64,000 nucleotides of DNA from positions 1,132 through 65,131 of the forward strand of contig CADCIN010000005.1 in assembly GCA_902801525.1 (NCBI GenBank), written 5' to 3'. How positions within the stretch are numbered: position 1 is the stretch's first letter; every line of letters starts with the position of its first letter. Source of the DNA: an uncultured Erysipelotrichaceae bacterium. GTDB lineage: Bacteria; Bacillota_I; Bacilli_A; RF39; UBA660. The notes beneath the pieces are model-generated. The model was not told the origin of the DNA. It did no database searches and saw only the letters and a list, made by a program, of their open reading frames with translations. Of this stretch, positions 1-64,000 are shown piece after piece. Position numbers and translations under genes: made by a program.

Positions 1-122
1 ATCCAGATATTGAAAAAATTGTAAGTTTTTATCAGGATAGAGAAGCAATTAATCCACATATTGTCAATCCGGAATATTTAAAATTAACTGAAGCAGAGGA
101 AAAAAACAAAAAAAATGTTTAA
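1..122 (+). CDS. tsaB: 3' end of tRNA threonylcarbamoyladenosine biosynthesis protein TsaB (partial)
   Basis: Frame from nt 3 reads PDIEKIVSFYQDREAINPHIVNPEYLKLTEAEEKNKKNV*, resembling the TsaB C-terminal P.YL...AE motif; canonical position upstream of rimI-tsaD. Not in the ORF track. Confidence 0.8.
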   Translation, partial: PDIEKIVSFYQDREAINPHIVNPEYLKLTEAEEKNKKNV

Positions 123-516
123 TAAACTGAATGAAATAGATGAATTTCAAAGTACAATAATAAATAAAGAAGAAATTGATACTAATAAAAAGAACAATCC
201 TTTCTGTAATTATATTTTCTATACTAAAAACAATAAAATAATTGGTTTTATTTATTTTAGTGAAATATATGATAGAATCGAAATTGATGATGTCAAAGTA
301 GAAAAAGAACACAGAAATCAAAAGATAGCATCAAAAATGATGGAATTTTTAATTGAAGATTATGGCAATAAAGGTATGACATTAGAAGTGAGAAAAAATA
401 ATGAATACGCAATTAAGCTATATAAAAAATTTAATTTTAAAGAAGTTGCAATAAGAAAAGGTTATTACAATGGAATTGATGGAATATTAATGGAAAGAAA
501 AATAAAGACTCTATAA
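115..516 (+). CDS. rimI: RimI-like GNAT N-acetyltransferase
   Basis: GNAT motifs (V...HRNQKIA, TLEVRKNNEYAIKLYKKFNF...RKGYY); lies between tsaB and tsaD. Confidence 0.85.
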   Translation: MFNKLNEIDEFQSTIINKEEIDTNKKNNPFCNYIFYTKNNKIIGFIYFSEIYDRIEIDDVKVEKEHRNQKIASKMMEFLIEDYGNKGMTLEVRKNNEYAIKLYKKFNFKEVAIRKGYYNGIDGILMERKIKTL

Positions 517-571
517 ATAGATAAAAAGAGTCTTTTGTGTTATAATAAATGCAAATGAAGTGAGTGATAGT

Positions 572-1576
572 ATGAAAGATATTTATATATTAGGAATAGA
601 AAGTAGTTGTGATGAGACAAGTGCATCGATAGTTAAAAATGGATCTGAAGAAATTGTAACTATTATTTCTTCACAAATCGACATCCATAAAGATTATGGT
701 GGAGTTGTTCCTGAAATAGCAAGCAGACAGCATGTAAAAAATATTACATATGTTATAGAAGAATGTTTAGAAAAAGCAAAAATGAAAATGGAAGAAATTG
801 ACGCAATTGCAATTACATATGGACCAGGATTAATTGGATCATTATTAATAGGGTTAGAAGCTGCAAAAACTTTATCGTTTATATATAATAAACCATTAGT
901 TCCAGTTCATCATATTGCAGGGCATATATATGCAAACAGTCTAGTAAAGCCATTTAAATTTCCACTTTTAGCACTTGTAGTAAGTGGTGGACATACTGAA
1001 ATTATTGAAATGAAAAAACATTATAGTTTTGAAAAACTGGGTGGAACTCTAGATGATGCAATTGGAGAATGTTATGATAAAGTAGCAAGAGTAATTGGTC
1101 TAGAATATCCAGGTGGACCTAAAATAGATAAATTAGCCCAAATTGGAAAACAAACTTACAAGTTACCAATTCCATTAAATGATAATAGTTATAATTTTTC
1201 ATTTAGTGGATTAAAGAGTGCAGTAATTAATCTTGCACATAACGAAAGACAAAAAAATAATGAAATTAGAGAAGCAGATTTAGCTGCATCATTCCAAAAT
1301 GTTGCCATAAGTTCAATAACAAAAAAATTGAGAAAAGCAATAATTGAAAAAAATATAAAATATTTAATTGTTGCTGGTGGAGTAGCTGCTAATTATGGAT
1401 TAAGAAACGAAATAGATAAATTAACAAAAGAATTAAATATTGAATATTCAATTCCACCAATGATTTTCTGTACTGATAATGCAGCAATGATTGCAGCAGC
1501 AGGATACTATGCCTATTTAGACGGAAGAAGAGCAGATTTATCACTTAACTCAAAATCAACTGACATACTAAATTAA
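572..1576 (+). CDS. tsaD: tRNA N6-threonylcarbamoyltransferase TsaD
   Basis: ILGIESSCDETS, HHIAGH, VSGGHT, DDAIGECYDKVAR, TDNAAMIA motifs. ATG at 572 preferred; the track starts at GTG 560. Confidence 0.97.
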   Translation: MKDIYILGIESSCDETSASIVKNGSEEIVTIISSQIDIHKDYGGVVPEIASRQHVKNITYVIEECLEKAKMKMEEIDAIAITYGPGLIGSLLIGLEAAKTLSFIYNKPLVPVHHIAGHIYANSLVKPFKFPLLALVVSGGHTEIIEMKKHYSFEKLGGTLDDAIGECYDKVARVIGLEYPGGPKIDKLAQIGKQTYKLPIPLNDNSYNFSFSGLKSAVINLAHNERQKNNEIREADLAASFQNVAISSITKKLRKAIIEKNIKYLIVAGGVAANYGLRNEIDKLTKELNIEYSIPPMIFCTDNAAMIAAAGYYAYLDGRRADLSLNSKSTDILN

Positions 1577-1602
1577 AAATTATGCGAAAGGCATAATTTT
1601 TT
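1577..1602. terminator. Bidirectional intrinsic terminator between tsaD and sleC
   Basis: AAATTATGC-gaaag-GCATAATTT stem with A/T tracts between convergent genes. Confidence 0.8.
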
Positions 1603-2945
1603 TATCTTTTAGAAAGTTCAACAATTTTCTTCCATAGTAAAGGACCAACAATTCCATTAACATCAAAATTATAATCATTCTGCAGTTTTTTTATAGAGCT
1701 TTCAGTGAGTTCATCAAAAACACCATTTACTCTAACACCAGGAATTGATTTATCAAACCTACAAATTTTTAGTAAGAAACCCTGTAATCTTTTAATATCA
1801 TCACCACTCATACCATAAGTTAAAAAATAATCAGGATAAAGTTCTAATACAAATTCAGAATAAATACTTGGATAACTTTTTAATAATTTATCATATACAT
1901 CTCTTAAAACTTTCCAGTCAGAATAAGTAATAATTCCTGTAACAGGTAAATTATATTTTTTTTGAAAAGCCATTACCATAGTTTTAGTATTATCATTATA
2001 TACAGAATTTGTTTTTAAATTTGGAATATCAGAGTCAATAAAAGAAATAGTGTTTAAAAAGTAGTGAACGTACTCAACTTGAATACCGGTATCACCATAT
2101 TTGAGTTCATCTTTATAAAGAAAATCTACTTCTTGCGGTGTAAGTCCTTCTGAGTATAAGTCGAATAGTTTTTTAACACTTGTATATATATACTTAATTT
2201 TATACCATGTTGCTTTATCAACTTGACCAGTAATTGGTAATGAAAATATTTCTTGAAATTTTTTTACTGCTTCATCAGTTTTGGAATCATATAGTCCCAA
2301 GTTTCCAGGAATTTCTGGAATAGCAGGGTAATTTATTCTAATTCTATTTAAATCTCTTTGTATTTCCATTACTGGATTACCAGGACTACCAAGCTTTAAC
2401 GTGTATCCAGGGAAACCATATTGATTTTCACCAACAGGAGCATCTTTAAAGATAGATATATCATTCCCATAATAATATTTTAATATTTCTATCGGAGTTT
2501 TATTATTATTTGCTAGATCAACGCTTCCCCATTGAGAAAGACCATTACAAGTTTTTTTTCTACCATCACAATAACTTGTAAAATATGGCTGAATTTGATT
2601 TGATTTAACAACATAATCATTAAATAATTCTTGAACAATATTATTAATATTTTCATAAATAGCTCTATCCTTGATATATGTTTGATCGTATACGGGTGAA
2701 CTGGTAATATCAAAATTATATCCCTTACTTTTGTACCATTCGTTGTAAATTCTATTCATAGCAAATGATATTATTGCATAAATATTTGCCTTTAGAGAAT
2801 TAACCGGCCAAGTAGGATATAATTCGCTAGATGCAACATTACTTATATAATCTGAAAAATTAACACTAATATTTTCAGCAGCAGTATTTGGAGCACCTAA
2901 ATGTACTATTATTGAATTAGGTACTATTGGATATCTAATTGCCAT
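1602..2945 (-). CDS. sleC: SleC-type spore cortex-lytic enzyme (SpoIID-like catalytic domain plus peptidoglycan-binding repeats)
   Basis: IIVHLGAP, YISNVASSELYPTWP, FDITSS..YDQ, YCDG...CNGLSQWGS, then several PG_binding_1-like repeats (LKLGSPG..V..IQ..L, VKKFQ..F.LP.TG.VD..TW). ATG 2945 preferred. Confidence 0.8.
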   Translation of the reverse strand: MAIRYPIVPNSIIVHLGAPNTAAENISVNFSDYISNVASSELYPTWPVNSLKANIYAIISFAMNRIYNEWYKSKGYNFDITSSPVYDQTYIKDRAIYENINNIVQELFNDYVVKSNQIQPYFTSYCDGRKKTCNGLSQWGSVDLANNNKTPIEILKYYYGNDISIFKDAPVGENQYGFPGYTLKLGSPGNPVMEIQRDLNRIRINYPAIPEIPGNLGLYDSKTDEAVKKFQEIFSLPITGQVDKATWYKIKYIYTSVKKLFDLYSEGLTPQEVDFLYKDELKYGDTGIQVEYVHYFLNTISFIDSDIPNLKTNSVYNDNTKTMVMAFQKKYNLPVTGIITYSDWKVLRDVYDKLLKSYPSIYSEFVLELYPDYFLTYGMSGDDIKRLQGFLLKICRFDKSIPGVRVNGVFDELTESSIKKLQNDYNFDVNGIVGPLLWKKIVELSKR

Positions 2946-3357
2946 ACATGTCGAATCTCTCAATATTTATTTTTGGAATTATATTTATATACTGAATTAG
3001 ATCAGCACCACAGCATAATGAAATATTATACTTTTTTAAGAAATCATCTTTTTTATATTCAGCAATAATTTCATAAGTAGTAAAATTAGGAATTTCTAAA
3101 TTACTTATTATTCTTTTTGGAGTAGGTAATTTAATATTATTAATCATACCGCTTTTATCAGTATACCCTTCAAAAAATATGATATTATTATTACCAATTT
3201 TTTTTTCTACTATAATTTTAACATTTTCAACAGGAAGTGCTTCATTTATTGAATTAGCACGTATTTTTAAAGTCCCCATACCAGAATTATTAGATATAAA
3301 ATTATTAAACTCAACATCATTTTTAAGTTTATCTACATCAGTTATATTAATATTCAT
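2935..3357 (-). CDS. Protein resembling the SleC N-terminal pre-domain, encoded as a separate ORF
   Basis: GTLKI...LPVENVKIIV...TDKSGMINNIKLPTP pattern resembles the N-terminal prepeptide region of clostridial SleC; overlaps the sleC start by 11 nt. Confidence 0.55.
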   Translation of the reverse strand: MNINITDVDKLKNDVEFNNFISNNSGMGTLKIRANSINEALPVENVKIIVEKKIGNNNIIFFEGYTDKSGMINNIKLPTPKRIISNLEIPNFTTYEIIAEYKKDDFLKKYNISLCCGADLIQYINIIPKINIERFDMYGN

Positions 3358-3365
3358 AAAACCTC

Positions 3366-4025
3366 CTAAATATTTAATTTTTGCCCTATACTTAAATTTG
3401 AATCAGTTAAATTATTTTTATTAATTATACTGTTAACAGAAGTATTAAATTTATTTGCAACTGAGTATAAAGTATCACCTTTTTGAACAATATATGTTTT
3501 AGCAGATGTTGTATCCCCAAAACACTCTTCAAATTCCGTACCAGTATCAGGCAGTCTTATTTTTATATTTTGACCAATACTTAAATTCGTCGTATTAAAA
3601 TTATTATCATTCATTATTATACTGATTGAAGTATTATATTTATTAGCAATAGAATATAAATTATCACCTTTTTTTACAACATAATTGAAATAAGAAGGTA
3701 AACTTGATACAGTATTATTTGATTCAGGTACTAATAATATTTTACCGATACTTAGATTTGTAGATTTTAAATTATTTAATTTTATTATTTGATTAACACT
3801 AGTTTTATATCGAGTTGCAATATTATAAAGACTATCACCTTTTTTTACTACGTAAGAAAAACTATTATCAGGATTAGTTCCAGATACACTTGGAATTTTT
3901 AAAACTTGTCCAACATTAATACTTGTAGAATTTAAATTATTAAGCTTAATTAAATCATTTACAGATACACCATACTGATTACTAATACCATATAATGTAT
4001 CGCCAGGTTTAACAGTATAACTCAC
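3366..4025 (-). CDS. LysM-repeat protein (4 LysM domains), probably spore-associated
   Basis: Four Y.VK.GD.LY.IA repeats; no signal peptide or catalytic domain seen. Confidence 0.9.
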   Translation of the reverse strand: MSYTVKPGDTLYGISNQYGVSVNDLIKLNNLNSTSINVGQVLKIPSVSGTNPDNSFSYVVKKGDSLYNIATRYKTSVNQIIKLNNLKSTNLSIGKILLVPESNNTVSSLPSYFNYVVKKGDNLYSIANKYNTSISIIMNDNNFNTTNLSIGQNIKIRLPDTGTEFEECFGDTTSAKTYIVQKGDTLYSVANKFNTSVNSIINKNNLTDSNLSIGQKLNI

Positions 4026-4070
4026 TAAATCACCTCAATAAATTATATTGTATTAAATTAAAAATATTAT

Positions 4071-4871
4071 TCAAATTAAAGTCTGATGTAATTTTTTTTC
4101 GAACTTCTCAATTAAATAATAAAATATATAAGAAAATAATCCTAAAATAATAACACCAGTTAAAACTAAATCAATATTAAAAATTTGTGAACCATACATA
4201 ATTAAATAACCAATGCCATTTTTAGAAACTAGTAATTCACCCATAATAACACCAATGAAATTCATAGAAACATTTACCTTAAAAATACTTATTAAATTAG
4301 AAATATTAGATGGTAGAATGCATTTTTTAAACATCATCCACTTACTTGATTTAAATATTTTCATTAATAAAATATAATCTTTATTAACAGATATAAAAGA
4401 GTTATAAATATTTATAGTTGCAACAAAGAAACTAATTAAAATAGCCATAAAAATAATAGATGAAATACCAGAACCAACCCAAATAATAATTAAAGGACCT
4501 AGTGCAACCTTAGGTAATGAATTAAGTACTGCAATAAAAGGATCTAATATTTTTGAAAGAAGTTTAAAATTCCATAAAAAATAAGAAAAAACAATGGAAA
4601 GAAAAAAAGAAATAATACTACAAATAAATACTTCAAAAATTGTAATACTTATATTATAAATTAAATTGCCTTCAAAAAATAAATCAATAGTAGTATTTAA
4701 TAATTTTAAAGGAGAAGAGAAGAGAAAACTATTTATTATGTTAAATACAGAAAGTAATTGCCAGCTAATTAAGAAAACCAAAATAATTAAAAATCTAAAA
4801 AAAATAATTTTTCTTTTTTCTCGTTTTTTATTATTTAAATAATAGGTATGTTCACTACTATAGTTATTCAT
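4071..4871 (-). CDS. NitT/TauT-family ABC transporter permease
   Basis: Multiple TM segments, NSLPKVALGPLIIIW, VIMGELLVSKNGIGYLI motifs. Confidence 0.9.
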   Translation of the reverse strand: MNNYSSEHTYYLNNKKREKRKIIFFRFLIILVFLISWQLLSVFNIINSFLFSSPLKLLNTTIDLFFEGNLIYNISITIFEVFICSIISFFLSIVFSYFLWNFKLLSKILDPFIAVLNSLPKVALGPLIIIWVGSGISSIIFMAILISFFVATINIYNSFISVNKDYILLMKIFKSSKWMMFKKCILPSNISNLISIFKVNVSMNFIGVIMGELLVSKNGIGYLIMYGSQIFNIDLVLTGVIILGLFSYIFYYLIEKFEKKLHQTLI

Positions 4872-5031
4872 TTAAATCCCTCCAAATTAAATTGAAATAG
4901 TTATTAAATTCCTTGCTATTTCTATTTTCCATTGGAGTTTTTCTTTGTTCATAATTTATATTATAAATATTTTTTATGGAAGCTGGCCTTTTTGAAAAAA
5001 CAATGACTCTATCTGACATACTAATTGCTTC
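4864..5031 (-). pseudogene. 3' fragment of the interrupted ABC ATPase (EAISMSDRVIVFSKRP...WRDLNE*)
   Basis: Continues in frame from the 5' fragment at 11531-12105 once the element is removed (HDIG-E-AISMSDRVIV). The track ORF 4864..5103 has a spurious element-derived N-terminus. Confidence 0.92.
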
Positions 5032-5063
5032 GACTAGAAAAAAAATAAGCATGACTTTTAAAA
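5021..5063. other. attL junction (host B arm, TC core, element P' arm)
   Basis: Host frame ends at TC 5030-5031. The reconstituted attB has an imperfect inverted repeat ATTGCT-TC-ACCAAT (5/6). Confidence 0.85.
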
Positions 5064-5145
5064 CTATTGATATATAAGGAAAAAGTATAGAATTAAAATG
5101 CATATTTAATACTATTTTTAAGTCATAAAGAAGGGAGATGAAATT

Positions 5146-5976
5146 TTGTCAAAATGTGAAGTAATAGCAGTTGCAAATCAAAAGGGAGGAGTTGGTAAAA
5201 CAACAACAACTTTTACATTAGGAGTAGCTTTAGCAAAACTGGGTAAAAAGGTATTATTAATTGATGCAGATCCGCAAGGTGATTTAACTACATGTATGGG
5301 ATGGCATAATCCAGATGATATACCAGATACTCTAGCTAGCTTAATGGAAAGTTCAATACTTGGAAATGAAATTAATACTAAAGGAGTAATTCTACATCAT
5401 AATGAAAATGTAGATTTAATTCCATCTAACATAGAACTATCACCAATAGAAGTTAGTTTAGTAAAAGCTAACCATCGTGAAACAATAATGAAACAATGTC
5501 TGACAGATCTAAAAGAGAACTATGATTATATTTTGATTGATTGTATGCCTAGTTTAGGATTGATAACAGTTAATGCTTTAGCTAGTGCAGATAAAGTAAT
5601 AATACCAGTTCAATCTCAGTTTTTAGCAGCTAAGGGTATGAACCATTTAATGAGTTCTATATTAAAAATAAGAAAAGGAATAAACCCTAATCTTAAAATA
5701 GAAGGTATTCTATTTAATATAGTAGATGGTAGAACAAAACTAACAAAAGAAATTACTAAAGAACTAATTAATACATATGGAAAAGTATTTAAGGTGTTTA
5801 ATTCAGTAATACCTAAAACAACAAAGATAGCAGAAGCAAGTAAAGAAGGTAAAAGCATATTCTTACATGATAAAAGAAATAAAGGTGCATTAGCATATGA
5901 AAACCTAGCTAAGGAGGTAATAAACAATGGAAGAGAAAGAACAAAATCTTCTAAAGCCAACATTCAATCTAGATGA
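5146..5976 (+). CDS. parA: ParA/Soj-family ATPase (element-borne)
   Basis: Deviant Walker A NQKGGVGKTTT, IDADPQG, IDCMPSLG. Confidence 0.95.
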   Translation: MSKCEVIAVANQKGGVGKTTTTFTLGVALAKLGKKVLLIDADPQGDLTTCMGWHNPDDIPDTLASLMESSILGNEINTKGVILHHNENVDLIPSNIELSPIEVSLVKANHRETIMKQCLTDLKENYDYILIDCMPSLGLITVNALASADKVIIPVQSQFLAAKGMNHLMSSILKIRKGINPNLKIEGILFNIVDGRTKLTKEITKELINTYGKVFKVFNSVIPKTTKIAEASKEGKSIFLHDKRNKGALAYENLAKEVINNGRERTKSSKANIQSR

Positions 5977-6880
5977 CTTCTTTACTACTCAGGAACAAAG
6001 AGATGAAAAAACAAAAGAAAAGGTAGAAGAAATTGATATCTCATTGATAGATAACTTTCCGAAACATCCATTTAAAGTATTAGAAAATGAAGATTTAGAA
6101 AAACTAAAAAATAGTATAGTAGAACATGGAGTGTTAGAGCCTATATTAGTTAGGCCAAAAGAAAATGGAAGATTTGAAATAATATCAGGTCATAGAAGAA
6201 AAAGAGCAAGTGAGCTTTTAGGAATAAGTACTATAAAAAGTATAGTTAAAAATTTAGATGATGATACTGCAATAATAAATATGGTAGATAGTAATATTCA
6301 TAGAGAAAAGATATTACCAAGTGAAAAAGCATTTGCATATAAAATGAAATATGAAGCATTAAAACACCAAGGTAAAAAAAGTTATTTAACTTCTGGACCA
6401 TTGGACCAGAAGTTGAGTGCAGAACAAATAGGAACAGAACATGGTGAAAGTGAAAAAACAGTAAGAAGATATATAAGACTTACACATTTAATTCCAGAGT
6501 TATTAGAAATGGTAGATAATTCGGAGTTAGACAAAGTACCGACAATATCAAAAAGACCAGCAGCCGAATTGTCATACCTAAAAGAAAATGAACAGAAATG
6601 GTTACTAAATTCTATTGGATATAGTGACGCAACACCATCACTTGCACAAGCTATTAAATTAAAAAAACTAAGTCAGACAAATAAATTAACAGAGGATGTA
6701 ATGGACGATATTCTAAGTGAACAAAAAGCAAATCAAATTTATAAAGTCAGAATAAGTGAGGATAAGTTAAGAAACTATATTCCAAAAAATGTTAAAGTAG
6801 ACGACATGGAAGGATTTGTTCTTAAAGCAGTAGAATATTATTCAAAACATTTGAAATCTAGAGATAGGGATTCAAGATAA
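5927..6880 (+). CDS. parB: ParB/Spo0J-family partition protein (element-borne)
   Basis: GVLEPILVRP, IISGHRRKRA (ParB box), SNIHRE, HTH region ESEKTVRRYIRL; overlaps parA. Confidence 0.92.
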   Translation: MEEKEQNLLKPTFNLDDFFTTQEQRDEKTKEKVEEIDISLIDNFPKHPFKVLENEDLEKLKNSIVEHGVLEPILVRPKENGRFEIISGHRRKRASELLGISTIKSIVKNLDDDTAIINMVDSNIHREKILPSEKAFAYKMKYEALKHQGKKSYLTSGPLDQKLSAEQIGTEHGESEKTVRRYIRLTHLIPELLEMVDNSELDKVPTISKRPAAELSYLKENEQKWLLNSIGYSDATPSLAQAIKLKKLSQTNKLTEDVMDDILSEQKANQIYKVRISEDKLRNYIPKNVKVDDMEGFVLKAVEYYSKHLKSRDRDSR

Positions 6881-6906
6881 AATCCCTTCTTACAATTAAC
6901 CCTTAT

Positions 6907-6937
6907 TACTTACTGAAAATATAATACTTACTGAAAA
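6907..6937. repeat. 13-bp direct repeat TACTTACTGAAAA x2 downstream of parB
   Basis: Copies at 6907-6919 and 6925-6937 in an AT-rich intergenic region. Confidence 0.6.
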
Positions 6938-7023
6938 AAATATTAGTATATATAAATATATAAATTACACAAGTGACAAATACTAAAACATTAATATAAT
7001 TTCTAAATAAGAAAGGAGTCATT

Positions 7024-7227
7024 ATGAAAAAAATTAAATTAGTAAGTATTGCAGTATCAGTAGTAGCTTTAGCAGTAGATTTAGCATATTATAATTACTT
7101 GCCAAAAAATAATAATATGCAAGAAGAAAAAGTAGTAGAGAAAAACAAAATCACTAATAAACCAGAAGAAGAAATAAAGGAAACAAAAGAAAAAGAAATT
7201 CATATAAATTTGGAAAAGATAAAATAA
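7024..7227 (+). CDS. Small protein with an N-terminal hydrophobic segment (possibly frameshifted or truncated)
   Basis: RBS AGAAAGGAG; MKK plus hydrophobic stretch, then K/E-rich tail. An overlapping -1 frame stays open to 7433. Confidence 0.6.
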   Translation: MKKIKLVSIAVSVVALAVDLAYYNYLPKNNNMQEEKVVEKNKITNKPEEEIKETKEKEIHINLEKIK

Positions 7228-7531
7228 GTTATTATGCAGAAGCCGGTACTGACTTTTTTGCATCAAAAGATGTATATAATTATGATTATGATAGATTGAC
7301 GGTAAGTAAAATAATGATTGCATTAACAATATTAGCTCCAGAGGTTGTTGGAAGTTTAGGTCGAGTAAAGTTAATTAATATGGGAGACAAAGCAATTCCA
7401 GCAGTAATAAGATATGCCTCAGCGTTAGGATAACAATCTAAAATAATAGTAAATTATTTACAAATATTCCAGAAATGATTATAATAATGATAGATTACAA
7501 TTAATCTATCATTTTTTTAGGAGGATAATAT

Positions 7532-8215
7532 ATGGACTATTATTCAGGAAAAGAATTATTTATTATTTTTACGTATATTGTGATTTTTCCGATAATAATA
7601 TTTTTTCTAATAAGGACTATAAAAAGTAAGGATAATAGAAGTAAAAAAACAAATGCATTTATAACAGCAATATTTATTTTGATAGCTTTCGAAACACCGT
7701 GGGAAAAAATAATTGATAGTTCTTCTATTAAACTGGATACTATCGAAAAAGCTTTTAAGTTTAATTACGGCAATAAATACGATATAATATTTAAGGAAAA
7801 AGTAAATGATACTTATTTTGTTGTTGGAAAACCAAAAGACAAAAATAATATTTTTTTAGAGTACTCATGTTATAGAAAGACTAAAAACGGATGGAGAATA
7901 ATTAATAGACCTCATGATAATTCTAAAAATGAAATAGTTGATGGAATGTATCAAGTATTTTATTGTAATAATGAAAATATTTCAGGGATATTTATTGAAT
8001 CAGTTCCTATAAAATATAAATTTAAAAGCAACGAAAATATAACGGATAAATATGGAACAGAATTTAAATATATTAAGGATGTAAACAATAAGGCGATTTT
8101 AAACAGTACTACTAAGAGTTATATTTATTTTGCACCTATTAATCATAAAATTTCTAAATCATATTATATGAAAATAAATAAAGAAAAATTTGTTTTTAAA
8201 GACTATATAAAATAA
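7532..8215 (+). CDS. Hypothetical membrane protein (two N-terminal TM segments plus soluble domain), element cargo
   Basis: RBS AGGAGG, 227 aa, two hydrophobic segments; no family recognised. Confidence 0.75.
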   Translation: MDYYSGKELFIIFTYIVIFPIIIFFLIRTIKSKDNRSKKTNAFITAIFILIAFETPWEKIIDSSSIKLDTIEKAFKFNYGNKYDIIFKEKVNDTYFVVGKPKDKNNIFLEYSCYRKTKNGWRIINRPHDNSKNEIVDGMYQVFYCNNENISGIFIESVPIKYKFKSNENITDKYGTEFKYIKDVNNKAILNSTTKSYIYFAPINHKISKSYYMKINKEKFVFKDYIK

Positions 8216-8418
8216 AAATTTAGAAAAGCTAAAAATAGTAAAGAATGACATTTTTTATGATTAATTATCTTTAAAAGAAAAAACTATAGAAATGATGAAA
8301 AACTACTAATAGAAAAAAATGAAAATATATGTTATTATATAGCGCAATAAAATAGTGCTGACTGGGGGTTCAAGTATTTGTTTTATTGCATTTTTATTAT
8401 TATTTAAATTTATACATA

Positions 8419-8460
8419 AGCAAGTACGCTCATTTGATGGGTGTACTTGCTATTTTTTTT
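8419..8460 (+). terminator. Intrinsic terminator upstream of the element sigma factor
   Basis: AGCAAGTAC...GTACTTGCT stem followed by A and T8. Confidence 0.8.
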
Positions 8461-8535
8461 GGATTAAAAATTTATAGGTGTAGAAGTCCACCATCTCTTT
8501 TCAATTTTTGAAAAAAGTTGAAAGGAGATAAGAAA

Positions 8536-9006
8536 ATGGAGAAACTTCCCAAGAGAAGAAAGAAAAAAGATAACCCATATACATTACTAATAGAAAATAG
8601 TAATTACTATGTTTTATTCAAAGATGGTAGATTTATTTTACATAAAATAAAAATATCTAAAGAAATATTTGAAGCTTTTAATAGTTTTGAGCTTGATGAT
8701 AAAAAAATAATGAATGAATTTGACAGACACATTGAACATTATGAGCTTACTGAAGAAAGTATTTATAAAAATAGTAGTCAGAATGAATTAAATGTTGAAA
8801 AACAAGTTATAAAGAAGAGTGAATATGAAACATTAAAAAAGGCAATAAATGAATTACCAATAATACAAAGAGAAAGAGTAAAAAAATATTTCTTTGAAAA
8901 TAAAACATATGATGAAATAGCAAAAGAAGAGTGTGTAAATAAAAGCTCAATAAAAAGAGCAATTGATAATGGATTAGAAAACATATCAAAAAAATTACAA
9001 GATTGA
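8536..9006 (+). CDS. Sigma-70 region-4 family sigma factor/regulator of the type found on Firmicute conjugative elements
   Basis: KRRKKKDNPY N-terminus; C-terminal LKKAINELPIIQRERVKKYFFENKTYDEIAKEECVNKSSIKRAI helix-turn-helix; RBS AAAGGAGA before ATG 8536. Confidence 0.8.
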   Translation: MEKLPKRRKKKDNPYTLLIENSNYYVLFKDGRFILHKIKISKEIFEAFNSFELDDKKIMNEFDRHIEHYELTEESIYKNSSQNELNVEKQVIKKSEYETLKKAINELPIIQRERVKKYFFENKTYDEIAKEECVNKSSIKRAIDNGLENISKKLQD

Positions 9007-9034
9007 TGCAACTTTTTGCTTCTAAGTGAGGAAA

Positions 9035-9358
9035 CAAGTGAGAGGATATATTTCTTCTCACTTGTTCTTTGAAAATACATATTCATTTATCAAATACATA
9101 TAATGATACTCCTGTTTAGTCGACAGTCGAGCGTAGAAGTATTAAAGAGTTAATATGAGCCGTCGCAACAATCGAAAATAGTTTTGAGAGATCCTCAAAA
9201 AGGTGGAATTCCTGTGGTACTGATTTAATCAGACGTTTGATAAAATCCCTAGAACATGAGGGTAATTAGAAAAATATCTTGTTCGAAAAAATAGTTATTA
9301 TAAAAAAATATATATAGGGAGTTATATCTTATTATGGATTAACTCCTTTTCTATATAT
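9035..9358 (+). ncRNA. Candidate structured non-coding RNA or leader between the sigma factor and the recombinase operon
   Basis: 368-bp intergenic region without a long ORF. Hairpins at 9035-9064 (9 bp), 9139-9156, 9182-9200 (7 bp), 9220-9232, 9247-9262 and 9310-9358. Family not identified. Confidence 0.45.
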
Positions 9359-9374
9359 TAGGAAGGAATAAAAA

Positions 9375-9584
9375 ATGAAAAAGTATTTAGTAACTGTTGA
9401 GAGAACACAAATAACCAGTATGATGGTTAGCGCAAACAATTCACAAAGTGCTGTGGCTAAAACAAAAATGATAATTACAAATTGTGAAAAAAGTAATGTA
9501 AATCTTGAAAAGATATTTGATAAAGGTTCTATTTTTAAATATAAAGCAGAAGTAATTTCAGATAAAAGTCAAGACTGCAAATAA
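9375..9584 (+). CDS. Small hypothetical protein (weak resemblance to DpnD/PcfM-like proteins)
   Basis: RBS AGGAAGGA; MKKY.V.V.RT....V.A....A pattern. Confidence 0.6.
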   Translation: MKKYLVTVERTQITSMMVSANNSQSAVAKTKMIITNCEKSNVNLEKIFDKGSIFKYKAEVISDKSQDCK

Positions 9585-9714
9585 ATTATTTGTACAATAT
9601 TATTTTAGATAAAAATAATTTATGATGTGTTTGTTATATCAAACAAATAATTTTATTTAATGATTTTGTATTTTTATTTAAATTACTTAATAGAATTATA
9701 CGGGAGGTATAACT

Positions 9715-9816
9715 TTGAGTAATAAAAATAAAATTGAAATTCCAAAAAGTATTCAATTAAAAATGATAGAGTTTTTTTGGAAAACATCAATACCTAGAAT
9801 GTTAAATGAAAAATAA
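9715..9816 (+). CDS. Unannotated 33-aa protein immediately upstream of the recombinase (MSNKNKIEIPKSIQLKMIEFFWKTSIPRMLNEK)
   Basis: Strong RBS GGGAGGT (9702-9708) 6 nt before TTG 9715; stop TAA 9814-9816; below the ORF-track length cutoff. Confidence 0.65.
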   Translation: MSNKNKIEIPKSIQLKMIEFFWKTSIPRMLNEK

Positions 9817-9835
9817 TAATAAAAAAGGAGGAGTT

Positions 9836-11416
9836 ATGAAAAGCCTAAATGTAATAAATGCAGGATTGTATGCACGTGTATCTACACAAAGACAAGTCTT
9901 AGAGGGTTATTCATTAGATGCCCAAAAAGAGAACTTGGCACATTTTGCTACTTCCCAAGGATGGAATGTATATGACTCCTACGCAGATGAAGGTATTAGT
10001 GGAAAGAATGTTAAAGATAGACCTAGTGTAAAAAAATTAATAAATGATATTAAAGCTAGAAAGATAGATGTAGTTGTTTTATATAAATTTGACAGATTAA
10101 CAAGAGATTCAAGAGACACAGAAGATTTTATAGAATTGATCCAAGAATATGGAATAATGGTTTACACACTTTCAGGTGGTATGGTAGATGTATCTACTCC
10201 TAGTGGTAGATTTAATACAAGAATTCTTGGAGCAGCTGCTCAATTTGAAAGAGAAACAACTATAGATAGAGTAGTAGATGGCTTTATTAAAAAAGTGAAA
10301 AATGGTTATTCATTATGTAGTTCAACTCCATCATATGGATATGATAGACCTAAGCATCAAGAAATTCAAACAATTAATAAGAAAGAAGCCGCAGTAGTGA
10401 AAAGAATTTTTTCATTATATATTAAAGGAAAAACTTTTACAGAAATATGTGATATATTAAATTCAGAAAAAATACCAACAAAAAAGAATGGTATGAAAAA
10501 GAAAAAACGTAATAGTAATGAATACTATACAATAAAAACTGTTTGGTTACCTAAAATAATAAGACTTATTTTATCCAATCCAACATATATTGGAAAAGTT
10601 AGATATGGAGTAAATAGAGAGCAAGTAACTATAGAAGAAGCAGCAGATTATAAAAATAGAGGTAAAGGTTTTATAACAAAAGGATTGCATGAGGCAATAA
10701 TTGATGAAAAGACATGGAATAAAGCACAAAATAAATTGGCTAAAATTAAAAAAAGTTATAAAACCAATTTACCAAAATCTGATGTTTATTATTGTGGAAC
10801 TTTAGTATGTGGGATATGTGGACATCCACTTACAACAAATAGAACTAACAAAAAAAGAAAAGATGGAACTACCTTAGTACATAATGGATATAGATGTGTA
10901 AATAGAGAAAAGAAACTATGTCCAGCTTTAGGTATTAGTCACAAAAAAGTAGAAACAGCGTTTTTAGGATATATGGAAAAACTAGAAGATTTAAAAGATA
11001 TAGAAAAATATAAACCAAATCAAGAAGATGAAAATGAATTAGAATTAACTTCACTAAAAAATAGAAAAAACCAAAGATTAAATAAAAAGAAAGAAATAAT
11101 GAATTTATTTATGGAAGATAAAATTGAATATGAAGAATATACAATAATGAAAGAAAAAATAGAGAAAGAGTATGAAGATATTTCCAATGAGATAAAAAAA
11201 ATAGAAAAAATGAGAGAAGGTATAAAGAAAAAACCAACAGTTTCTAATATAACAAAAAGTATAAGAGATCATTGGGATTATTTATCAAACGATGAGAAAT
11301 ATCAATTTCTAACAGAGTTTGTTAAAAAAATTGTAATAGTAAATAAAAGTAAAGATAAAATTAATGGTATTCCAGAAATTATTGATGTAGAATTTTATTC
11401 AGAAGAGACATTTTAA
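9836..11416 (+). CDS. Large serine recombinase (resolvase + recombinase + zinc-ribbon/coiled-coil)
   Basis: YARVSTQRQ catalytic Ser, Y.DEGISG...DRP, KFDRLTR, PSYGY, NPTYIG, LVCGICG...YRC...C zinc ribbon; RBS AAGGAGGAG before ATG 9836. Confidence 0.97.
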   Translation: MKSLNVINAGLYARVSTQRQVLEGYSLDAQKENLAHFATSQGWNVYDSYADEGISGKNVKDRPSVKKLINDIKARKIDVVVLYKFDRLTRDSRDTEDFIELIQEYGIMVYTLSGGMVDVSTPSGRFNTRILGAAAQFERETTIDRVVDGFIKKVKNGYSLCSSTPSYGYDRPKHQEIQTINKKEAAVVKRIFSLYIKGKTFTEICDILNSEKIPTKKNGMKKKKRNSNEYYTIKTVWLPKIIRLILSNPTYIGKVRYGVNREQVTIEEAADYKNRGKGFITKGLHEAIIDEKTWNKAQNKLAKIKKSYKTNLPKSDVYYCGTLVCGICGHPLTTNRTNKKRKDGTTLVHNGYRCVNREKKLCPALGISHKKVETAFLGYMEKLEDLKDIEKYKPNQEDENELELTSLKNRKNQRLNKKKEIMNLFMEDKIEYEEYTIMKEKIEKEYEDISNEIKKIEKMREGIKKKPTVSNITKSIRDHWDYLSNDEKYQFLTEFVKKIVIVNKSKDKINGIPEIIDVEFYSEETF

Positions 11417-11430
11417 AAATGTAAAAAAAG

Positions 11431-11496
11431 AAAAATAGTCACACATAAGACTTTATGGCCTAGGCTAGGAAATCATTCGATAAGCCTATTTTAAAA
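11431..11496. repeat. Internal degenerate attP-like copy
   Basis: 11431-11461 matches 11501-11531 at 29/31 nt. Its right arm (ggctaggaaa..ataagc..ttttaaaa) resembles the element's left end (gactagaaaa..ataagc..ttttaaaa). Confidence 0.75.
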
Positions 11497-11500
11497 GGGT

Positions 11501-11545
11501 AAAAATAGTCACACATAAAACTTTATGACCTCACCAATATCATGA
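11501..11545. other. attR junction (element P arm, TC core, host B' arm)
   Basis: aaaaatagtcacacataaaactttatgacc-TC-accaatatcatg; ATPase homology resumes exactly at TC. Confidence 0.85.
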
Positions 11546-12105
11546 GTAACCATAATAACTGTTTTTTTCTCATTTTTTATAATTTCATATATATCATTAC
11601 CAATTTCAAGTCTTGTTTGATAATCAAGTGCAGAAAGTGGTTCATCTAGCAATAAAATATCAGGATTAACAGCAAGTGTTCTAATTAGTGCGACTCTTTG
11701 TCTCATCCCACCAGATAGACTATTTGGGTAACTAGTTATGAAATTTTCAAGACCGTATTTCTTCAATAAACTTATTACCAATTGTTTATTTTCTACATTT
11801 AAATTATTATTTAACTCTATTCCTAATAAACAATTGTCTAAAATAGTTCTCCAGGGAAAAAGCGAATCTTTTTGTAACATATATGAAATTTTAATATTTT
11901 CATTTATATTAATTGTGCCATCTGACTTATCAATTAAATTAGATAAAATAGATAATATAGTTGATTTTCCACAACCACTTGGACCAACAATAGAAATAAA
12001 TTCACCATTATAAACATCAAAAGATATATTATTTAATGCCATTATTTCTTCCTTATCAGTATGATAAAGTTTTTTTATATCTTTCAAAGAAATAATTTTA
12101 TCCAT
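11531..12105 (-). pseudogene. 5' fragment of the NitT/TauT-family ABC ATPase (interrupted at codon 192)
   Basis: Walker A GPSGCGKS, signature LSGGMRQR, Walker B LLLDE, H-loop VTHD. Reads 6 codons into the element (VIKFYV*, stop at 11509). Confidence 0.92.
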
Positions 12106-12183
12106 AATTAACCTCCAGATATAATATTTTATGAAATAAACATAATTTAGTAATGACTATAAACTAAAAAAGAGAAAATAAGT

Positions 12184-13170
12184 TTATTTCTCTTTAAAAA
12201 ATAATTTATTATAAGAAACTTTATCTTTAATAATACCATAATCAATCATAATATCCTGAAGATGATCAAATGAGTTTTTACTAAAATTAGTGTTTTTTGG
12301 CCAAGCATCAATTTTTTTATATCTTTTAATAGAGTTTGCTAGATCATTTAAAGAAGTATTAGGAAACTGTTTTAAAATAGTGGAAGCTATTTCTTTTTCA
12401 GTATGATTATTAACATAATCCAAACCCATTTGAATAGATTCATTAAACCTTCGAATTAAATCTTTATGTTTATCTAAGTAATTTGATTTAGCAGAGTACG
12501 AAGTATAAGGAACGTTACCAGCAAGTTTTCCAATACTTTCAACAACATAACCATAGCCATTTTTTTCAATTTCAGAAGCATTAGGTTCAAATAAAGAAAC
12601 AAAATCTCCATTTCCACCTATAAAAGAACTACTCATAGATGAAAATTCAATTGAAGTATCAATAGTTAAATCATTTTTAGGATTAATTTTTTTACTTTTT
12701 AGTGCATATTCTAAGGTCATTTCAGGCATTCCACCTGATCTTCCACCAATTATTTTTTTACCTTTTAACTTTTTAAGACTAAAATTTTTAATTTTTTTTC
12801 TAGAAACAATAAAAGATCCATCTTTTTGAGTTAGTTGAGAAAAAGTTTTTAAATAATTTCTTTCACCTGCGTTATAAATATATATAGTTGCTTCACTTCC
12901 ACAAAGACCAACATTGGCATCACCAGATAAAACAGCAGCAGAAACTTTATCAGCACCAGGCGTTAATAAAAGTTCTATATCAATATTATTATTTTTAAAA
13001 TAACCTTTCTCTATAGCAACATATTGAGGAGCATAAAAAACTGTATGTGCAACTTCTGCTAATTTAATATGTTCAAGTTTAGAGTTTTTTTGTGCCTTGC
13101 CAAAAACAAAACTAAATATTAAAGATAAAATAATAATTAATAATAACAAAAATAAAATGTTTTTTTTCAT
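12184..13170 (-). CDS. NMT1/THI5-like ABC transporter substrate-binding protein (YtlA-like)
   Basis: AEVAHTVFYAPQYVAIEKGYF, GRSGGMPEMTLEY; first gene of an SBP-ATPase-permease operon. Confidence 0.88.
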   Translation of the reverse strand: MKKNILFLLLLIIILSLIFSFVFGKAQKNSKLEHIKLAEVAHTVFYAPQYVAIEKGYFKNNNIDIELLLTPGADKVSAAVLSGDANVGLCGSEATIYIYNAGERNYLKTFSQLTQKDGSFIVSRKKIKNFSLKKLKGKKIIGGRSGGMPEMTLEYALKSKKINPKNDLTIDTSIEFSSMSSSFIGGNGDFVSLFEPNASEIEKNGYGYVVESIGKLAGNVPYTSYSAKSNYLDKHKDLIRRFNESIQMGLDYVNNHTEKEIASTILKQFPNTSLNDLANSIKRYKKIDAWPKNTNFSKNSFDHLQDIMIDYGIIKDKVSYNKLFFKEK

Positions 13171-13188
13171 AAATCTCCTTTCACTAAA

Positions 13189-13216
13189 TTATTATATGAA
13201 AGATCAAAAAAAAGGT
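13189..13216 (-). promoter_or_regulatory. Sigma-K/sigma-E-like (mother-cell) promoter for the ABC operon
   Basis: Minus strand AC-N16-CATATAATA, matching the B. subtilis sigma-K pattern AC-N16/17-CATANNNTA, just upstream of RBS GAAAGGAG. Confidence 0.5.
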
Positions 13217-13287
13217 TATATTTGACATATTTTTCTTGAAAAAAAGCGAAAAATGTATATAATAATACACTGTACATAAGAAAACAC

Positions 13288-13316
13288 TTGCATTTTCATA
13301 AATCTTGTGTTATAAT
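13288..13316 (+). promoter_or_regulatory. Sigma-A promoter of the adhesin-sortase locus
   Basis: TTGCAT-17-TATAAT with extended TG. Confidence 0.7.
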
Positions 13317-13335
13317 ATGACCACATTGAGGGGGA

Positions 13336-15159
13336 ATGGATATGAAAAATAAATTTTCAAAAATAATGAAATTATTCGCAATGATAATAATTTCGGTTAC
13401 AGGCTTAATGAGTACTGTAACAAATGTTAGTGCAGTACCAAGCACTATAACAGTTGGTGGAACAGAAGCAATACCAAAATTAATTGGTGGAACATATTTT
13501 GCATCAATGAGAACTACAGATGGTGGATATGCATACTGTCTAGATATCAATAAAACTACAGTATCGAATCAAACATTAAGTTTAGTTGGTGAAATGGATG
13601 CTGGAATGGCATACATCTTACAAAATGGTTATCCTTCAAAAGGAATAACTGGTAATAGAACATACGATATTTATATTACACAAACAGCAGTTTGGTGGTA
13701 TTTAGATAATACTACTGGATCATCAAATCTTGGATCAGGATTTAAATCTACAGCATCAGATCCATATGGATTAAGACAACATGTTGTAAATTTAGTAAAT
13801 GGTGCAATGAATGCAAGAAATAAAGGATATGCAAAAACATCAATTGCTATTACAAATGGAAATCAACAAATGAAATTAACTGCTGATAAAAACTACTATG
13901 AAACATCACCTATGGGTGTAACAGGTTCTAACTTTGGAACATATAAAGTAACAATCTCAGGAGCCCCAGCAGGATCAGGAATTGCAAATACATCAAATCA
14001 ACCAAAAGATGTTTATGCTCCAAATGAACAATTTAAAATATTAGTACCTGCATCAAGTGTTAAATCAACATCAGTAAATATAACAGTAAATGTTACTGCA
14101 ACAGGAACAACATATAGAGCTTATCAATATAAGCCAAACTCATCAACATATCAAAATGTTGTATCATCAGTATTACAACCAGTTACAGAAACTGTTAATG
14201 CTAATACTACAGTTAATATTCAAACATCAAAACTTGAAATTATTAAGATTGATTCAGAAACAGGTAAGGTTTTAGCAGGAGCTAAATTAGTACTTAAGAA
14301 TTCAGCTGGAACAACAGTTGCAGCTTGGACAACAACAACATCGAAATATACAATTGATAATTTAGCAGATGGAACATATAAGTTATATGAAGTAACTGCA
14401 CCAACCGGTTATGTAAAAATGACAGATCCAATGACAGTTACAATTACACCATCACATAGACAACAATTAATTCAAGTTAAAAATACAGTTAAAAAAGGTC
14501 AAATAAGTATTCTAAAAGTTGATAAAGAAACTAAAAAATCAATTGCAGGAGCTGAACTTGTATTAAAAGATTCTAATGGAAAAGTAGTAGATAAATGGAT
14601 ATCTAAATTAACAGCACATGTTGTTAAAGACTTACCAAATGGAACATATACAATTGAAGAAATTTCTGCACCAAAAGGATACAAAAAATCAGAAAAAGTT
14701 ACAAAAGTTGTCATTAGTGATACTGCAAAATCAGTAGCATTAAATTATGAAAATGAAGCAAAAACAACAGTTGTAAATATTACAAAAATTGATTCAAAAA
14801 CTAAACAAGTTTTACCAGGTGCAGTTTTAGTAGTAAAAGATAAAACTGGAAAAATAATTGCTAAATGGACTACAACTGATACACCACATGTATTATTAGA
14901 TCTTGAAAATGGTACATATACAATCGAAGAAATTTCTGCACCAGATGGTTATGAAAAGAGTAATGAAGTTAAGAAATTTACAATTGATGATGAAAATCAA
15001 TCATTACAAATTACTTTTGAAAATAAACCAAAAGAAGGACAAATAGTTCTTGTACCAGATACTTCTTCATTTGCATCAATTCTATCTTATGTTTTAGGTA
15101 TTGGATTTGTTGTAGCAGCTGCAGGATTTGTATACAAGAATGGTAAAAAAGCAAAATAA
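13336..15159 (+). CDS. Thioester-domain (TED) surface adhesin with three SpaA/Cna-B-like repeats and a VPDTS sorting signal
   Basis: Signal peptide; AYCLD and TQTAVW thioester Cys/Gln motifs; 3x [I.K.D...L.GA.LV.K...W.T...L..GTY...E..AP.GY]; VPDTS-TM-KNGKKAK. Confidence 0.85.
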   Translation: MDMKNKFSKIMKLFAMIIISVTGLMSTVTNVSAVPSTITVGGTEAIPKLIGGTYFASMRTTDGGYAYCLDINKTTVSNQTLSLVGEMDAGMAYILQNGYPSKGITGNRTYDIYITQTAVWWYLDNTTGSSNLGSGFKSTASDPYGLRQHVVNLVNGAMNARNKGYAKTSIAITNGNQQMKLTADKNYYETSPMGVTGSNFGTYKVTISGAPAGSGIANTSNQPKDVYAPNEQFKILVPASSVKSTSVNITVNVTATGTTYRAYQYKPNSSTYQNVVSSVLQPVTETVNANTTVNIQTSKLEIIKIDSETGKVLAGAKLVLKNSAGTTVAAWTTTTSKYTIDNLADGTYKLYEVTAPTGYVKMTDPMTVTITPSHRQQLIQVKNTVKKGQISILKVDKETKKSIAGAELVLKDSNGKVVDKWISKLTAHVVKDLPNGTYTIEEISAPKGYKKSEKVTKVVISDTAKSVALNYENEAKTTVVNITKIDSKTKQVLPGAVLVVKDKTGKIIAKWTTTDTPHVLLDLENGTYTIEEISAPDGYEKSNEVKKFTIDDENQSLQITFENKPKEGQIVLVPDTSSFASILSYVLGIGFVVAAAGFVYKNGKKAK

Positions 15160-15811
15160 TGAAAATAAAAGAATCTCTCCTAATGCGATAGCAATAATTG
15201 GATCAATCCTAGCATTAATAGGAGGATTCTTTCTTTCATATAATTATGTTCAACAAAAGAAAGTATATGCTTATGATTATATGGCAAATGTTTTCTATAA
15301 TGATGAACATTCAAATGATAATACACAAGATGTAATAGAACAAACTGAAAAAACAGAAGAGAATAACGAAGCGGTTGAAGAAGAAAAAAAGAATAAAGTA
15401 TATAATTATATTGGTTATGTAGAAATTCCAAAAATTAATGTTAATAAAGGATTTGTAGATGTTAATTCAGAAGATAATAATGTAGATAGAAATGTTTATG
15501 TAGTATCAGGATCAACTTATCCAAATGTAGAAAATGGTAATTTTATCTTAGCTGCTCATTCTGGAACAGGATGGAATGCATTTTTTAATAACTTATATAA
15601 AGTAACAACGGGAGATACAGTTAATGTTAAGTATAATAATCAAAAATATACTTATAAAATAACTAATATTTATAATCAAGAAAAAACAGGTAAAGTTGCA
15701 ATTTACAGAGATCACAGCAAATCAACATTAACATTAATAACTTGTACAAATAACAATAATCATAGTCAAACTGTTTATATAGCAGAGCTAGTTAATAAAG
15801 AAAATATATAA
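15128..15811 (+). CDS. Sortase
   Basis: N-terminal TM, EIPKIN, NFILAAH (His), TLTLITC (Cys); directly after its likely substrate. Start may be ATG 15140. Confidence 0.9.
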   Translation: MYTRMVKKQNNENKRISPNAIAIIGSILALIGGFFLSYNYVQQKKVYAYDYMANVFYNDEHSNDNTQDVIEQTEKTEENNEAVEEEKKNKVYNYIGYVEIPKINVNKGFVDVNSEDNNVDRNVYVVSGSTYPNVENGNFILAAHSGTGWNAFFNNLYKVTTGDTVNVKYNNQKYTYKITNIYNQEKTGKVAIYRDHSKSTLTLITCTNNNNHSQTVYIAELVNKENI

Positions 15812-15840
15812 AAAGAATAAAAAAGAATAAAAAAGAATAA
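15811..15840. repeat. 10-bp tandem repeat AAAAGAATAA x3
   Basis: Perfect copies at 15811, 15821 and 15831 between the sortase stop and the next RBS. Confidence 0.8.
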
Positions 15841-15864
15841 AATCAAAAAAATTAAGGGGGTGTT

Positions 15865-16794
15865 ATGATGAATGAATTATCATTTATCGATAAAATTCAA
15901 ATACTAGGCCAAGTTATGTCGTCATCAGTACTATTTATCTTTGCGATAATATTATTCATCATACTAGCTTATTTGTTTACTACAACTAATAAGAAAAACT
16001 ATAAAACTAGTAGAATAATATATATATTGATGTATATTGCAATAATAGCATTTATAGCAATCACATATAATGATTCACTTGGAAAGATGTTTGATTATAT
16101 GATGAATAACCTTTTTATAGTAGTATACTTTCCAAATCTAGCAATATATTTAGCTGCGATTATCGCAACAAATATAATAATGTGGAAGAGTGTATTTAAC
16201 TTTAATGAAAGTAAAGCAATTAGAACATTAAATATTACAATATTTTGTATAATGAATTATATAATGATATTAGTTGTAAATGTAATTACTGATAAGAAAT
16301 TAGATGTATTTACTCAAACATCAGTATATAGTAATAAGCAAGCACTTGCCTTAATAGAATTATCAAGTACGATATTCGTAGTTTGGATTTTATTCTTAAT
16401 ATTATATAAAATAATCATAAATAAAATAAATAAAGATAACAAAGAAGTTAAAGTTGAAAAAGAAATTAAAGTAGTAGAAAAAGTAGTAGAGAAAGTAGTA
16501 GAGAAAGTGGTTGAAAAAGAAGTAGTAAAACAAAATCCAGTTCTTGAAAACATTGAAAATGTAACATATCCAAAAACTATTGTCTCTAATAACGTTTCAA
16601 AACCAAAACAAAAACAAGATGATTTAGCTACTGAATATGATAAGTTATTAACAGTTAATGATTATAAATTATTAATTAACATATTGCAAGAAGAAAAGAA
16701 TAAGAAGAAAAAACAAGAAGAAGAGAATAAACGTATAGTACAAAGTCAAGAATCTAAATTCCAAGAACTAATGGCTTTATACTCTGTTAAATAA
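15865..16794 (+). CDS. Hypothetical multi-pass membrane protein with a VVEK repeat and coiled-coil tail
   Basis: About five hydrophobic segments; 12-bp repeat x4 at 16471-16518. Confidence 0.75.
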   Translation: MMNELSFIDKIQILGQVMSSSVLFIFAIILFIILAYLFTTTNKKNYKTSRIIYILMYIAIIAFIAITYNDSLGKMFDYMMNNLFIVVYFPNLAIYLAAIIATNIIMWKSVFNFNESKAIRTLNITIFCIMNYIMILVVNVITDKKLDVFTQTSVYSNKQALALIELSSTIFVVWILFLILYKIIINKINKDNKEVKVEKEIKVVEKVVEKVVEKVVEKEVVKQNPVLENIENVTYPKTIVSNNVSKPKQKQDDLATEYDKLLTVNDYKLLINILQEEKNKKKKQEEENKRIVQSQESKFQELMALYSVK

Positions 16795-16830
16795 AAAAGA
16801 ACTCAAGAATTTAATCTTGAGTTCTTTTTA
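16794..16830. terminator. Bidirectional terminator (copy 1 of a 24-bp palindrome)
   Basis: AAAAAAGAACTCAAGA-atttaa-TCTTGAGTTCTTTTT between convergent genes. Confidence 0.85.
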
Positions 16831-18912
16831 TTCTGTCTTTTCTTTTTCTTCAATTATTTTTGGATTAGTTGAACCTTGAGTTTGACTTTTCTCTCCATCT
16901 TCACCCTGTTCACTGACTCCATCTATACCTTCACCAGAACCAGAAGCATCGTCAGTAGATGTTCCACTTTTTTTACTACCGCTTCCAGATGCAGTACTAT
17001 CTTCATCATCTTTTTCATCATTTGTTTTAGTTGATTTTGTAGTTGTAGAAGATGTAGTAGTTTTAGATTTTTTATCATCATCATCATCAGATTTGACAGA
17101 ACCAGATAATTTTAAAGTGATTGTACCATTTGTTTTATCTACACGTTTATTAGCAGGATAACTTTGTGAAATAACTGTTCCCATGCCACCAGTAAAGTTA
17201 ACTTTAAGACCATGTCTTGCAGCCATACTTCTCGCAACAGATTCACCATAACCAATAAAGTTTGGTACTAAATCATAAGTATAATTTGATTTATATGGAC
17301 CTTGACCAATTATTTCTTTTTCATATGGTTCATTAATTGAAAAACTAAATTCTTTAACTTGATCGTGTTCAGCAAGTTCAAGATTTTCTTTCATTGCTTT
17401 TATAACAGCTTTTTTACTATCTTTATTAGGAACATAATCCCATAAAACCATTCTCATATTTTCATCATAAATCATTTGACCATCACCTTGTAAATATAAT
17501 TGTTGAATATCTACAAGATCTGCATTATCTGCAGCAAGACTTTTTTTAGAAATATCTTTTGCAATATTATAGAATGATAAAATTTGTTTTCTTGTGAAGT
17601 TTGTATCCATACTGTTTGATATAGTATTTAATATTTCAATAAATTTAGAAACATCTCTAATATCTTTAATTTTATTAACTAAGGCTTTTACAATAATTTG
17701 TTGATGTTGAGCTCTACCAAAATCACCATTAGCAAGACTTTTTCTGTTTCTTGCATATACAAGAGCTTGTTCACCATTTAATGTTTGAAGTCCAGGATTT
17801 ATACATACTATGTTTATTCTATTAGAATCATCTGTACAAAGTTTCTTCTCAACATCTACATCAACACCACCAATTGCATCAACAAGTTTAACTAACCCTT
17901 TAAAATTAATCTTAGCATAATAATCAATATTAACATCAAAATAATTTTCTATAGTATTTAACATACAATCAGTTCCATATCCAGCAGCATGTGTTATTTT
18001 ATTTTCAGCTTTATTTGACCAACATGCAATTGGAACATAACTATCTCTTGGAATAGAAATCATTGTAGCACTTAAAGTTTTAGGATTAAAAGTAATTAAA
18101 ATTAATGTATCACCATTAGCAACAGCATTTTTACTAAGAACTTCATCTGTTGAATCAATTCCCATTAAAAGAATTGTAAATGGTTCAGTAATTGATTTCC
18201 CAGAAGATGCATTTTCTTGTTTTGATGTTTCAGATTTCTTCATCTTCTTTTCTTTTTTTATAATGACCTTTGTATCATTTTTTATATTTTCGTAATCTGT
18301 AATGTTAGAAAACATAGATTCATATTCGCTTGGTAAGAATGCAGCATCTATATCATCACTATATAAATCAGCTAGCATTGATGAATAATTGTCATATTTC
18401 TTTATTTCATTCTCGTCATTTAAATCATTTTCTTTAATTATTTCTTGTGGAATAACATATCCCTCAGGTGATTCCTTATCATTTAATAAACCAATTTTAT
18501 AATCTTTTATATCATTTATCTTATCAGCTTTATCAGAACTCATAGTAACTAAGCTAGAAGAATATGTGACATAAACTTTATTAAATCCACTTAATAAAAC
18601 ACCATATACATAAAATATAACTCCACCAATTGCTCCACAAATGAGTGTATAGAATATTAAGAAAGTTATATATCCAATTCTTTTTGACTTTTTTCTTTTC
18701 TTAAAAACTATTTTTGTCTTAATAAATAATATAATATCAATTAGTATTATTACACCAATTACAATATATCTTATTAAGTTTTCAATAGTACTAAGTTGAA
18801 ATATTTCAAATATAGTAAAAAAACTAGTAAATAAAGCAATTATTGTTAATATTAAAACGACTATTCGAACCTTACCACCACTTTTTTTATTAATGTTTTC
18901 TTGTCTATCCAT
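16828..18912 (-). CDS. LytR-CpsA-Psr (LCP) family wall-polymer transferase with a C-terminal PASTA-like domain and an acidic Ser/Thr tail
   Basis: ILLMGID, DTLILITFNP, ISIPRDSY, INFKGLVKLVDAIGGV, NGEQALVYARNR, DFGRAQHQ. Confidence 0.92.
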   Translation of the reverse strand: MDRQENINKKSGGKVRIVVLILTIIALFTSFFTIFEIFQLSTIENLIRYIVIGVIILIDIILFIKTKIVFKKRKKSKRIGYITFLIFYTLICGAIGGVIFYVYGVLLSGFNKVYVTYSSSLVTMSSDKADKINDIKDYKIGLLNDKESPEGYVIPQEIIKENDLNDENEIKKYDNYSSMLADLYSDDIDAAFLPSEYESMFSNITDYENIKNDTKVIIKKEKKMKKSETSKQENASSGKSITEPFTILLMGIDSTDEVLSKNAVANGDTLILITFNPKTLSATMISIPRDSYVPIACWSNKAENKITHAAGYGTDCMLNTIENYFDVNIDYYAKINFKGLVKLVDAIGGVDVDVEKKLCTDDSNRINIVCINPGLQTLNGEQALVYARNRKSLANGDFGRAQHQQIIVKALVNKIKDIRDVSKFIEILNTISNSMDTNFTRKQILSFYNIAKDISKKSLAADNADLVDIQQLYLQGDGQMIYDENMRMVLWDYVPNKDSKKAVIKAMKENLELAEHDQVKEFSFSINEPYEKEIIGQGPYKSNYTYDLVPNFIGYGESVARSMAARHGLKVNFTGGMGTVISQSYPANKRVDKTNGTITLKLSGSVKSDDDDDKKSKTTTSSTTTKSTKTNDEKDDEDSTASGSGSKKSGTSTDDASGSGEGIDGVSEQGEDGEKSQTQGSTNPKIIEEKEKTE

Positions 18913-19125
18913 ATTTATCCTCCATTTAGATTAATTAACATCTTTAATTATACAAAAAAAATATTAATATATCAACTATGATGAAAGTAAATAGTAAATT
19001 TTTAAACTAAAAAATATTGTATAAAATGTCAAAAAAAAGTAAAGCGATAGATTATTTATCAATAATAATATAAATAAAGATAATAAATTGTTATAATGAG
19101 AATGAGATAATAGGAGGTGTGATAT

Positions 19126-22100
19126 ATGCATAAGAAGAAATTATTATTTGTAACAATGACATTTGGTTTTTCTACTTTTATGTTTATTCCAAAGAATACT
19201 TATGCCATCACTTCTAATGACTATTCAAGTAGAAATGTATGTAATAGTAAATATGAACTTGCTAAAGCAAATTCTAATTATACAATAAGTCATATATCTT
19301 GTTATAATGATTATTCATCAGCTCTAAATGCAATGAATTCTTCAAATGATGATGACTTGTTTATACTTGATTCAACAAAGTCAAATACAAAAATAGTAAA
19401 TGCAAAATATGCATTATTAGATCTAAGTGTAAATCCAGAACAATTAACATATTTTTATGAAACTCCAGGACTAACAACTAGAAAATATACTTACATGGAT
19501 ACTGGTTCTTTATATGGAGGAGTAGATGGAGCACTATTAGATGTAAATTATGGCACTTCTATTAAAGTTAAAATTGGAGGCTTAAGTGCTTGGATAAAAG
19601 ATGGTACTTATGAAATTGTACCACTAAATTGGGTTAAATCTTCAAGTTCATATACAGTAGGAGATTCAATAAAACATAACTATGTTGCAAAAATACAAAA
19701 CGATTATACAGGACACAATGGATCAGTAATTGGACCTAAACCAGAACAATTATCGACAGGTACATATTACAGTTATGATGGACATTATTTCTATACGAAT
19801 AGAAAAACAATGTTAAAAGACTATAAAAATGGTAACTATAATAATTCAGTAAATAAAAATGATCCATATTATAATTATTATATGTATTTATCTACACATT
19901 CTAAGACAAATTATTCTTCAAGAAATATAGATGAATATATAAGAAATAATTTAAATTTTAAATATGAAGCATATAGTGATAAAGTACAAGATTCTTCATC
20001 TAAAATGTATGGGCAGGGGTCATATTTCTATAATGCACAGCAAAAGAATGGCGTTAATGCAATTTTGTCTTTAAGTTTAAGTAGAAATGAGTCAGCAAAT
20101 GGACGCAGTGAAATAGTATGGAATAAAAATAATGGATTTGGTTTAAAAGCGTATGACTCTAATCCGTCACAAAGTGCCAGTTGGTATCCAACATACGCAA
20201 GTAGTGTATATGAATTTGCATATCACTGGGTAACAGATGGATTTGCAGATCCTTCCGATACAAGATATTTTGGACCAGCGTTTGGTGATGGATTAATTGG
20301 TATGAATGTAAAATACGCAGCCGATACTTATTGGAGTGAAAAAATGGCAGCAAATTATTATAGTTTTGATTCTGCAAAAGGAATGCAAGATTATAATTAT
20401 TATCAATTAGGTCTAGCTAATAAACCAACAAATGCATATATGTCCCCATCATCTTCATCACAGGTAGTATATGAATATCCTGAAGAGGGAGATAATGTAA
20501 TCATAATAGATGAAATAAATAATTCTGAAGGAACATGGTATAAACTTCAAAGCGATAAGATAATAAATGGAAATACAATTACTACATTAGGTGACTATAA
20601 TTGGAACTCATATGTATATGTTAAAAAAGAGAATATTACTAAAATAAATAAAGCAAAAAATGGATATAAAAGTTCAAATGATGTAACAAAATATAAAGAT
20701 GCAGCTTATTCATATGATTTATATATAGAAAATGCTACATTAAAACCAAAAGTTGCCATAATAGATAATGATGTAGACTATTATTTTGATTCAACATTAG
20801 AAGAAAAAACTGGACATAGATTGTTAAAAGATAAATGGGTAATGGTATATGCTGAAGCTAAAAATGAATCAGGTAAAACAGTATCTTATTTGGTTACTTC
20901 TAATTATAATAATGATCAAAAACATTGGATTAAAGCAGGTAATATGCATTTCCAAACTACTGGATATGGAAAAGTAACTGTAACTAATAAGGGATATTAT
21001 ACATGGGTTAACTCAAATACTGAAGATACAAAACAAACTTTAATTGGTGGATTATATACAAATACTTATGTACCATTAGTTACTTCTACAAATGCAAATG
21101 GATATACTTGGTATAAGGTTCCAAGTAATCTAGAAGAAAACACAAATTCATTTGGCTGGACAATTGCAAATGGACCAGACGCATCATTTGAATTTACAAT
21201 GTATAATGCAGATGAAGATAATAAGAATATTAATATTACAAGTAATAATCCGCCAGTAATAACTGCAAATGATAAAGAAATTATTCAAGGAAATAAATTT
21301 GACGAATTAAAAGATGTAAAAGCAACAGATGAAGAAGATGGTGATATTACTTCAAAAGTTACTGTATCAGGAAAAGTTGATACTGAAAAAGTTGGAACAT
21401 ATAAAATAGTATATGAAGTAATTGATAGTAAAAATGAAAAATCATCTAAAGAAATTAATGTTACAGTAAAAGAAAATAATAAACCTGAAATAATTGCAAC
21501 AGATAAAGAGATAACAATAAATCATAAATTTGATGAATTAAAAGATGTAACTGCAAAGGATGAAGAAGACGGAGATATTACTGAAAAAATTAAAGTTGAA
21601 AATTCTAATCTAAATATTTCAAAAGAGGGAACATATGAAATAACTTATAGTGTAACAGATAGTTATAATCAAAAAACAACAAAGAAAATAAATGTTGAAG
21701 TTGTAAAAGATAAGGAACCAGTTATTAATGCTAAAGATCAAACATTAAATTTAAATGATAAATTTGATGAATTGAAAGATATAACTGCATCTGATTCAGA
21801 AGATGGAGATTTAACAAGTAAAATAAAGGTTACAAAAAATGAAGTAGATACTTCTAAAGAAGGTATTTATGAAGTAGAATATCAAGTAAAAGATAGCTAT
21901 GGAAATGAAATAAGTAAAACAGTAAAAATAACAGTAACAAAAGTCAAATTAGAAAAGAAAAGTGGAGAATTCTATTTAGATAATCTTAAATGGAATAAAG
22001 ATAAGAAGCAATATGAAATAAGTGGATATCTAATTATTCTAAATGAGAATAATGAAGATAATGCCAAATATGAAGTGATACTAGTAAACAAAAATAATAA

Positions 22101-22875
22101 TAAAGAATATTCAGCTAATGTTGACTCATGGGTGAAAGATACTCCATACGATCTTGGAAAAGAAAATGGTAAAGATTATTCTAATTCTTGGTTCAAAGGA
22201 TTAATTGATTTAAAAGATATTCCTAGTGGTGATTATGATATTTATATGAAAGCATCAAAAGGTAAGTTCTATAGCAAAGAAAAAATATCAAATATCTATA
22301 ATAAAGATATTGATAAGAGACAAGAAGATGATACAAACGGATATAACTTCAATGTATTATTATCATTAAAATCTAAAGAAATGACATTAAATATAAGAAA
22401 GGGTGGTCTAATAACTACTAAGACTGCTAACACTTATCGTAACATGATAAATGACTATGATGATATAACATTTGAAAACAACGAATTACATTTAATTGGA
22501 ACTTCTTATGACTATGATGGTACTTATTCAGATCCTTTAAAAATTACAAGAAAATTAATATTTGAAAATATGAATGATTACAAAAAATATAGTTACGAAT
22601 TAGGTTCGACAAATAATGGAAGTTATAAAGTAACATCTAAAGATAATAAAGATAAATCATTCGCATGGTATGATAAAAAAATTGATATATCAAATCTTCC
22701 AAAAGGTAAATATATAATGTATGTATATACTAAGACATTTGATTCGGAAGACTATGGAGAAATAAAAGATTTATTTGGAATAGTTAAAGATACATCACAA
22801 GAAATAAATAACAAAAAATATACTATTCATATGGATAAAGATAACTTTAATAGAATAACATTAATTGTTGAATAA
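19126..22875 (+). CDS. Large secreted peptidoglycan hydrolase (glucosaminidase/GH73-like) with three Ig-like repeats
   Basis: Signal peptide; NESANGRS...NNGFGLKAYDSNP and YAAD motifs as in LytB/LytD-type enzymes; 3x P.I.A.D...FDELKD..A.D.EDGD.T repeats. Confidence 0.8.
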   Translation: MHKKKLLFVTMTFGFSTFMFIPKNTYAITSNDYSSRNVCNSKYELAKANSNYTISHISCYNDYSSALNAMNSSNDDDLFILDSTKSNTKIVNAKYALLDLSVNPEQLTYFYETPGLTTRKYTYMDTGSLYGGVDGALLDVNYGTSIKVKIGGLSAWIKDGTYEIVPLNWVKSSSSYTVGDSIKHNYVAKIQNDYTGHNGSVIGPKPEQLSTGTYYSYDGHYFYTNRKTMLKDYKNGNYNNSVNKNDPYYNYYMYLSTHSKTNYSSRNIDEYIRNNLNFKYEAYSDKVQDSSSKMYGQGSYFYNAQQKNGVNAILSLSLSRNESANGRSEIVWNKNNGFGLKAYDSNPSQSASWYPTYASSVYEFAYHWVTDGFADPSDTRYFGPAFGDGLIGMNVKYAADTYWSEKMAANYYSFDSAKGMQDYNYYQLGLANKPTNAYMSPSSSSQVVYEYPEEGDNVIIIDEINNSEGTWYKLQSDKIINGNTITTLGDYNWNSYVYVKKENITKINKAKNGYKSSNDVTKYKDAAYSYDLYIENATLKPKVAIIDNDVDYYFDSTLEEKTGHRLLKDKWVMVYAEAKNESGKTVSYLVTSNYNNDQKHWIKAGNMHFQTTGYGKVTVTNKGYYTWVNSNTEDTKQTLIGGLYTNTYVPLVTSTNANGYTWYKVPSNLEENTNSFGWTIANGPDASFEFTMYNADEDNKNINITSNNPPVITANDKEIIQGNKFDELKDVKATDEEDGDITSKVTVSGKVDTEKVGTYKIVYEVIDSKNEKSSKEINVTVKENNKPEIIATDKEITINHKFDELKDVTAKDEEDGDITEKIKVENSNLNISKEGTYEITYSVTDSYNQKTTKKINVEVVKDKEPVINAKDQTLNLNDKFDELKDITASDSEDGDLTSKIKVTKNEVDTSKEGIYEVEYQVKDSYGNEISKTVKITVTKVKLEKKSGEFYLDNLKWNKDKKQYEISGYLIILNENNEDNAKYEVILVNKNNNKEYSANVDSWVKDTPYDLGKENGKDYSNSWFKGLIDLKDIPSGDYDIYMKASKGKFYSKEKISNIYNKDIDKRQEDDTNGYNFNVLLSLKSKEMTLNIRKGGLITTKTANTYRNMINDYDDITFENNELHLIGTSYDYDGTYSDPLKITRKLIFENMNDYKKYSYELGSTNNGSYKVTSKDNKDKSFAWYDKKIDISNLPKGKYIMYVYTKTFDSEDYGEIKDLFGIVKDTSQEINNKKYTIHMDKDNFNRITLIVE

Positions 22876-22881
22876 CAAAAT

Positions 22882-22914
22882 AAAAACTCAAGAAATTAAT
22901 CTTGAGTTTTTTTA
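22882..22914. terminator. Bidirectional terminator (copy 2 of the 24-bp palindrome)
   Basis: AAAAACTCAAGA-aattaa-TCTTGAGTTTTTTT between convergent genes. Confidence 0.85.
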
Positions 22915-22918
22915 TATA

Positions 22919-24901
22919 TTAATTACCAGCAATAGTAATTGAATAACTTTTACAAGTATCTAAAACACTACCAGGTTGTACACCAGAAATATAAGAACCA
23001 CCACTCATACCTGAACTTGTATCTTTAATAATTGAAACTTTAACACCTTTACTACTAAAATAACTACTTAAACAACTTCTAACTTCCTCATAAGATGAGC
23101 CATGTAAACAAGATGACATTGATCTATCTAGAGTTACTGAAGAAGATACACATTGTGGAGTAGAAGGAGTATTATTAACTACAGATTGATTATTTGTACC
23201 ACCAGAAATACTACTTGATATTTTATTAGTTGAACTACTCTTAGTGATTGTTTTCTTTTGGACATTTGTAGAAGTATTTGAAATTTCTTCCTCTTTTTTA
23301 CCATTACTTAATATAACTGTAACACTAGTACCTTCACTAACATTAGAACCACTAGAAATAGATTGACTAATAGCTTTATCTTTTTGAACTTTAGAACTAT
23401 TTTGATATACAAAACTATATCCTAAATTTAAATCTTTTAATATGTTGATAATATCATTTTTACTCATTCCACTTAAATCAGGAACTTCTATTTTTTTACC
23501 ATCAGATATTTTAACAGTAATAGATTTATCATTCTTTATAACTTCACCAGTCTTATATGAATATTCAATAACTTCACCAATCTTAACTGTATCACTATAT
23601 TCATGTTCTTCATTGTAATTTATTTCATATTTACTAGCCCATTTTTTAAACTCATCTAATGATTTAAATTTAGGCATCTTAAGTTTTCCCTTAGATATAG
23701 TTACTGATATAACTTCGCCTTGTTCAACTTTATCACCATTTTTGTAATTAGAATCAATTACTTTGTTAAGTTTTACACTATCATCATATTTATTTTTGAA
23801 TTCTAATTTTAATTTATTTTTAATTATCCAATTAGTAACTTCAGTCATATTCATTTTCTTTAAATCAGGAACTTTTATTTCAGGCCCACGACTAATAGTA
23901 ATAGTAATTTTTTCACTTGGTTTTTCTTTTATCTTTTCACCTGCTTTAAGACTTTGCTTAATTGTATAACCTTTTTTATATTTATTTGAAAAATCATTTT
24001 TTATTTCATAATCTATTTGATGCTGTTTTAAATAAAACTCAGTCTCAAACTTACTTAATCCAACTAGATTTTTCATATTAAACTGTTCAAATTTATTTTC
24101 ATCTCCAAGAGAAAATGTTAATTCAATATTATCACTTCTCTTTAAAGAACCACTTTTACTTTGTGAAATAACTGTATCTTTAACTTTATCAGATTCTTCA
24201 AATTTAACATCTACATTACTTAATTTATTCTTATCAATAAACTCTAAAACTCTATCACAATCCCAAGTAACCATATCAGGAACAATTATTTCTTTATCTA
24301 AATTAGGACCTTCACTAACTGCAATCTTTAAACTTTTAATATTTTTAATATTTGTCCCAGCTTTAACATCTTGATTAATAATATAATATTCATCAATCAT
24401 ATCACTATTTTCATAATCTTGTACTAAAGTGATTTTATTTTTCTCAGCCCATTTAACAGCTTCTGTCAAACTCTTCCCAGAGAAATTATCAACTTGATTA
24501 AATAAAGGTAGTTTAACAAGTCCATAATTAGTAAGTATTCCAAATACATTATAAATAATAATAATTAATGAACCAAAAACTAAGTTAAATTTTTTCTTAC
24601 CTGGATATGAAACTAAACATGTCATAAAAGAAATAGAAAAAATAAGCATTAATAAAGACTTTAAAATATCACTCATTAAATTAATATTTTCTTTATTAAA
24701 AAATAAAATACTAATTAAATAAACAACGGAACTTAAAAATACAAGTAAAGAGCAGAATGTTAAAAAAGAGTTTCTTCGTCTTTTACCTTTATTAATGTCT
24801 ATATCTTTAATACTATTTATTTCTCTATGTTTTTCATTTTGATCATTATCAATTTTCTTAACAATATCATCTATATCAACTTTTTTATGTTTCTTTGACA
24901 T
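22919..24901 (-). CDS. Membrane-anchored multi-PASTA-domain protein
   Basis: Three N-terminal TM segments, then repeated VPD(L/M)...Y(S/D)....G.VI.QS...G...I.I.IS.G units; Ser/Thr-rich linker. Confidence 0.85.
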   Translation of the reverse strand: MSKKHKKVDIDDIVKKIDNDQNEKHREINSIKDIDINKGKRRRNSFLTFCSLLVFLSSVVYLISILFFNKENINLMSDILKSLLMLIFSISFMTCLVSYPGKKKFNLVFGSLIIIIYNVFGILTNYGLVKLPLFNQVDNFSGKSLTEAVKWAEKNKITLVQDYENSDMIDEYYIINQDVKAGTNIKNIKSLKIAVSEGPNLDKEIIVPDMVTWDCDRVLEFIDKNKLSNVDVKFEESDKVKDTVISQSKSGSLKRSDNIELTFSLGDENKFEQFNMKNLVGLSKFETEFYLKQHQIDYEIKNDFSNKYKKGYTIKQSLKAGEKIKEKPSEKITITISRGPEIKVPDLKKMNMTEVTNWIIKNKLKLEFKNKYDDSVKLNKVIDSNYKNGDKVEQGEVISVTISKGKLKMPKFKSLDEFKKWASKYEINYNEEHEYSDTVKIGEVIEYSYKTGEVIKNDKSITVKISDGKKIEVPDLSGMSKNDIINILKDLNLGYSFVYQNSSKVQKDKAISQSISSGSNVSEGTSVTVILSNGKKEEEISNTSTNVQKKTITKSSSTNKISSSISGGTNNQSVVNNTPSTPQCVSSSVTLDRSMSSCLHGSSYEEVRSCLSSYFSSKGVKVSIIKDTSSGMSGGSYISGVQPGSVLDTCKSYSITIAGN

Positions 24902-25065
24902 AACATCACTCCATATCTTTATTACATATATACTAATTATATCTTAAATATATAAATTAATAAATAATTTTAATTTACAAACTTGTCAAAAACTGTACAC
25001 AAAAAGATAATTTTTAACTTTTAAAAATTTATGGTATTATTAATATATGAGTTAAAGGAGTATAT

Positions 25066-26250
25066 ATGGAAAAAATAAATATAAAAATAATAACTTATTT
25101 CTTATTAATTCAGCCATTATTAGATATTTCAGTAGTATTAATTCCTAAGTATCCAGTAGCACAGTTTATAAGAGGTTCATTCTTAATATATATAATTGTC
25201 TACTTATTAATAAAAAAGACTAGTAAAAAAACTACAATCAGTATAATTGGATCAATTATCTTAATGATAATATACATATTATATAATTTATTATATTTAA
25301 GAACAGGTCTAACAACCTCCATATCAAATACTCTAAAATTATTTTATTTATTATTTAGTATATTATTCTTTATAAACCTAGAGAATAAAAAGGATATTAA
25401 CAAATATTTAACTATTACTTTATTAGAGTATATTACTATATATTTATTATCTTATATATTTAGAATAGGATATAGTAATTATCCAAAAGGTGTAAAGAAA
25501 ATTGGATATAGAGGACTATATAATTCTATAAATGAAATAAGTGCAATCTTAATAATTTTATATTATTTAGTATTTAACTATTTAAAAGAAAATAAAAAGA
25601 AACTATTACTCTTAGTATCAGTATTAATATTTATTATTTCATATCTTACAGGTACTAAAGTATTATTTGGAGGATTAATAATAGTAATTGGATATCATAT
25701 AATACCTAAATTATTAATAAAATGGAAAAGACAAAATATAAAAAATAAATTATTATCATTATTAGTATCAATCATAGTATTAGGTTTAATAACTATATTA
25801 TTCTTAAATTCTAATACATATAAAAATATGCTTGTACAAGCTAAATTCTTTAAAGTGAAAAATATCCTATCTTTAGAAGGAATAAACAAAGTGATATTTA
25901 ATGATAGGTTAAGATTTTTAAATATGAATTATAATATTTATAATAAAGAAAATATAATTACTAAGTTCTTAGGAATAGGATTTAATTATAAATTTAAAAC
26001 AGTTGAAATGGATTTATTTGATATCTTATTTAGATATGGTATAGTAGGATTAATATTAACTTTATCATCTATAATTTATTCTATATATAAATCAAAGAAT
26101 AATTTTATAAGATTTGGATTAATATTTATATTACTTATTTCAATGACATCAGGACATGTTTTAGTATCACCTGCAGTATCAATTTATTTAGGAGTTATAT
26201 TATTATATAAAGGAGAAGAATATGAAAAAAACAGCAGTAGTAATAATTAA
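25066..26250 (+). CDS. O-antigen ligase/Wzy-like polysaccharide polymerase
   Basis: About 10 TM segments, GLYNSINE, GTKVLF, FNDR, EMDLFDILFRYGIVG, SGHVL; adjacent to a GT2. Confidence 0.7.
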   Translation: MEKINIKIITYFLLIQPLLDISVVLIPKYPVAQFIRGSFLIYIIVYLLIKKTSKKTTISIIGSIILMIIYILYNLLYLRTGLTTSISNTLKLFYLLFSILFFINLENKKDINKYLTITLLEYITIYLLSYIFRIGYSNYPKGVKKIGYRGLYNSINEISAILIILYYLVFNYLKENKKKLLLLVSVLIFIISYLTGTKVLFGGLIIVIGYHIIPKLLIKWKRQNIKNKLLSLLVSIIVLGLITILFLNSNTYKNMLVQAKFFKVKNILSLEGINKVIFNDRLRFLNMNYNIYNKENIITKFLGIGFNYKFKTVEMDLFDILFRYGIVGLILTLSSIIYSIYKSKNNFIRFGLIFILLISMTSGHVLVSPAVSIYLGVILLYKGEEYEKNSSSNN

Positions 26251-27073
26251 TTATAATGATGCAGATACAACTATTAAATTATTAGAAAACATAAAAGACT
26301 ATAAAATATTAAATAAAATAGTAGTAGTAGATAATGCATCAATAGATAATTCATTAAAGAAGTTAAAAAAATATTCATCTTCTAAAATAGATATCATAAA
26401 AAATAGTATTAATAAAGGATACGCATCAGGTTTAAATTATGGTGCTAAATATCTAATAAAAGAAATTGGACCTTGTAATATTATATTTTCTAATTCTGAT
26501 ATTATTATTAATAAAGAAGAAGATATAAAAATACTTATTAAAAATATATCTGATAAATATCCTATAGTAGGGCCCGTAATCAATGAACATGGAAATATAA
26601 ATAGAGGTTGGAAACTGCCAAGTGTAAAAAATGAAATATTAGCTAATCTTCCATTAATAAGTAGAAAATTAAATAAAAAAATACTTTATAGTAATGATCA
26701 CTATCTAAAAGATATTTCACAAGTAGATGTAGTAAGTGGATGTTTCTTTATAGTAGATTCAGATGCACTAGAAAAAATAAATTATTTTGATGAGAATACT
26801 TTTCTATATTATGAAGAAAATATTTTAGCAAAGAAAATAAAAGATATTAATAAAAAAGAATTGATTGTTAATAGAGTAGAAGTAATTCATGATCACTCAG
26901 TTTCAATTGATAAAAGTATAAACAGAGTAAGAAAATATAAAACATTAAAAGAAAGTCAAGCATACTATGTAAATAATTATTTAAAAGCAAATATATTAGA
27001 AAAATTATTATTATTAATAACAAATAAAATATCATTATTTATTTTATATATAAGATGTCTAATTAAATCTTAA
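26222..27073 (+). CDS. Glycosyltransferase family 2
   Basis: VVIINYN, VVDNAS, N.GYASGLN.G, NSD, SGCF, FLYYEE. Confidence 0.92.
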   Translation: MKKTAVVIINYNDADTTIKLLENIKDYKILNKIVVVDNASIDNSLKKLKKYSSSKIDIIKNSINKGYASGLNYGAKYLIKEIGPCNIIFSNSDIIINKEEDIKILIKNISDKYPIVGPVINEHGNINRGWKLPSVKNEILANLPLISRKLNKKILYSNDHYLKDISQVDVVSGCFFIVDSDALEKINYFDENTFLYYEENILAKKIKDINKKELIVNRVEVIHDHSVSIDKSINRVRKYKTLKESQAYYVNNYLKANILEKLLLLITNKISLFILYIRCLIKS

Positions 27074-27124
27074 TAATAAGCTATAATGTGCTATAATGTA
27101 AATAATAAAACAAGAGGTGTAATA

Positions 27125-28063
27125 ATGAAAAATATTAAAATCGTATTTATGGGAACTCCAATATTTTGTGTTCCAATATTAGAATCTTTAATAGAAAAAT
27201 ATAATGTAGTTGGAGTAGTGAGTCAACCTGATAAAGCAGTAGGAAGAAAACATATTATGCAAAATACTCCAATTAAAGAAGTTGCATTAAAAGAAAATAT
27301 TGAAGTATTTCAACCACAAAAAATAAAAAAAGATTATCAAAAAGTGTTAGAATGGAAACCAGATTTAATTGTAACATGTGCATATGGACAAATTATTCCA
27401 GAAGAACTATTAAATTATCCAAAGTATGGATGTATTAATGTACATGCATCTCTATTACCAAAGCTAAGAGGAGGAGCACCAATACATAAATCAATAATTG
27501 ATGATTACGGAAAAACAGGAATTACAATAATGTATATGGATAAACAAATGGATACAGGTGACATAATATCTCAAAAAGAAACAGTAATAGATGAATCAGA
27601 TGATTTAGAAACCCTATCAAATAGATTAAGTAAAATAGGAACAGAACTTATATTAGAAACTATTCCTAAAATATTATCAGGAGAAAATGATAGAATAAAA
27701 CAAAATAATGAAGAAGCAACATATGCATACAACATAAAAAGAGAAGAAGAACATATTGATTTTAATAAATCTTCTAGAGAAATATTTAACTTAGTAAGAG
27801 GATTATATCCAGTACCAGGAGCTAATACTATAATAGATGATCAAGAAATGAAAGTATACAAAGTAAGAATTACAGATAGAGTTTTTATGGAAAAGAAAAA
27901 TGGTGAAATAACACAAATCTATAAAGATGGAATAGGTATATCAACAAAAGATGGAGAAATTGTTTTATTAGATATAAAACCATTTGGCAAAAGAAGAATG
28001 CTTGCAAGAGATTTTTTAAATGGAATAAATAAAGAAGAATTAATTGGGAAGGTATTAAGATAA
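27125..28063 (+). CDS. fmt: Methionyl-tRNA formyltransferase
   Basis: IVFMGTP, VSQPDKAVGR, INVHASLLPKLRGGAPI, MDTGD. Confidence 0.97.
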   Translation: MKNIKIVFMGTPIFCVPILESLIEKYNVVGVVSQPDKAVGRKHIMQNTPIKEVALKENIEVFQPQKIKKDYQKVLEWKPDLIVTCAYGQIIPEELLNYPKYGCINVHASLLPKLRGGAPIHKSIIDDYGKTGITIMYMDKQMDTGDIISQKETVIDESDDLETLSNRLSKIGTELILETIPKILSGENDRIKQNNEEATYAYNIKREEEHIDFNKSSREIFNLVRGLYPVPGANTIIDDQEMKVYKVRITDRVFMEKKNGEITQIYKDGIGISTKDGEIVLLDIKPFGKRRMLARDFLNGINKEELIGKVLR

Positions 28064-28773
28064 TGAAAAATACTGAGAATAATAAATATATAGAATTATT
28101 TAATAATATGAGAAAAACACCTAGAGGTCGAGCTATTTTGTTTTTTGCATTTTATATATTATTCTTTGCCTTCATATATATATTGTTAGCATTTAACAGT
28201 AGCACATCAAAAATAAAAAGCGAATCAGTTGAAAAAAATACATCGGCATATTCATTTAAAGAATTAGAAAAAGAAAATTATCATTTTAATTATGAAATAA
28301 TACTTAATAATAATTATAAATATATAGGTGACAAGAATAAAGATAGTGAAGTATTTACTTTTAATAATAACAATGAAGAAATAAATTATAAATTAAAAGA
28401 TAATAAGTATTTAGCAAATATTAATAATAATTGGGAGGAAAAAGAAAACCCATATATATTACAAGAATTTATGGAATTAGATAATTTAAAAAATATAATT
28501 GATTCGTCAAAATATATGTCAAAAACTATCTATGAAAGTTCAAAAGAAACATATCACTATCAAGTATCTACAACTTCAGTTGAAGAAATAGTAAATAAAA
28601 ATAAAATAGATATAGATGATATTCCAAATGAAATAGATGTTACTGTAGAAAATGGAGAAGTAGATGGAATATATTTAAAATTAAATAGTTATATCCACTA
28701 TAAAAATAATAATTTAAATGATTGTAGCATTAAATTAGAATATTCAAAATTTGGTAAGATAAAAGAATTATAA
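28063..28773 (+). CDS. Hypothetical membrane-anchored protein
   Basis: Single N-terminal TM; translationally coupled to fmt. Confidence 0.75.
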   Translation: MKNTENNKYIELFNNMRKTPRGRAILFFAFYILFFAFIYILLAFNSSTSKIKSESVEKNTSAYSFKELEKENYHFNYEIILNNNYKYIGDKNKDSEVFTFNNNNEEINYKLKDNKYLANINNNWEEKENPYILQEFMELDNLKNIIDSSKYMSKTIYESSKETYHYQVSTTSVEEIVNKNKIDIDDIPNEIDVTVENGEVDGIYLKLNSYIHYKNNNLNDCSIKLEYSKFGKIKEL

Positions 28774-28837
28774 ACTTCGATATTTAACTCGAAGTTTTTC
28801 ACGTTTTATTGTATAATATAAATATTGGAGTGATTAA

Positions 28838-29857
28838 ATGAGTATTTATGATTTAACAAAGGAACAATTAGAAGAATACTTTATAAAAAATGATTCAAAA
28901 AAATTTCATGCAGATCAATTATTTAATTGGTTATATGAAAAAAGAATCAATTCATGGGATGAAATAACTAACTTAAAAAAAGAAATGATTTCTAAACTTA
29001 GAGAAGATTTTAGTATAGATAAATTAAAGATAGTAAATATCGAAAAAGATATTGATGTAAATAAATATCTTTTTGAGTTAGCTGACAAAGAACATATTGA
29101 AGCTGTCTTAATGAGACATGATTATGGAAATAGTATTTGTATTTCAAGTCAAGTAGGATGTAATATGGGATGCAAATTCTGTGAAAGCGGAAGAAGAAAA
29201 AAAGTACGTAACTTAAAGACAAGTGAAATGGTACTTCAAATCATGCAAATTGAAGAAGAACTTGGAGAAAGAATATCACATGTAGTAGTTATGGGTATAG
29301 GAGAACCATTTGATAATTATGATAATTTAATAAACATGTTTAAAATAATTAATGATCCAAAGGGTCTAGCAATAGGTGCAAGACACATAACAGTATCAAC
29401 ATGTGGGTTAATTCCAAAGGTAAAAGAATTTTCAAACTTTCCATTACAAATAAATTTAGCAGTTTCTTTACATGCACCAACTGATGAATTAAGAAATATG
29501 ATTATGCCAATTAATAAAGTATATCCATTAGATGAATTAATAAAAGCCTTAAAAGAATACATAAAAAAGACAAATAGAAGACTAACATTTGAATATATCT
29601 TATTAGAAGGAGTAAATGATAGTACAAAAAATGCTGAAGAACTTGCAAACTTGATAAAAGGTATGAATGCATATGTTAATTTAATACCATATAATCAAAC
29701 TGAAAATATCGAATTTAAAAGAACAAGTACTATTCAAATCATGAGATTCTATGATATACTAAAAAAGAATAAGATAAATATAACAATCAGAAAAGAATTT
29801 GGTAGTAAAATATCAGCTGCCTGTGGACAACTTAGAAGTAAAAAGGAGGAACAATGA
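28838..29857 (+). CDS. rlmN: 23S rRNA/tRNA A2503 C2-methyltransferase RlmN
   Basis: CISSQVGCNMGCKFC radical-SAM motif, MGIGEP, AACGQL. Confidence 0.96.
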   Translation: MSIYDLTKEQLEEYFIKNDSKKFHADQLFNWLYEKRINSWDEITNLKKEMISKLREDFSIDKLKIVNIEKDIDVNKYLFELADKEHIEAVLMRHDYGNSICISSQVGCNMGCKFCESGRRKKVRNLKTSEMVLQIMQIEEELGERISHVVVMGIGEPFDNYDNLINMFKIINDPKGLAIGARHITVSTCGLIPKVKEFSNFPLQINLAVSLHAPTDELRNMIMPINKVYPLDELIKALKEYIKKTNRRLTFEYILLEGVNDSTKNAEELANLIKGMNAYVNLIPYNQTENIEFKRTSTIQIMRFYDILKKNKINITIRKEFGSKISAACGQLRSKKEEQ

Positions 29858-30597
29858 AATCTTTTTATCTAACAGATGCTGGAAGAATTAGAGATCATAA
29901 TGAAGACAGCGTAATCATTACAAAGAATCGAAATAATGACTATTTAATGGCAATTGCTGATGGAATGGGAGGACATTCTGCAGGAGAAGTTGCATCATCA
30001 ATTGCAATTGGATATCTTGGTAAACATTTTAATGAAACATTTTTAAATATGAGTAAAGTAGATACAGTAAATTGGATTAGAGATGCTGTAAATGAAATCA
30101 ATACTTTAATATTTGATCACGAAAAAACTCATCCTGAAAGTAAAGGTATGGGAACAACACTTGTACTTGCCATACTTACAAAAGATTATTTATTATTTGG
30201 TAATGTAGGAGACTCAAGTGGATTTGTTATTAAAGATGATAAACTACATAAAGTTACATATGATCATACATTAGTAAACTTGCTAGTAAGTGCTGGAGAA
30301 TTAACAAAAGAAGAAGCAAGTAATCATCCTAAGAAAAATGTATTAATGAAAGCATTAGGTGCCTCACAAGAAGTAGATGTAGATATTTTTGATTGTGATA
30401 TGGATATCAGTCAAATACTTTTATCAAGCGATGGTCTAACAAATATGTTAACTAAGGAACAAATTGAAAAAGTTTTATTAGGTAGTGAAGATATAGAAGA
30501 AAAAGTAATTAAGTTAATTGGAAAAGCAAATAATAGGGGTGGAACAGATAATATATCGGTTGCTTATTTAATTCGTGAAGAAGAAGGTGACTTATAG
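29854..30597 (+). CDS. stp: PP2C-family Ser/Thr phosphatase Stp/PrpC
   Basis: TDAGRIRDHNED, IADGMGGH, GMGTT, SDGL, GGTDNIS. Confidence 0.95.
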   Translation: MKSFYLTDAGRIRDHNEDSVIITKNRNNDYLMAIADGMGGHSAGEVASSIAIGYLGKHFNETFLNMSKVDTVNWIRDAVNEINTLIFDHEKTHPESKGMGTTLVLAILTKDYLLFGNVGDSSGFVIKDDKLHKVTYDHTLVNLLVSAGELTKEEASNHPKKNVLMKALGASQEVDVDIFDCDMDISQILLSSDGLTNMLTKEQIEKVLLGSEDIEEKVIKLIGKANNRGGTDNISVAYLIREEEGDL

Positions 30598-32408
30598 TGA
30601 TAACAAAGGGGCAAAAAATTAGTGATAGATATGAAATAATTAGATCTATAGGCGAAGGTGGAATGGCTAACGTATATTTAGGATATGATACAATCCTAGA
30701 TCGTCAAGTTGCAATAAAAGTATTACGTGGAGATTTATCTAATGATGAAAAATTTGTAAGAAGATTCCAGCGTGAAGCATTATCAGCATCATCATTAGCA
30801 CATCCAAATATTGTAGAAATGTATGATGTTGGAGAAGATGATGGTATCTATTATATTGTAATGGAATACATTGAAGGAAAGACATTAAAACAATTACTAA
30901 AAAAACGCGGATCACTAACTTTATCTGAAGCAATTGATATAATGTTACAATTAACTGATGGTATGGCGCATGCCCATGATTCATACATAATTCATAGAGA
31001 TTTAAAGCCACAAAATATTATGATTAAAGATGATGGTCAAATAAAAATTACAGACTTTGGAATTGCAATGGCTCTAAATTCCACACAGTTAACTCAAACA
31101 AATTCAGTAATGGGATCAGTTCACTACTTACCACCTGAACAAGCAAGCGGAAAAGGTTCAACGATAAAAAGTGATATTTATTCAATGGGAATTATCTTCT
31201 ATGAATTATTAACAGGATCACTTCCATTTAAAGGTGAAAATGCTGTAGAAATAGCTTTAAAGCATATGAGAGAACCTCTTCCAAATGTAAGAGATGATAA
31301 TCCATCGATACCACAAAGTGTTGAAAATATAATATTAAGAGCAACAGCTAAAAATCCAAAAAATAGATACGAAGATGCTAAAAGTATGCATGATGATCTA
31401 TTAACTGCATTAGATGATGATAGAATGAATGAGGAACCATTAAAATATAAATATCCAGAACACGAATTGGATAATACTAAGAAATTAAAGAAAATAGAGG
31501 ATATTGAAAATGGCAACCCTGATGATGAAGATACTGAAAAAATTGCAGAAAGAATAGATGATAAAGAAGATAGAATTAATAAAAGAATTATCATAATTTT
31601 ATCAATAATTTTTGTAGGAATATGTTTAATACTTATGACAGTATTTATAATAATTCCAGCATTAACTAGAAAACCAACAGTAACAGTACCAGACTGTGAA
31701 GGATTAAAAGTATCTGCATGTGAGAAAAAACTTCAAGCAAAAGGACTTACAGTTAAAACAAAAATCGAAACAAAAGCATCAAGTGAAATAAAGAAAAATA
31801 AAGTAATAAAGACTAATCCAGAAGCAGGACGTAGTGTTAAAAAAGGAACTGAAGTAACTATTACAAAGTCATCTGGTGAAAAGACTTTTAAATTAAAAGA
31901 TTATACAGGTCAAAATTATATTGCGGTTCAAACAAAACTTGAAGCAAAAGGAATAGTTGTAACAGTTGAGAAAAAAGAACCAAAAGATGATTCAAAAGAA
32001 TATGATGAACAAGAAATAATTGGACAATCTCTTTCGGAAGGATCAGTTGTGAAAAGTGGAGACTCAATCACACTATATATTCCAAATATAGTTGAATCAT
32101 TCCCTGATATGAATGCAGAGGGATGGAGTGTAGATGATGCAGAAGCATTCTGCAGTAAATATGGTTTAACAATTTCTACAACATATCAAGAAACAACTCA
32201 ATATGATGAAGGAAAAGTTATTTCTCAGTCAAGAGCTGCTGGCAGTCCAATAGTTAAAGGAACTACTTTAAAAATAGTAGCTGCAAAAAAACCTACAGAA
32301 AAGAAATCAGAAGAACAATCTACATCTACAACAACACAATCAACACAATCAACACAAACAACAACTACAACAACAGATACAACTACTACGACAACTACAA
32401 CAAATTAA
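30597..32408 (+). CDS. prkC: PASTA Ser/Thr protein kinase PrkC/PknB
   Basis: GEGGMA, VAIK, HRDLKPQN, DFG, GSVHYLPPEQ, TM, three PASTA repeats, Thr-rich tail. Confidence 0.96.
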   Translation: MITKGQKISDRYEIIRSIGEGGMANVYLGYDTILDRQVAIKVLRGDLSNDEKFVRRFQREALSASSLAHPNIVEMYDVGEDDGIYYIVMEYIEGKTLKQLLKKRGSLTLSEAIDIMLQLTDGMAHAHDSYIIHRDLKPQNIMIKDDGQIKITDFGIAMALNSTQLTQTNSVMGSVHYLPPEQASGKGSTIKSDIYSMGIIFYELLTGSLPFKGENAVEIALKHMREPLPNVRDDNPSIPQSVENIILRATAKNPKNRYEDAKSMHDDLLTALDDDRMNEEPLKYKYPEHELDNTKKLKKIEDIENGNPDDEDTEKIAERIDDKEDRINKRIIIILSIIFVGICLILMTVFIIIPALTRKPTVTVPDCEGLKVSACEKKLQAKGLTVKTKIETKASSEIKKNKVIKTNPEAGRSVKKGTEVTITKSSGEKTFKLKDYTGQNYIAVQTKLEAKGIVVTVEKKEPKDDSKEYDEQEIIGQSLSEGSVVKSGDSITLYIPNIVESFPDMNAEGWSVDDAEAFCSKYGLTISTTYQETTQYDEGKVISQSRAAGSPIVKGTTLKIVAAKKPTEKKSEEQSTSTTTQSTQSTQTTTTTTDTTTTTTTTN

Positions 32409-32418
32409 TGGGGGAAAA

Positions 32419-33246
32419 ATGAAGGGACAAATAATTAGAATTATTAGTGATCTATATACCGTTAAAACAGAAGAAGGAAAAATACCATGCAAATGTCGTG
32501 GTATTTTTCGCAAAATGCATATAACTCCACTAGTTGGAGACTACGTAATAATCACTCCTGAAAAAAAAGTGATTGAGCAAATTCTTCCAAGAAAAAGTGA
32601 GTTATATAGACCAAAAGTTGCAAATATTAATCAAGCATTTATAATTACAAGTTTAAAAGAGCCAAACTTTGATGAAAATTTACTTGATAAATTAATTTTA
32701 TTAATGGAAATACATAATATTAAACCGATAATATGTGTTACAAAAAAAGACTTATTAAATGAAGAAGAATCAGAACGTATTAATAAGATATTAGATTATT
32801 ATAAAAAAATAGGTTATACAGTTTTAGTAAATACAGAGATAGATAAAATAAAGAAATTAATTAGTAATAATACAAGTGTGTTCACAGGTCAAACAGGTGC
32901 GGGTAAATCAACTCTCTTAAATAAGATTAATCCAGATTGGAATTTAGAAACAAATGAAATCTCACATGCACTAGGAAGAGGAAAACATACAACAAGAGTA
33001 GTTGAATTATTTGAAGTAGAAAATGGTCAAATAATGGATACACCTGGATTTTCATCACTAGAGTTTGAAAATATCCCAAAAGAACAAATAAAAGAAGGTT
33101 TTGTTGAGTTTTCAAAATTTCCATGTGAATTTAAAGATTGTTCCCATACAAAAGAACATGAATGTAGTGTGAAGAAAGCAGTAATAGATAATAATATATT
33201 AGAGACTAGATATGAAAATTATCTAAAAATATATCAAAGTAGGTGA
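32419..33246 (+). CDS. rsgA: Ribosome small subunit-dependent GTPase RsgA
   Basis: TKKD, GQTGAGKS, GRGKHTT, DTPG, CEFKDCSHTKEHEC zinc motif. Confidence 0.96.
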   Translation: MKGQIIRIISDLYTVKTEEGKIPCKCRGIFRKMHITPLVGDYVIITPEKKVIEQILPRKSELYRPKVANINQAFIITSLKEPNFDENLLDKLILLMEIHNIKPIICVTKKDLLNEEESERINKILDYYKKIGYTVLVNTEIDKIKKLISNNTSVFTGQTGAGKSTLLNKINPDWNLETNEISHALGRGKHTTRVVELFEVENGQIMDTPGFSSLEFENIPKEQIKEGFVEFSKFPCEFKDCSHTKEHECSVKKAVIDNNILETRYENYLKIYQSR

Positions 33247-33881
33247 GAAAAATGAAAGTAAGCGCATCATTCCTAAGTAGTAATGATATTCCAAATACTT
33301 TAAAATTACTAAATGAAACAGATGTTGATTATATCCATGTTGATATTATGGATGGAAAATTCACAGAAAATAAAACAATGCCATTTAGTGAAATGAAAAA
33401 TATATATAAATATACAGATAAAAGACTAGATGTACATTTAATGGTTAATGATCCAGAAAAGTACATACCATTATATGCATCTTTAAATACAGAATATATT
33501 ACTTTTCATATTGAAACTGAAAAAGATATAGAAAAGAATATTGAACTAATAAAAAGCTATTCAATAAAAGCTGGACTTGCAATTAGTCCTGAAACTGATG
33601 TAAAAGAATTAGTACCATATTTGCCATTACTTGACTATATATTAGTAATGAGTGTTGAACCAGGTAAAGGTGGACAGGAGTTTATTAGATCTACAAAAGA
33701 AAAAGTAGATGAAGTTAGAACTTTAATTAATGAATACTCATCAAAAGCTCTAATAAGCGTAGATGGAGGAATAAACTCAGATACAAAAGACTATTGTCAA
33801 AATTGTGATATTCTTGTATCTGGTAGTTTTATTGTCAATAATTCGAATTATCAAAACCAAATAGATCTATTAAGAAAATAG
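33243..33881 (+). CDS. rpe: Ribulose-phosphate 3-epimerase
   Basis: HVDIMDG, DVHLM, VMSVEPG.GGQ, VDGG. Confidence 0.95.
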   Translation: MRKMKVSASFLSSNDIPNTLKLLNETDVDYIHVDIMDGKFTENKTMPFSEMKNIYKYTDKRLDVHLMVNDPEKYIPLYASLNTEYITFHIETEKDIEKNIELIKSYSIKAGLAISPETDVKELVPYLPLLDYILVMSVEPGKGGQEFIRSTKEKVDEVRTLINEYSSKALISVDGGINSDTKDYCQNCDILVSGSFIVNNSNYQNQIDLLRK

Positions 33882-33950
33882 ATCTTTTTATTTTAATCAT
33901 ATCTTGCATAAAAAGTAATAGATTGATATAATTATCTAAGAATAGGGAGA

Positions 33951-34901
33951 GTGATTAGTGTGAATCAAAATGAACAAGTTAATGAAAATAAAGAAGTAAA
34001 TAATCCTAGTGTTACACCAGTACCAGGAAATCAAGTGCCAAATCAAAATACAAATAGTATTCCAGTAACTAATACAGTTCAAAATAATGTTCAAAACGTT
34101 ACAAATACTAATACTTTAAATGCACAAAATGCAATAGTAACCAATCAGGCTGTTAACCAAACAATTAATACTGTTGCAAATACAAATGTAGTAGATCCAG
34201 TTAATCAAACACAAACAGTAGTCACAACTCCAAATAATAATTCTCAGCCTGTACAAATACAGCCAAATGATGTGATAAATGCAAATTCAAATAGCGAGAC
34301 TACTCCAAATCCACCAGTAGATAGAAACGAACTAAAAGAAGTAAAAATTGATGAGAATAAAAAAGATGGAAACTTAAAATACATTTTATTAATAATATTC
34401 TTTATAGGTGTATTTGTATTATTGTTCTTCTTACCTAATCTAAGTGAATATATAAATATTAAACTAAATAGTTTGAATAGTAAAAATCAAGTAATTCAAA
34501 CAGGTAGATTGATATGTACAAGAAAGAAAGCAGATAATAAATATGATTATGAATATGAAGCAACTTTTAATTATACTGATTTAAAATTAAAAAAATTAAC
34601 ATTTGTTACAACTGTAAAAGGTGATTCAAAAAAAGATAGTGAAGACTTAGAAAAAATGTATGATAACTGCTCGGTACTAAGTGATTTGACAGATCAAACA
34701 AATGGAGTAGTAGTCTCATGTGATCTATCAAAAGGTATATATACAAACAAAGAAATTCTGGATTATCAAAGCATAGATGATGAAAGTTTATCATCAACAT
34801 TCTCAGAACATGGTGGAGTGTTTCCTGAATATAACCTTGATGAAAATATAACAAAAGTAAAAAAATCTATGTCAAATTATACATGTCAATATTACAAATA
34901 A
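33951..34901 (+). CDS. Hypothetical bitopic membrane protein with an N/Q/T/V-rich low-complexity N-terminus
   Basis: About 120-aa low-complexity region, one TM, Cys-containing C-terminal domain. Confidence 0.75.
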   Translation: MISVNQNEQVNENKEVNNPSVTPVPGNQVPNQNTNSIPVTNTVQNNVQNVTNTNTLNAQNAIVTNQAVNQTINTVANTNVVDPVNQTQTVVTTPNNNSQPVQIQPNDVINANSNSETTPNPPVDRNELKEVKIDENKKDGNLKYILLIIFFIGVFVLLFFLPNLSEYINIKLNSLNSKNQVIQTGRLICTRKKADNKYDYEYEATFNYTDLKLKKLTFVTTVKGDSKKDSEDLEKMYDNCSVLSDLTDQTNGVVVSCDLSKGIYTNKEILDYQSIDDESLSSTFSEHGGVFPEYNLDENITKVKKSMSNYTCQYYK

Positions 34902-34996
34902 ATTGACAGACTTTACAAAATTAAAAAATATAAAATATGTAAACAATTGAAAACTCCAAGTACTAATGTTAATATATTAATACAAGGAGTTTTTTT

Positions 34997-35698
34997 ATGA
35001 AAAAAATTAATATACTTATATATTTTTTAAATACACTTCTTTTAGTAATGATTCCATCAATACTAATAAATGAATCACATAATCTAAAAGATACAAAAGT
35101 AAAAGTAAATTTATTAAAGAAAGAACTAAATACATCTTTTGTTAATCATAAATCAGAAATAGCTATGAAAGTAGTAGAAGAAAAAGATGAAGAAAACACA
35201 GAAGAAGAAAATAAGGAAGAAGTTAATGAACAAACTACTAATAAAAAAATAGAAAATAAAGCAAGTAACACTAGTGAAAATTCAGGTACAAATAATGTGG
35301 TAGAGACAAAGCAAGAACAGGTAGCTCAGCCTGCGCCAGTAAATACAAATGAGACTTTAGTAGGATCTATGAGTGGATATGGACCAGACTGTAGAGGATG
35401 TAGTGGATATTTAAGTAGTGGCTTATACGTAGGAGATGGAACAATTTACTATAATGATAAACAATATGGTAATATAAGAATAGTCGCAGGAGATTATAAA
35501 TATAAATTAGGTTCTATTGTTAAAATATCTAATTCAAATGTAGGAGGGCCATTCTTAGCTATAGTACTAGATAGAGGTGGATCAGTTGGAATAAATAAAA
35601 AGTTTACATTTGATTTACTATATAAAACATCAGAAGAAGCATTAAGAAATGAAGTATCGAGAAATACAACATTTGAAATATTAAGAAATGGATATTAA
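34997..35698 (+). CDS. 3D-domain-like (double-psi barrel) cell-wall protein
   Basis: Signal/TM, acidic linker, then SGYGPDC..C, IVAGD, GSIVKI, IVLDRGG, FDLL pattern. Confidence 0.7.
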   Translation: MKKINILIYFLNTLLLVMIPSILINESHNLKDTKVKVNLLKKELNTSFVNHKSEIAMKVVEEKDEENTEEENKEEVNEQTTNKKIENKASNTSENSGTNNVVETKQEQVAQPAPVNTNETLVGSMSGYGPDCRGCSGYLSSGLYVGDGTIYYNDKQYGNIRIVAGDYKYKLGSIVKISNSNVGGPFLAIVLDRGGSVGINKKFTFDLLYKTSEEALRNEVSRNTTFEILRNGY

Positions 35699-35793
35699 TA
35701 TCCATTTTTTTATGTTTAATTGACATATTACTGGAACTAAATTTAAAAATAAGGTAAAATAAATAATGAGACAAAACAGAAAGTAGGTTACAT

Positions 35794-37893
35794 ATGAATA
35801 TTGAAAGTTTAAATGATAGACAAAAAGAAGCAGTTTTATATAATGAAGGACCACTTCTAATAATAGCTGGTGCAGGAGCTGGTAAAACAAAAACTCTAAC
35901 AACTAAAATTGCCTATTTAATTAATGAAAAAGGTGTTAGTCCATATAGTATTTTGGCAATTACATTTACTAATAAAGCAGCTAAAGAAATGAAAGATAGA
36001 TTGTATAAAATTATTGGTGAAGAATCTAATAAACTACAAGTTTCGACATTCCATAGTTTTGGATTAAAACTATTAAGAGAAAATTATGAAGTTCTAGGAT
36101 ATGATAGAAACTTTGTTATTATGGATAGTGATGATTCATTAACAGTAGTAAAAAAAATTTTAAAAGATAAAAACCTAGATCCAAAGATATATAATCCAAG
36201 AGGAATAAGAAATAAGATAAGTAGTTGTAAGAATGCCATGACTTCTCCTGAACAATTTGAAAAGTATGCCGTAACTGACTATGAAAAAATAATATGTGAA
36301 GTATATAGTAAGTATGAGGAAAAATTAAGAAAGAATAATTCAGTAGATTTTGATGACTTACTATTATTACCATTAAAACTATTCTCTGAAAACCCAGAAG
36401 TATTAGAAAAATATCAAAATATTTATAAATATATATTAATAGATGAGTACCAAGATACAAATGAAGCACAATATATTTTAACTAAAACCTTAGCAAAAAA
36501 GAATAGAACTATCACAGTAGTTGGAGATGATTCACAAAGTATTTATTCATTTAGAGGAGCTAATTATCATAATATTTTAAATTTTGAAAATGACTATAAA
36601 GATGCTAAAACAATTCTTCTAGAAGAAAACTATAGATCAACAAGTAATATTCTAGATGCAGCCAATCAAGTAATTAAAAATAATAAACAAAGAAAAGATA
36701 AAAATCTTTGGACATCACGTGGTGTAGGTGAAAAGATTAAATACTATAGAGCATATAATGAAATAGATGAAGCTCAGTATGTAATTAGAAAAGTAAAAGA
36801 ATTAGTCGCGAGAAACACAGATTATAAAGATATAGCCGTACTTTACAGAACAAATGCTCAGTCACGTGTATTAGAAGAAGAAATGCTAAAAGAAAATCTT
36901 CCATATAGAGTAATAGGAAGTTTCTATTTCTACTCAAGAAAAGAAATAAAAGACTTAATCGCATATCTAAGATTAATTCATAACTCAAAAGATAATATTA
37001 GCTTATTAAGAGTAATTAATACACCAAAAAGAGGAATTGGTCTAAGAACAATTGAAAATTTAACTATAAAGGCAGATGAAGAAGGTACAAGTATTTATGA
37101 TGCAATATCATCTGGAAAAGAATTAGAATTTAAAAATATAATTGAAAAGTTAAAAGAAATACAAAAAGATTTAACCTTAACTGAGTTAATTGATAAAGTA
37201 CTTGATGCATCTGGTATGAGAAAAGACTTAGAAAATGAAAATACTCTAGAGGCAGAAGTTAGACTTGAAAACTTAGAAGAATTTAAATCTATTACAAAGT
37301 CTTTTGAAGAAAAAGAAGGATTAATTTCACTAGAAGACTTCTTACTTGAAATAAGTTTAGTAAGTGATGTAGAAGAATATAAAGATGACCCAAATAGAAT
37401 TAGTTTAATGACAGTTCATTCTGTAAAAGGACTAGAATTTGATCATGTATTTGTAGTAGGAATGGAAGAAGGAATATTCCCACATATGAATTCTCTTATG
37501 GAAAACTCAGAACTTGAAGAAGAAAGAAGACTAATGTATGTAGCAATTACTAGAGCTAAAGATGATCTACATCTGATAAATACAAGGAGACGAACATTAT
37601 TTGGTAAAGAACAAGTAAATCCAGCAAGTCGTTTTATAAGCGAAATATCTAAAGATCTATTAGAAACAAATAGAAAAGATGAATTGGAAACTAAAAAAGA
37701 AGAAAAGATTAATACTGGAGAAATGTTTAGAGATGAAGAAGTTGATTATAAAGTAGGAGACTTAGTATATCATGAAACATTCGGTACAGGAAAAGTAGTA
37801 GAAGTATCTAATACTTTAGTAAGTGTTGCATTTAAGCATCCACATGGAATTAAAAAATTAATGAAAAATCATAAAAAATTATCTAAAATATAA
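35794..37893 (+). CDS. pcrA: ATP-dependent DNA helicase PcrA
   Basis: AGAGAGKT, TFTNKAA, IDEYQD, VGDDSQSIY.FRGA, NYRS, TVHSVKGLEF, EERRLMYVAITRA. Confidence 0.97.
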   Translation: MNIESLNDRQKEAVLYNEGPLLIIAGAGAGKTKTLTTKIAYLINEKGVSPYSILAITFTNKAAKEMKDRLYKIIGEESNKLQVSTFHSFGLKLLRENYEVLGYDRNFVIMDSDDSLTVVKKILKDKNLDPKIYNPRGIRNKISSCKNAMTSPEQFEKYAVTDYEKIICEVYSKYEEKLRKNNSVDFDDLLLLPLKLFSENPEVLEKYQNIYKYILIDEYQDTNEAQYILTKTLAKKNRTITVVGDDSQSIYSFRGANYHNILNFENDYKDAKTILLEENYRSTSNILDAANQVIKNNKQRKDKNLWTSRGVGEKIKYYRAYNEIDEAQYVIRKVKELVARNTDYKDIAVLYRTNAQSRVLEEEMLKENLPYRVIGSFYFYSRKEIKDLIAYLRLIHNSKDNISLLRVINTPKRGIGLRTIENLTIKADEEGTSIYDAISSGKELEFKNIIEKLKEIQKDLTLTELIDKVLDASGMRKDLENENTLEAEVRLENLEEFKSITKSFEEKEGLISLEDFLLEISLVSDVEEYKDDPNRISLMTVHSVKGLEFDHVFVVGMEEGIFPHMNSLMENSELEEERRLMYVAITRAKDDLHLINTRRRTLFGKEQVNPASRFISEISKDLLETNRKDELETKKEEKINTGEMFRDEEVDYKVGDLVYHETFGTGKVVEVSNTLVSVAFKHPHGIKKLMKNHKKLSKI

Positions 37894-37904
37894 AAGGAGA
37901 AAAC

Positions 37905-38810
37905 ATGAAAGATGATTATACACTGCTGATATTGGCGGCCGGTATGGGATCTAGATTTGGTGGATTAAAACAAATTGAACCATTCGGACCAAACGGAGAA
38001 TTCATAATTGATTATTCAATATATGATGCAATAGAAGCAGGATTTACAAAAGTCGTATTTTTGATAAAAGAAGAAAATTATAAAACATTTAGAAATACAA
38101 TAGGTAAAAGAATAGAAAGTAAAATTAAGACAGAATATTGCTTCCAAAGTAATGATAATATTCCAGAAGAATATAAAGTACCCGAAGATAGAAAAAAACC
38201 TTTAGGAACTGCCCATGCTATTCTTTGTTGCAAGGAAAAAATTAATGAACCATTTGCAATGATAAATGCCGATGATTTTTATGGAAAAGATGCTTATAAA
38301 AAAGCAATGGAATTCCTACAAGAAGAACATAAAGAAAATACTTATGGATTAGTTGGTTATTTAATAAAAAATACTATAAGTGAAAATGGTTCAGTAAAAA
38401 GAGGTATGTGTAAAGTAGAAAATGGTTATTTAAAATATATAGTTGAAAGTAGTGTCATTAAAGAAAATAATCATATAATTGCCACACCAGTAGATGGATC
38501 ACATTCTTTTGAAGTGGAAGAAAAAGCTATTAATTGTATGAATATGTTATTATTTAATCAAACAATATTTAAAAAGTTAGAAGAAGAATTTCCTAAATTT
38601 TTAAATAATAAAGATAATTTAGAGTCAGGAGAATTTATGATTCCTGATATCTTAGAAAAATGTATCGAAGATAACTATGCCAAAGTAGAAGTTATTGAAA
38701 CAAATGCTAAATGGTATGGAGTAACATATAAAGAAGATACAGAAATAGTAAAAACTGCTATCAAAAAATTAATAATAAATAAAGATTATAAAGAACATTT
38801 ATGGAATTAA
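37905..38810 (+). CDS. Sugar-phosphate nucleotidyltransferase family protein
   Basis: LILAAGMGSRFGGLKQ, PLGTAHA, INADDFYG. Confidence 0.9.
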   Translation: MKDDYTLLILAAGMGSRFGGLKQIEPFGPNGEFIIDYSIYDAIEAGFTKVVFLIKEENYKTFRNTIGKRIESKIKTEYCFQSNDNIPEEYKVPEDRKKPLGTAHAILCCKEKINEPFAMINADDFYGKDAYKKAMEFLQEEHKENTYGLVGYLIKNTISENGSVKRGMCKVENGYLKYIVESSVIKENNHIIATPVDGSHSFEVEEKAINCMNMLLFNQTIFKKLEEEFPKFLNNKDNLESGEFMIPDILEKCIEDNYAKVEVIETNAKWYGVTYKEDTEIVKTAIKKLIINKDYKEHLWN

Positions 38811-38839
38811 ATATGATATAATAATAAAGAGGTGAAAAA

Positions 38840-39490
38840 ATGAATAATAGTGAAAATACAGTTTATCAAAAAACATTTACTTGGTTATTTATAGGTTTAT
38901 TAATTACCTTTATTTCAGGTTATAGTTTAACATTAAATATTGATTTATTAAAACAAATATTAGCAGTAGGAGTCTTGCCAATAGTAATATTAGAATTAAT
39001 AATTGCCTTTGTTATGGGATTCTTCCTACAAAAATTAAGTCCTGTAATGGCTAAGATACTATTTGTGTTATACTGTATGCTAACAGGTGTAACATTTTCA
39101 GCAATCTTTATTATATATGAAATGATGTCAATTATTTCAATATTTGCAATATCTGCAGGTATATTTGGTGCACTTGCATTATACGGATATAAAACAAAGA
39201 AAAGTTTAAATAACTTAGGTACAATTTTATTTTTTGCATTAATATTCTTAATAATTGGAGAAATACTTAATATGTTAATATTTAAAGCAGCAGGTGCTGA
39301 ATTAGTATTTACAATAATTGGTGTACTAATCTTTGTAGGATACATTGCATATGATACAAAGAAAATACCATATATGATGGATATAGTTGGAGAAGAAAAA
39401 GCTTCAGTATATTGTGCATTTCAATTATACTTAGACTTTATAAATTTATTCATAAGATTATTAGAATTATTTGGAAAAAGACGAGATTAA
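38840..39490 (+). CDS. Bax inhibitor-1/YccA family membrane protein
   Basis: Seven TM segments, YIAYDT, LYLDFINLFIRLL. Confidence 0.92.
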   Translation: MNNSENTVYQKTFTWLFIGLLITFISGYSLTLNIDLLKQILAVGVLPIVILELIIAFVMGFFLQKLSPVMAKILFVLYCMLTGVTFSAIFIIYEMMSIISIFAISAGIFGALALYGYKTKKSLNNLGTILFFALIFLIIGEILNMLIFKAAGAELVFTIIGVLIFVGYIAYDTKKIPYMMDIVGEEKASVYCAFQLYLDFINLFIRLLELFGKRRD

Positions 39491-39532
39491 GTCTTTTTTT
39501 TTATTATGTAAAGATGTTATACTAATAAATAG

Positions 39533-41539
<2,007 letters not shown>

Positions 41540-41556
41540 TTGGAGGAATACTGATT

Positions 41557-42177
41557 ATGGAAACTCAAAAGAAAAAGATAGAATATATTGGAGAAAACAG
41601 TAAAACAGAAATAGAAGCAGAAGTCTATAATGTAAAAGGAATAGATGAATTAAAAGAAAATACTTTATTTGGCATATTAACATCAACTAATAATGTTTAT
41701 AAAATATCTAACTTAAATTTACCAGTTAATTATAAGAGCGTAGATTTAACGGAAGTATTTGGTGATAAAGAAGTGCCACTTATATTTAAAAAACTAAAAG
41801 GAAATATAGCTGTTGAATTTCTTTCAGAAAAAAAGTTGACCATTCTCTCTATAGAAGATTTATATAAAGAAAAAGAATTAAATAAAAAATTAGATAATAA
41901 TATTGTAATAGATCCATCAGTAAACGAATTTGGAAGTAGAACAAATAACATATTTGTAATTGATGATAATTATAAAGATTTATTTATTAGAGAAACTCTT
42001 CCAATAAGAAGTAAAATAGAAAAAGGATTTGAGATATTGACCAACAAATCAAATAAAGAATATAAAGTAATATTAAATAATCAAAATGAGTATTCATCCA
42101 AATTAGAAAGATTAGAAAAAATAATAAATAACTATGAATCAAACATAGAAGAAGAAAAGAAAACTCATATAAGATAA
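41557..42177 (+). CDS. Hypothetical protein
   Basis: RBS GGAGG, 206 aa, no family recognised. Confidence 0.7.
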   Translation: METQKKKIEYIGENSKTEIEAEVYNVKGIDELKENTLFGILTSTNNVYKISNLNLPVNYKSVDLTEVFGDKEVPLIFKKLKGNIAVEFLSEKKLTILSIEDLYKEKELNKKLDNNIVIDPSVNEFGSRTNNIFVIDDNYKDLFIRETLPIRSKIEKGFEILTNKSNKEYKVILNNQNEYSSKLERLEKIINNYESNIEEEKKTHIR

Positions 42178-42300
42178 AATATAGGAAAGAAAACATCTTT
42201 TCTTTTTCACATGATAAAAGATGATTTATTAATAAATAAAAGAAAACTTGTAAAAAGAATAAAACTGTGTTATAATATACGCTATTAATGGGGTGATAGT

Positions 42301-43248
42301 ATGTCTAGAAACAAGAAAGATAAATTTTTTGCTGATGAAAATGAACCAATTCTAATACCACTTGATGAAAATTATGTTCCAAAAAAAGAAAAGAAACATT
42401 TAAGAAAAAAGAAACAAGCAAAAAAAGAAAATACAGTTATTGATGAACCAATTATTAAGAAAATTTATTTAAGTGAAATGCCATTAGTTAAAGATGAGAC
42501 AGATAAAACAAAAAACGAACTTAAAGGAACTAATGACGAAATATTGACTGGACCAACTTCAGAAATAAAAACTGAAGAAATTAAAGAAGAAAAATCACAA
42601 GAAAATCATGAGAAAGAAAAAATTCAAGAAGAATTTGATTTCGAATATGACAAAGATAAAGAAAAAAGAATAAAGAAAATAACTAAAATAACAAATATAG
42701 TATTAGTAGTCTTATTTTTATTAATTTTAATATCTGCGATAGATATAGTAAATATATCAAAAAATGATAAAGAACCATTCTTTGCAATTAAGACAAAAAC
42801 ATATAAAGATGGTGGCTCAAAAGTATATTATGGATTAGGTTACAAAGTAATTAAATATCATCAAAAACAAGGTAGAAGAGACATTGTTGTTGGAACATGG
42901 ACAATGCCATATCAGGGAGAGCCTACAAATATAGAATTAATTGATTTAGCAATCAATTTAAAAGAAAAACCAGAAGAGACTTATGAAGAAATTGCTAAAA
43001 AGTTTATAAGAGTAAGTGGAAATATTACGAATATTGATACCCAAAAGAATATTATTACAATCTCATATGTAGATGAAGAAAACAAATATTCATTAAATAT
43101 AGATGCTAAATTAGATAAAGATGCCAAAGATATTAGTAAATTTGATCAAGGCAGTATTGTCTATATAATTGGTACAGTATCTAAATATGAAATAGGAAAT
43201 AAAGACAAAGTAAATACTTTAACACTTTCTAATTGCTTTGCAGAGTAA
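42301..43248 (+). CDS. Hypothetical bitopic membrane protein
   Basis: Charged N-terminus, one TM, KDGGS..YYGLGYKVI segment, possible OB-fold-like C-terminus. Confidence 0.72.
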   Translation: MSRNKKDKFFADENEPILIPLDENYVPKKEKKHLRKKKQAKKENTVIDEPIIKKIYLSEMPLVKDETDKTKNELKGTNDEILTGPTSEIKTEEIKEEKSQENHEKEKIQEEFDFEYDKDKEKRIKKITKITNIVLVVLFLLILISAIDIVNISKNDKEPFFAIKTKTYKDGGSKVYYGLGYKVIKYHQKQGRRDIVVGTWTMPYQGEPTNIELIDLAINLKEKPEETYEEIAKKFIRVSGNITNIDTQKNIITISYVDEENKYSLNIDAKLDKDAKDISKFDQGSIVYIIGTVSKYEIGNKDKVNTLTLSNCFAE

Positions 43249-43330
43249 TGATTAATATCATTACTTTTTTATTATTTATCAAATATTATTAATTTTATGT
43301 TATAATAAATAAGTTAAAGGAGGAATCCAA

Positions 43331-43645
43331 ATGAAAAAAGTATTAACAAAAGAAGAAGTATTACATGTTGCTGACTTAGCAAGAATTGAAGTTAGTGATA
43401 GTGAAGTAGAAAAATATCAAGAAGAGTTAGGAAAATTACTTTCAGATGTTGAACAAATAAACATGGTAGAAAATTATGATGATGAAAGATTAATCGCACC
43501 ATGGACAGAAGAGACAAAATTAAGAGAAGATAGTGAAGGTACTATGTTAAATCCAAAAGAAGTAATAGAAAATGCTCCAAGACGTGCAGGAAATTATATT
43601 GCTGTGCCAGTAGTAATTAGTGAAAATGAAAGTGAGGGAGCTTAA
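43331..43645 (+). CDS. gatC: Asp/Glu-tRNA amidotransferase subunit C
   Basis: EEVLHVADLARI, LRED, NAP; first gene of gatCAB. Confidence 0.93.
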   Translation: MKKVLTKEEVLHVADLARIEVSDSEVEKYQEELGKLLSDVEQINMVENYDDERLIAPWTEETKLREDSEGTMLNPKEVIENAPRRAGNYIAVPVVISENESEGA

Positions 43646-45094
43646 GTGACAAATTATTTAGAAAAAAGTGTAAAAGAAATAAATGAATTATTAAAAAATA
43701 AAAAAATAAAACCAATAGACTTAGTTAATGAAGCTTTCGAGCGTATTGAAAATAATAGTGAGTTAAATGCATATATTACTTTAAATAAAGAAGAAGCAGT
43801 AAAAAAAGCTATTGAATTAGAAGATAAAGAAGTAGATAATATTTTATTTGGATTACCAATAGCAGTTAAAGATAATATTGTAACTAAAGGATTAAGAACA
43901 ACAGCAGCATCTCATATCTTAGAAAACTTTACTCCTATATATGATGCAACTGTCGTTGAAAAGATAAACAAAAATAATATGATTATTATTGGTAAGACTA
44001 ATATGGATGAATTTGCAATGGGATCATCTAGTAGAACAAGTTATTTTGGAGCACCAAGAAATCCATGGAATAAAACAAAAATATCAGGAGGATCATCTGG
44101 TGGCTCAGCAGTTACTATAGCAGCAAATGATGTTTTATTTGCTCTTGGAACAGATACTGGTGGATCAATTAGACAACCAGCAAGTTACTGCGGAATTGTA
44201 GGAATGAAACCAACTTATGGAAGGGTATCAAGATACGGAATGATAGCATTTGCATCAAGTTTAGACCAAATAGGACCAATGACAAAGAATGTATATAATA
44301 ATGCTCTTTTATTAAATGTAATAGCAGGTCATGATGATAAAGATTTAACATCTTCTAGAAAAGAAGTAGAAGACTATACAAGTTTAATTGGTCAAGATAT
44401 TAAAGGTAAAAAAATAGCGATTCCTAATTACTTTGTCTCAGATATTGTTAGTAAAGAAATAAAAGAAAAACTAGAAAATGTAATTGAATTACTAAAAGAA
44501 AAAGGTGCTATAGTAGATTATGTCGATATGAAGTATCTAGAAAATGCCGTAACTTTATATCAAATTATCGCTATGGGTGAAGCATCATCTAACTTAGCAA
44601 GATTTGATGGAATAAGATATGGAACATCTTATGAAGATCCAAATGGTATCTATGATTTATATGTTAAAACAAGATCAAATGGATTTGGTAAAGAAGTAAA
44701 AAGAAGAATTATGGTAGGCTCATACTTATTAAGTGGAGAAAATGCAAAAATATATTATAATAAAGCATTAGCTATAAGAGATGATATATCTAAAGAATTT
44801 AAAAAAGTATTTGAAAAATACGACTATATAATTGGACCAACAACTACAACAACAGCATATGATCTAACTGATCCAATGGATGATCCATCTAAGAGTTTTA
44901 TGGACGACGTATTATCAATACCAGTAAATATGGCAGGACTTCCTGGCTTAAATTTACCAATTGGAACGTCTGAAGATAATATGCCAATAGGAATGCAAAT
45001 TATTGGTGATAAATTTACAGAAGCAAGTATCTATCAATTAGCAGCATTCTTGGAAAAAGAAATTGATTTTTGTGGAGGTGTAAAATATGAATAA
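43646..45094 (+). CDS. gatA: Asp/Glu-tRNA amidotransferase subunit A
   Basis: IAVKDNI, KTNMDEFAMG, GGSSGGS, GTDTGGSIRQPA. GTG start. Confidence 0.97.
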   Translation: MTNYLEKSVKEINELLKNKKIKPIDLVNEAFERIENNSELNAYITLNKEEAVKKAIELEDKEVDNILFGLPIAVKDNIVTKGLRTTAASHILENFTPIYDATVVEKINKNNMIIIGKTNMDEFAMGSSSRTSYFGAPRNPWNKTKISGGSSGGSAVTIAANDVLFALGTDTGGSIRQPASYCGIVGMKPTYGRVSRYGMIAFASSLDQIGPMTKNVYNNALLLNVIAGHDDKDLTSSRKEVEDYTSLIGQDIKGKKIAIPNYFVSDIVSKEIKEKLENVIELLKEKGAIVDYVDMKYLENAVTLYQIIAMGEASSNLARFDGIRYGTSYEDPNGIYDLYVKTRSNGFGKEVKRRIMVGSYLLSGENAKIYYNKALAIRDDISKEFKKVFEKYDYIIGPTTTTTAYDLTDPMDDPSKSFMDDVLSIPVNMAGLPGLNLPIGTSEDNMPIGMQIIGDKFTEASIYQLAAFLEKEIDFCGGVKYE

Positions 45095-46517
45095 TAATTA
45101 TATTCCAACAATAGGTATAGAAGTTCACGTAGAATTAAAAACTAATACAAAAATATTTTCAAATTCCAAAAACGGATATGGCCAAATGGCAAACTCACTA
45201 ACAAATGTAGTTGATTTAGGATATCCTGGAACACTTCCTACATTAAATGAGAAAGTAATTGAACTAGCTATTAAGGCAGCAACTGTCCTAAATTGTAAGA
45301 TAAGAAGACAAATGCACTTTGATCGTAAAAACTATTTTTATCCAGATAATCCAAAGAATTATCAAATAACACAAGCAGAAACACCAATTGGCTATGATGG
45401 TTATGTAGAGATAGATTTAGATGGAGAAAAGAAAAAAATATATATTGAAGAAATGCATATCGAAGAAGATACATGTAAATCAACACATAAGTCAGGTAAA
45501 ACTTATCTAGATTTTAATAGAGCAGGAGTACCACTTATTGAAATAGTAACAAAGCCATGTATTTCATCACCATTAGAAGCAAAATTATATCTAGAAAAAT
45601 TAAAAGAACTTTTATTTTATACAGATGTTTCAGATTGTAAAATGGAAGAAGGTTCAATGAGAGCTGATGCTAATATTTCACTTAGAAAAAATGAGTCTGA
45701 TCCATTAGGAACAAAAGTAGAAATTAAGAATATCGGATCAATATCAAATGTTAAATTATCACTTGAAAAAGAATGGGAAAGACAAACAAAGATGTTAGAT
45801 AATAATGAATATTTTAAGGAACAAACAAGGCGTTTTGATGATAAGAAAAATGATACAGTACTAATGAGAGTAAAAGAAACAGGAAACGATTATCGTTATT
45901 TCCCTGAACCAGATATTCCATTTGTATATATAACAGATGAGATGATAGAAAATGCAAAAAAGAAAATTCCAATGCTTCCAGATGAAAGAAAAAAAGTGTA
46001 TATTGAAAAGAATATTCCAGAAGTAAATGCTAAAAAGCTTGTTGAACATCGTGAATTATCTGATTTTCTTAATAGTTTATTAGACAAAAATGTAGACTTT
46101 GTTGTAGCATGCAACTTATTGCTAGGTGACATTTCAGCATACTTAAATAAAGAAGAAAAAAAATTATCTGAAACAACACTTACTAAAGAAAAATTTATTG
46201 AATTAGTTAATAAAGTATCTAGTAAAGAAATATCTAGTAAAAATGTAAAAGATATTTTAAAAGATGTATTAGAAACAGAGTTATCTATCAAAGAAATTAT
46301 TTCTAAATCAGGTATAAAAAATATTTCAGATGATGAAACAATAAATAAAATAATTGATAAAATTATTGAAAATAACCAAGAAAGTGTTAAAGACTATAAA
46401 GATGGAAAAGATAGAGCAATTAAGTATTTAATGGGACAAGTTATGAAAGAGACAAAAGGCTCAGTAAACCCAGAAAAAGCAATGAATTTATTAAAAGTTA
46501 AATTACAATCAATTTGA
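45087..46517 (+). CDS. gatB: Asp/Glu-tRNA amidotransferase subunit B
   Basis: IGIEVHVEL, RKNYFYPD, HIEED, NRAGVPLIEIVT, YRYFPEPD. Confidence 0.97.
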   Translation: MNNNYIPTIGIEVHVELKTNTKIFSNSKNGYGQMANSLTNVVDLGYPGTLPTLNEKVIELAIKAATVLNCKIRRQMHFDRKNYFYPDNPKNYQITQAETPIGYDGYVEIDLDGEKKKIYIEEMHIEEDTCKSTHKSGKTYLDFNRAGVPLIEIVTKPCISSPLEAKLYLEKLKELLFYTDVSDCKMEEGSMRADANISLRKNESDPLGTKVEIKNIGSISNVKLSLEKEWERQTKMLDNNEYFKEQTRRFDDKKNDTVLMRVKETGNDYRYFPEPDIPFVYITDEMIENAKKKIPMLPDERKKVYIEKNIPEVNAKKLVEHRELSDFLNSLLDKNVDFVVACNLLLGDISAYLNKEEKKLSETTLTKEKFIELVNKVSSKEISSKNVKDILKDVLETELSIKEIISKSGIKNISDDETINKIIDKIIENNQESVKDYKDGKDRAIKYLMGQVMKETKGSVNPEKAMNLLKVKLQSI

Positions 46518-46560
46518 TAATTGAAAAACACTTGCATATATTGTATAATAATACTAGGAT

Positions 46561-47025
46561 GTGAATAAGATGAAAAATTATATTAAGAATAACAAGTTTA
46601 GTGTTGTTGCAATTATAATCTTTACAGTAATTGTAATTGCACTAATCCAAGTAAAACTTATTTTCTTTCCAAGTGAAGGAAAAGCAATCTATGGGGATCG
46701 TTTGAAAAATTTAAAAGAATATGCACTTAAAAAAGATGAAAAATCAAAAATAATTTCATCTCTTGAAGATGATTCAGCAGTAAAAAAAGCAACAATTAGA
46801 ATGTCAGGAAAAACAATAGAAGTTAGTATTGAAATAAATGACGATATAGCAAAAGATACTGCAAAATCATTAACTGATAAAGTAACTTCATCTCTATCAG
46901 AAGATCAAAAAAAATATTTTGATATTCAAGTTTTTATATCTAAATCATCTGATGCTAAAGATTTTCCAATTATCGGTTATAAACAACGCAATAAAGATGG
47001 ATTTACATTCACAAAAGATAGATAG
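46561..47025 (+). CDS. Hypothetical membrane-anchored protein
   Basis: N-terminal TM; 154 aa. Confidence 0.72.
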   Translation: MNKMKNYIKNNKFSVVAIIIFTVIVIALIQVKLIFFPSEGKAIYGDRLKNLKEYALKKDEKSKIISSLEDDSAVKKATIRMSGKTIEVSIEINDDIAKDTAKSLTDKVTSSLSEDQKKYFDIQVFISKSSDAKDFPIIGYKQRNKDGFTFTKDR

Positions 47026-47036
47026 GGGAATTATTT

Positions 47037-49076
47037 ATGAAAAGAAAATTAATAATAACAATACCAATAGCAATTGCTTTGGTAGCGTTTATTTTTGTCT
47101 ACAGATATTATAATGCAGAAGATAAAACTACTACTCTAACTGTAGCAGAAAAAAGGTGGGTTCAAAATAATTCAAAGACAACATATGATTTTGAAATAGT
47201 TAATGATTATCCATTATATAGTATGAATGGTGAAGGAGTAATCTTTGACTTTATAAATGATTTTGAAAAAAATATAGGAATTGAATTTAATAAAATATCT
47301 TATTTAAAAGATTCAAAACCAACAACAAAAAGTTTTAGAATAAGAGTCTTAAATAATAATGAAGAATTATCAAAAAATGATTTGCCATTATTTACAGATA
47401 CTTATGTTGCAATAGGAAAGAATTATCAAAGAATAAATAAAATAAGTGATTTTAAGAATATAACTTTTGGAGTATTTAAAAATGATTCAGAAGATTTAAG
47501 CTATTACCTAAAAAGTGGAAATAATCTATCATTTAAAAGTTACGACAATATAACAGATTTATATTCAGCATTAGATAATGATGAAGTAAATATGATTGTT
47601 GTACCAAATACAATGTATTTGAACTATACAATTAAGAAAGATAAGTATTCTATTAATTATTACTTCAATGAAATGCAAAAACAAATAGTATTAACATTAA
47701 GTGATAATAATGAAAAATTGAATAATATAGTAAAAAAATATTACAATAAATGGAAAGCAACTAAATATATAAAAGAATATAATAGTGCTTATTTTGATTA
47801 TTATATAGAAGAAAATAGTATTAGTGCTAAAACAAAATCACAATTAATTTCTAAAACTTATACATATGGCTTTGTACAAAATACTCCATATGAAGTTAAA
47901 GTAAATGGAAAACTTGCAGGAATAGCAGGAGAATATATAGATAGAATATCTAGATTATCAGATATTGAGTTTAAATATAAGAAATTTAAAAATAAAAAAG
48001 ATTTGCAAAAAGCAATAGATAAAGGACAAGTAGATGTATATTTTGATTTTTGTAATTATGATCAAGATGATTATAAACCAACATTATCAACATTTATTGA
48101 ACAATATGTTGTTCTTGGAAAAGAAAAAGACAAACATATAGCTACATCATTTGAAAGCCTAAAAGATCAAGAAATAGTAATGCTTGAGGCAGATTCACTA
48201 TATAACTACTTTACAAGTAATTCTAGATCTAAGATTACTACTTATAAAAATATAGATAGCTTAATAAAAAATTCTAATGATAGAATGATAGTTATTGATA
48301 AAGAAATATATACATATTATCAAAACAATAAATTTGCAAATTATAAATTAATTTATTTAGATAATATGATGAATGATTATAAATTTATGGTAAAAAAAGA
48401 TAATGAAGCATTCTATGACTTATTTAACTACATAATTAATACTAATTCATATTATAATTATCGTAATAGTGGAATAGAAAACCTACATGCATCAATATTA
48501 GAAAATTCAACATTTGAACAAGTTTATACAATAGTATTATTAATTATATTTATTCCATTATTAGTATTAACTGGAATTTACTTATTCTTAAAACATAAGA
48601 GAAAAGTTAAGAAAGTTAAAATAACAGATAGACATAAATATATAGATGTATTAACATCACTAAAGAATAGAAATTATTTAAATATTAAGATGCCAGAATG
48701 GGAAGCATCAAAAGTATTCCCACAATCAATTGTAATAGTCGACTTAAACAATGTTAAATATGTTAATGATAACTATGGACATGAAGAAGGGGACGAATTA
48801 ATAATTAAAGCAGCAGGTATACTTGTAAATACCCAACTAGAAAATAGTGAGATAATAAGAACTGATGGAAATGAATTCTTAGTATATTTAGTTGGATATA
48901 GTCAAAAACAAATTAGTACATATACAAAAAAATTGTCAAAAGAATTTAAAAACTTACCACATGAATTTGGAGCTGCAGTAGGATTTAGTATGATTCAAGA
49001 TGAAATAAAATCACTTGATGATGCAATTAACGAAGCAACACTAGAAATGATAACAAATAAAGAAGACTATAAATAA
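47037..49076 (+). CDS. Sensor protein: extracellular solute-binding-like domains, TM, degenerate GGDEF domain
   Basis: DVLTSLKNR, DLNNVKYVNDNYGHEEGD, active-site position reads RTDGNEF. Confidence 0.85.
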   Translation: MKRKLIITIPIAIALVAFIFVYRYYNAEDKTTTLTVAEKRWVQNNSKTTYDFEIVNDYPLYSMNGEGVIFDFINDFEKNIGIEFNKISYLKDSKPTTKSFRIRVLNNNEELSKNDLPLFTDTYVAIGKNYQRINKISDFKNITFGVFKNDSEDLSYYLKSGNNLSFKSYDNITDLYSALDNDEVNMIVVPNTMYLNYTIKKDKYSINYYFNEMQKQIVLTLSDNNEKLNNIVKKYYNKWKATKYIKEYNSAYFDYYIEENSISAKTKSQLISKTYTYGFVQNTPYEVKVNGKLAGIAGEYIDRISRLSDIEFKYKKFKNKKDLQKAIDKGQVDVYFDFCNYDQDDYKPTLSTFIEQYVVLGKEKDKHIATSFESLKDQEIVMLEADSLYNYFTSNSRSKITTYKNIDSLIKNSNDRMIVIDKEIYTYYQNNKFANYKLIYLDNMMNDYKFMVKKDNEAFYDLFNYIINTNSYYNYRNSGIENLHASILENSTFEQVYTIVLLIIFIPLLVLTGIYLFLKHKRKVKKVKITDRHKYIDVLTSLKNRNYLNIKMPEWEASKVFPQSIVIVDLNNVKYVNDNYGHEEGDELIIKAAGILVNTQLENSEIIRTDGNEFLVYLVGYSQKQISTYTKKLSKEFKNLPHEFGAAVGFSMIQDEIKSLDDAINEATLEMITNKEDYK

Positions 49077-49084
49077 AAGGGTGA

Positions 49085-49948
49085 ATGAAGATGAAGCGAG
49101 GACGAAAGGTATTTATTAATATCATAAAGGTTATCCAAAAACCAGAAATGAGAGTATTACCCGGTCAACTCGCTTTTTTCTTTGTAGTTTCACTTATTCC
49201 ACTTATTGCATTAATTGGAACTATAATGTCTTCTTTTTCTATGCCAGTAGATACGCTAGAAAATATCGTTAACTCATCACTTCCAAATGGAGTAGCAGAA
49301 ATATTTACAACACTAGTAGAAGGAAATCACATGAATTTCAACATAGCAGTATTCTTTGTATCAGCATTTTTATTAGCATCGAATGGTACACATTCAATAA
49401 TAATAACATCAAATGAAATTTATAAAATAGAATCAAATAATTATATAAGAAGAAGATTAAAAGCCATTATGATGACACTAATATTAGTATTACTATTAAT
49501 ATTTTTACTGATGGTACCAGTGTTTGGTGATTCAATATTTGAAATATTAAGAATAACATTTAATGAAACTGAAACATTAGATGCAGCATATAAAATATAT
49601 AAAATATTAAAATATCCAATATCAGTTATATTAGTCTTCTATAATATTAGATTAATATATACAATTGCTCCTGATAAAAAAATAGATAAAAACTCAACAT
49701 TTCAGGGTGCATTTTTTACAACAATAAGTTGGATATTAGCAACTGAAGTATATACTTTCTATGTAGCTAAATTCACAAATTATGACGTATTTTATGGAAG
49801 TATATCAAATATATTAGTACTTCTTTTATGGGTGTATTTACTTGCATATATATTTGTGCTTGGTATGGCATTTAACGCAGGTAATACATTAGATTTAGAA
49901 GGACTCACAAAAAGTTTGAAATTATCAAAAATTGATAAAAAAAGATAA
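49085..49948 (+). CDS. YihY/virulence factor BrkB family membrane protein
   Basis: QLAFFFVVSLIP, YGSISNILVLLLWVY. Confidence 0.88.
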   Translation: MKMKRGRKVFINIIKVIQKPEMRVLPGQLAFFFVVSLIPLIALIGTIMSSFSMPVDTLENIVNSSLPNGVAEIFTTLVEGNHMNFNIAVFFVSAFLLASNGTHSIIITSNEIYKIESNNYIRRRLKAIMMTLILVLLLIFLLMVPVFGDSIFEILRITFNETETLDAAYKIYKILKYPISVILVFYNIRLIYTIAPDKKIDKNSTFQGAFFTTISWILATEVYTFYVAKFTNYDVFYGSISNILVLLLWVYLLAYIFVLGMAFNAGNTLDLEGLTKSLKLSKIDKKR

Positions 49949-49980
49949 AAGTGCTATAATACGTTAGGTGAGGTAAATAA

Positions 49981-52020
49981 ATGAAGAAAAAAATAATAAA
50001 AATAAAAGATAAATTAATTAAAGAAATAAAAAGAGCAAAAAAAGAACACCTTATGAGAAAATATATTAAAGAAAATAAATTATTCTTGACATTTGTTCTA
50101 ACTTGCTTAATAAATTCTACAATGATAAGATTTTTTACAATTCATACTTTAGAAAATTACTTATCAATTAAACCATTAATAGGAGATTCAGCAATTCTAA
50201 TACTTGCAGGATCATTTGGATATTTATTTAAACCTAAAAATAGATTTAAATACTACTTAGGACTAGAAATATTTTTTACGGCAATATGTATGATTAACTC
50301 AGTCTATTATACATTCTACACATCATTTGCATCCCTATCAATGTTATCACTAACACAGTACCTAGGGGATGTAGGAGATGCTGTTGTACAAAACGTAATT
50401 CAGTTAAAAGACTTATTATATTTAATACCATTTGGATTTTTAATTTTTATGAATATAAAACTTAAAAAAAGAGGATATTATAAAAAAGTTGAATTAAAAC
50501 AAGAAAGAAAAAAGAAAACAATTAAAGCATTAACAACAGGTGCAGTATTTGCATTAGTCTTTATTATAACAATGAATTCATTAGATGTAACAAGATTTGC
50601 AAAACAATGGAATCGTGAATATATAGTAATGAGATTTGGTATTTATATTTATCAATTTAACGATGCAGTAACATCAGTAAAACCAAAGATTAATTCTATG
50701 TTTGGTTATGATAAAGCAAATAGATCTTTTAAAGAATATTTTAAAGATGAAAAAGAAGTTCAAACAAATGAATATACAAATATTTTTGAAGGAAAAAATG
50801 TAATAGTTATTCATGGTGAAAGTATGCAAACAAATGCCATGAATAGGTCTTTTAATGGACAAGAAGTTACACCAACCCTAAATAAATTGGCAAGCGAAGG
50901 AATGTTCTTTTCAAACTTCTATTCACAAGTTAGTGTAGGAACAAGTAGTGATGCTGAACTTACAAATACAACATCACTAATGCCAACTCAAAGTGGTACA
51001 GCATTTGTATCATACTTTAACAGAACTTATATATCTACACCAAAACTATTAAAGGAAAAAGGTTATTATACATTTAGTATGCATGGCAATGCAGCAGATT
51101 TCTGGAATAGACGTGCAATGCATGAAAGTCTAGGATATGATAAATTCTATAGTAAAAAAGATTATGATGTAAACACAGAAAATACAATTGGGCTTGGTAT
51201 AAGTGATAAAGCATTCTTTAGTCAATCAATTCCAAAACTAGAAAAAATTAATGAAAAACATAAAAACTGGTATGGATTATTTATAATGTTATCAAATCAC
51301 ACTCCATTCTCAGATACAGAAAAATATGGGGAATTTCCTGTTGATATAAAAGAGACTGTAACAAAAGAAGATGGAAGTGTAGAAGAAGTAACTTACCCTT
51401 ATATGGAAGGTACTAAACTTGGTAACTATTTTAAATCAGTACATTATGCAGATAGTGCCTTAGGAGATTTCATGAATGAATTAGATGAAAAAGGATTACT
51501 TGATAATACAGTAGTAATTATCTATGGAGATCATGATGCAAGACTTCCAAAAGCTGATTATAACAGATTAAATAACTATGATAAAGAAAATGATTCAGTC
51601 CTATCAAAAGATGATCCAAATTATAAAGAATATGATTCATATCAATATGAACTGGGAAGAAAGGTTCCTTTCATTATTTGGACAAAAGATTCAAAAGGAA
51701 CAAATCTTAATAGAGAAGTTAAAAATGTAATGGGTATGTATGATGTAATGCCAACTATTGGAAACATGTTTGGATATTACAATAAATATGCACTAGGTCA
51801 TGATATTTTCAACATAAATGAAAATAATATAGTTGTATTCCCTAATGGAAACTGGGTTACAAATAAAATGTATTATAATAGTCAAAAAGAAGAATATTTA
51901 TCATTAACTGATGAAGCAATTACACAAGATGAAATAGAAAAAAATGAAGAATATTCCGAAAAATTATTAAATGTATCTAATAATATGATAGTATTTGATT
52001 TATTAAAAAATGCAAAATAA
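49981..52020 (+). CDS. ltaS: Lipoteichoic acid synthase (LtaS) family
   Basis: Five TM segments, IHGESMQ, GTSSDAE, SNHTPF, YGDH. Confidence 0.92.
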   Translation: MKKKIIKIKDKLIKEIKRAKKEHLMRKYIKENKLFLTFVLTCLINSTMIRFFTIHTLENYLSIKPLIGDSAILILAGSFGYLFKPKNRFKYYLGLEIFFTAICMINSVYYTFYTSFASLSMLSLTQYLGDVGDAVVQNVIQLKDLLYLIPFGFLIFMNIKLKKRGYYKKVELKQERKKKTIKALTTGAVFALVFIITMNSLDVTRFAKQWNREYIVMRFGIYIYQFNDAVTSVKPKINSMFGYDKANRSFKEYFKDEKEVQTNEYTNIFEGKNVIVIHGESMQTNAMNRSFNGQEVTPTLNKLASEGMFFSNFYSQVSVGTSSDAELTNTTSLMPTQSGTAFVSYFNRTYISTPKLLKEKGYYTFSMHGNAADFWNRRAMHESLGYDKFYSKKDYDVNTENTIGLGISDKAFFSQSIPKLEKINEKHKNWYGLFIMLSNHTPFSDTEKYGEFPVDIKETVTKEDGSVEEVTYPYMEGTKLGNYFKSVHYADSALGDFMNELDEKGLLDNTVVIIYGDHDARLPKADYNRLNNYDKENDSVLSKDDPNYKEYDSYQYELGRKVPFIIWTKDSKGTNLNREVKNVMGMYDVMPTIGNMFGYYNKYALGHDIFNINENNIVVFPNGNWVTNKMYYNSQKEEYLSLTDEAITQDEIEKNEEYSEKLLNVSNNMIVFDLLKNAK

Positions 52021-52675
52021 AAATGGGAAGGAAATGCCTATGAAATTAAAAAAATCATTAAAAAAGAAACTATATATATTTTTAGCACTAGTAGTACTTG
52101 CAACAGTAGGACTAGGAATTTATCACTTTGTATTTAAAAGTAATAATACTGTAAAGGAAGCTAAAGTAGTAAATAAAATACCTGGATATGGTTACGAATT
52201 AAAAGATAATAAAACAAAAGAATATAAAGAAATGTTTGAAGATTTAAAAAAAATACTAACATCAAAAAATGTAGATGAAGAAAAATATGTAAAACAAATA
52301 TCTAAGATGTTTGTATATGACTTTTATTCATTAAATGATAAATCAGCAAAAACAGATGTAGGTGGAATAGACTTTGTATATGAATCTGTAAAAACTAACT
52401 TTTTAAATAATGCAGAATCTACTTATTATAAATATGTAGAAAGCAATATCTATAATCAAAGAAAACAACAACTACCAGTAGTATCAGTAAAAGATATTAA
52501 AATAAATGAAGTTACTAAGGATTCTTTTGAATATAATGATGAAGAAGATGAAGAAGCTTATTCAGTTGAAGTTTCATGGGATTATACAGATTCAAAATAT
52601 AGTGATTATCAAAAGAAAGTAACTCTAATATTTGTACATGATGATAAGAAATTATCATTAGTAGAATTAAACTAA
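52010..52675 (+). CDS. Hypothetical membrane-anchored protein
   Basis: N-terminal TM; the true start is probably a later Met. Confidence 0.72.
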   Translation: MQNKNGKEMPMKLKKSLKKKLYIFLALVVLATVGLGIYHFVFKSNNTVKEAKVVNKIPGYGYELKDNKTKEYKEMFEDLKKILTSKNVDEEKYVKQISKMFVYDFYSLNDKSAKTDVGGIDFVYESVKTNFLNNAESTYYKYVESNIYNQRKQQLPVVSVKDIKINEVTKDSFEYNDEEDEEAYSVEVSWDYTDSKYSDYQKKVTLIFVHDDKKLSLVELN

Positions 52676-52740
52676 TTTCTTGTGAAAACAGGAAATTTTT
52701 TTATTAAAAAATATAAAAAGATGCTATAATAACATTAGAG

Positions 52741-53685
52741 GTGTTATGCATGAAAAAATGTGTGATAATTAAGAATCCTGAAAGTGGAAAACTAAAAAAA
52801 TTACCATCCTCTGACGAGGTTTACGATACATTATTAAAATACGGCTATAATACAGAAATAAAGTATACAAAAAAGAAAAAAGATGCAACTGAGATTATAA
52901 AGTCACTTCCAGATGATATTGATCTTGTAATAAGTGCTGGGGGAGATGGAACTTTAAACGAAGTAGTTACTGGTAATGAACAAAGAAAAAAAAAATTAAC
53001 TATTGCAAATCTTCCAATGGGTACAACCAATGATGTGGGTAATATGTATGGATTCACAAGAAACAATTATAAAAATTTAGAAATTTTGTTAAAAGGTGTT
53101 AAAAAGAAAATAGATGTATGTTTCATAGATAAGACACCCTTTATTTATGTAGCATGTTTAGGTGACTATATAGATATGGCCTATAATACTCCAAGAGACT
53201 TAAAGAAAAAATATGGAAAAGTTGCATATGCGTTATATGGATTAAAACAAATAACCAATAAAATAAATAGATACAAAGTAAGATATAAAATAGATGGAAA
53301 AGAATATACTGGAGAATATTCATTTTTCTTTATTACTAACTCATCAAGAGTCGCAGGTGTAGATGATATATATTATGATGTAAAATTAAATGATAATATG
53401 TTTGAAGTAGCCTTCGCAGATTTAAAGACAAAAAAGGATATCTTAAGAACTTTCTTTCAAATAACAAATAATGATGTTAAAAGTGTAAAAAATATAACTT
53501 ATTATCAAACAGATAATTTAGAAATAGAATTTTTAGATAAACAAAAAACATCATGGTGTATTGATGGAGAAGAATATAAATCAGAGAATAATATTTTTAA
53601 ATTTAGTGTAAAACAAGATCAAAAGATGTTAATGCCAAAAGAAAATATAAATAAATTATTTAAAGAAAATGATGAAAAAAAATAA
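52741..53685 (+). CDS. Diacylglycerol kinase family lipid kinase (YegS/BmrU-like)
   Basis: NPESG, AGGDGTLNEV, PMGTTND, CIDGE. Confidence 0.9.
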   Translation: MLCMKKCVIIKNPESGKLKKLPSSDEVYDTLLKYGYNTEIKYTKKKKDATEIIKSLPDDIDLVISAGGDGTLNEVVTGNEQRKKKLTIANLPMGTTNDVGNMYGFTRNNYKNLEILLKGVKKKIDVCFIDKTPFIYVACLGDYIDMAYNTPRDLKKKYGKVAYALYGLKQITNKINRYKVRYKIDGKEYTGEYSFFFITNSSRVAGVDDIYYDVKLNDNMFEVAFADLKTKKDILRTFFQITNNDVKSVKNITYYQTDNLEIEFLDKQKTSWCIDGEEYKSENNIFKFSVKQDQKMLMPKENINKLFKENDEKK

Positions 53686-53700
53686 ATATTAATAATATAA

Positions 53701-53731
53701 ATAAGAAGTATATTTATACTTCTTATTTTTT
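53701..53731 (+). terminator. Intrinsic terminator
   Basis: ATAAGAAGTAT-attt-ATACTTCTTAT followed by a T tract. Confidence 0.8.
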
Positions 53732-53773
53732 GTCGAAAAATGACATGCGAATAAAATGTAAGGTTTTGTCGAA
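53731..53773 (+). promoter_or_regulatory. Two perfect Spo0A (0A) boxes upstream of spoIIAA
   Basis: TGTCGAA at 53731-53737 and 53767-53773 (consensus TGNCGAA), in the position expected for the spoIIA operon. Confidence 0.75.
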
Positions 53774-53823
53774 AAGGTATAAAAATAATAAAAAATATTC
53801 TATATTGTAAAAGAGGTGGAAAA

Positions 53824-54162
53824 ATGTTAAAACTCCAGAAACAAGTAAGTAAAGGAATAATGTTTATAAGATTATCGGGAGATTTAAATATTTCTTCTTT
53901 TAATAAGTTATCAGATGAAATAAATTATTTATTATATAATCAAGGTATTCATTATTATGTATTTAACTTTAAAGAAATAGATAAAATAGATCAAAATATA
54001 TTTCTTAAATTACAAAATAAATTAGTTGAAATATTTTTAAGTTGTGGAAAAGTAGTCATGTGTGGATTAAATGAAATAACAAAAAAACAAATAGGTAGTA
54101 CTAAAGATAGTTTATTTTATGTAAATAAAGAAAAAGAAGCATTTAATTATATTTGCTTATAA
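53824..54162 (+). CDS. spoIIAA: STAS-domain anti-anti-sigma factor, SpoIIAA-like (degenerate)
   Basis: IRLSGDL, FNFKEIDKID, VVMCGLN pattern; 0A boxes upstream; directly before sigF and spoVA. Confidence 0.75.
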   Translation: MLKLQKQVSKGIMFIRLSGDLNISSFNKLSDEINYLLYNQGIHYYVFNFKEIDKIDQNIFLKLQNKLVEIFLSCGKVVMCGLNEITKKQIGSTKDSLFYVNKEKEAFNYICL

Positions 54163-54172
54163 AGGAGATAAA

Positions 54173-54811
54173 ATGGATAATATATTAGAGTATGAAAAAT
54201 TAGTAAAAAGTATATGTAATAGGTATTGTAAGTATGATGATTTTGATGATTTATATCAAGTAGGTATGATTGGTCTAATAAATGCTAAAAAAAAATATAA
54301 AGAAAATAAAAATACAAAATTTTCAACATATGCTTATTATTATATATTAGGAGAAGTAACTAAATATATCAGAGAAAATAGACTAATAAAAATAAGTCCA
54401 GAAATAATTAAATTATCAAAAAAAATAGAAAAAGAAAAAAGTGTTATGATTCAAAAATTGGGTAGAGAACCATCCATACTGGAATTATCTTTATATTTAG
54501 GAATAAATGAAGAAAAAATTAAAGAGGTAGAAGAATCAAAAAAAATAATAAAAAGCTTAGATTACAGTGAAGAAGAAATATCTAATCTATATGATTATGT
54601 AAAAGTATATGATAAAAATATTAATGAAAATGTATTAGATTTAAAAAATGAATTAAAAAAATTATCTAAAGAAGAACAAAGTATAATAGTAGATAGATAT
54701 TTTGAAGAAATGTCTCAAAGGGAAACTAGTGAGAATTTAGGAATAAGTCAGCCACAAGTATCCAGAAAAGAAGAAAAAATATTAAAGAAATTAAAAACTA
54801 GATTAATCTAG
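54173..54811 (+). CDS. sigF: Sporulation sigma factor, SigF/SigG family (positionally SigF)
   Basis: DDLYQVGMIGL, KFSTYA...ILGEV, LGREPS, RYFEEMSQRETSENLGISQPQVSR. Confidence 0.8.
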   Translation: MDNILEYEKLVKSICNRYCKYDDFDDLYQVGMIGLINAKKKYKENKNTKFSTYAYYYILGEVTKYIRENRLIKISPEIIKLSKKIEKEKSVMIQKLGREPSILELSLYLGINEEKIKEVEESKKIIKSLDYSEEEISNLYDYVKVYDKNINENVLDLKNELKKLSKEEQSIIVDRYFEEMSQRETSENLGISQPQVSRKEEKILKKLKTRLI

Positions 54812-54850
54812 TTTTTTTGTATATAAAAATATAATTAGTAAACAATAATA

Positions 54851-55300
54851 ATGGTGAATAAAATGAAAAAATTAAAATATGAACAAATAGCAGCTAAATA
54901 TAGACCTATTGAAAATAAAAGAAAAAATATGTTGAAAGCCTTTATATCAGGAGGATTAATAGGAATGTTTGGTGAATTAATAATAGAAATTTTATGTATA
55001 AAGACTCATATATCAAGATCTGAAGCACAAACTTACATGATTATATTCTTTATATTTATATCATCACTATTTACTTCACTTGGTTTCTTTGACAAATTAG
55101 TAACCAAATATAAATGTGGCCTGTTAATTCCAATAACAGGATTTGCTCATTCTATGACCTCAGCTGCACTTGATTATAAAAGAGAAGGCTTAATATATGG
55201 GCTTGGTTCAAATATTTTCAAATTATCTGGTTCGGTAATTGTATATGGTGTATTATCAGCATGGTTTTTTGGAATGATTAGATACTTTATAGGAGGATAA
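54851..55300 (+). CDS. spoVAC: Stage V sporulation protein AC
   Basis: AFISGGLIG, GLLIPITGFAHSMTSAAL, FKLSGSVIVYG. Confidence 0.92.
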   Translation: MVNKMKKLKYEQIAAKYRPIENKRKNMLKAFISGGLIGMFGELIIEILCIKTHISRSEAQTYMIIFFIFISSLFTSLGFFDKLVTKYKCGLLIPITGFAHSMTSAALDYKREGLIYGLGSNIFKLSGSVIVYGVLSAWFFGMIRYFIGG

Positions 55301-55301
55301 T

Positions 55302-56288
55302 ATGAAATTTAAAAGTGTTTTTTTAAAAGAGACAACAACAATAGCTGGACCATATGAAAAAAAGGGACCATTATATAATTATTTTGATAAAACTTATAAT
55401 GATTTTTATTTTGGAGAAAAGTCATTTGAAAAAGCTGAAATAAAAATATCAAAAGAAAGTATAAATATGTTACAAAAGAAAATAGGACTTAATTATACTG
55501 ATATAGATCTAATTGTAGGAGGAGATTTATCAAATCAAATTGCAATTACTTCACTAGCATCTCAAAATAAAAGTAAAAGTTTTCTAGGAATATATGGTGC
55601 ATGCTCAACAAGTATAGAAGCAATCATAATAGCATCTTCATTTATAGATAGTAAAAAAATAAAAAATGCTATTGTTACAGTATCATCTCACAATTTGACG
55701 AGTGAAAAACAGTTTCGAAATCCTGTAGAGTATGGAGCACCAAGACCGGATACAGCAACATTTACTTCAACAGGTGCATCTTCTATTTTACTTACAAATG
55801 AAAAGACAGAAATAAAAATTGAATCTGCAACAATAGGAAAAATAATTGATTTTAATCAAAATGATGTAAATAATATGGGGAAAGTTATGGCACCAGCAGC
55901 AGCAGATACCATAAAAAAACACTTAGATGAAACAAAAAGAAAACCTGATTATTATGATTTGATTTTAACAGGAGATTTAGGAATATATGGAAGAGAAATA
56001 TTAATTGAATATATGTTAAAAGAATATAATATAGATTTATCAAATAATTATAATGATTGTGGTACTATGCTATATGATTTAAATAACCAAAAAGAAGTAA
56101 AAGCGGGGGGAAGTGGACCAGTATGTAGTGCATTAGTAAATTTCTCATATATATATCAAATGCTAAGAAAGAAAAAAATGAAAAGAGTATTATTGGTTGC
56201 AACAGGTGCACTTTTCTCACCTACAACTCTAAATCAAAAAGAAAATATTTTATCAATTGCACATGCAATTAGTTTGGAGGCTCTATAA
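55302..56288 (+). CDS. spoVAD: Stage V sporulation protein AD
   Basis: GPYEKKGPL, GDLSNQ, YGACST, EKQFRNPVEYG, MAPAA, TGDLG, GGSG, ATGALFSP. Confidence 0.95.
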   Translation: MKFKSVFLKETTTIAGPYEKKGPLYNYFDKTYNDFYFGEKSFEKAEIKISKESINMLQKKIGLNYTDIDLIVGGDLSNQIAITSLASQNKSKSFLGIYGACSTSIEAIIIASSFIDSKKIKNAIVTVSSHNLTSEKQFRNPVEYGAPRPDTATFTSTGASSILLTNEKTEIKIESATIGKIIDFNQNDVNNMGKVMAPAAADTIKKHLDETKRKPDYYDLILTGDLGIYGREILIEYMLKEYNIDLSNNYNDCGTMLYDLNNQKEVKAGGSGPVCSALVNFSYIYQMLRKKKMKRVLLVATGALFSPTTLNQKENILSIAHAISLEAL

Positions 56289-56638
56289 TGTTATTAGTAA
56301 ATTCATTTTTATTTTGCGGATTACTTTGTTTGATATCTCAAATAATATTAGATAATACAAAACTAACTCCTGGACATATAACAAGTATATTAGTAGTAAT
56401 AGGAGCTTTTCTAGATTCATTTAGTTTGTATGATATAATAATAAAAAAAGTAGGAGGAGGAGCACTTCTACCAATTACAAGTTTTGGACACTCGCTAATA
56501 CATGGAGCACTTGCTAAAACAAGTTCATATGGATTACTTGGGATTTTAATGGGAATGTTTGATTTAACTGCATCAGGTATCACAAGTGCAATCATATTTG
56601 CAGCAATATTTTCATTAATATTCAATCCAAAAGACTAA
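56288..56638 (+). CDS. spoVAE: Stage V sporulation protein AE (SpoVAEb-type)
   Basis: KLTPGHI, GALLPITSFGHSL, FDLTASGI. Confidence 0.9.
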   Translation: MLLVNSFLFCGLLCLISQIILDNTKLTPGHITSILVVIGAFLDSFSLYDIIIKKVGGGALLPITSFGHSLIHGALAKTSSYGLLGILMGMFDLTASGITSAIIFAAIFSLIFNPKD

Positions 56639-56675
56639 GAATATATCAATTTTTAATAGAAGAAAACATAAAAAG

Positions 56676-56703
56676 AATTAGACACAGATGTGTCTAATTT
56701 TAA
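56676..56703 (+). terminator. Hairpin after spoVAE
   Basis: AATTAGACAC-agat-GTGTCTAATT plus T tract. Confidence 0.75.
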
Positions 56704-56851
56704 TTTACAATAATTTACAGAATAAAAGAATATGTTTACAATAACAAGTGTAAATTTTATATTACCTTGTATCAAGATTATTTACAAAATTACTAATCTA
56801 AATTATAATAATAAGTTATGATAAAAATTTGGTAATAATGGAGAAAATAAA

Positions 56852-58776
56852 ATGGAAAGAGAAGATTTAGAAGAATATAAAAAGAAATTAACAAAATTAA
56901 AAGAAGAAGAAAAAAATTAAGAGATGAACATCAAAGAAAATTTGCAACTGGAGAAATTCAAGGTCCTCCTGTCGGATATTCTAGTATTGATAAAACATGG
57001 TTAAAACACTACGATGCTGAAAAACTAAAACAAGATATTCCACAAATGTCTATTTTTCAATATTTAGTTGAATCATCAAAAAATAATCTTGATAAAACCG
57101 CAATTGATATAAGAATGAGTTTTAATAATTTTGATAAAAGCATAAGAACAATTACATATAGAGAATTCTTAGAAGAAACAGTTACTCTTGCTTGTGGCTT
57201 AAAAACATATGGAATTGACGAGAATCAAATGCTTTTAGAAATGCTTCCAAATTTAATTGAAAGTAGAGAAGCAATATATGGACAGAATGCCAATGGAACA
57301 ACAGTTTATCCAATATCACCAATGATTCCAGCTTTTAAATTAGAAAAAATTGTTGAAAAAAACAGTATTAAAAATGTAATAATGTTTGGAGCATTTTATG
57401 ATAAATTTAATGACCAATTAAAAAATGAAAAAATTGAACATATTTTTTATTTAGATGGATTGGAATCATTTAATCCATTACTAAAAAAAGCTGTAAAATT
57501 AAAAGATAAAGAAGTTAAATTCAAAATACCAAATGATCCGAGAATTGTAACATGGGAAACTTTATTGAATAAAGGAAAAGAATTTAGAAAAAAACATAAT
57601 ATTAGAACATATAAAGATTTTAATAGTTATTATGAAAAAAATTATATTGCAGCAGTTGTAGGTACAAGTGGAACAACAGGTGTGCCTAAAGGTGCATGTC
57701 TATCAGATACTGCAATAAATGCAAGTGATTTTAGTGAGAGAATTCCAGAACCATTTAAGCCTGGTGAAGTTAATTTAGATGTACTTATTCAGTCAATATC
57801 ATATGGTATTGGTATAATGCACCATACAATGTCTGGTGGATTAAATAATATTGTAATTCCTGAATTGGTAACTGACAAACTACCAATGTTATTGAAAAAA
57901 TTTAAACCAGAAAATTTCTCTGGCGGACCTATTCACTATGAAAATATAATAAAAAGTAAAGAATTTAAAAATTAAGAATTGGTTAAACCTAAGAATTATT
58001 TATGTGGAGGAGCATCTCTATCTAAAAAAACAGAGCAAGAACTAAATGGAAATATTGATGAAAATTATATTGAACCAAAAGAAGGAGAATCAAAAGTATT
58101 TGTTCGACAAGGACTTGGTGCAACAGAAAATGTAGGTACCGGTATTTTTACAACTAGAGGATCATATAAATTGGGAAGTGTGGGAATTCCTATTGCATTA
58201 TCAAATTGTGCAATATTTAAAACTGGTACTGACGAAGAAGTCCAAACTGGAGAAATCGGTGAAATTTGCATGTCTGGACCAACAATGATGGAATATTATT
58301 TAAATAATTCAGAAGAAACAAATAAAGTTTTGAAAAGACATTCAGATGGAACAACATGGTTACATCTTGGTGATGAAGGATACATGGATAAAGACGGAAA
58401 TGTATTTATGTTAGATAGATATAAAAATATTTTTATGAGGAATGGATTCAATGTTCATCCTAAAAAAATAGCAGAAACTTTATTAAAATCAGACGATGTA
58501 GAAAATTGTTATGTAACAGGTGTAAAACATCCAGTAGAAATGAGTGTTCCTGTAGCATTTGTAGTATTAAAAGATGGTGTAAATGAAGAAAAAGCCATAA
58601 AAGAATTAAATGAATTATGTTATTCAAATCTTGATGAATATTAAGTTCCATATGACTATAAATTTGTAAAAGAACTTCCTTTAAACTTAGATGGAAAAGT
58701 AGATGTAAAAAAATTACTTGAAGATAATGATGTAGATTATTCTAATTCCAAAGAGAGCAAAATGAATTTAAGATAA
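56852..58776 (+). pseudogene. Class I adenylate-forming (AMP-binding, acyl-CoA synthetase-like) enzyme, disrupted
   Basis: GTSGTTGVPKG, GLGATE, HLGD..Y.D, DRYK motifs. One frameshift in an A-run near 56910 and in-frame TAA stops at 57973-57975 and 58642-58644; the frame continues to TAA 58774-58776. Confidence 0.88.
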
Positions 58777-58792
58777 GAAAGGAGGTAATATT

Positions 58793-60751
58793 GTGAAATA
58801 TATTAGTGTAAGTTTTTCATCTTGTTGTTTATTATTCTTAATCATAATTTTTATTAATTATGCTTTAAAAAAGAAAATTAAAACAGTTGAAACCAAGATT
58901 TATTTATATATTTTAATAGTAAATTTATTACTATTATTAACAGATATTGGTGGATTCCTTATATATAATTTAGAATGGACAAGTGAAATAACAAAAGTAA
59001 TTATTTCAAAAATTTATTTATGCATTTATATGATCTATGGATATGTTTTTGCAAGCTATGCTACACTCGTAATTTCAAAAAAAGAAAAAATTAAAACAAT
59101 TTTAAATCAAACATTAAAAATAACAACTTTAATTGCATGTATAATATGTATTTTATCACCACTTTCATTTAAAGAAACAACAGATATGATTAGACCAATT
59201 GGCCTTGCAGTAAATGCAGGATATATATATGCTTTATCACTATTTATTTATGTAATAATTTTAGGATTAATTGATTTTAAACAAATAATAAGAGAAAAAA
59301 ATAAAAAAGTAATACCACTTATATCATTGTATTTTTTAAGTGGAATAGCAATATTAGTACAATACAGTCATCCTGAAATAATTTTATTACTTACTGCAGA
59401 TACATTAGTAACTTTTATAATGTATCATACAATAGAAAATCCTGATATGAGAATGCTAAATGAAATGACTCTTGCAAAAGAACAAGCTGAAAAGGCAAAT
59501 CGTGCTAAATCAGACTTTTTATCTAGTATGTCTCATGAAATAAGAACACCACTTAATGAAATCGTTGGCTTTTCAGAGGATATTCAAGATAATAAGGATA
59601 AAGCAGATCCATTGATAGTAGAAGATGCTGTGTATATTATGGAAGCCTCTAACACTTTACTTGAAATTGTTGGTAATATATTAGATATTTCAAAAATTGA
59701 AACAAATAAAATGAAAATAATAGATAATAATTACGATTTTAAGGCAGAAGTATCTAGTCTTGCTCATATAGATTCAACAAGAATAGGTGATAAGCCAATT
59801 GACTTTAAAATGGAAATTGCTGAAGATATTCCAGATGAATTAATTGGTGATAAGGGAAAAGTGAAAGAAGTGGTTAACAATCTGCTTACTAATGCCATTA
59901 AATATACTGAAAAAGGTGAAATTAAATTATCTTGTAAATGTATTAATCAAGGTAATGTTTGTAATTTGTTTATCTCTGTACAAGATACTGGTAGAGGTAT
60001 TTCAGAAGAAAATATTAAAAAGTTATTTACAAAGTTTGAACGACTTGATGTAGAAAGAAATTCAACAGTAGAAGGTACTGGACTTGGTCTTGCAATTACA
60101 AAAAGTTTAGTTGAAATGATGGGTGGTAAAATAAATGTTAAATCACAATTTGGAATTGGTACAATGTTTATGGTTCAATTACCACAAAAAATAGCTAAAA
60201 GAAGTAGTACTAACGTTGAAACAATATTAGTTCATCAAGCAACTTCCAATTTACCAAAAATGACTCAAGAAGTAATTGAAAAGACAAATATAAACACAAA
60301 TATTCAAGTAAATATAATTGCTAAAGCAAATATTAATTATTCAAATAGAAGACTATTATTAGTAGATGATAACAGACTTAATATAAAAGTTGCAATGCGT
60401 GCACTTGAACCGCTAAATATTATAGTAGATACATGTGAAAATGGACAAGAATCAATAGATAAAGTAAAAGCAAATAATAATTATGATATTATTTTAATGG
60501 ATATAATGATGCCAGTAATGTCAGGTGAGACTGCATTAAGTAATTTAAAAAAAATTCCAGGATTTAAAACTCCTGTAATTGCATTAACTGCAGATGCAGT
60601 TGCTGGTGCCAAAGAAAAATATATTTCTGAAGGATTTATAGATTATATAGCTAAACCATTTAGTAAAGAGCAAATAAAAGAAAAATTAGATGAAATATTT
60701 AAAAATGAAAAATCAGTAAATACAGCAGATCAAAAAGAAGAAATATTATAA
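58793..60751 (+). CDS. Hybrid sensor histidine kinase/response regulator (multi-TM, HisKA, HATPase, REC)
   Basis: SMSHEIRTPL, NNLLTNAIKYT, DTGRGI, GTGLGL, LLVDDN, MDIMMP. Confidence 0.95.
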   Translation: MKYISVSFSSCCLLFLIIIFINYALKKKIKTVETKIYLYILIVNLLLLLTDIGGFLIYNLEWTSEITKVIISKIYLCIYMIYGYVFASYATLVISKKEKIKTILNQTLKITTLIACIICILSPLSFKETTDMIRPIGLAVNAGYIYALSLFIYVIILGLIDFKQIIREKNKKVIPLISLYFLSGIAILVQYSHPEIILLLTADTLVTFIMYHTIENPDMRMLNEMTLAKEQAEKANRAKSDFLSSMSHEIRTPLNEIVGFSEDIQDNKDKADPLIVEDAVYIMEASNTLLEIVGNILDISKIETNKMKIIDNNYDFKAEVSSLAHIDSTRIGDKPIDFKMEIAEDIPDELIGDKGKVKEVVNNLLTNAIKYTEKGEIKLSCKCINQGNVCNLFISVQDTGRGISEENIKKLFTKFERLDVERNSTVEGTGLGLAITKSLVEMMGGKINVKSQFGIGTMFMVQLPQKIAKRSSTNVETILVHQATSNLPKMTQEVIEKTNINTNIQVNIIAKANINYSNRRLLLVDDNRLNIKVAMRALEPLNIIVDTCENGQESIDKVKANNNYDIILMDIMMPVMSGETALSNLKKIPGFKTPVIALTADAVAGAKEKYISEGFIDYIAKPFSKEQIKEKLDEIFKNEKSVNTADQKEEIL

Positions 60752-60755
60752 AAGG

Positions 60756-60780
60756 AAGTACATAATATGTACTTTTTTTA
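60756..60780 (+). terminator. Intrinsic terminator
   Basis: AAGTACAT-aat-ATGTACTT plus T tract. Confidence 0.75.
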
Positions 60781-60900
60781 GTATTTGAAAATATAATTAA
60801 ATGAATTAATAGATAAAGATTAGTTGAAAATAAAAGATTAATATGTTAAAATAATAAACTATTAAAGAAGATTATAAAATTAATAGAAAGGAAGTATATT

Positions 60901-61305
60901 ATGATTGATAAATTAAAAAACGGAGAATTACTTGCAATCGCATTATTATATAAAAATAAATATATTAATGATCAAGTGTTAACTGAAGAAGAATTAATTA
61001 ATTTTGAAGAAGAAGTATTAAAGAACTTAAGCTCATTAAGTGATTCATTTAAAATTAATAATTTAGATTATTATGATAAACCAGTAATATTTAAATATAA
61101 AAAAGAAGATAATGAAATGAAATATGTACTAAAAGATAATATTAATATAGGCGATGCCTGGAATAGATATATAAGTAATGAACCATTATTTTTAATACTA
61201 GCAACTCTTCAAGAAAATTCCTTAAATGCAATTGGTATGAAAATCAATGAAGGAAAAATTGAAAAGATTGAAGATAAAGAAAAATCAAAAAAACTAACTA
61301 ATTAG
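60901..61305 (+). CDS. Hypothetical protein
   Basis: RBS GAAAGGAAG, 134 aa, no family recognised. Confidence 0.7.
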   Translation: MIDKLKNGELLAIALLYKNKYINDQVLTEEELINFEEEVLKNLSSLSDSFKINNLDYYDKPVIFKYKKEDNEMKYVLKDNINIGDAWNRYISNEPLFLILATLQENSLNAIGMKINEGKIEKIEDKEKSKKLTN

Positions 61306-61325
61306 AGTCATTAGACTCTTTTTTT

Positions 61326-61354
61326 GTATAGTTTTTAAGCCACTCGCATAAATT
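61326..61354 (+). promoter_or_regulatory. Sigma-E-like promoter of cotE
   Basis: GTATA-N16-CATAAATT upstream of RBS GAGGAGG. Confidence 0.55.
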
Positions 61355-61372
61355 AGAATGAGGAGGGTTATT

Positions 61373-61921
61373 ATGCCAAATTATAGAGAAATAGTCACTA
61401 AGGCAGTAATTGGCAAAGGTAAAAAGAAATTCATATCTAGTAATTTTATTAAAGCTGGGAATAAGCCATCAACTATACTTGGATGCTGGATAATTAATCA
61501 TGATTTTCAAGGAACAAAAATAGATAATAAAATAAGGATAAATGGAAAATATGATATTAATATTTGGTACTCTTATGATAATGATACAAAAACAGATGTA
61601 ATAAAAAAAGAAGATACATATGAAGAAATTGTTAAAATGCATACAAGAGAAGAAACGTCTGATAATGAACAAATAATAATAAGAAGTTTATCCGGACCAA
61701 CTTGTAGTAAAATTGAAATAGATGGAGAAAATATTAATTATAGTGTTGAAAAAGAACTTGGAATAGAATTAGTTGGAGATATCAAAGTAAAAATAGAAAC
61801 AAATGAAGAAGAGGATGCTTGGGATGAAATAGTAGAAGAGACAGAAAATAATAAAAAAGTAGAAGATCAAATTAATGCCGAAGTAAAAGAAAATTTCCTT
61901 GATGATAAAAATATTATCTAG
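61373..61921 (+). CDS. cotE: Outer spore coat morphogenetic protein CotE
   Basis: YREIVTKAVIGKGKK, PSTILGCWIINH, YDINIWYSY...KTDV. Confidence 0.92.
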   Translation: MPNYREIVTKAVIGKGKKKFISSNFIKAGNKPSTILGCWIINHDFQGTKIDNKIRINGKYDINIWYSYDNDTKTDVIKKEDTYEEIVKMHTREETSDNEQIIIRSLSGPTCSKIEIDGENINYSVEKELGIELVGDIKVKIETNEEEDAWDEIVEETENNKKVEDQINAEVKENFLDDKNII

Positions 61922-61937
61922 TGTTATCAAAAAAAGG

Positions 61938-61966
61938 TTGACAACAATAATGCCATGTTATATAAT
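61938..61966 (+). promoter_or_regulatory. Consensus sigma-A promoter of rpsP
   Basis: TTGACA-17-TATAAT. Confidence 0.85.
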
Positions 61967-62002
61967 AAGTACATCTTAGACAAATGGATTGGAGGGAAAT
62001 AC

Positions 62003-62278
62003 ATGGCAGTTAAATTAAGATTAACAAGAATGGGTGCTAAAAAACATCCAACATACAGAATTGTTGCAACAGATTCTAGAGCAAGAAGAGATGGTCAATA
62101 TCTTGAATTAGTTGGAACATACGCACCAGTAGGTGAAAGAAAAGTTAGAGTTAACGAAGAAGTAGCTTTAAAATGGTTAAATAACGGAGCAATCCCAACT
62201 GATACAGTTAGAAACTTATTAAGTGAAGCTGGAGTTATGAAAAAGTTTGCTGAATCTAAATCAAAGAAGGCTAACTAA
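62003..62278 (+). CDS. rpsP: 30S ribosomal protein S16
   Basis: [31 protein letters not shown]; RBS GGAGG. Confidence 0.98.
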
Positions 62279-62279
62279 T

Positions 62280-62528
62280 ATGAATTTAGTAGAATTAACA
62301 GAATCAATAGTTAAATCAATTGTTATTGATGAAGATGCTGTTAGCGTAAAAGAATTTCCAACTGACGAAGAAAATACTATCTTAATCCAAGTAATTATTG
62401 CTGAACAAGATATGGGTAGAGTTATTGGAAAAGAAGGAAGAACAGCAAATGCTATTAGAACTTTAGTTCAGGCAAGTTCACAACTTAAAGATAATAAATA
62501 TGTTAAAATTAACATAGATAAGTTTTAA
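62280..62528 (+). CDS. khpA: KH-domain RNA-binding protein KhpA
   Basis: DMGRVIGKEGRTANAIR; follows rpsP. Confidence 0.92.
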   Translation: MNLVELTESIVKSIVIDEDAVSVKEFPTDEENTILIQVIIAEQDMGRVIGKEGRTANAIRTLVQASSQLKDNKYVKINIDKF

Positions 62529-62595
62529 GAAAGTTTTAGACTTTCTTTTTTTTCTATCTTGTTATATAATTTTAAATATAAGATGGAGGTCTAAA

Positions 62596-63396
62596 ATGAA
62601 GAAAAGAATAATAAGTGCAATTTTAATGGCTGTAGTATTTGTTCCAATGCTAATAATTGGAGGAACACCATTTTCTATATTCATGACAGGATTAGCAGTA
62701 CTATGTTTATATGAATTATTACATATAAGAGAATCAAGAAAAGATTTTCCTCTAATAGTAAAAATATTTGCATATATAGCAGTAATGTTTTATAGTTTAA
62801 TGAATTATAAATCAAGTACGTTTACATATAATGTAGATTATAGAGTTATGTCATTTTTAATATTTGCATTCTTATCGCCAATGGTATTTATTAATAATAC
62901 TAAAAAATATAATATAAATGATGCTTTATTTTTAACAGGATCAGTATTATTTATAGGATTAAGTTTTAATTTATTAAATATTGTTAGAAACTATGACTTA
63001 ACATATATTTTATATTTATTATTAATAACTATTATGACAGATACATTTGCATTAGTAGCTGGTAAATTAGTTGGTAAACATAAACTATGTCCTGAAATTT
63101 CTCCCAATAAAACAGTTGAAGGACTAATTGGAGGAACACTTATGGGGGTAATTAGTGCTACATGTTTTTATACAACAGTAATCAATGCAACATTACCACT
63201 AGTAATATTAATATTAATTACAACATTATTATCATTAGTAGGTCAATTAGGAGACTTAGTATTCTCAAGTATTAAAAGATATTATGGAAAAAAAGATTTT
63301 TCTGACTTAATTCCAGGACATGGAGGGGTACTTGATAGATTTGATAGCTTAATATTTGTTGCACTAGCAACAATACTATTCTTAGTAATTTTATAA
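62596..63396 (+). CDS. cdsA: Phosphatidate cytidylyltransferase
   Basis: TDTFA, KHKLCPEISPNKTVEG, SSIKR...KDFS.LIPGHGGVLDRFDS. Confidence 0.96.
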   Translation: MKKRIISAILMAVVFVPMLIIGGTPFSIFMTGLAVLCLYELLHIRESRKDFPLIVKIFAYIAVMFYSLMNYKSSTFTYNVDYRVMSFLIFAFLSPMVFINNTKKYNINDALFLTGSVLFIGLSFNLLNIVRNYDLTYILYLLLITIMTDTFALVAGKLVGKHKLCPEISPNKTVEGLIGGTLMGVISATCFYTTVINATLPLVILILITTLLSLVGQLGDLVFSSIKRYYGKKDFSDLIPGHGGVLDRFDSLIFVALATILFLVIL

Positions 63397-63405
63397 GGAG
63401 GAAAT

Positions 63406-64000
63406 ATGTCAATTATACTAAATTTATTATTATTTATATTAATATTAGGCGTAATTGTCTTTATTCATGAATTTGGTCATTTTATCTTTGCTAAGATGAA
63501 TGGTGTATATGTTTATGAATTTGCAATTGGTATGGGTCCTAAATTAATAGGTAAAAAAGGAAAAGAAACAGAATATACATTAAGAGCAATTCCAATCGGT
63601 GGATTTTGTTCACTAGCAGGAGAAGAAGTAGATCAAGATGATATAAAAGTACCAAAAGGAAGAAGACTACAAGATAAGAAAGCATGGCAAAGATTTTTGA
63701 TTATGTTCTTTGGAGCAGGTAATAACTTTATTGGTGCAATTATTATCCTATTATTTATCTCATTAGTATGGGGAGGATCTGACTTAACACCGAGAATATC
63801 ATCAGCAGATATAAAGTATCCTGCAGCTCAAGCTGGTATTGAGAAAAATGATATAATAAAAGAAATAGATGGACATAAGATAAGTACAGTTGATGATATA
63901 TCACTATATTTAACAATTGCTAATCATAAAAAACCAACTACAATAAAAGTGTTAAAAACAAATAATAAAATTAAAACTTATAAAGTAGTTCCAGAAAAGA
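63406..64000 (+). CDS. rseP: RIP metalloprotease RseP (5' part, runs off the window)
   Basis: ATG 63406 after AAGGAGG; HEFGH zinc motif, EFAIGMGP, RAIPIGGF, GAGNN, start of PDZ. Absent from the ORF track because it has no stop in the window. Confidence 0.95.
   Translation, partial: MSIILNLLLFILILGVIVFIHEFGHFIFAKMNGVYVYEFAIGMGPKLIGKKGKETEYTLRAIPIGGFCSLAGEEVDQDDIKVPKGRRLQDKKAWQRFLIMFFGAGNNFIGAIIILLFISLVWGGSDLTPRISSADIKYPAAQAGIEKNDIIKEIDGHKISTVDDISLYLTIANHKKPTTIKVLKTNNKIKTYKVVPEK

Follow-up and report, generated by a model that had tools for sequence, protein, structure and literature searches.

Elements driven by large serine recombinases (LSRs) have been described in two settings that resemble the one analyzed here. 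In endospore formers, they interrupt genes that are apparently expressed in the mother cell, as do skin (sigK), SPbeta (spsM), vfbin (spoVFB), vrin (spoVR), gin (gerE) and yin (yabG): excision rebuilds the gene exactly, and a small gene beside the recombinase is a candidate directionality factor. Clostridial LSR transposons (CTn2, CTn5/Tn6103 and CTn7 of C. difficile, Tn5397/TndX, Tn4451/TnpX) have the LSR at one end and a 2-bp crossover core, regenerate their target precisely on excision, and combine region-4 sigma-like accessory genes beside the recombinase with modular, exchangeable cargo (PMC3158075, PMC6814731). The element studied here, located in a 64,000-nucleotide stretch of DNA (the window), shares these traits with one group or the other. 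The host is an uncultured, endospore-forming cattle-gut bacterium with sporulation genes. The interrupted operon resembles ytlA-ytlC-ytlD, which an earlier note on this DNA had described as sporulation-expressed in B. subtilis; published tables bear this out, since ytlA/C/D stand in the sigma-K regulon table of B. subtilis (PMC3416734), and ytlC of C. difficile (CD1927) is sigK-dependent and has a sigma-K promoter (PMC3789822).

Features of the element and of the interrupted operon (positions in the window)
Feature	Position	Strand	Remarks
Integrative element, 6,501 bp	5032..11532	+	all genes on + strand, opposite host operon
TC crossover dinucleotide, attL	5030..5031		
TC crossover dinucleotide, attR	11531..11532		
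Left arm (P' arm of attP)	5032..5080	+	ATGACT motif ~20 nt from core, kept in L089, L094, L096
Right arm (P arm of attP)	11481..11530	+	GTCACAC motif ~20 nt from core
Internal degenerate attP copy	11432..11480	+	…TATGGCC-TA-GGCTAGGAAA…; 70 bp inside true right end
ParA-type ATPase, 276 aa (cargo)	5146..5976	+	
ParB-type protein, 317 aa (cargo)	5927..6880	+	
67-aa protein, function unassigned	7024..7227	+	N-terminal hydrophobic segment; sigma-70-like promoter at 6973-7000
227-aa membrane protein, function unassigned	7532..8215	+	promoter 7457-7485, terminator 8419-8451
Sigma-70 region 4-only protein, 162 aa	8518..9006	+	first gene of conserved regulatory module
pemK RNA motif (Rfam RF02913)	9100..9217	+	5' leader of 69-aa gene; 51 bits vs gathering score 34.8
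69-aa protein	9375..9584	+	closer relatives only; 49-51% identity in L001-L006
Micro-ORF, 33 aa	9715..9816	+	TTG start; ...IQLKMIEFFWKTSIPRM...; just upstream of LSR
LSR, 526 aa from likely start	9836..11416	+	Resolvase, Recombinase, Zn_ribbon_recom domains; YARVST active-site motif
Permease, 266 aa	4071..4871	-	overlaps ATPase stop codon
ATPase gene, 3' part	4864..5031	-	rest of codon 192 to codon 246
ATPase gene, 5' part	11533..12105	-	codons 1-191 and first two bases of Glu192 in TC core; Walker A through H-loop
Sigma-K-type motif, AC-N16-CATAAAATA	12125..12151	-	directly upstream of ATPase start
Substrate-binding protein (SBP), NMT1/SsuA-like, 328 aa	12184..13170	-	Pfam NMT1 in orthologues
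Sigma-K-type motif, AC-N16-CATATAATA	13190..13216	-	20 nt upstream of SBP start codon

The insertion splits an ABC ATPase gene and is precise, as the earlier note had claimed for an LSR-type event: the TC shared by both junctions is the GA of the GAA codon (Glu192) on the coding strand, and in silico deletion of 5032-11532 (6,501 bp) yields a 246-aa ATPase ORF (...MVTHDIGEAISMSDRVIVF...) in the order SBP-ATPase-permease, a reconstruction that natural empty alleles confirm (see below). The predicted imperfect inverted repeat of the reconstituted attB, ATTGCT-TC-ACCAAT, is symmetric at five of six positions. In the interrupted state, the 5' ORF reads into the element to 11509 and gains a 6-aa foreign tail (VIKFYV*), giving a truncated product of 198 aa. 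The C-terminal stretch cut off in this way aligns to a conserved part of CmpD/NrtD ATPases, and no replacement C-terminus was found in the coding content of the element; with the element inserted, the ATPase has very probably lost its function and the transporter would very probably be inactive. The best NCBIfam match of the ATPase is SaoA, with a score below the family cutoff.

Unbroken alleles occur naturally in the same species, as emerged from the comparison across strains. Contigs L098, L099 and L101 carry the uninterrupted site and match the rejoined window over 12.4-12.9 kb, gap-free and at 99.90-99.94% identity; the ATPase of the same-species contigs L098, L099 and L104 shows no difference from the predicted 246-aa protein. 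The empty-site junction that the earlier note had proposed looking for (joint 5029->11531, 6501 nucleotides skipped, 2-bp ambiguity) is present in contigs from seven runs. The insertion is thus not a fixed, decayed scar. Over the aligned 12.4-12.9 kb, each empty-site contig shows 8-13 SNPs relative to the window, which assigns the empty alleles to separate strains. By contrast, the attP circle junction, likewise envisaged in the earlier note, was absent from the 11 runs checked at junction level, even though empty sites accounted for 30-100% of host depth in seven; run X1, at 21x depth, had no empty-site branch.

Within this one species, the same site is either empty (L098, L099, L101, runs X6 and X25-27) or occupied by one of at least three cargo versions with identical ends: that of the window (L097, run X1), one with an RHS fragment (L100, L102, L105) and a third (runs X12, X29, X30). 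Runs X3, X4 and X5 are mixtures of empty and occupied forms, which in X4 and X5 have common flanking contigs of 2.3-6.4 kb, unbranched and mismatch-free. Cargo turnover extends to ParA and ParB: ParA is shortened to 165 aa in L100, and ParB is missing from L100, L102, L105 and the variant in runs X12, X29 and X30. The 227-aa membrane protein follows the RHS-repeat fragment in L100 and may therefore be an immunity protein.

By its domain content, the element has an intact-looking LSR and no detected rep, relaxase, conjugation or phage structural genes, in agreement with the earlier note. The most likely LSR start is 9836, preceded by the ribosome-binding site AAGGAGGAG; a start at 9806 was set aside. 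Its catalytic domain aligns to the TP901-1 integrase (E 4e-23). The LSR and the micro-ORF are intact and 99-100% conserved across the cargo variants, and inspection of the LSR-upstream region in eight elements, minimal ones included, revealed a micro-ORF of 31-38 aa in every one. It matches phrog_30936 (E 4e-7), with five relatives in the representative library, and its product is a candidate recombination directionality factor or accessory protein; the micro-ORF could alternatively encode a leader peptide or serve in translational coupling. Further upstream, the region-4 sigma-like protein is 39-49% identical to its counterparts in L001, L003-L006, L087 and L088, and in five elements the pemK RNA separates the sigma-like gene from a small protein, its position being the same in L001, L003, L087 and L100. 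A family search with the 69-aa protein gave no match.

The LSR belongs to a large clade (48-99% identity) with a shared target. Ten of the 11 elements examined share one insertion point, the TC core within the Glu codon of THD(I/L)xE: the core was recognized via the right junction in L001, L003, L005, L006, L087 and L088 and via both junctions in L089, L094 and L096, where rejoining gives THD(I/L)AEA(I/V)S in each case, and L095 was assigned solely from the arrangement of its genes and the place of its truncated ATPase. LSR identities in these same-target elements go from 73% down to 48%. Their cargo is diverse, comprising TraG/VirB4/PrgI/TrbL/CHAP conjugation genes of type IV secretion (L003, L087), an RHS/Ntox44 toxin (L001), ClpP/RecA-like genes (L089), or just a hydrolase fragment and NUDIX (L096); the reduced elements L096 (3.0 kb) and L094 (4.45 kb) keep an intact LSR and micro-ORF. 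One and the same LSR protein, P0003, recurs in hosts whose SBPs share only 48-67% identity with that of the window; in one case it occupies a non-ABC pseudo-site next to housekeeping genes. These sequences indicate that the family moves horizontally between hosts, recently in the case of close LSR relatives, and the window element is a stripped-down member of this ICE/IME family. The same small gene cluster harbors insertions of four further LSR lineages (25-29% identical to the window LSR), at ATPase codon ~139 (L087), in the SBP gene (L094, L095) and at LysM codon ~5 (L103).

The claim that the promoter of the host operon fits a sigma-K pattern also held. The bare pattern AC-N16-CATATAATA is not enriched in the window (three matches versus 4.25 expected), and two of the three matches immediately precede the SBP and ATPase genes. 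Among 60 orthologous loci, 23 have a sigma-K-type motif conserved in position (-36 to -93), as compared with 32 of 1443 control upstream regions (2.2%), a set that includes the target genes themselves. All 23 loci are from Bacillota; the proteobacterial and actinobacterial loci have none. The motif upstream of the ATPase has an equivalent in L003, L005 and L089. No sigma-70-like site was found on the same strand in the spacer upstream of the SBP gene, but the -10 element contains TATAAT, so that vegetative transcription of the operon is possible. Judging from the motif, the operon is most likely late, mother-cell-expressed and vegetatively dispensable, in which case insertions there would be tolerated. 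No other sigma-K/sigma-E motif was found between the ATPase and the SleC-like gene, and the insertion may therefore cut the genes up to the latter off from their promoter. The label SleC given in the earlier note stands in part: PG_binding_1 is present in the protein and SpoIID (PF08486) in close homologues, but the source name is only 'peptidoglycan-binding protein'.

Taken together, the window element is very probably a small, non-conjugative integrative element belonging to a widespread mobile family of gut Bacillota that is defined by one LSR clade. In this reading, the LSR recombined an attP, whose TC core is flanked at ~20 nt by inverted (A/G)TGAC(T) motifs, with a conserved attB (...CATACTAATTGCT-TC-ACCAATATCATGAGTAACC...) located where a ytlC-like ABC ATPase gene encodes the H-loop. 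Integration cut the gene after THDIGE and took away a conserved part of the nucleotide-binding domain; on excision, the LSR, aided by a directionality factor that is most plausibly encoded by the micro-ORF, would restore it exactly. The conserved core consists of micro-ORF and LSR, preceded in closer relatives by the region-4 sigma-like protein, the pemK RNA leader and the small protein, with ParA, ParB and the other genes as exchangeable cargo.

The earlier note had put forward another role, comparable to that of skin: the element, or at least the micro-ORF and LSR unit, would be excised in the terminally differentiating mother cell, rebuilding the ATPase and rejoining the permease, LysM and SleC-like genes to sigma-K-type promoters, while the forespore genome keeps the element. 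We consider this unlikely. It would fit a host with sporulation genes (genes for a SigF-like factor, SpoVAC and SpoVAD lie in the window), the sigma-K-type motif of the operon and its absence further downstream, the published sigma-K dependence of the ytl genes and the exactness that excision would have. The four further LSR lineages in the cluster also form a hotspot pattern of the kind described for mother-cell genes (PMC4191935, PMC5595907, PMC10747680), and the reduced elements L096 and L094 are reminiscent of the minimal recombination units known from skin, SPbeta and gin, although their intact LSRs are a biased sample because relatives were sought with the full-length protein. Excision in the mother cell, however, would yield equal amounts of attB and attP, whereas attP was absent from the runs checked, even where empty sites were abundant; the empty alleles that were assembled belong to other strains, and X1 lacks an empty-site branch. 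Neither the micro-ORF/LSR unit nor the 69-aa gene has a conserved sigma-E/sigma-K motif upstream: a lone sigma-E-like match occurs at 9079, where relatives have TTGC(G/A)A-N14-(G/T)ATAAT instead. Moreover, ICE-type regulation, transfer genes and recent cross-host spread would lead one to expect excision for transfer anyway, and the LSR conjugative transposons of C. difficile excise under ordinary culture conditions (PMC3158075).

At the other extreme, the window copy would be a decayed fragment of a former conjugative element, unable to excise or move and tolerated in a dispensable gene, the polymorphism being due to ancestral gain, to sorting among strains or to replacement through homologous recombination of the flanks. 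The absence of transfer, replication and relaxase genes, the lack of an attP junction in the runs checked, the ongoing cargo decay of the sister variant with a truncated ParA and no ParB, and the degenerate internal attP copy, which suggests past rearrangement, all point this way. They have to be set against the conservation of LSR and micro-ORF, the identical ends of the cargo versions at one site, which argue for continuing turnover, the occupied and empty forms on the same mismatch-free flanks in X4 and X5, and the recent movement of close LSR relatives between hosts, which make complete inertness quite improbable. The window copy has no relaxase, oriT or transfer genes, and this particular copy could be a non-mobile remnant that moves only via homologous recombination of its flanks.

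As a member of a mobile integrative family, the window element compares with clostridial LSR transposons in its similar regulatory end, with a pemK RNA leader in the same module, and in the VirB4/TraG/PrgI/TrbL/CHAP genes of its relatives; unlike them, the window copy has no conjugation or mobilisation genes. Recombinases of the TndX/TnpX type with DUF4368 are multi-target (PMC10083194), whereas the window clade is largely single-target, with 10 of 11 elements at one ATPase codon and one pseudo-site, as judged from published descriptions of the clostridial recombinases. The gene order of the target operon (NMT1-type SBP, ATPase of the NitT/TauT family, permease) matches that of B. subtilis ytlA-ytlC-ytlD, and, as for these genes and C. 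difficile CD1927, there is a sigma-K-type promoter motif; identity to the Bacillus/Paenibacillus homologues is only 44-47%, and the ATPase gene is a putative ytlC orthologue. As to the sporulation intervening elements, the window element is devoid of phage genes like gin (PMC5595907) and present in only some strains like yin and SPbeta (PMC10747680), but its family is related to conjugative elements, not prophages, and spreads between species. The ytlC-like ABC ATPase gene is not among their reported targets and represents a new target gene for an LSR element.

In-silico deletion of positions 5032-11532 (6,501 bp) produced a single ORF of 246 aa that reads ...MVTHDIGEAISMSDRVIVF... across the joint. 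This confirmed what the earlier note had claimed for the locus: an ABC ATPase gene cut at a shared TC, lying between the genes of a substrate-binding protein (SBP) and a permease, and yielding 246 aa once rejoined. In the interrupted state, the minus-strand order is SBP (12184-13170), ATPase, permease (4071-4871), with ATPase codons 1-191 at 11533-12105, where six foreign codons then extend the ORF, and the remainder of the gene at 4864-5031; the TC core is present twice, at 5030-5031 and 11531-11532. The rebuilt ORF is a NitT/TauT-type ABC ATPase, its closest relatives of solved structure being CmpD and NrtD. Since the alignment with these two proteins runs on through residues 193-218, the truncation takes away conserved core sequence. 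An element-encoded substitute for the ATPase C-terminus, considered on the basis of a tblastn alignment in the related locus L088 that extends to residue 229, was rejected: the tails past THDxxE are unrelated to the native one. Homologues of the ATPase from Bacillus and Paenibacillus are 44-47% identical, and the combination of an NMT1-type SBP, a NitT/TauT-type ATPase and a permease in one operon is that of the ytlACD type.

The predicted junctions are ...AAAACTTTATGACC-TC-GACTAGAAAAAAAA... for the circle (attP) and ...CTAATTGCT-TC-ACCAATATC... for the empty site (attB). Attachment sites were recognized by imperfect inverted symmetry, an identical 2-bp crossover and no target duplication longer than the core. 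TC was found at both junctions, the arm motifs were kept in four elements, and rejoining restored the ORF in 4 of 4. The GC content of the element (26.0%) does not contrast with that of the window (25.7%). Note that the 12-mer CTGACATACTAA at 1560-1571, at the tsaD stop codon just 3' of the SleC-like gene, is the same as 5013-5024, i.e. the attB left arm in the ATPase 3' fragment; this match may be due to chance (roughly 1 in 100 for the window) or be the trace of an old rearrangement.

All the genes of the element lie on the plus strand (see the table). The large serine recombinase (LSR), which the earlier note had described as looking intact, contains the Pfam domains Resolvase (1e-35), Recombinase (8e-21) and Zn_ribbon_recom (6e-7), and its active-site motif YARVST aligns with YTRVST of the TP901-1 integrase (3bvp). 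The same note had seen no replication, relaxase, conjugation or phage genes, and our search of the element for replication, relaxase, conjugation and phage structural genes likewise found none; in a plasmid collection, ParA and ParB had weak similarities and no related replicon was recovered. By its domains, its 2-bp core and the existence of an empty attB, the element is an LSR integrative element in mechanism and membership.

Coordinates of the genes and motifs of the element (window positions) and of the other LSR insertions in the same gene cluster of relatives (positions in the locus named)
Feature	Position	Strand	Remarks
ParA	5146-5976	+	
ParB	5927-6880	+	
67-aa protein	7024-7227	+	strong sigma-70-like promoter 6973-7000
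227-aa membrane protein	7532-8215	+	promoter 7457-7485
Terminator	8419-8451		
Protein with sigma-70 region 4 alone	8518-9006	+	
pemK RNA motif (Rfam RF02913)	9100-9217	+	51 bits
69-aa protein	9375-9584	+	
33-aa ORF (micro-ORF)	9715-9816	+	
LSR	9836-11416	+	most likely start, behind AAGGAGGAG
Other LSR insertion, L087	11492-16264		ATPase codon ~139; LSR with DUF4368
Other LSR insertion, L094	12188-17223		SBP near residue 195
Other LSR insertion, L095	13435-18676		SBP near residue 148
Other LSR insertion, L103 (window's species)	149-2364		LysM gene codon ~5; 521-aa LSR, 29% identical

Several details of the element were recorded alongside. A degenerate second attP-like site lies at 11432-11480, 70 bp inside the true right end, with a TA core instead of TC, a P arm identical to the real one at 29 of 31 positions and a P' arm that is only partly similar; it may be the relic of a tandem or nested integration, and no function is evident. 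The pemK RNA also occurs above the gathering threshold in the loci L001 (9399-9479), L003 (9399-9479), L087 (9419-9499) and L100 (2369-2486), in each case, as in the window, between the sigma-like gene and the small protein 5' of the LSR; the window copy has an insertion of about 55 nt in its first hairpin. In L100 (3495-6016), the 227-aa membrane protein is encoded right after an RHS-repeat fragment of 579 aa, while the window copy stands alone behind a strong promoter of its own. This protein could be the orphan immunity protein of a polymorphic toxin, an idea that no family match backs.

The LSR has thousands of homologues, and we examined the gene neighbourhoods of relatives at 73% down to 48% identity. 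In 10 of 11 distinct elements, the window's included, the place was the same: the LSR 3' end lies against the first ~195 codons of an orthologue or paralogue of the ATPase gene, the junction shows the TC core and, next to it, A(G/C)C(A/T)A(T/A)(A/G)TCATG, and inverted (A/G)TGAC(T) motifs occur in the element arms about 20 nt from the core. When both junctions were on the contig (L089, L094 and L096), rejoining gave back THD(I/L)AEA(I/V)S. The cargo varied widely: conjugation genes (VirB4/TraG, PrgI, TrbL, CHAP) in L003 and L087, an RHS/Ntox44 toxin in L001, ClpP, RecA-like and small resolvase genes in L089 (8.1 kb), and, in L096 (3.0 kb), nothing beyond a NUDIX gene and a fragment of a hydrolase. 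In L087, a diversity-generating retroelement (bAvd and reverse transcriptase, 4264-6204) adjoins the transfer genes. One and the same LSR protein, P0003, was found in L003, L005 and L006, whose hosts differ in their ATPases and share 48-67% SBP identity with the window; L004 has this protein at a non-ABC site (TC-AGCTATAAGATTG, 4169-4300) beside genes for an Asp/Glu racemase, GlyRS, IF3, L35 and L20, which looks like integration at a pseudo-attB. This is direct evidence of recent horizontal movement between hosts, and it holds for the LSR family, not for the window copy.

A scan of metagenome contigs for the LSR returned only three distant loci, the peptide patterns being of low complexity. 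Clostridioides difficile CD160 (L078), considered as a case of the gene being cut at the same codon by three recombinases, was rejected, as the 3' ORFs there are aminotransferase, AbgT, M20 peptidase, MarR and eut genes. Its ytlC-like ATPase ORF (5980-6579) is only 199 aa long and stops about where the window gene breaks, and may be a scar left at that site long ago.

What the elements share besides the LSR is very small. An ORF of 31-38 aa adjoins the 5' side of the LSR start or overlaps it in 8 of the 8 elements examined, including the smallest; its invariant residues include I7, K11, Q14, K16, F20, F21, T24, I26 and P27 (...IQ.KMIEFF.KTSIPRM...). It matches phrog_30936, a family without assigned function (E 4e-7), and a single-sequence search of a representative library gave five matches, all small relatives. 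Because the micro-ORF is the sole gene always paired with the LSR, we propose it as a candidate directionality factor or essential accessory. The closer relatives also have the region-4 sigma-like protein, the pemK RNA and the small protein; in C. difficile conjugative transposons, a sigma-like gene typically lies beside the serine recombinase (PMC3158075, PMC6814731).

The earlier note had suggested comparing strains for empty alleles. Contigs of the same species, retrieved by way of the 447-aa peptidoglycan-binding protein encoded alongside, provided them: in L098, L099 and L101 the site is unbroken, with an intact gene for the 246-aa ATPase between those of the SBP and the permease, and the three contigs align without gaps to the rejoined window over 12.4-12.9 kb (99.90-99.94% identity). 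The predicted rebuilt ATPase is identical to that of L098, L099 and L104. The assembled empty alleles belong to separate strains, at 8-13 SNPs per 12.4-12.9 kb. As for the two joints that the note had proposed to look for, the empty-site joint (5029 to 11531, 6501 skipped, two ambiguous bases) was present in contigs of seven sequencing runs (X3, X4, X5, X6, X25, X26 and X27), but the circle joint, with the element right end running into the left end, appeared neither as a joint nor as a loose end in the contigs of the 11 runs X1-X6, X12, X29 and X25-27. The search used assembled contigs, which lose rare variants, so that circles may still exist at a low level; circles as abundant as the empty sites are excluded. 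Individual runs differed: X1 (21x) has one unbranched path across the right junction and no empty-site branch, X12 and X29 have the occupied form only, X25-27 have only the element-free allele, and X3, X4 and X5 contain both forms (in X4, depths of 3.8 for empty, 6.3 for occupied and 11.3 for the flank). Over window positions 3300-13400, the runs X25-28, labelled metatranscriptomic, have flat depth across genes and intergenic DNA; they are DNA-like for this organism and uninformative about its expression.

The species of the window has no fewer than three cargo versions that share their ends: the ParAB version (window and L097), a version in L100, L102 and L105 with an RHS-repeat fragment in place of window 5607-7169 and a truncated ParA, and a third one (runs X12, X29 and X30) that departs at 5099 and rejoins near 8416. 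ParAB is thus exchangeable cargo, outside the core.

The sporulation genes of the window, namely a sigma factor of the SigB/F/G family (54173-54811), SpoVAC (54851-55300) and SpoVAD (55302-56288; 409 bits, above cutoff), are those of an endospore former, and the related host L096 has SpoVAC/AD/AE and YabG. The whole cluster (53824-56638) consists of a 112-aa ORF, the SigF-like gene, SpoVAC, SpoVAD and an ORF of 116 aa, probably SpoVAE; such an order is typical of clostridia. Regarding the target operon, the earlier note had stated that ytlACD is expressed during sporulation in Bacillus subtilis, and ytlA, ytlC and ytlD are indeed listed in its sigma-K regulon (PMC3416734); C. difficile CD1927 (ytlC) is listed as sigK-dependent, with a sigma-K promoter (PMC3789822).

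A sigma-K pattern had also been noted at the host operon. The pattern is present and its position is conserved, but it is not enriched as such: AC-N16-CATA-N3-TA occurs three times in the window against 4.25 expected, two of the three matches lying directly 5' of the SBP and ATPase starts. AC-N16/17-CATA-N3-TA is present at -36 to -93 in 23 of the 60 loci that have an SBP orthologue, compared with 32 of 1443 upstream regions in the control (~2%, the same SBP genes being counted in). The motif-positive loci are all from Bacillota (Bacillus, Paenibacillaceae, Brevibacillus and clostridial MAGs among them), none of the proteobacterial or actinobacterial loci of the 60 having the motif. In close relatives CATATAATA is kept and the spacer has diverged, and in L003, L005 and L089 a sigma-K-type motif precedes the ATPase gene too. 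No sigma-70-like site was found 5' of the SBP gene on the same strand. Support for the motif comes from position and conservation, not from count, and there is good comparative support for a predicted promoter of sigma-K type at the target operon.

The transporter operon looks like a hotspot of serine-recombinase insertion, in a sample that is small and biased. Four further LSR lineages, 25-29% identical to the window LSR, are inserted in the same small cluster, which in the window includes the LysM gene (3366-4025) beside the transporter; in L104, an IS transposase occupies the expected position of the SBP gene. No secondary LSR insertions were seen in the other flanking genes of the hotspot loci, again in a small sample that is not free of bias. 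The SleC label given to the next gene in the earlier note proved to be only partly apt: the locus consists of two overlapping minus-strand ORFs, of 140 aa (2935-3357) and 453 aa (1602-2963), and the 453-aa protein has PG_binding_1 and close homologues with SpoIID (PF08486), but the sources name it just 'peptidoglycan-binding protein'. The two-ORF layout is kept in L094 and in all same-species contigs, and hence is no frameshift error. A tie of the LysM/SleC-like cluster to the transporter in distant relatives was discarded, the linkage being restricted to the window's species group and L094. In L094 (6965-12186), the SleC-like, 140-aa and LysM genes lie between the split ATPase halves, enclosed by bona fide attL and attR sites; the window (1602-5031), unlike L094, has the same three genes outside the element, 3' of the permease.

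The earlier note had read the element as a skin-like candidate that may be excised under developmental control during sporulation. The sporulation genes of the host, the ytlACD literature and the conserved sigma-K-type motif at the target operon speak for this reading, as do the use of the cluster as a hotspot by several LSR lineages and the retention of an intact LSR unit in very reduced elements. Moreover, no mother-cell-type promoter motif was found from the ATPase to the SleC-like gene, and the insertion may therefore part the permease, LysM and SleC-like genes from sigma-K-type promoters. The excision products argue against it: no attP was seen even with empty sites at 30-100% of host copies, the empty alleles were assembled from distinct strains, and X1, despite its depth, shows no sign of the empty site. 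Nor was a conserved sigma-E/K motif found 5' of the micro-ORF/LSR unit or of the 69-aa gene in eight elements (a motif search, which is a weak test); a sigma-E-like promoter at 9079, 5' of the 69-aa gene and the single match in the window, was dismissed, as relatives have TTGC(G/A)A-N14-(G/T)ATAAT instead. Finally, the family is regulated, carries transfer genes and spreads between hosts just as ordinary conjugative or mobilisable elements do, and these excise in any case (PMC3158075).

In sum, the precise LSR insertion, the sporulating host and the empty alleles stood, whereas the circle and a conserved sporulation promoter at the LSR unit did not appear, and we consider it unlikely that excision is programmed in sporulation. 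Programmed excision and ordinary mobile-element behaviour are compatible, not exclusive: SPbeta combines the two, being an active phage that also serves as a developmental intervening element (PMC4191935). That a site-specific LSR element sits inside a sigma-K-type, vegetatively dispensable transporter gene is, by contrast, highly probable. As doubtful as sporulation-programmed excision is the wider proposal that a clade of minimal units of micro-ORF and LSR has been domesticated or co-opted as a developmental switch in uncultured gut Bacilli that form spores, with excision in the mother cell rebuilding a sigma-K-driven ytlC-like transporter gene. Were it true, the switch would re-link the LysM and SleC-like genes to their promoter in the window's species, the peptide of 31-38 aa would be smaller than any other known directionality factor, and the transporter cluster, so far unrecognised as such, would be a hotspot of several independent intervening elements.

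Even without timed excision, the family offers an LSR clade that is well defined, with an attB of high conservation and several natural attP/attB pairs readable from sequence. Together with the candidate ultra-short directionality factor, this clade is useful for the development of recombinase tools and for studying how the specificity of an LSR follows a protein-coding motif that is conserved. The presence of at least five LSR lineages in one 5-kb cluster with sigma-K-type promoters also makes a concrete, testable case for late mother-cell genes as safe harbours for mobile DNA.

Compared with known systems, the element works like the clostridial LSR conjugative transposons and is probably derived from them; it differs from these in having neither conjugation module nor relaxase or oriT, whereas its relatives in L003 and L087 have conjugation genes. 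It is like the sporulation intervening elements in location. That class is defined by timed excision, a circular product and a directionality factor under sporulation control; the circle was not found in the contigs of the 11 runs, nor a conserved sporulation promoter at the LSR unit in the motif search. The targets reported for sporulation rearrangements are sigK, spsM, spoVFB, spoVR, gerE and yabG (PMC10747680, PMC4191935, PMC5595907), and within the searchable literature we did not find a ytlC-like ATPase among them; this target gene is new, and the very small partner protein possibly so. If excision were sporulation-timed, the transporter operon would join those six genes on a short list, and programmed rearrangement would take in uncultured gut Bacilli as well as relatives of conjugative transposons.

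What the first reader, a model, noticed from the sequence alone, without database searches (positions are those of the whole stretch)
53731..54811. spoIIA operon without the anti-sigma kinase spoIIAB, and a SpoIIAA lacking its phospho-serine
Seen: two perfect 0A boxes, then a STAS gene, 10 bp, then sigF, then spoVAC/D/E, with no room for spoIIAB. Where B. subtilis SpoIIAA has FMDSSGLG (Ser58), this protein has KIDQNIFL. The sigma also begins directly at region 2.1. Established: spoIIAA-spoIIAB-sigF order and AB-mediated phosphorylation of AA are the conserved switch confining sigma-F activity to the forespore. Inference: this lineage may control sigma-F by a different, reduced mechanism, or is losing canonical sporulation control while keeping spoVA, cotE and sleC.
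Basis: partly seen in the sequence, partly recalled or inferred. Interest (0 to 1): 0.68.

Follow-up and report, generated by a model that had tools for sequence, protein, structure and literature searches.

The report
Sigma-F operon without its kinase switch
This uncultured small-genome cattle-gut bacterium, like every sampled member of its order, keeps the first sporulation sigma factor and its small partner protein. It has lost both enzymes (SpoIIAB and SpoIIE) and the phospho-serine of the textbook switch, so sigma-F must be controlled in some other, still unknown way.

Summary
Two TGTCGAA Spo0A boxes precede a 112-aa STAS gene. Ten bases later comes a 212-aa sigma gene, then spoVAC/D/E.

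- **Sigma identity:** the sigma is a true SigF orthologue, not SigG or SigB.
- **STAS identity:** the STAS protein descends from SpoIIAA by profile, fold and synteny. It lacks the DSSG phospho-serine motif and the second SGL motif.
- **Missing enzymes in this genome:** no SpoIIAB and no SpoIIE-type phosphatase were found.
- **Missing enzymes in the order:** SpoIIAB is in 0 of 401 genomes (145 genera). A SpoIIE-type domain is in 3 of 401; the two examined are an unrelated fusion protein away from sigF.
- **Retained genes:** 368 of 401 keep SigF/SigG-type sigmas and 309 of 401 keep the STAS gene, next to sigF wherever I looked. Spo0A is present in this genome; SpoIIR in this genome and all 37 sporulation-type relatives; SigE and SigK in this genome; SigG in most relatives.
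- **Sister lineages:** seven spore-type genomes of other families in the class, one of only 0.9 Mb, have the canonical spoIIAA-spoIIAB-sigF-spoVA operon plus SpoIIE.
- **Selection:** the STAS gene is under purifying selection (dN/dS 0.15 within the genus) but evolves faster than canonical SpoIIAA.

How sigma-F is now gated is unknown. A direct, kinase-free STAS role is my leading guess. One 2024 paper notes the gene absence in order RF39. Earlier notes of this scan report the same feature in other genomes.

The parts
53731..53773 (+). Two Spo0A boxes (TGTCGAA at 53731-53737 and 53767-53773) in the 138-bp promoter region of the operon
   Evidence: 6 matches in 64 kb against 1.9 expected, two of them here; both are conserved in same-genus genome G001; the box at about -60 is kept in 13 of 17 relatives of the order and 4 of 7 canonical operons (20 boxes per 4.8 kb upstream against 29 per 131 kb elsewhere).
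53824..54162 (+). SpoIIAA-derived STAS protein (112 aa) without the phospho-serine motif (KIDQNIFL in place of FMDSSGLG) and without the second SGL motif
   Evidence: - Families: Pfam STAS 26.8 bits; TIGR02886 only 24.3 bits against a cut-off of 114.75.
- Closest solved relatives: the profile of 15 orthologues hits SpoIIAA 1AUZ and 1TH8 best, E about 1e-18.
- Fold: AF2 model pLDDT 90.9; Foldseek top hit SpoIIAA 1TIL_B, TM 0.82.
- Motifs: alignments.
- Selection: dN/dS 0.15 against G001.
54163..54172 (+). 10-bp spacer (AGGAGATAAA, containing the ribosome-binding site) where canonical operons carry the 138-149-aa spoIIAB gene
   Evidence: In relatives of the order the spacing runs from -38 to +36 bp. 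Seven sister-family loci have a spoIIAB ORF here.
54173..54811 (+). sigF orthologue (212 aa), about 25-30 residues shorter at the N-terminus than B. subtilis/Geobacillus sigma-F
   Evidence: - Families: TIGR02980 163 bits; SigF model 152 bits above SigG at 112 and 101.
- Tree: clade of the order's SigF 99/95, sister to the canonical SigF of G042 95/90; SigG forms a separate clade 100/100.
- Best PDB hit: 1L0O chain C (sigma-F), 9e-29.
54851..56638 (+). spoVAC (54851-55300), spoVAD (55302-56288) and spoVAE (56288-56638), downstream as in the canonical sister-family operons
   Evidence: SpoVAC 150.8 bits, SpoVAD 409 bits, SpoVAE 131.1 bits. Synteny is shown.

Best explanation
**Shown.** The window carries the orthologue of the spoIIA operon of a small-genome order of uncultured gut Bacilli, probably GTDB order RF39.
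- In the ancestor of that order, the anti-sigma kinase gene spoIIAB was removed from between spoIIAA and sigF.
- The phosphatase gene spoIIE was lost too.
- The SpoIIAA descendant lost the phosphorylated serine and both motifs that contact SpoIIAB.
- The rest of the cascade stays in place: Spo0A boxes in front of the operon, sigma-F, SpoIIR, SpoIIGA-like/sigma-E, sigma-K, spoVA, and sigma-G in most relatives.

**Inferred.**
- Sigma-F is still made at the onset of sporulation under Spo0A and still signals to the mother cell through SpoIIR.
- Its post-translational gating cannot be the SpoIIE/SpoIIAA/SpoIIAB phospho-switch.
- The STAS protein has an intact fold, is under purifying selection and stays tightly coupled to sigF in about 84% of sigma-bearing genomes. 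It most likely keeps a role in sigma-F control that needs no kinase, for example direct stoichiometric binding to sigma-F. I put about 0.35 on that last step alone.
For: **Absence of SpoIIAB**
- Own genome: best TIGR01925 hit is 29.7 bits, and all hits lie in 400-720-aa histidine-kinase ORFs.
- A profile of 7 sister-family SpoIIAB proteins, run against the six-frame translation with filters off, finds only the same kinases.
- 0 of 38 close relatives and 0 of 401 genomes in 145 genera of the order.

**Absence of SpoIIE**
- No PF07228 hit in the own genome at E<=10.
- Full-length SpoIIE occurs only in the 7 genomes that also have SpoIIAB.
- 3 of 401 in the order hit the domain; the two examined are PP2C+HATPase fusion proteins away from sigF.

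**Orthology of the operon**
- The seven sister-family loci carry STAS, spoIIAB (138-149 aa) and sigF, six of them followed by spoVAC/D/E within the fetched stretch. Loci of this order carry STAS and sigF, mostly followed by spoVAC/D/E.
- The SigF tree supports orthology.

**Ser loss**
- Ser at the S58-equivalent position in 11 of 120 homologues.

**Retention and selection**
- STAS is found in 309 of 401 genomes; SigF/G-type sigma in 368 of 401.
- dN/dS 0.15 for STAS, similar to spoVAD at 0.17.

**Cascade kept**
- SpoIIR is present in the own genome and in all 37 sporulation-type relatives of the order among the 60 sampled.
- Spo0A; SigE, SigK and SigH-like; 0A boxes.

**Not a by-product of small genome size**
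- The 0.9-Mb genome G042 keeps the full canonical module.

**Not an artefact**
- Four other public assemblies are colinear across the region.
Against: - No member of the order is cultured, so spore formation itself is unproven.
- The STAS gene is not universal. It is absent in G018 and G022, carries a stop in G009, and is degenerate in G015 and G020. About 16% of sigma-bearing genomes lack a detectable copy.
- STAS evolves about twice as fast relative to SpoVAD as canonical SpoIIAA does.
- A mirror-tree test gave no specific STAS-SigF co-evolution signal: r 0.38, partial 0.23.
- In same-genus genome G001, sigF is split by a 40-bp insertion.
- The own assembly shows no sigG.
- A non-homologous anti-sigma factor elsewhere cannot be excluded with these tools.
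- No complex model could be run.
Confidence: 0.6

Rival explanations
1. Sigma-F is not gated post-translationally at all in this order. Its timing and compartment specificity come from transcription (Spo0A~P), chromosome position or downstream checkpoints. The STAS protein is kept for a function unrelated to sigma-F, or merely hitch-hikes in the operon.
For: - STAS has been lost or is decaying in several genera that keep sigF, SpoIIR and spoVA.
- It diverges fast.
- There is no co-evolution signal with SigF.
- Both motifs that contact the canonical partner are gone.
Against: - dN/dS is 0.15 within the genus.
- An intact, confidently predicted fold.
- The gene is retained directly in front of sigF in 119 of 145 genera.
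- In B. subtilis, unrestrained sigma-F is deleterious (established knowledge, not tested here).
Confidence: 0.22
2. An unrecognised, non-homologous anti-sigma-F factor exists elsewhere in these genomes, and the remodelled STAS protein is its phosphorylation-independent antagonist. The partner-switch logic would then be kept with new parts.
For: - STAS antagonists that work without phosphorylation by their anti-sigma are known: M. tuberculosis RsfA/RsfB with UsfX (own knowledge). PDB 8IH8 appears among the fold matches.
- The STAS surface around the old phospho-site has been remodelled rather than destroyed.
Against: - No candidate was found.
- No HATPase_c_2 protein in the genome.
- No Gin/Fin-like small zinc proteins in a scan of small ORFs.
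- No extra conserved ORF in the operon.
Confidence: 0.12
3. The lineage no longer makes endospores, and the remaining sporulation genes are decaying or have been re-used for something else.
For: - Very small, host-associated genomes.
- Some members of the order have lost the sporulation sigma factors altogether (33 of 401).
- G001 has a disrupted sigF.
- The own assembly lacks sigG.
Against: - Hundreds of genomes keep SigF, SigG, SpoIIR, spoVAC/D/E and STAS as intact ORFs.
- Purifying selection acts on all operon genes.
- Spo0A boxes are conserved.
- PMC10868615 also predicts sporulation for RF39.
Confidence: 0.05
4. Artefact: spoIIAB and spoIIE exist but were missed through assembly gaps or extreme divergence.
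For: The genome is a 51-contig draft estimated 94.9% complete.
Against: - 0 of 401 genomes have SpoIIAB.
- The STAS-sigF junction is continuous in four other public assemblies.
- Sensitive profile searches of all six frames are negative.
- The same models find both genes easily in seven sister-family genomes.
Confidence: 0.01

Closest known systems
spoIIA operon (spoIIAA-spoIIAB-sigF) with SpoIIE of Bacillus, Geobacillus and Clostridia: the sigma-F partner switch (PDB 1TH8/1TIL, 1L0O)
   Same: - An orthologous locus with Spo0A boxes, a SpoIIAA-fold protein, sigma-F and spoVA downstream.
- SpoIIR, a SpoIIGA-like gene, sigma-E and sigma-K are kept in this genome, and sigma-G in most relatives.
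   Different: - No SpoIIAB kinase/anti-sigma and no SpoIIE phosphatase.
- No phospho-serine; the DSSG and SGL motifs are lost.
- STAS and sigF are directly abutting.
- Sigma-F is about 25-30 residues shorter at the N-terminus.
RF39 gene-content survey (Microb Genom 2024, PMC10868615)
   Same: [quoted passage not shown]
   Different: A one-sentence gene-presence statement. It does not cover the retained non-phosphorylatable SpoIIAA descendant, the collapsed operon, selection, or sigma identity.
Mycobacterium tuberculosis SigF regulation (UsfX with RsfA/RsfB; PDB 8IH8)
   Same: STAS-type antagonists that act without being phosphorylated by their anti-sigma partner (own knowledge). The fold is similar.
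   Different: Mycobacteria still have an anti-sigma factor (UsfX); none is detectable here. The context is also not sporulation.
Canonical small-genome sister lineage in the same class (genome G042, 0.9 Mb)
   Same: - A similar tiny genome.
- The same operon context.
- Its SigF is the closest canonical relative of this order's SigF.
   Different: It keeps spoIIAB, SpoIIE (409 bits) and the DSSG motif.

Membership tests
SpoIIAA (anti-sigma-F antagonist, TIGR02886) | STAS/SpoIIAA fold | tested here: met
   AF2 model pLDDT 90.9. Foldseek top hits are SpoIIAA 1TIL_B and 1TH8_B, TM 0.82. The profile's best PDB hit is 1AUZ at 4.5e-18.
SpoIIAA (anti-sigma-F antagonist, TIGR02886) | First gene of the sigF operon (orthologous position) | tested here: met
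   Same position as spoIIAA in seven canonical sister-family loci.
SpoIIAA (anti-sigma-F antagonist, TIGR02886) | Phosphorylatable Ser in the DSSG motif (Ser58 of B. subtilis) | tested here: not met
   The window has Gln at this position. In 17 genera of the order the residue is variable. Ser occurs in 11 of 120 homologues.
SpoIIAA (anti-sigma-F antagonist, TIGR02886) | Score above the curated family cut-off | tested here: not met
   24.3 bits against a cut-off of 114.75.
SpoIIAA (anti-sigma-F antagonist, TIGR02886) | Cognate SpoIIAB partner encoded in the genome | tested here: not met
Sporulation sigma factor SigF (TIGR02885) | Groups with SigF rather than SigG or SigB in a phylogeny | tested here: met
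   The order's SigF forms a clade (99/95), sister to the canonical SigF of G042 (95/90). SigG forms a separate clade (100/100). No SigB sequence was in the tree; SigB scores lower by HMM (104 bits).
Sporulation sigma factor SigF (TIGR02885) | Sigma-70 regions 2, 3 and 4 and the operon context spoIIAA...sigF-spoVA | tested here: met
Sporulation sigma factor SigF (TIGR02885) | Score above the curated equivalog cut-off | tested here: not met
   152.4 bits against a cut-off of 321.45. Canonical SigF proteins of the sister families are also divergent, with long branches.
Sporulation sigma factor SigF (TIGR02885) | Forespore-specific activity and control of spoIIR/spoIIQ-type promoters | not testable with these tools
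   SpoIIR is present, but promoter use and compartment are experimental questions.
SpoIIE-SpoIIAA-SpoIIAB partner-switching module | GHKL kinase/anti-sigma SpoIIAB | tested here: not met
   0 of 401 genomes of the order.
SpoIIE-SpoIIAA-SpoIIAB partner-switching module | PP2C phosphatase SpoIIE | tested here: not met
   No hit in the own genome and 0 of 38 relatives. 3 of 401 in the order hit the domain; the two examined are unrelated fusion proteins.
SpoIIE-SpoIIAA-SpoIIAB partner-switching module | Spo0A-dependent promoter (0A boxes) in front of the operon | tested here: met
   By sequence only. Spo0A is present.

The most novel reading that the evidence does not exclude
In a whole order of gut Bacilli, the four-protein phospho-switch (SpoIIE, SpoIIAA, SpoIIAB, sigma-F) has collapsed into a two-protein, phosphorylation-free module. 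In it the SpoIIAA-derived STAS protein binds sigma-F directly, as inhibitor or chaperone. If so, forespore-specific activation is achieved without SpoIIAB or SpoIIE, and a STAS domain acts as a direct sigma-factor regulator.
Probability: 0.3. Interest if true: 0.8.

Novelty: new variant of a known kind. Interest (0 to 1): 0.6.

Why it matters
[quoted passage not shown] 2022 preprint, 10.1101/2022.02.25.481979). They are the textbook explanation for how the first cell-specific sigma factor is switched on after asymmetric division.

A large order that keeps the rest of the sigma cascade but lacks the kinase, the phosphatase and the phospho-site is a natural experiment on two questions:
- Is that switch really needed for compartment-specific sigma-F activity?
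- What can replace it?

It also shows a STAS protein that survives the loss of its only known partner. That makes a new STAS function directly testable by expression in B. subtilis or E. coli.

The value is tempered in three ways:
- The gene absence is already mentioned in one paper (PMC10868615).
- The same feature has been noted repeatedly in this scan.
- The organisms are uncultured.

Tried and rejected
**Tests that gave no signal**
1. Mirror-tree co-evolution of STAS and SigF across 12 genera: r 0.38, partial 0.23, no better than the spoVA controls.
2. Search for a divergent SpoIIAB with a custom profile against all six frames: only histidine kinases.
3. Scan of small ORFs for Gin/CsfB- or Fin-like zinc proteins as alternative anti-sigma factors: only ribosomal proteins and generic zinc ribbons.
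4. Expression evidence: one run labelled metatranscriptomic holds the whole 4-kb stretch as a single contig, intergenic DNA included, so DNA carry-over cannot be excluded.

**Readings considered and rejected**
5. That the short sigma N-terminus is a consequence of SpoIIAB loss. Rejected as specific, because the canonical G041 and G056 SigF proteins are equally short.
6. That the own genome truly has a three-sigma cascade without SigG. Not accepted: sigG and the three genes that flank it in G001 are all missing together. About 6% of the order's genomes likewise show a single hit, which fits draft-genome incompleteness.
7. That the three PF07228 hits in the order are relict SpoIIE. Rejected for the two examined: they are PP2C+HATPase_c_2 fusion proteins, not at sigF.

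8. A model of a STAS-sigma-F complex; the structure tool folds single chains only.

**Not checked**

Full report
**What is in the window**

The region 53731-56638 reads as follows:
- Two exact TGTCGAA heptamers, at 53731 and 53767.
- A 112-aa ORF at 53824-54162.
- A 10-bp spacer carrying a ribosome-binding site.
- A 212-aa ORF at 54173-54811.
- After 39 bp, three overlapping ORFs.

Family searches name these genes:
- The first ORF is a STAS domain protein: Pfam 26.8 bits, but only 24.3 bits on the SpoIIAA equivalog, whose cut-off is 114.75.
- The second is a SigB/F/G-type sigma factor: 163 bits on TIGR02980, with SigF at 152 bits above SigG at 112 and 101 and SigB at 104.
- The three downstream genes are SpoVAC, SpoVAD and SpoVAE.

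The heptamer occurs 6 times in the 64-kb window against 1.9 expected, and two of the six lie in this 138-bp promoter region.

Contigs from four other public runs (bovine gut or gut samples) run colinearly through 52700-56700 with 1-6 substitutions and no indels. The tight STAS-sigma junction is therefore real DNA.

**The organism**

The window lies in a 1.26-Mb, 25.4% GC, 51-contig draft genome estimated 94.9% complete. Earlier notes of this scan call the lineage RF39. That fits the gene pattern published for RF39 in PMC10868615. I did not test the taxonomic label itself.

**Is SpoIIAB or SpoIIE anywhere?**

In the own genome:
- The SpoIIAB model scores at most 29.7 bits, and only inside 400-720-aa histidine-kinase ORFs.
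- HATPase_c_2 does not reach its cut-off.
- A profile I built from seven sister-family SpoIIAB proteins, run with filters off against every six-frame fragment, finds only the same kinases.
- The SpoIIE phosphatase domain has no hit at E<=10.

Across 60 relatives, real SpoIIAB (152-190 bits) and full-length SpoIIE occur in exactly the same seven genomes. All seven belong to other families of the class. The count is 0 of 38 genomes in the window's family and order.

At order level:
- SpoIIAB is found in 0 of 401 genomes from 145 genera.
- The SpoIIE domain is found in 3 of 401.
- The two strong hits are 620-630-aa PP2C+HATPase_c_2 fusion proteins. In one genome the fusion sits beside a STAS-APH kinase fusion. 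This is a different, rare module that is not located at sigF.

**Is the locus orthologous to spoIIA?**

Yes. I fetched the sigF loci of 20 relatives in the order and of the seven canonical genomes.
- All seven canonical loci read STAS, a 138-149-aa SpoIIAB gene, then sigF. In six of them spoVAC/D/E follows within the fetched stretch.
- Loci of this order read STAS directly followed by sigF, mostly then spoVAC/D/E. The spacing runs from -38 to +36 bp.
- Exceptions: metK is inserted between the two genes in G002, and there is no STAS in G018 or G022.

**Which sigma is it?**

Most relatives carry two SigF/G-type genes: a conserved one of about 258 aa and a more divergent one of about 220 aa. A maximum-likelihood tree resolves them:
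- The window's protein sits in a clade of the short sigmas (support 99/95).
- The sister of that clade is the canonical, SpoIIAB-linked SigF of genome G042 (95/90).
- All the long sigmas form a separate SigG clade (100/100).

Its best solved relative is the sigma-F chain of the SpoIIAB complex 1L0O, at 9e-29. In that alignment residue 3 matches residue 32, so the N-terminus really is short. Two canonical relatives (G041, G056) are equally short, so this is not a signature of SpoIIAB loss.

**The STAS protein**

- A profile of 15 orthologues hits SpoIIAA of B. subtilis and Geobacillus best (4.5e-18 and 8e-18).
- An AlphaFold model is confident (pLDDT 90.9, pTM 0.83).
- The model superposes best on SpoIIAA from the SpoIIAB complexes (TM 0.82).

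In alignment, all canonical proteins read F(M/I)DSSG(I/L)G and later SGL. Proteins of this order have neither motif. The window reads KIDQNIFL.

Among 120 metagenomic homologues the Ser58-equivalent position is spread over many residues: D 19, K 19, Y 12, S 11, Q 10, M 9, E 9, and others. The only well-conserved hydroxyl residue is the helix-1 Thr/Ser, which canonical SpoIIAA shares. So there is no substitute phospho-acceptor specific to the clade.

**Is the STAS gene alive?**

- Between the window and the same-genus genome G001 it is 77% identical, with dN/dS 0.15. That is similar to spoVAD (0.17) and spoVAE (0.15).
- It is detectable in 309 of 401 order genomes (119 of 145 genera). SigF/G-type sigmas are found in 368 of 401. 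Retention among sigma-bearing genomes is therefore about 84%.
- Wherever I compared coordinates, it lies adjacent to sigF.

Signs of weaker constraint:
- It is lost in G018 and G022, carries a stop in G009, and is degenerate in G015 and G020.
- Its divergence relative to SpoVAD is about twice that of canonical SpoIIAA: ratio 3.0 against 1.45.

The protein is functional, but under changed or weaker constraint.

**The rest of the cascade**

- Spo0A is present (Spo0A_C 134.6 bits).
- SigE, with a SpoIIGA-like membrane gene upstream, SigK and a SigH-like sigma are present.
- SpoIIR is present in the own genome and in all 37 sporulation-type relatives of the order among the 60 sampled.
- The promoter-proximal 0A box is conserved at about -60 in 13 of 17 loci of the order and in 4 of 7 canonical loci.
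- The own assembly lacks sigG together with the three genes that flank it in G001. About 6% of order genomes likewise show a single SigF/G hit. I read this as draft-genome incompleteness, but it is unresolved.

**Interpretation**

Shown: an order-wide, coherent loss of the kinase, the phosphatase and the phospho-site. The sigma factor, its Spo0A-type promoter, its downstream signal SpoIIR and a selected SpoIIAA descendant are all retained.

Genome reduction alone does not explain the loss. The 0.9-Mb genome G042 keeps the whole canonical module.

Inferred: sigma-F is gated by something other than the phospho partner switch. I favour a kinase-independent role of the STAS protein in sigma-F control, possibly by direct binding. 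That step has no direct support:
- A mirror-tree test was uninformative.
- No complex model could be run.

The rivals cannot be excluded. These are no post-translational gating with an unrelated STAS role, an unrecognised anti-sigma partner, and a lineage that no longer sporulates.

**Relation to what is known**

- Galperin et al. [quoted passage not shown] - I found no paper that describes the retained non-phosphorylatable SpoIIAA descendant or the collapsed operon.
- Earlier notes of this scan describe the same feature in at least nine other genomes. They agree with my results but are not independent evidence.

**Verdict**

A real, clade-wide variant of a textbook developmental switch, and partly known. 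Observation confirmed; first reading supported; mechanism open.

Noticed in passing
L068:2496-3186 (genome G001, same genus): sigF carries a 40-bp insertion with an in-frame TGA at the region 2.2/2.3 boundary, which splits it into 54-aa and 177-aa ORFs. This is either a pseudogene or an assembly error. STAS and spoVA next to it are intact.
   Followed up: partly
whole genome G000 (window's assembly): No sigG gene is present, and none of the three genes that flank sigG in same-genus G001. About 6% of genomes in the order also show only one SigF/G-type hit. This is probably an assembly gap, but a real loss is not excluded.
   Followed up: partly
L082:2382-4280 (G400) and L083:1261-4350 (G271): Two of 401 order genomes encode a 620-630-aa protein that fuses a SpoIIE-type PP2C domain to an RsbW/SpoIIAB-type HATPase_c_2 domain. 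In G271 it sits next to a STAS-APH kinase fusion. This is a rare, different partner-switch-like module away from sigF.
   Followed up: partly
window 57046-58644: An AMP-binding (acyl-CoA synthetase-like) gene is interrupted by a single in-frame TAA at 57973-57975. The two halves continue the same Pfam profile (positions 277 and 292).
   Followed up: partly
relatives G002:C43, G025:C6:22238, G023:C26, G034:C59, G024:C13, G015:C14: Short extra STAS-like ORFs (72-88 aa, matching only the first two thirds or less of the profile) lie elsewhere in several genomes of the order.
   Followed up: no
window 54173-54811, residues about 196-200: In region 4.2, SigF of this order reads SR(K/N/Q)E. Canonical SigF and SigG read SR(L/M/I)E. 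This is a clade-specific polar replacement of a normally hydrophobic residue.
   Followed up: no
G000:C29:202-1734: A second SigA/RpoD-like sigma factor of 510 aa, with a long and unusual N-terminal extension, exists besides the ordinary 363-aa SigA.
   Followed up: no
window 29899-30078 (inside a 251-aa open frame; frame ends not determined): A PrpC/Stp-like PP2C phosphatase gene of about 251 aa is the only weak SpoIIE-model hit in this genome (14 bits). It is an ordinary Ser/Thr phosphatase, not SpoIIE.
   Followed up: partly
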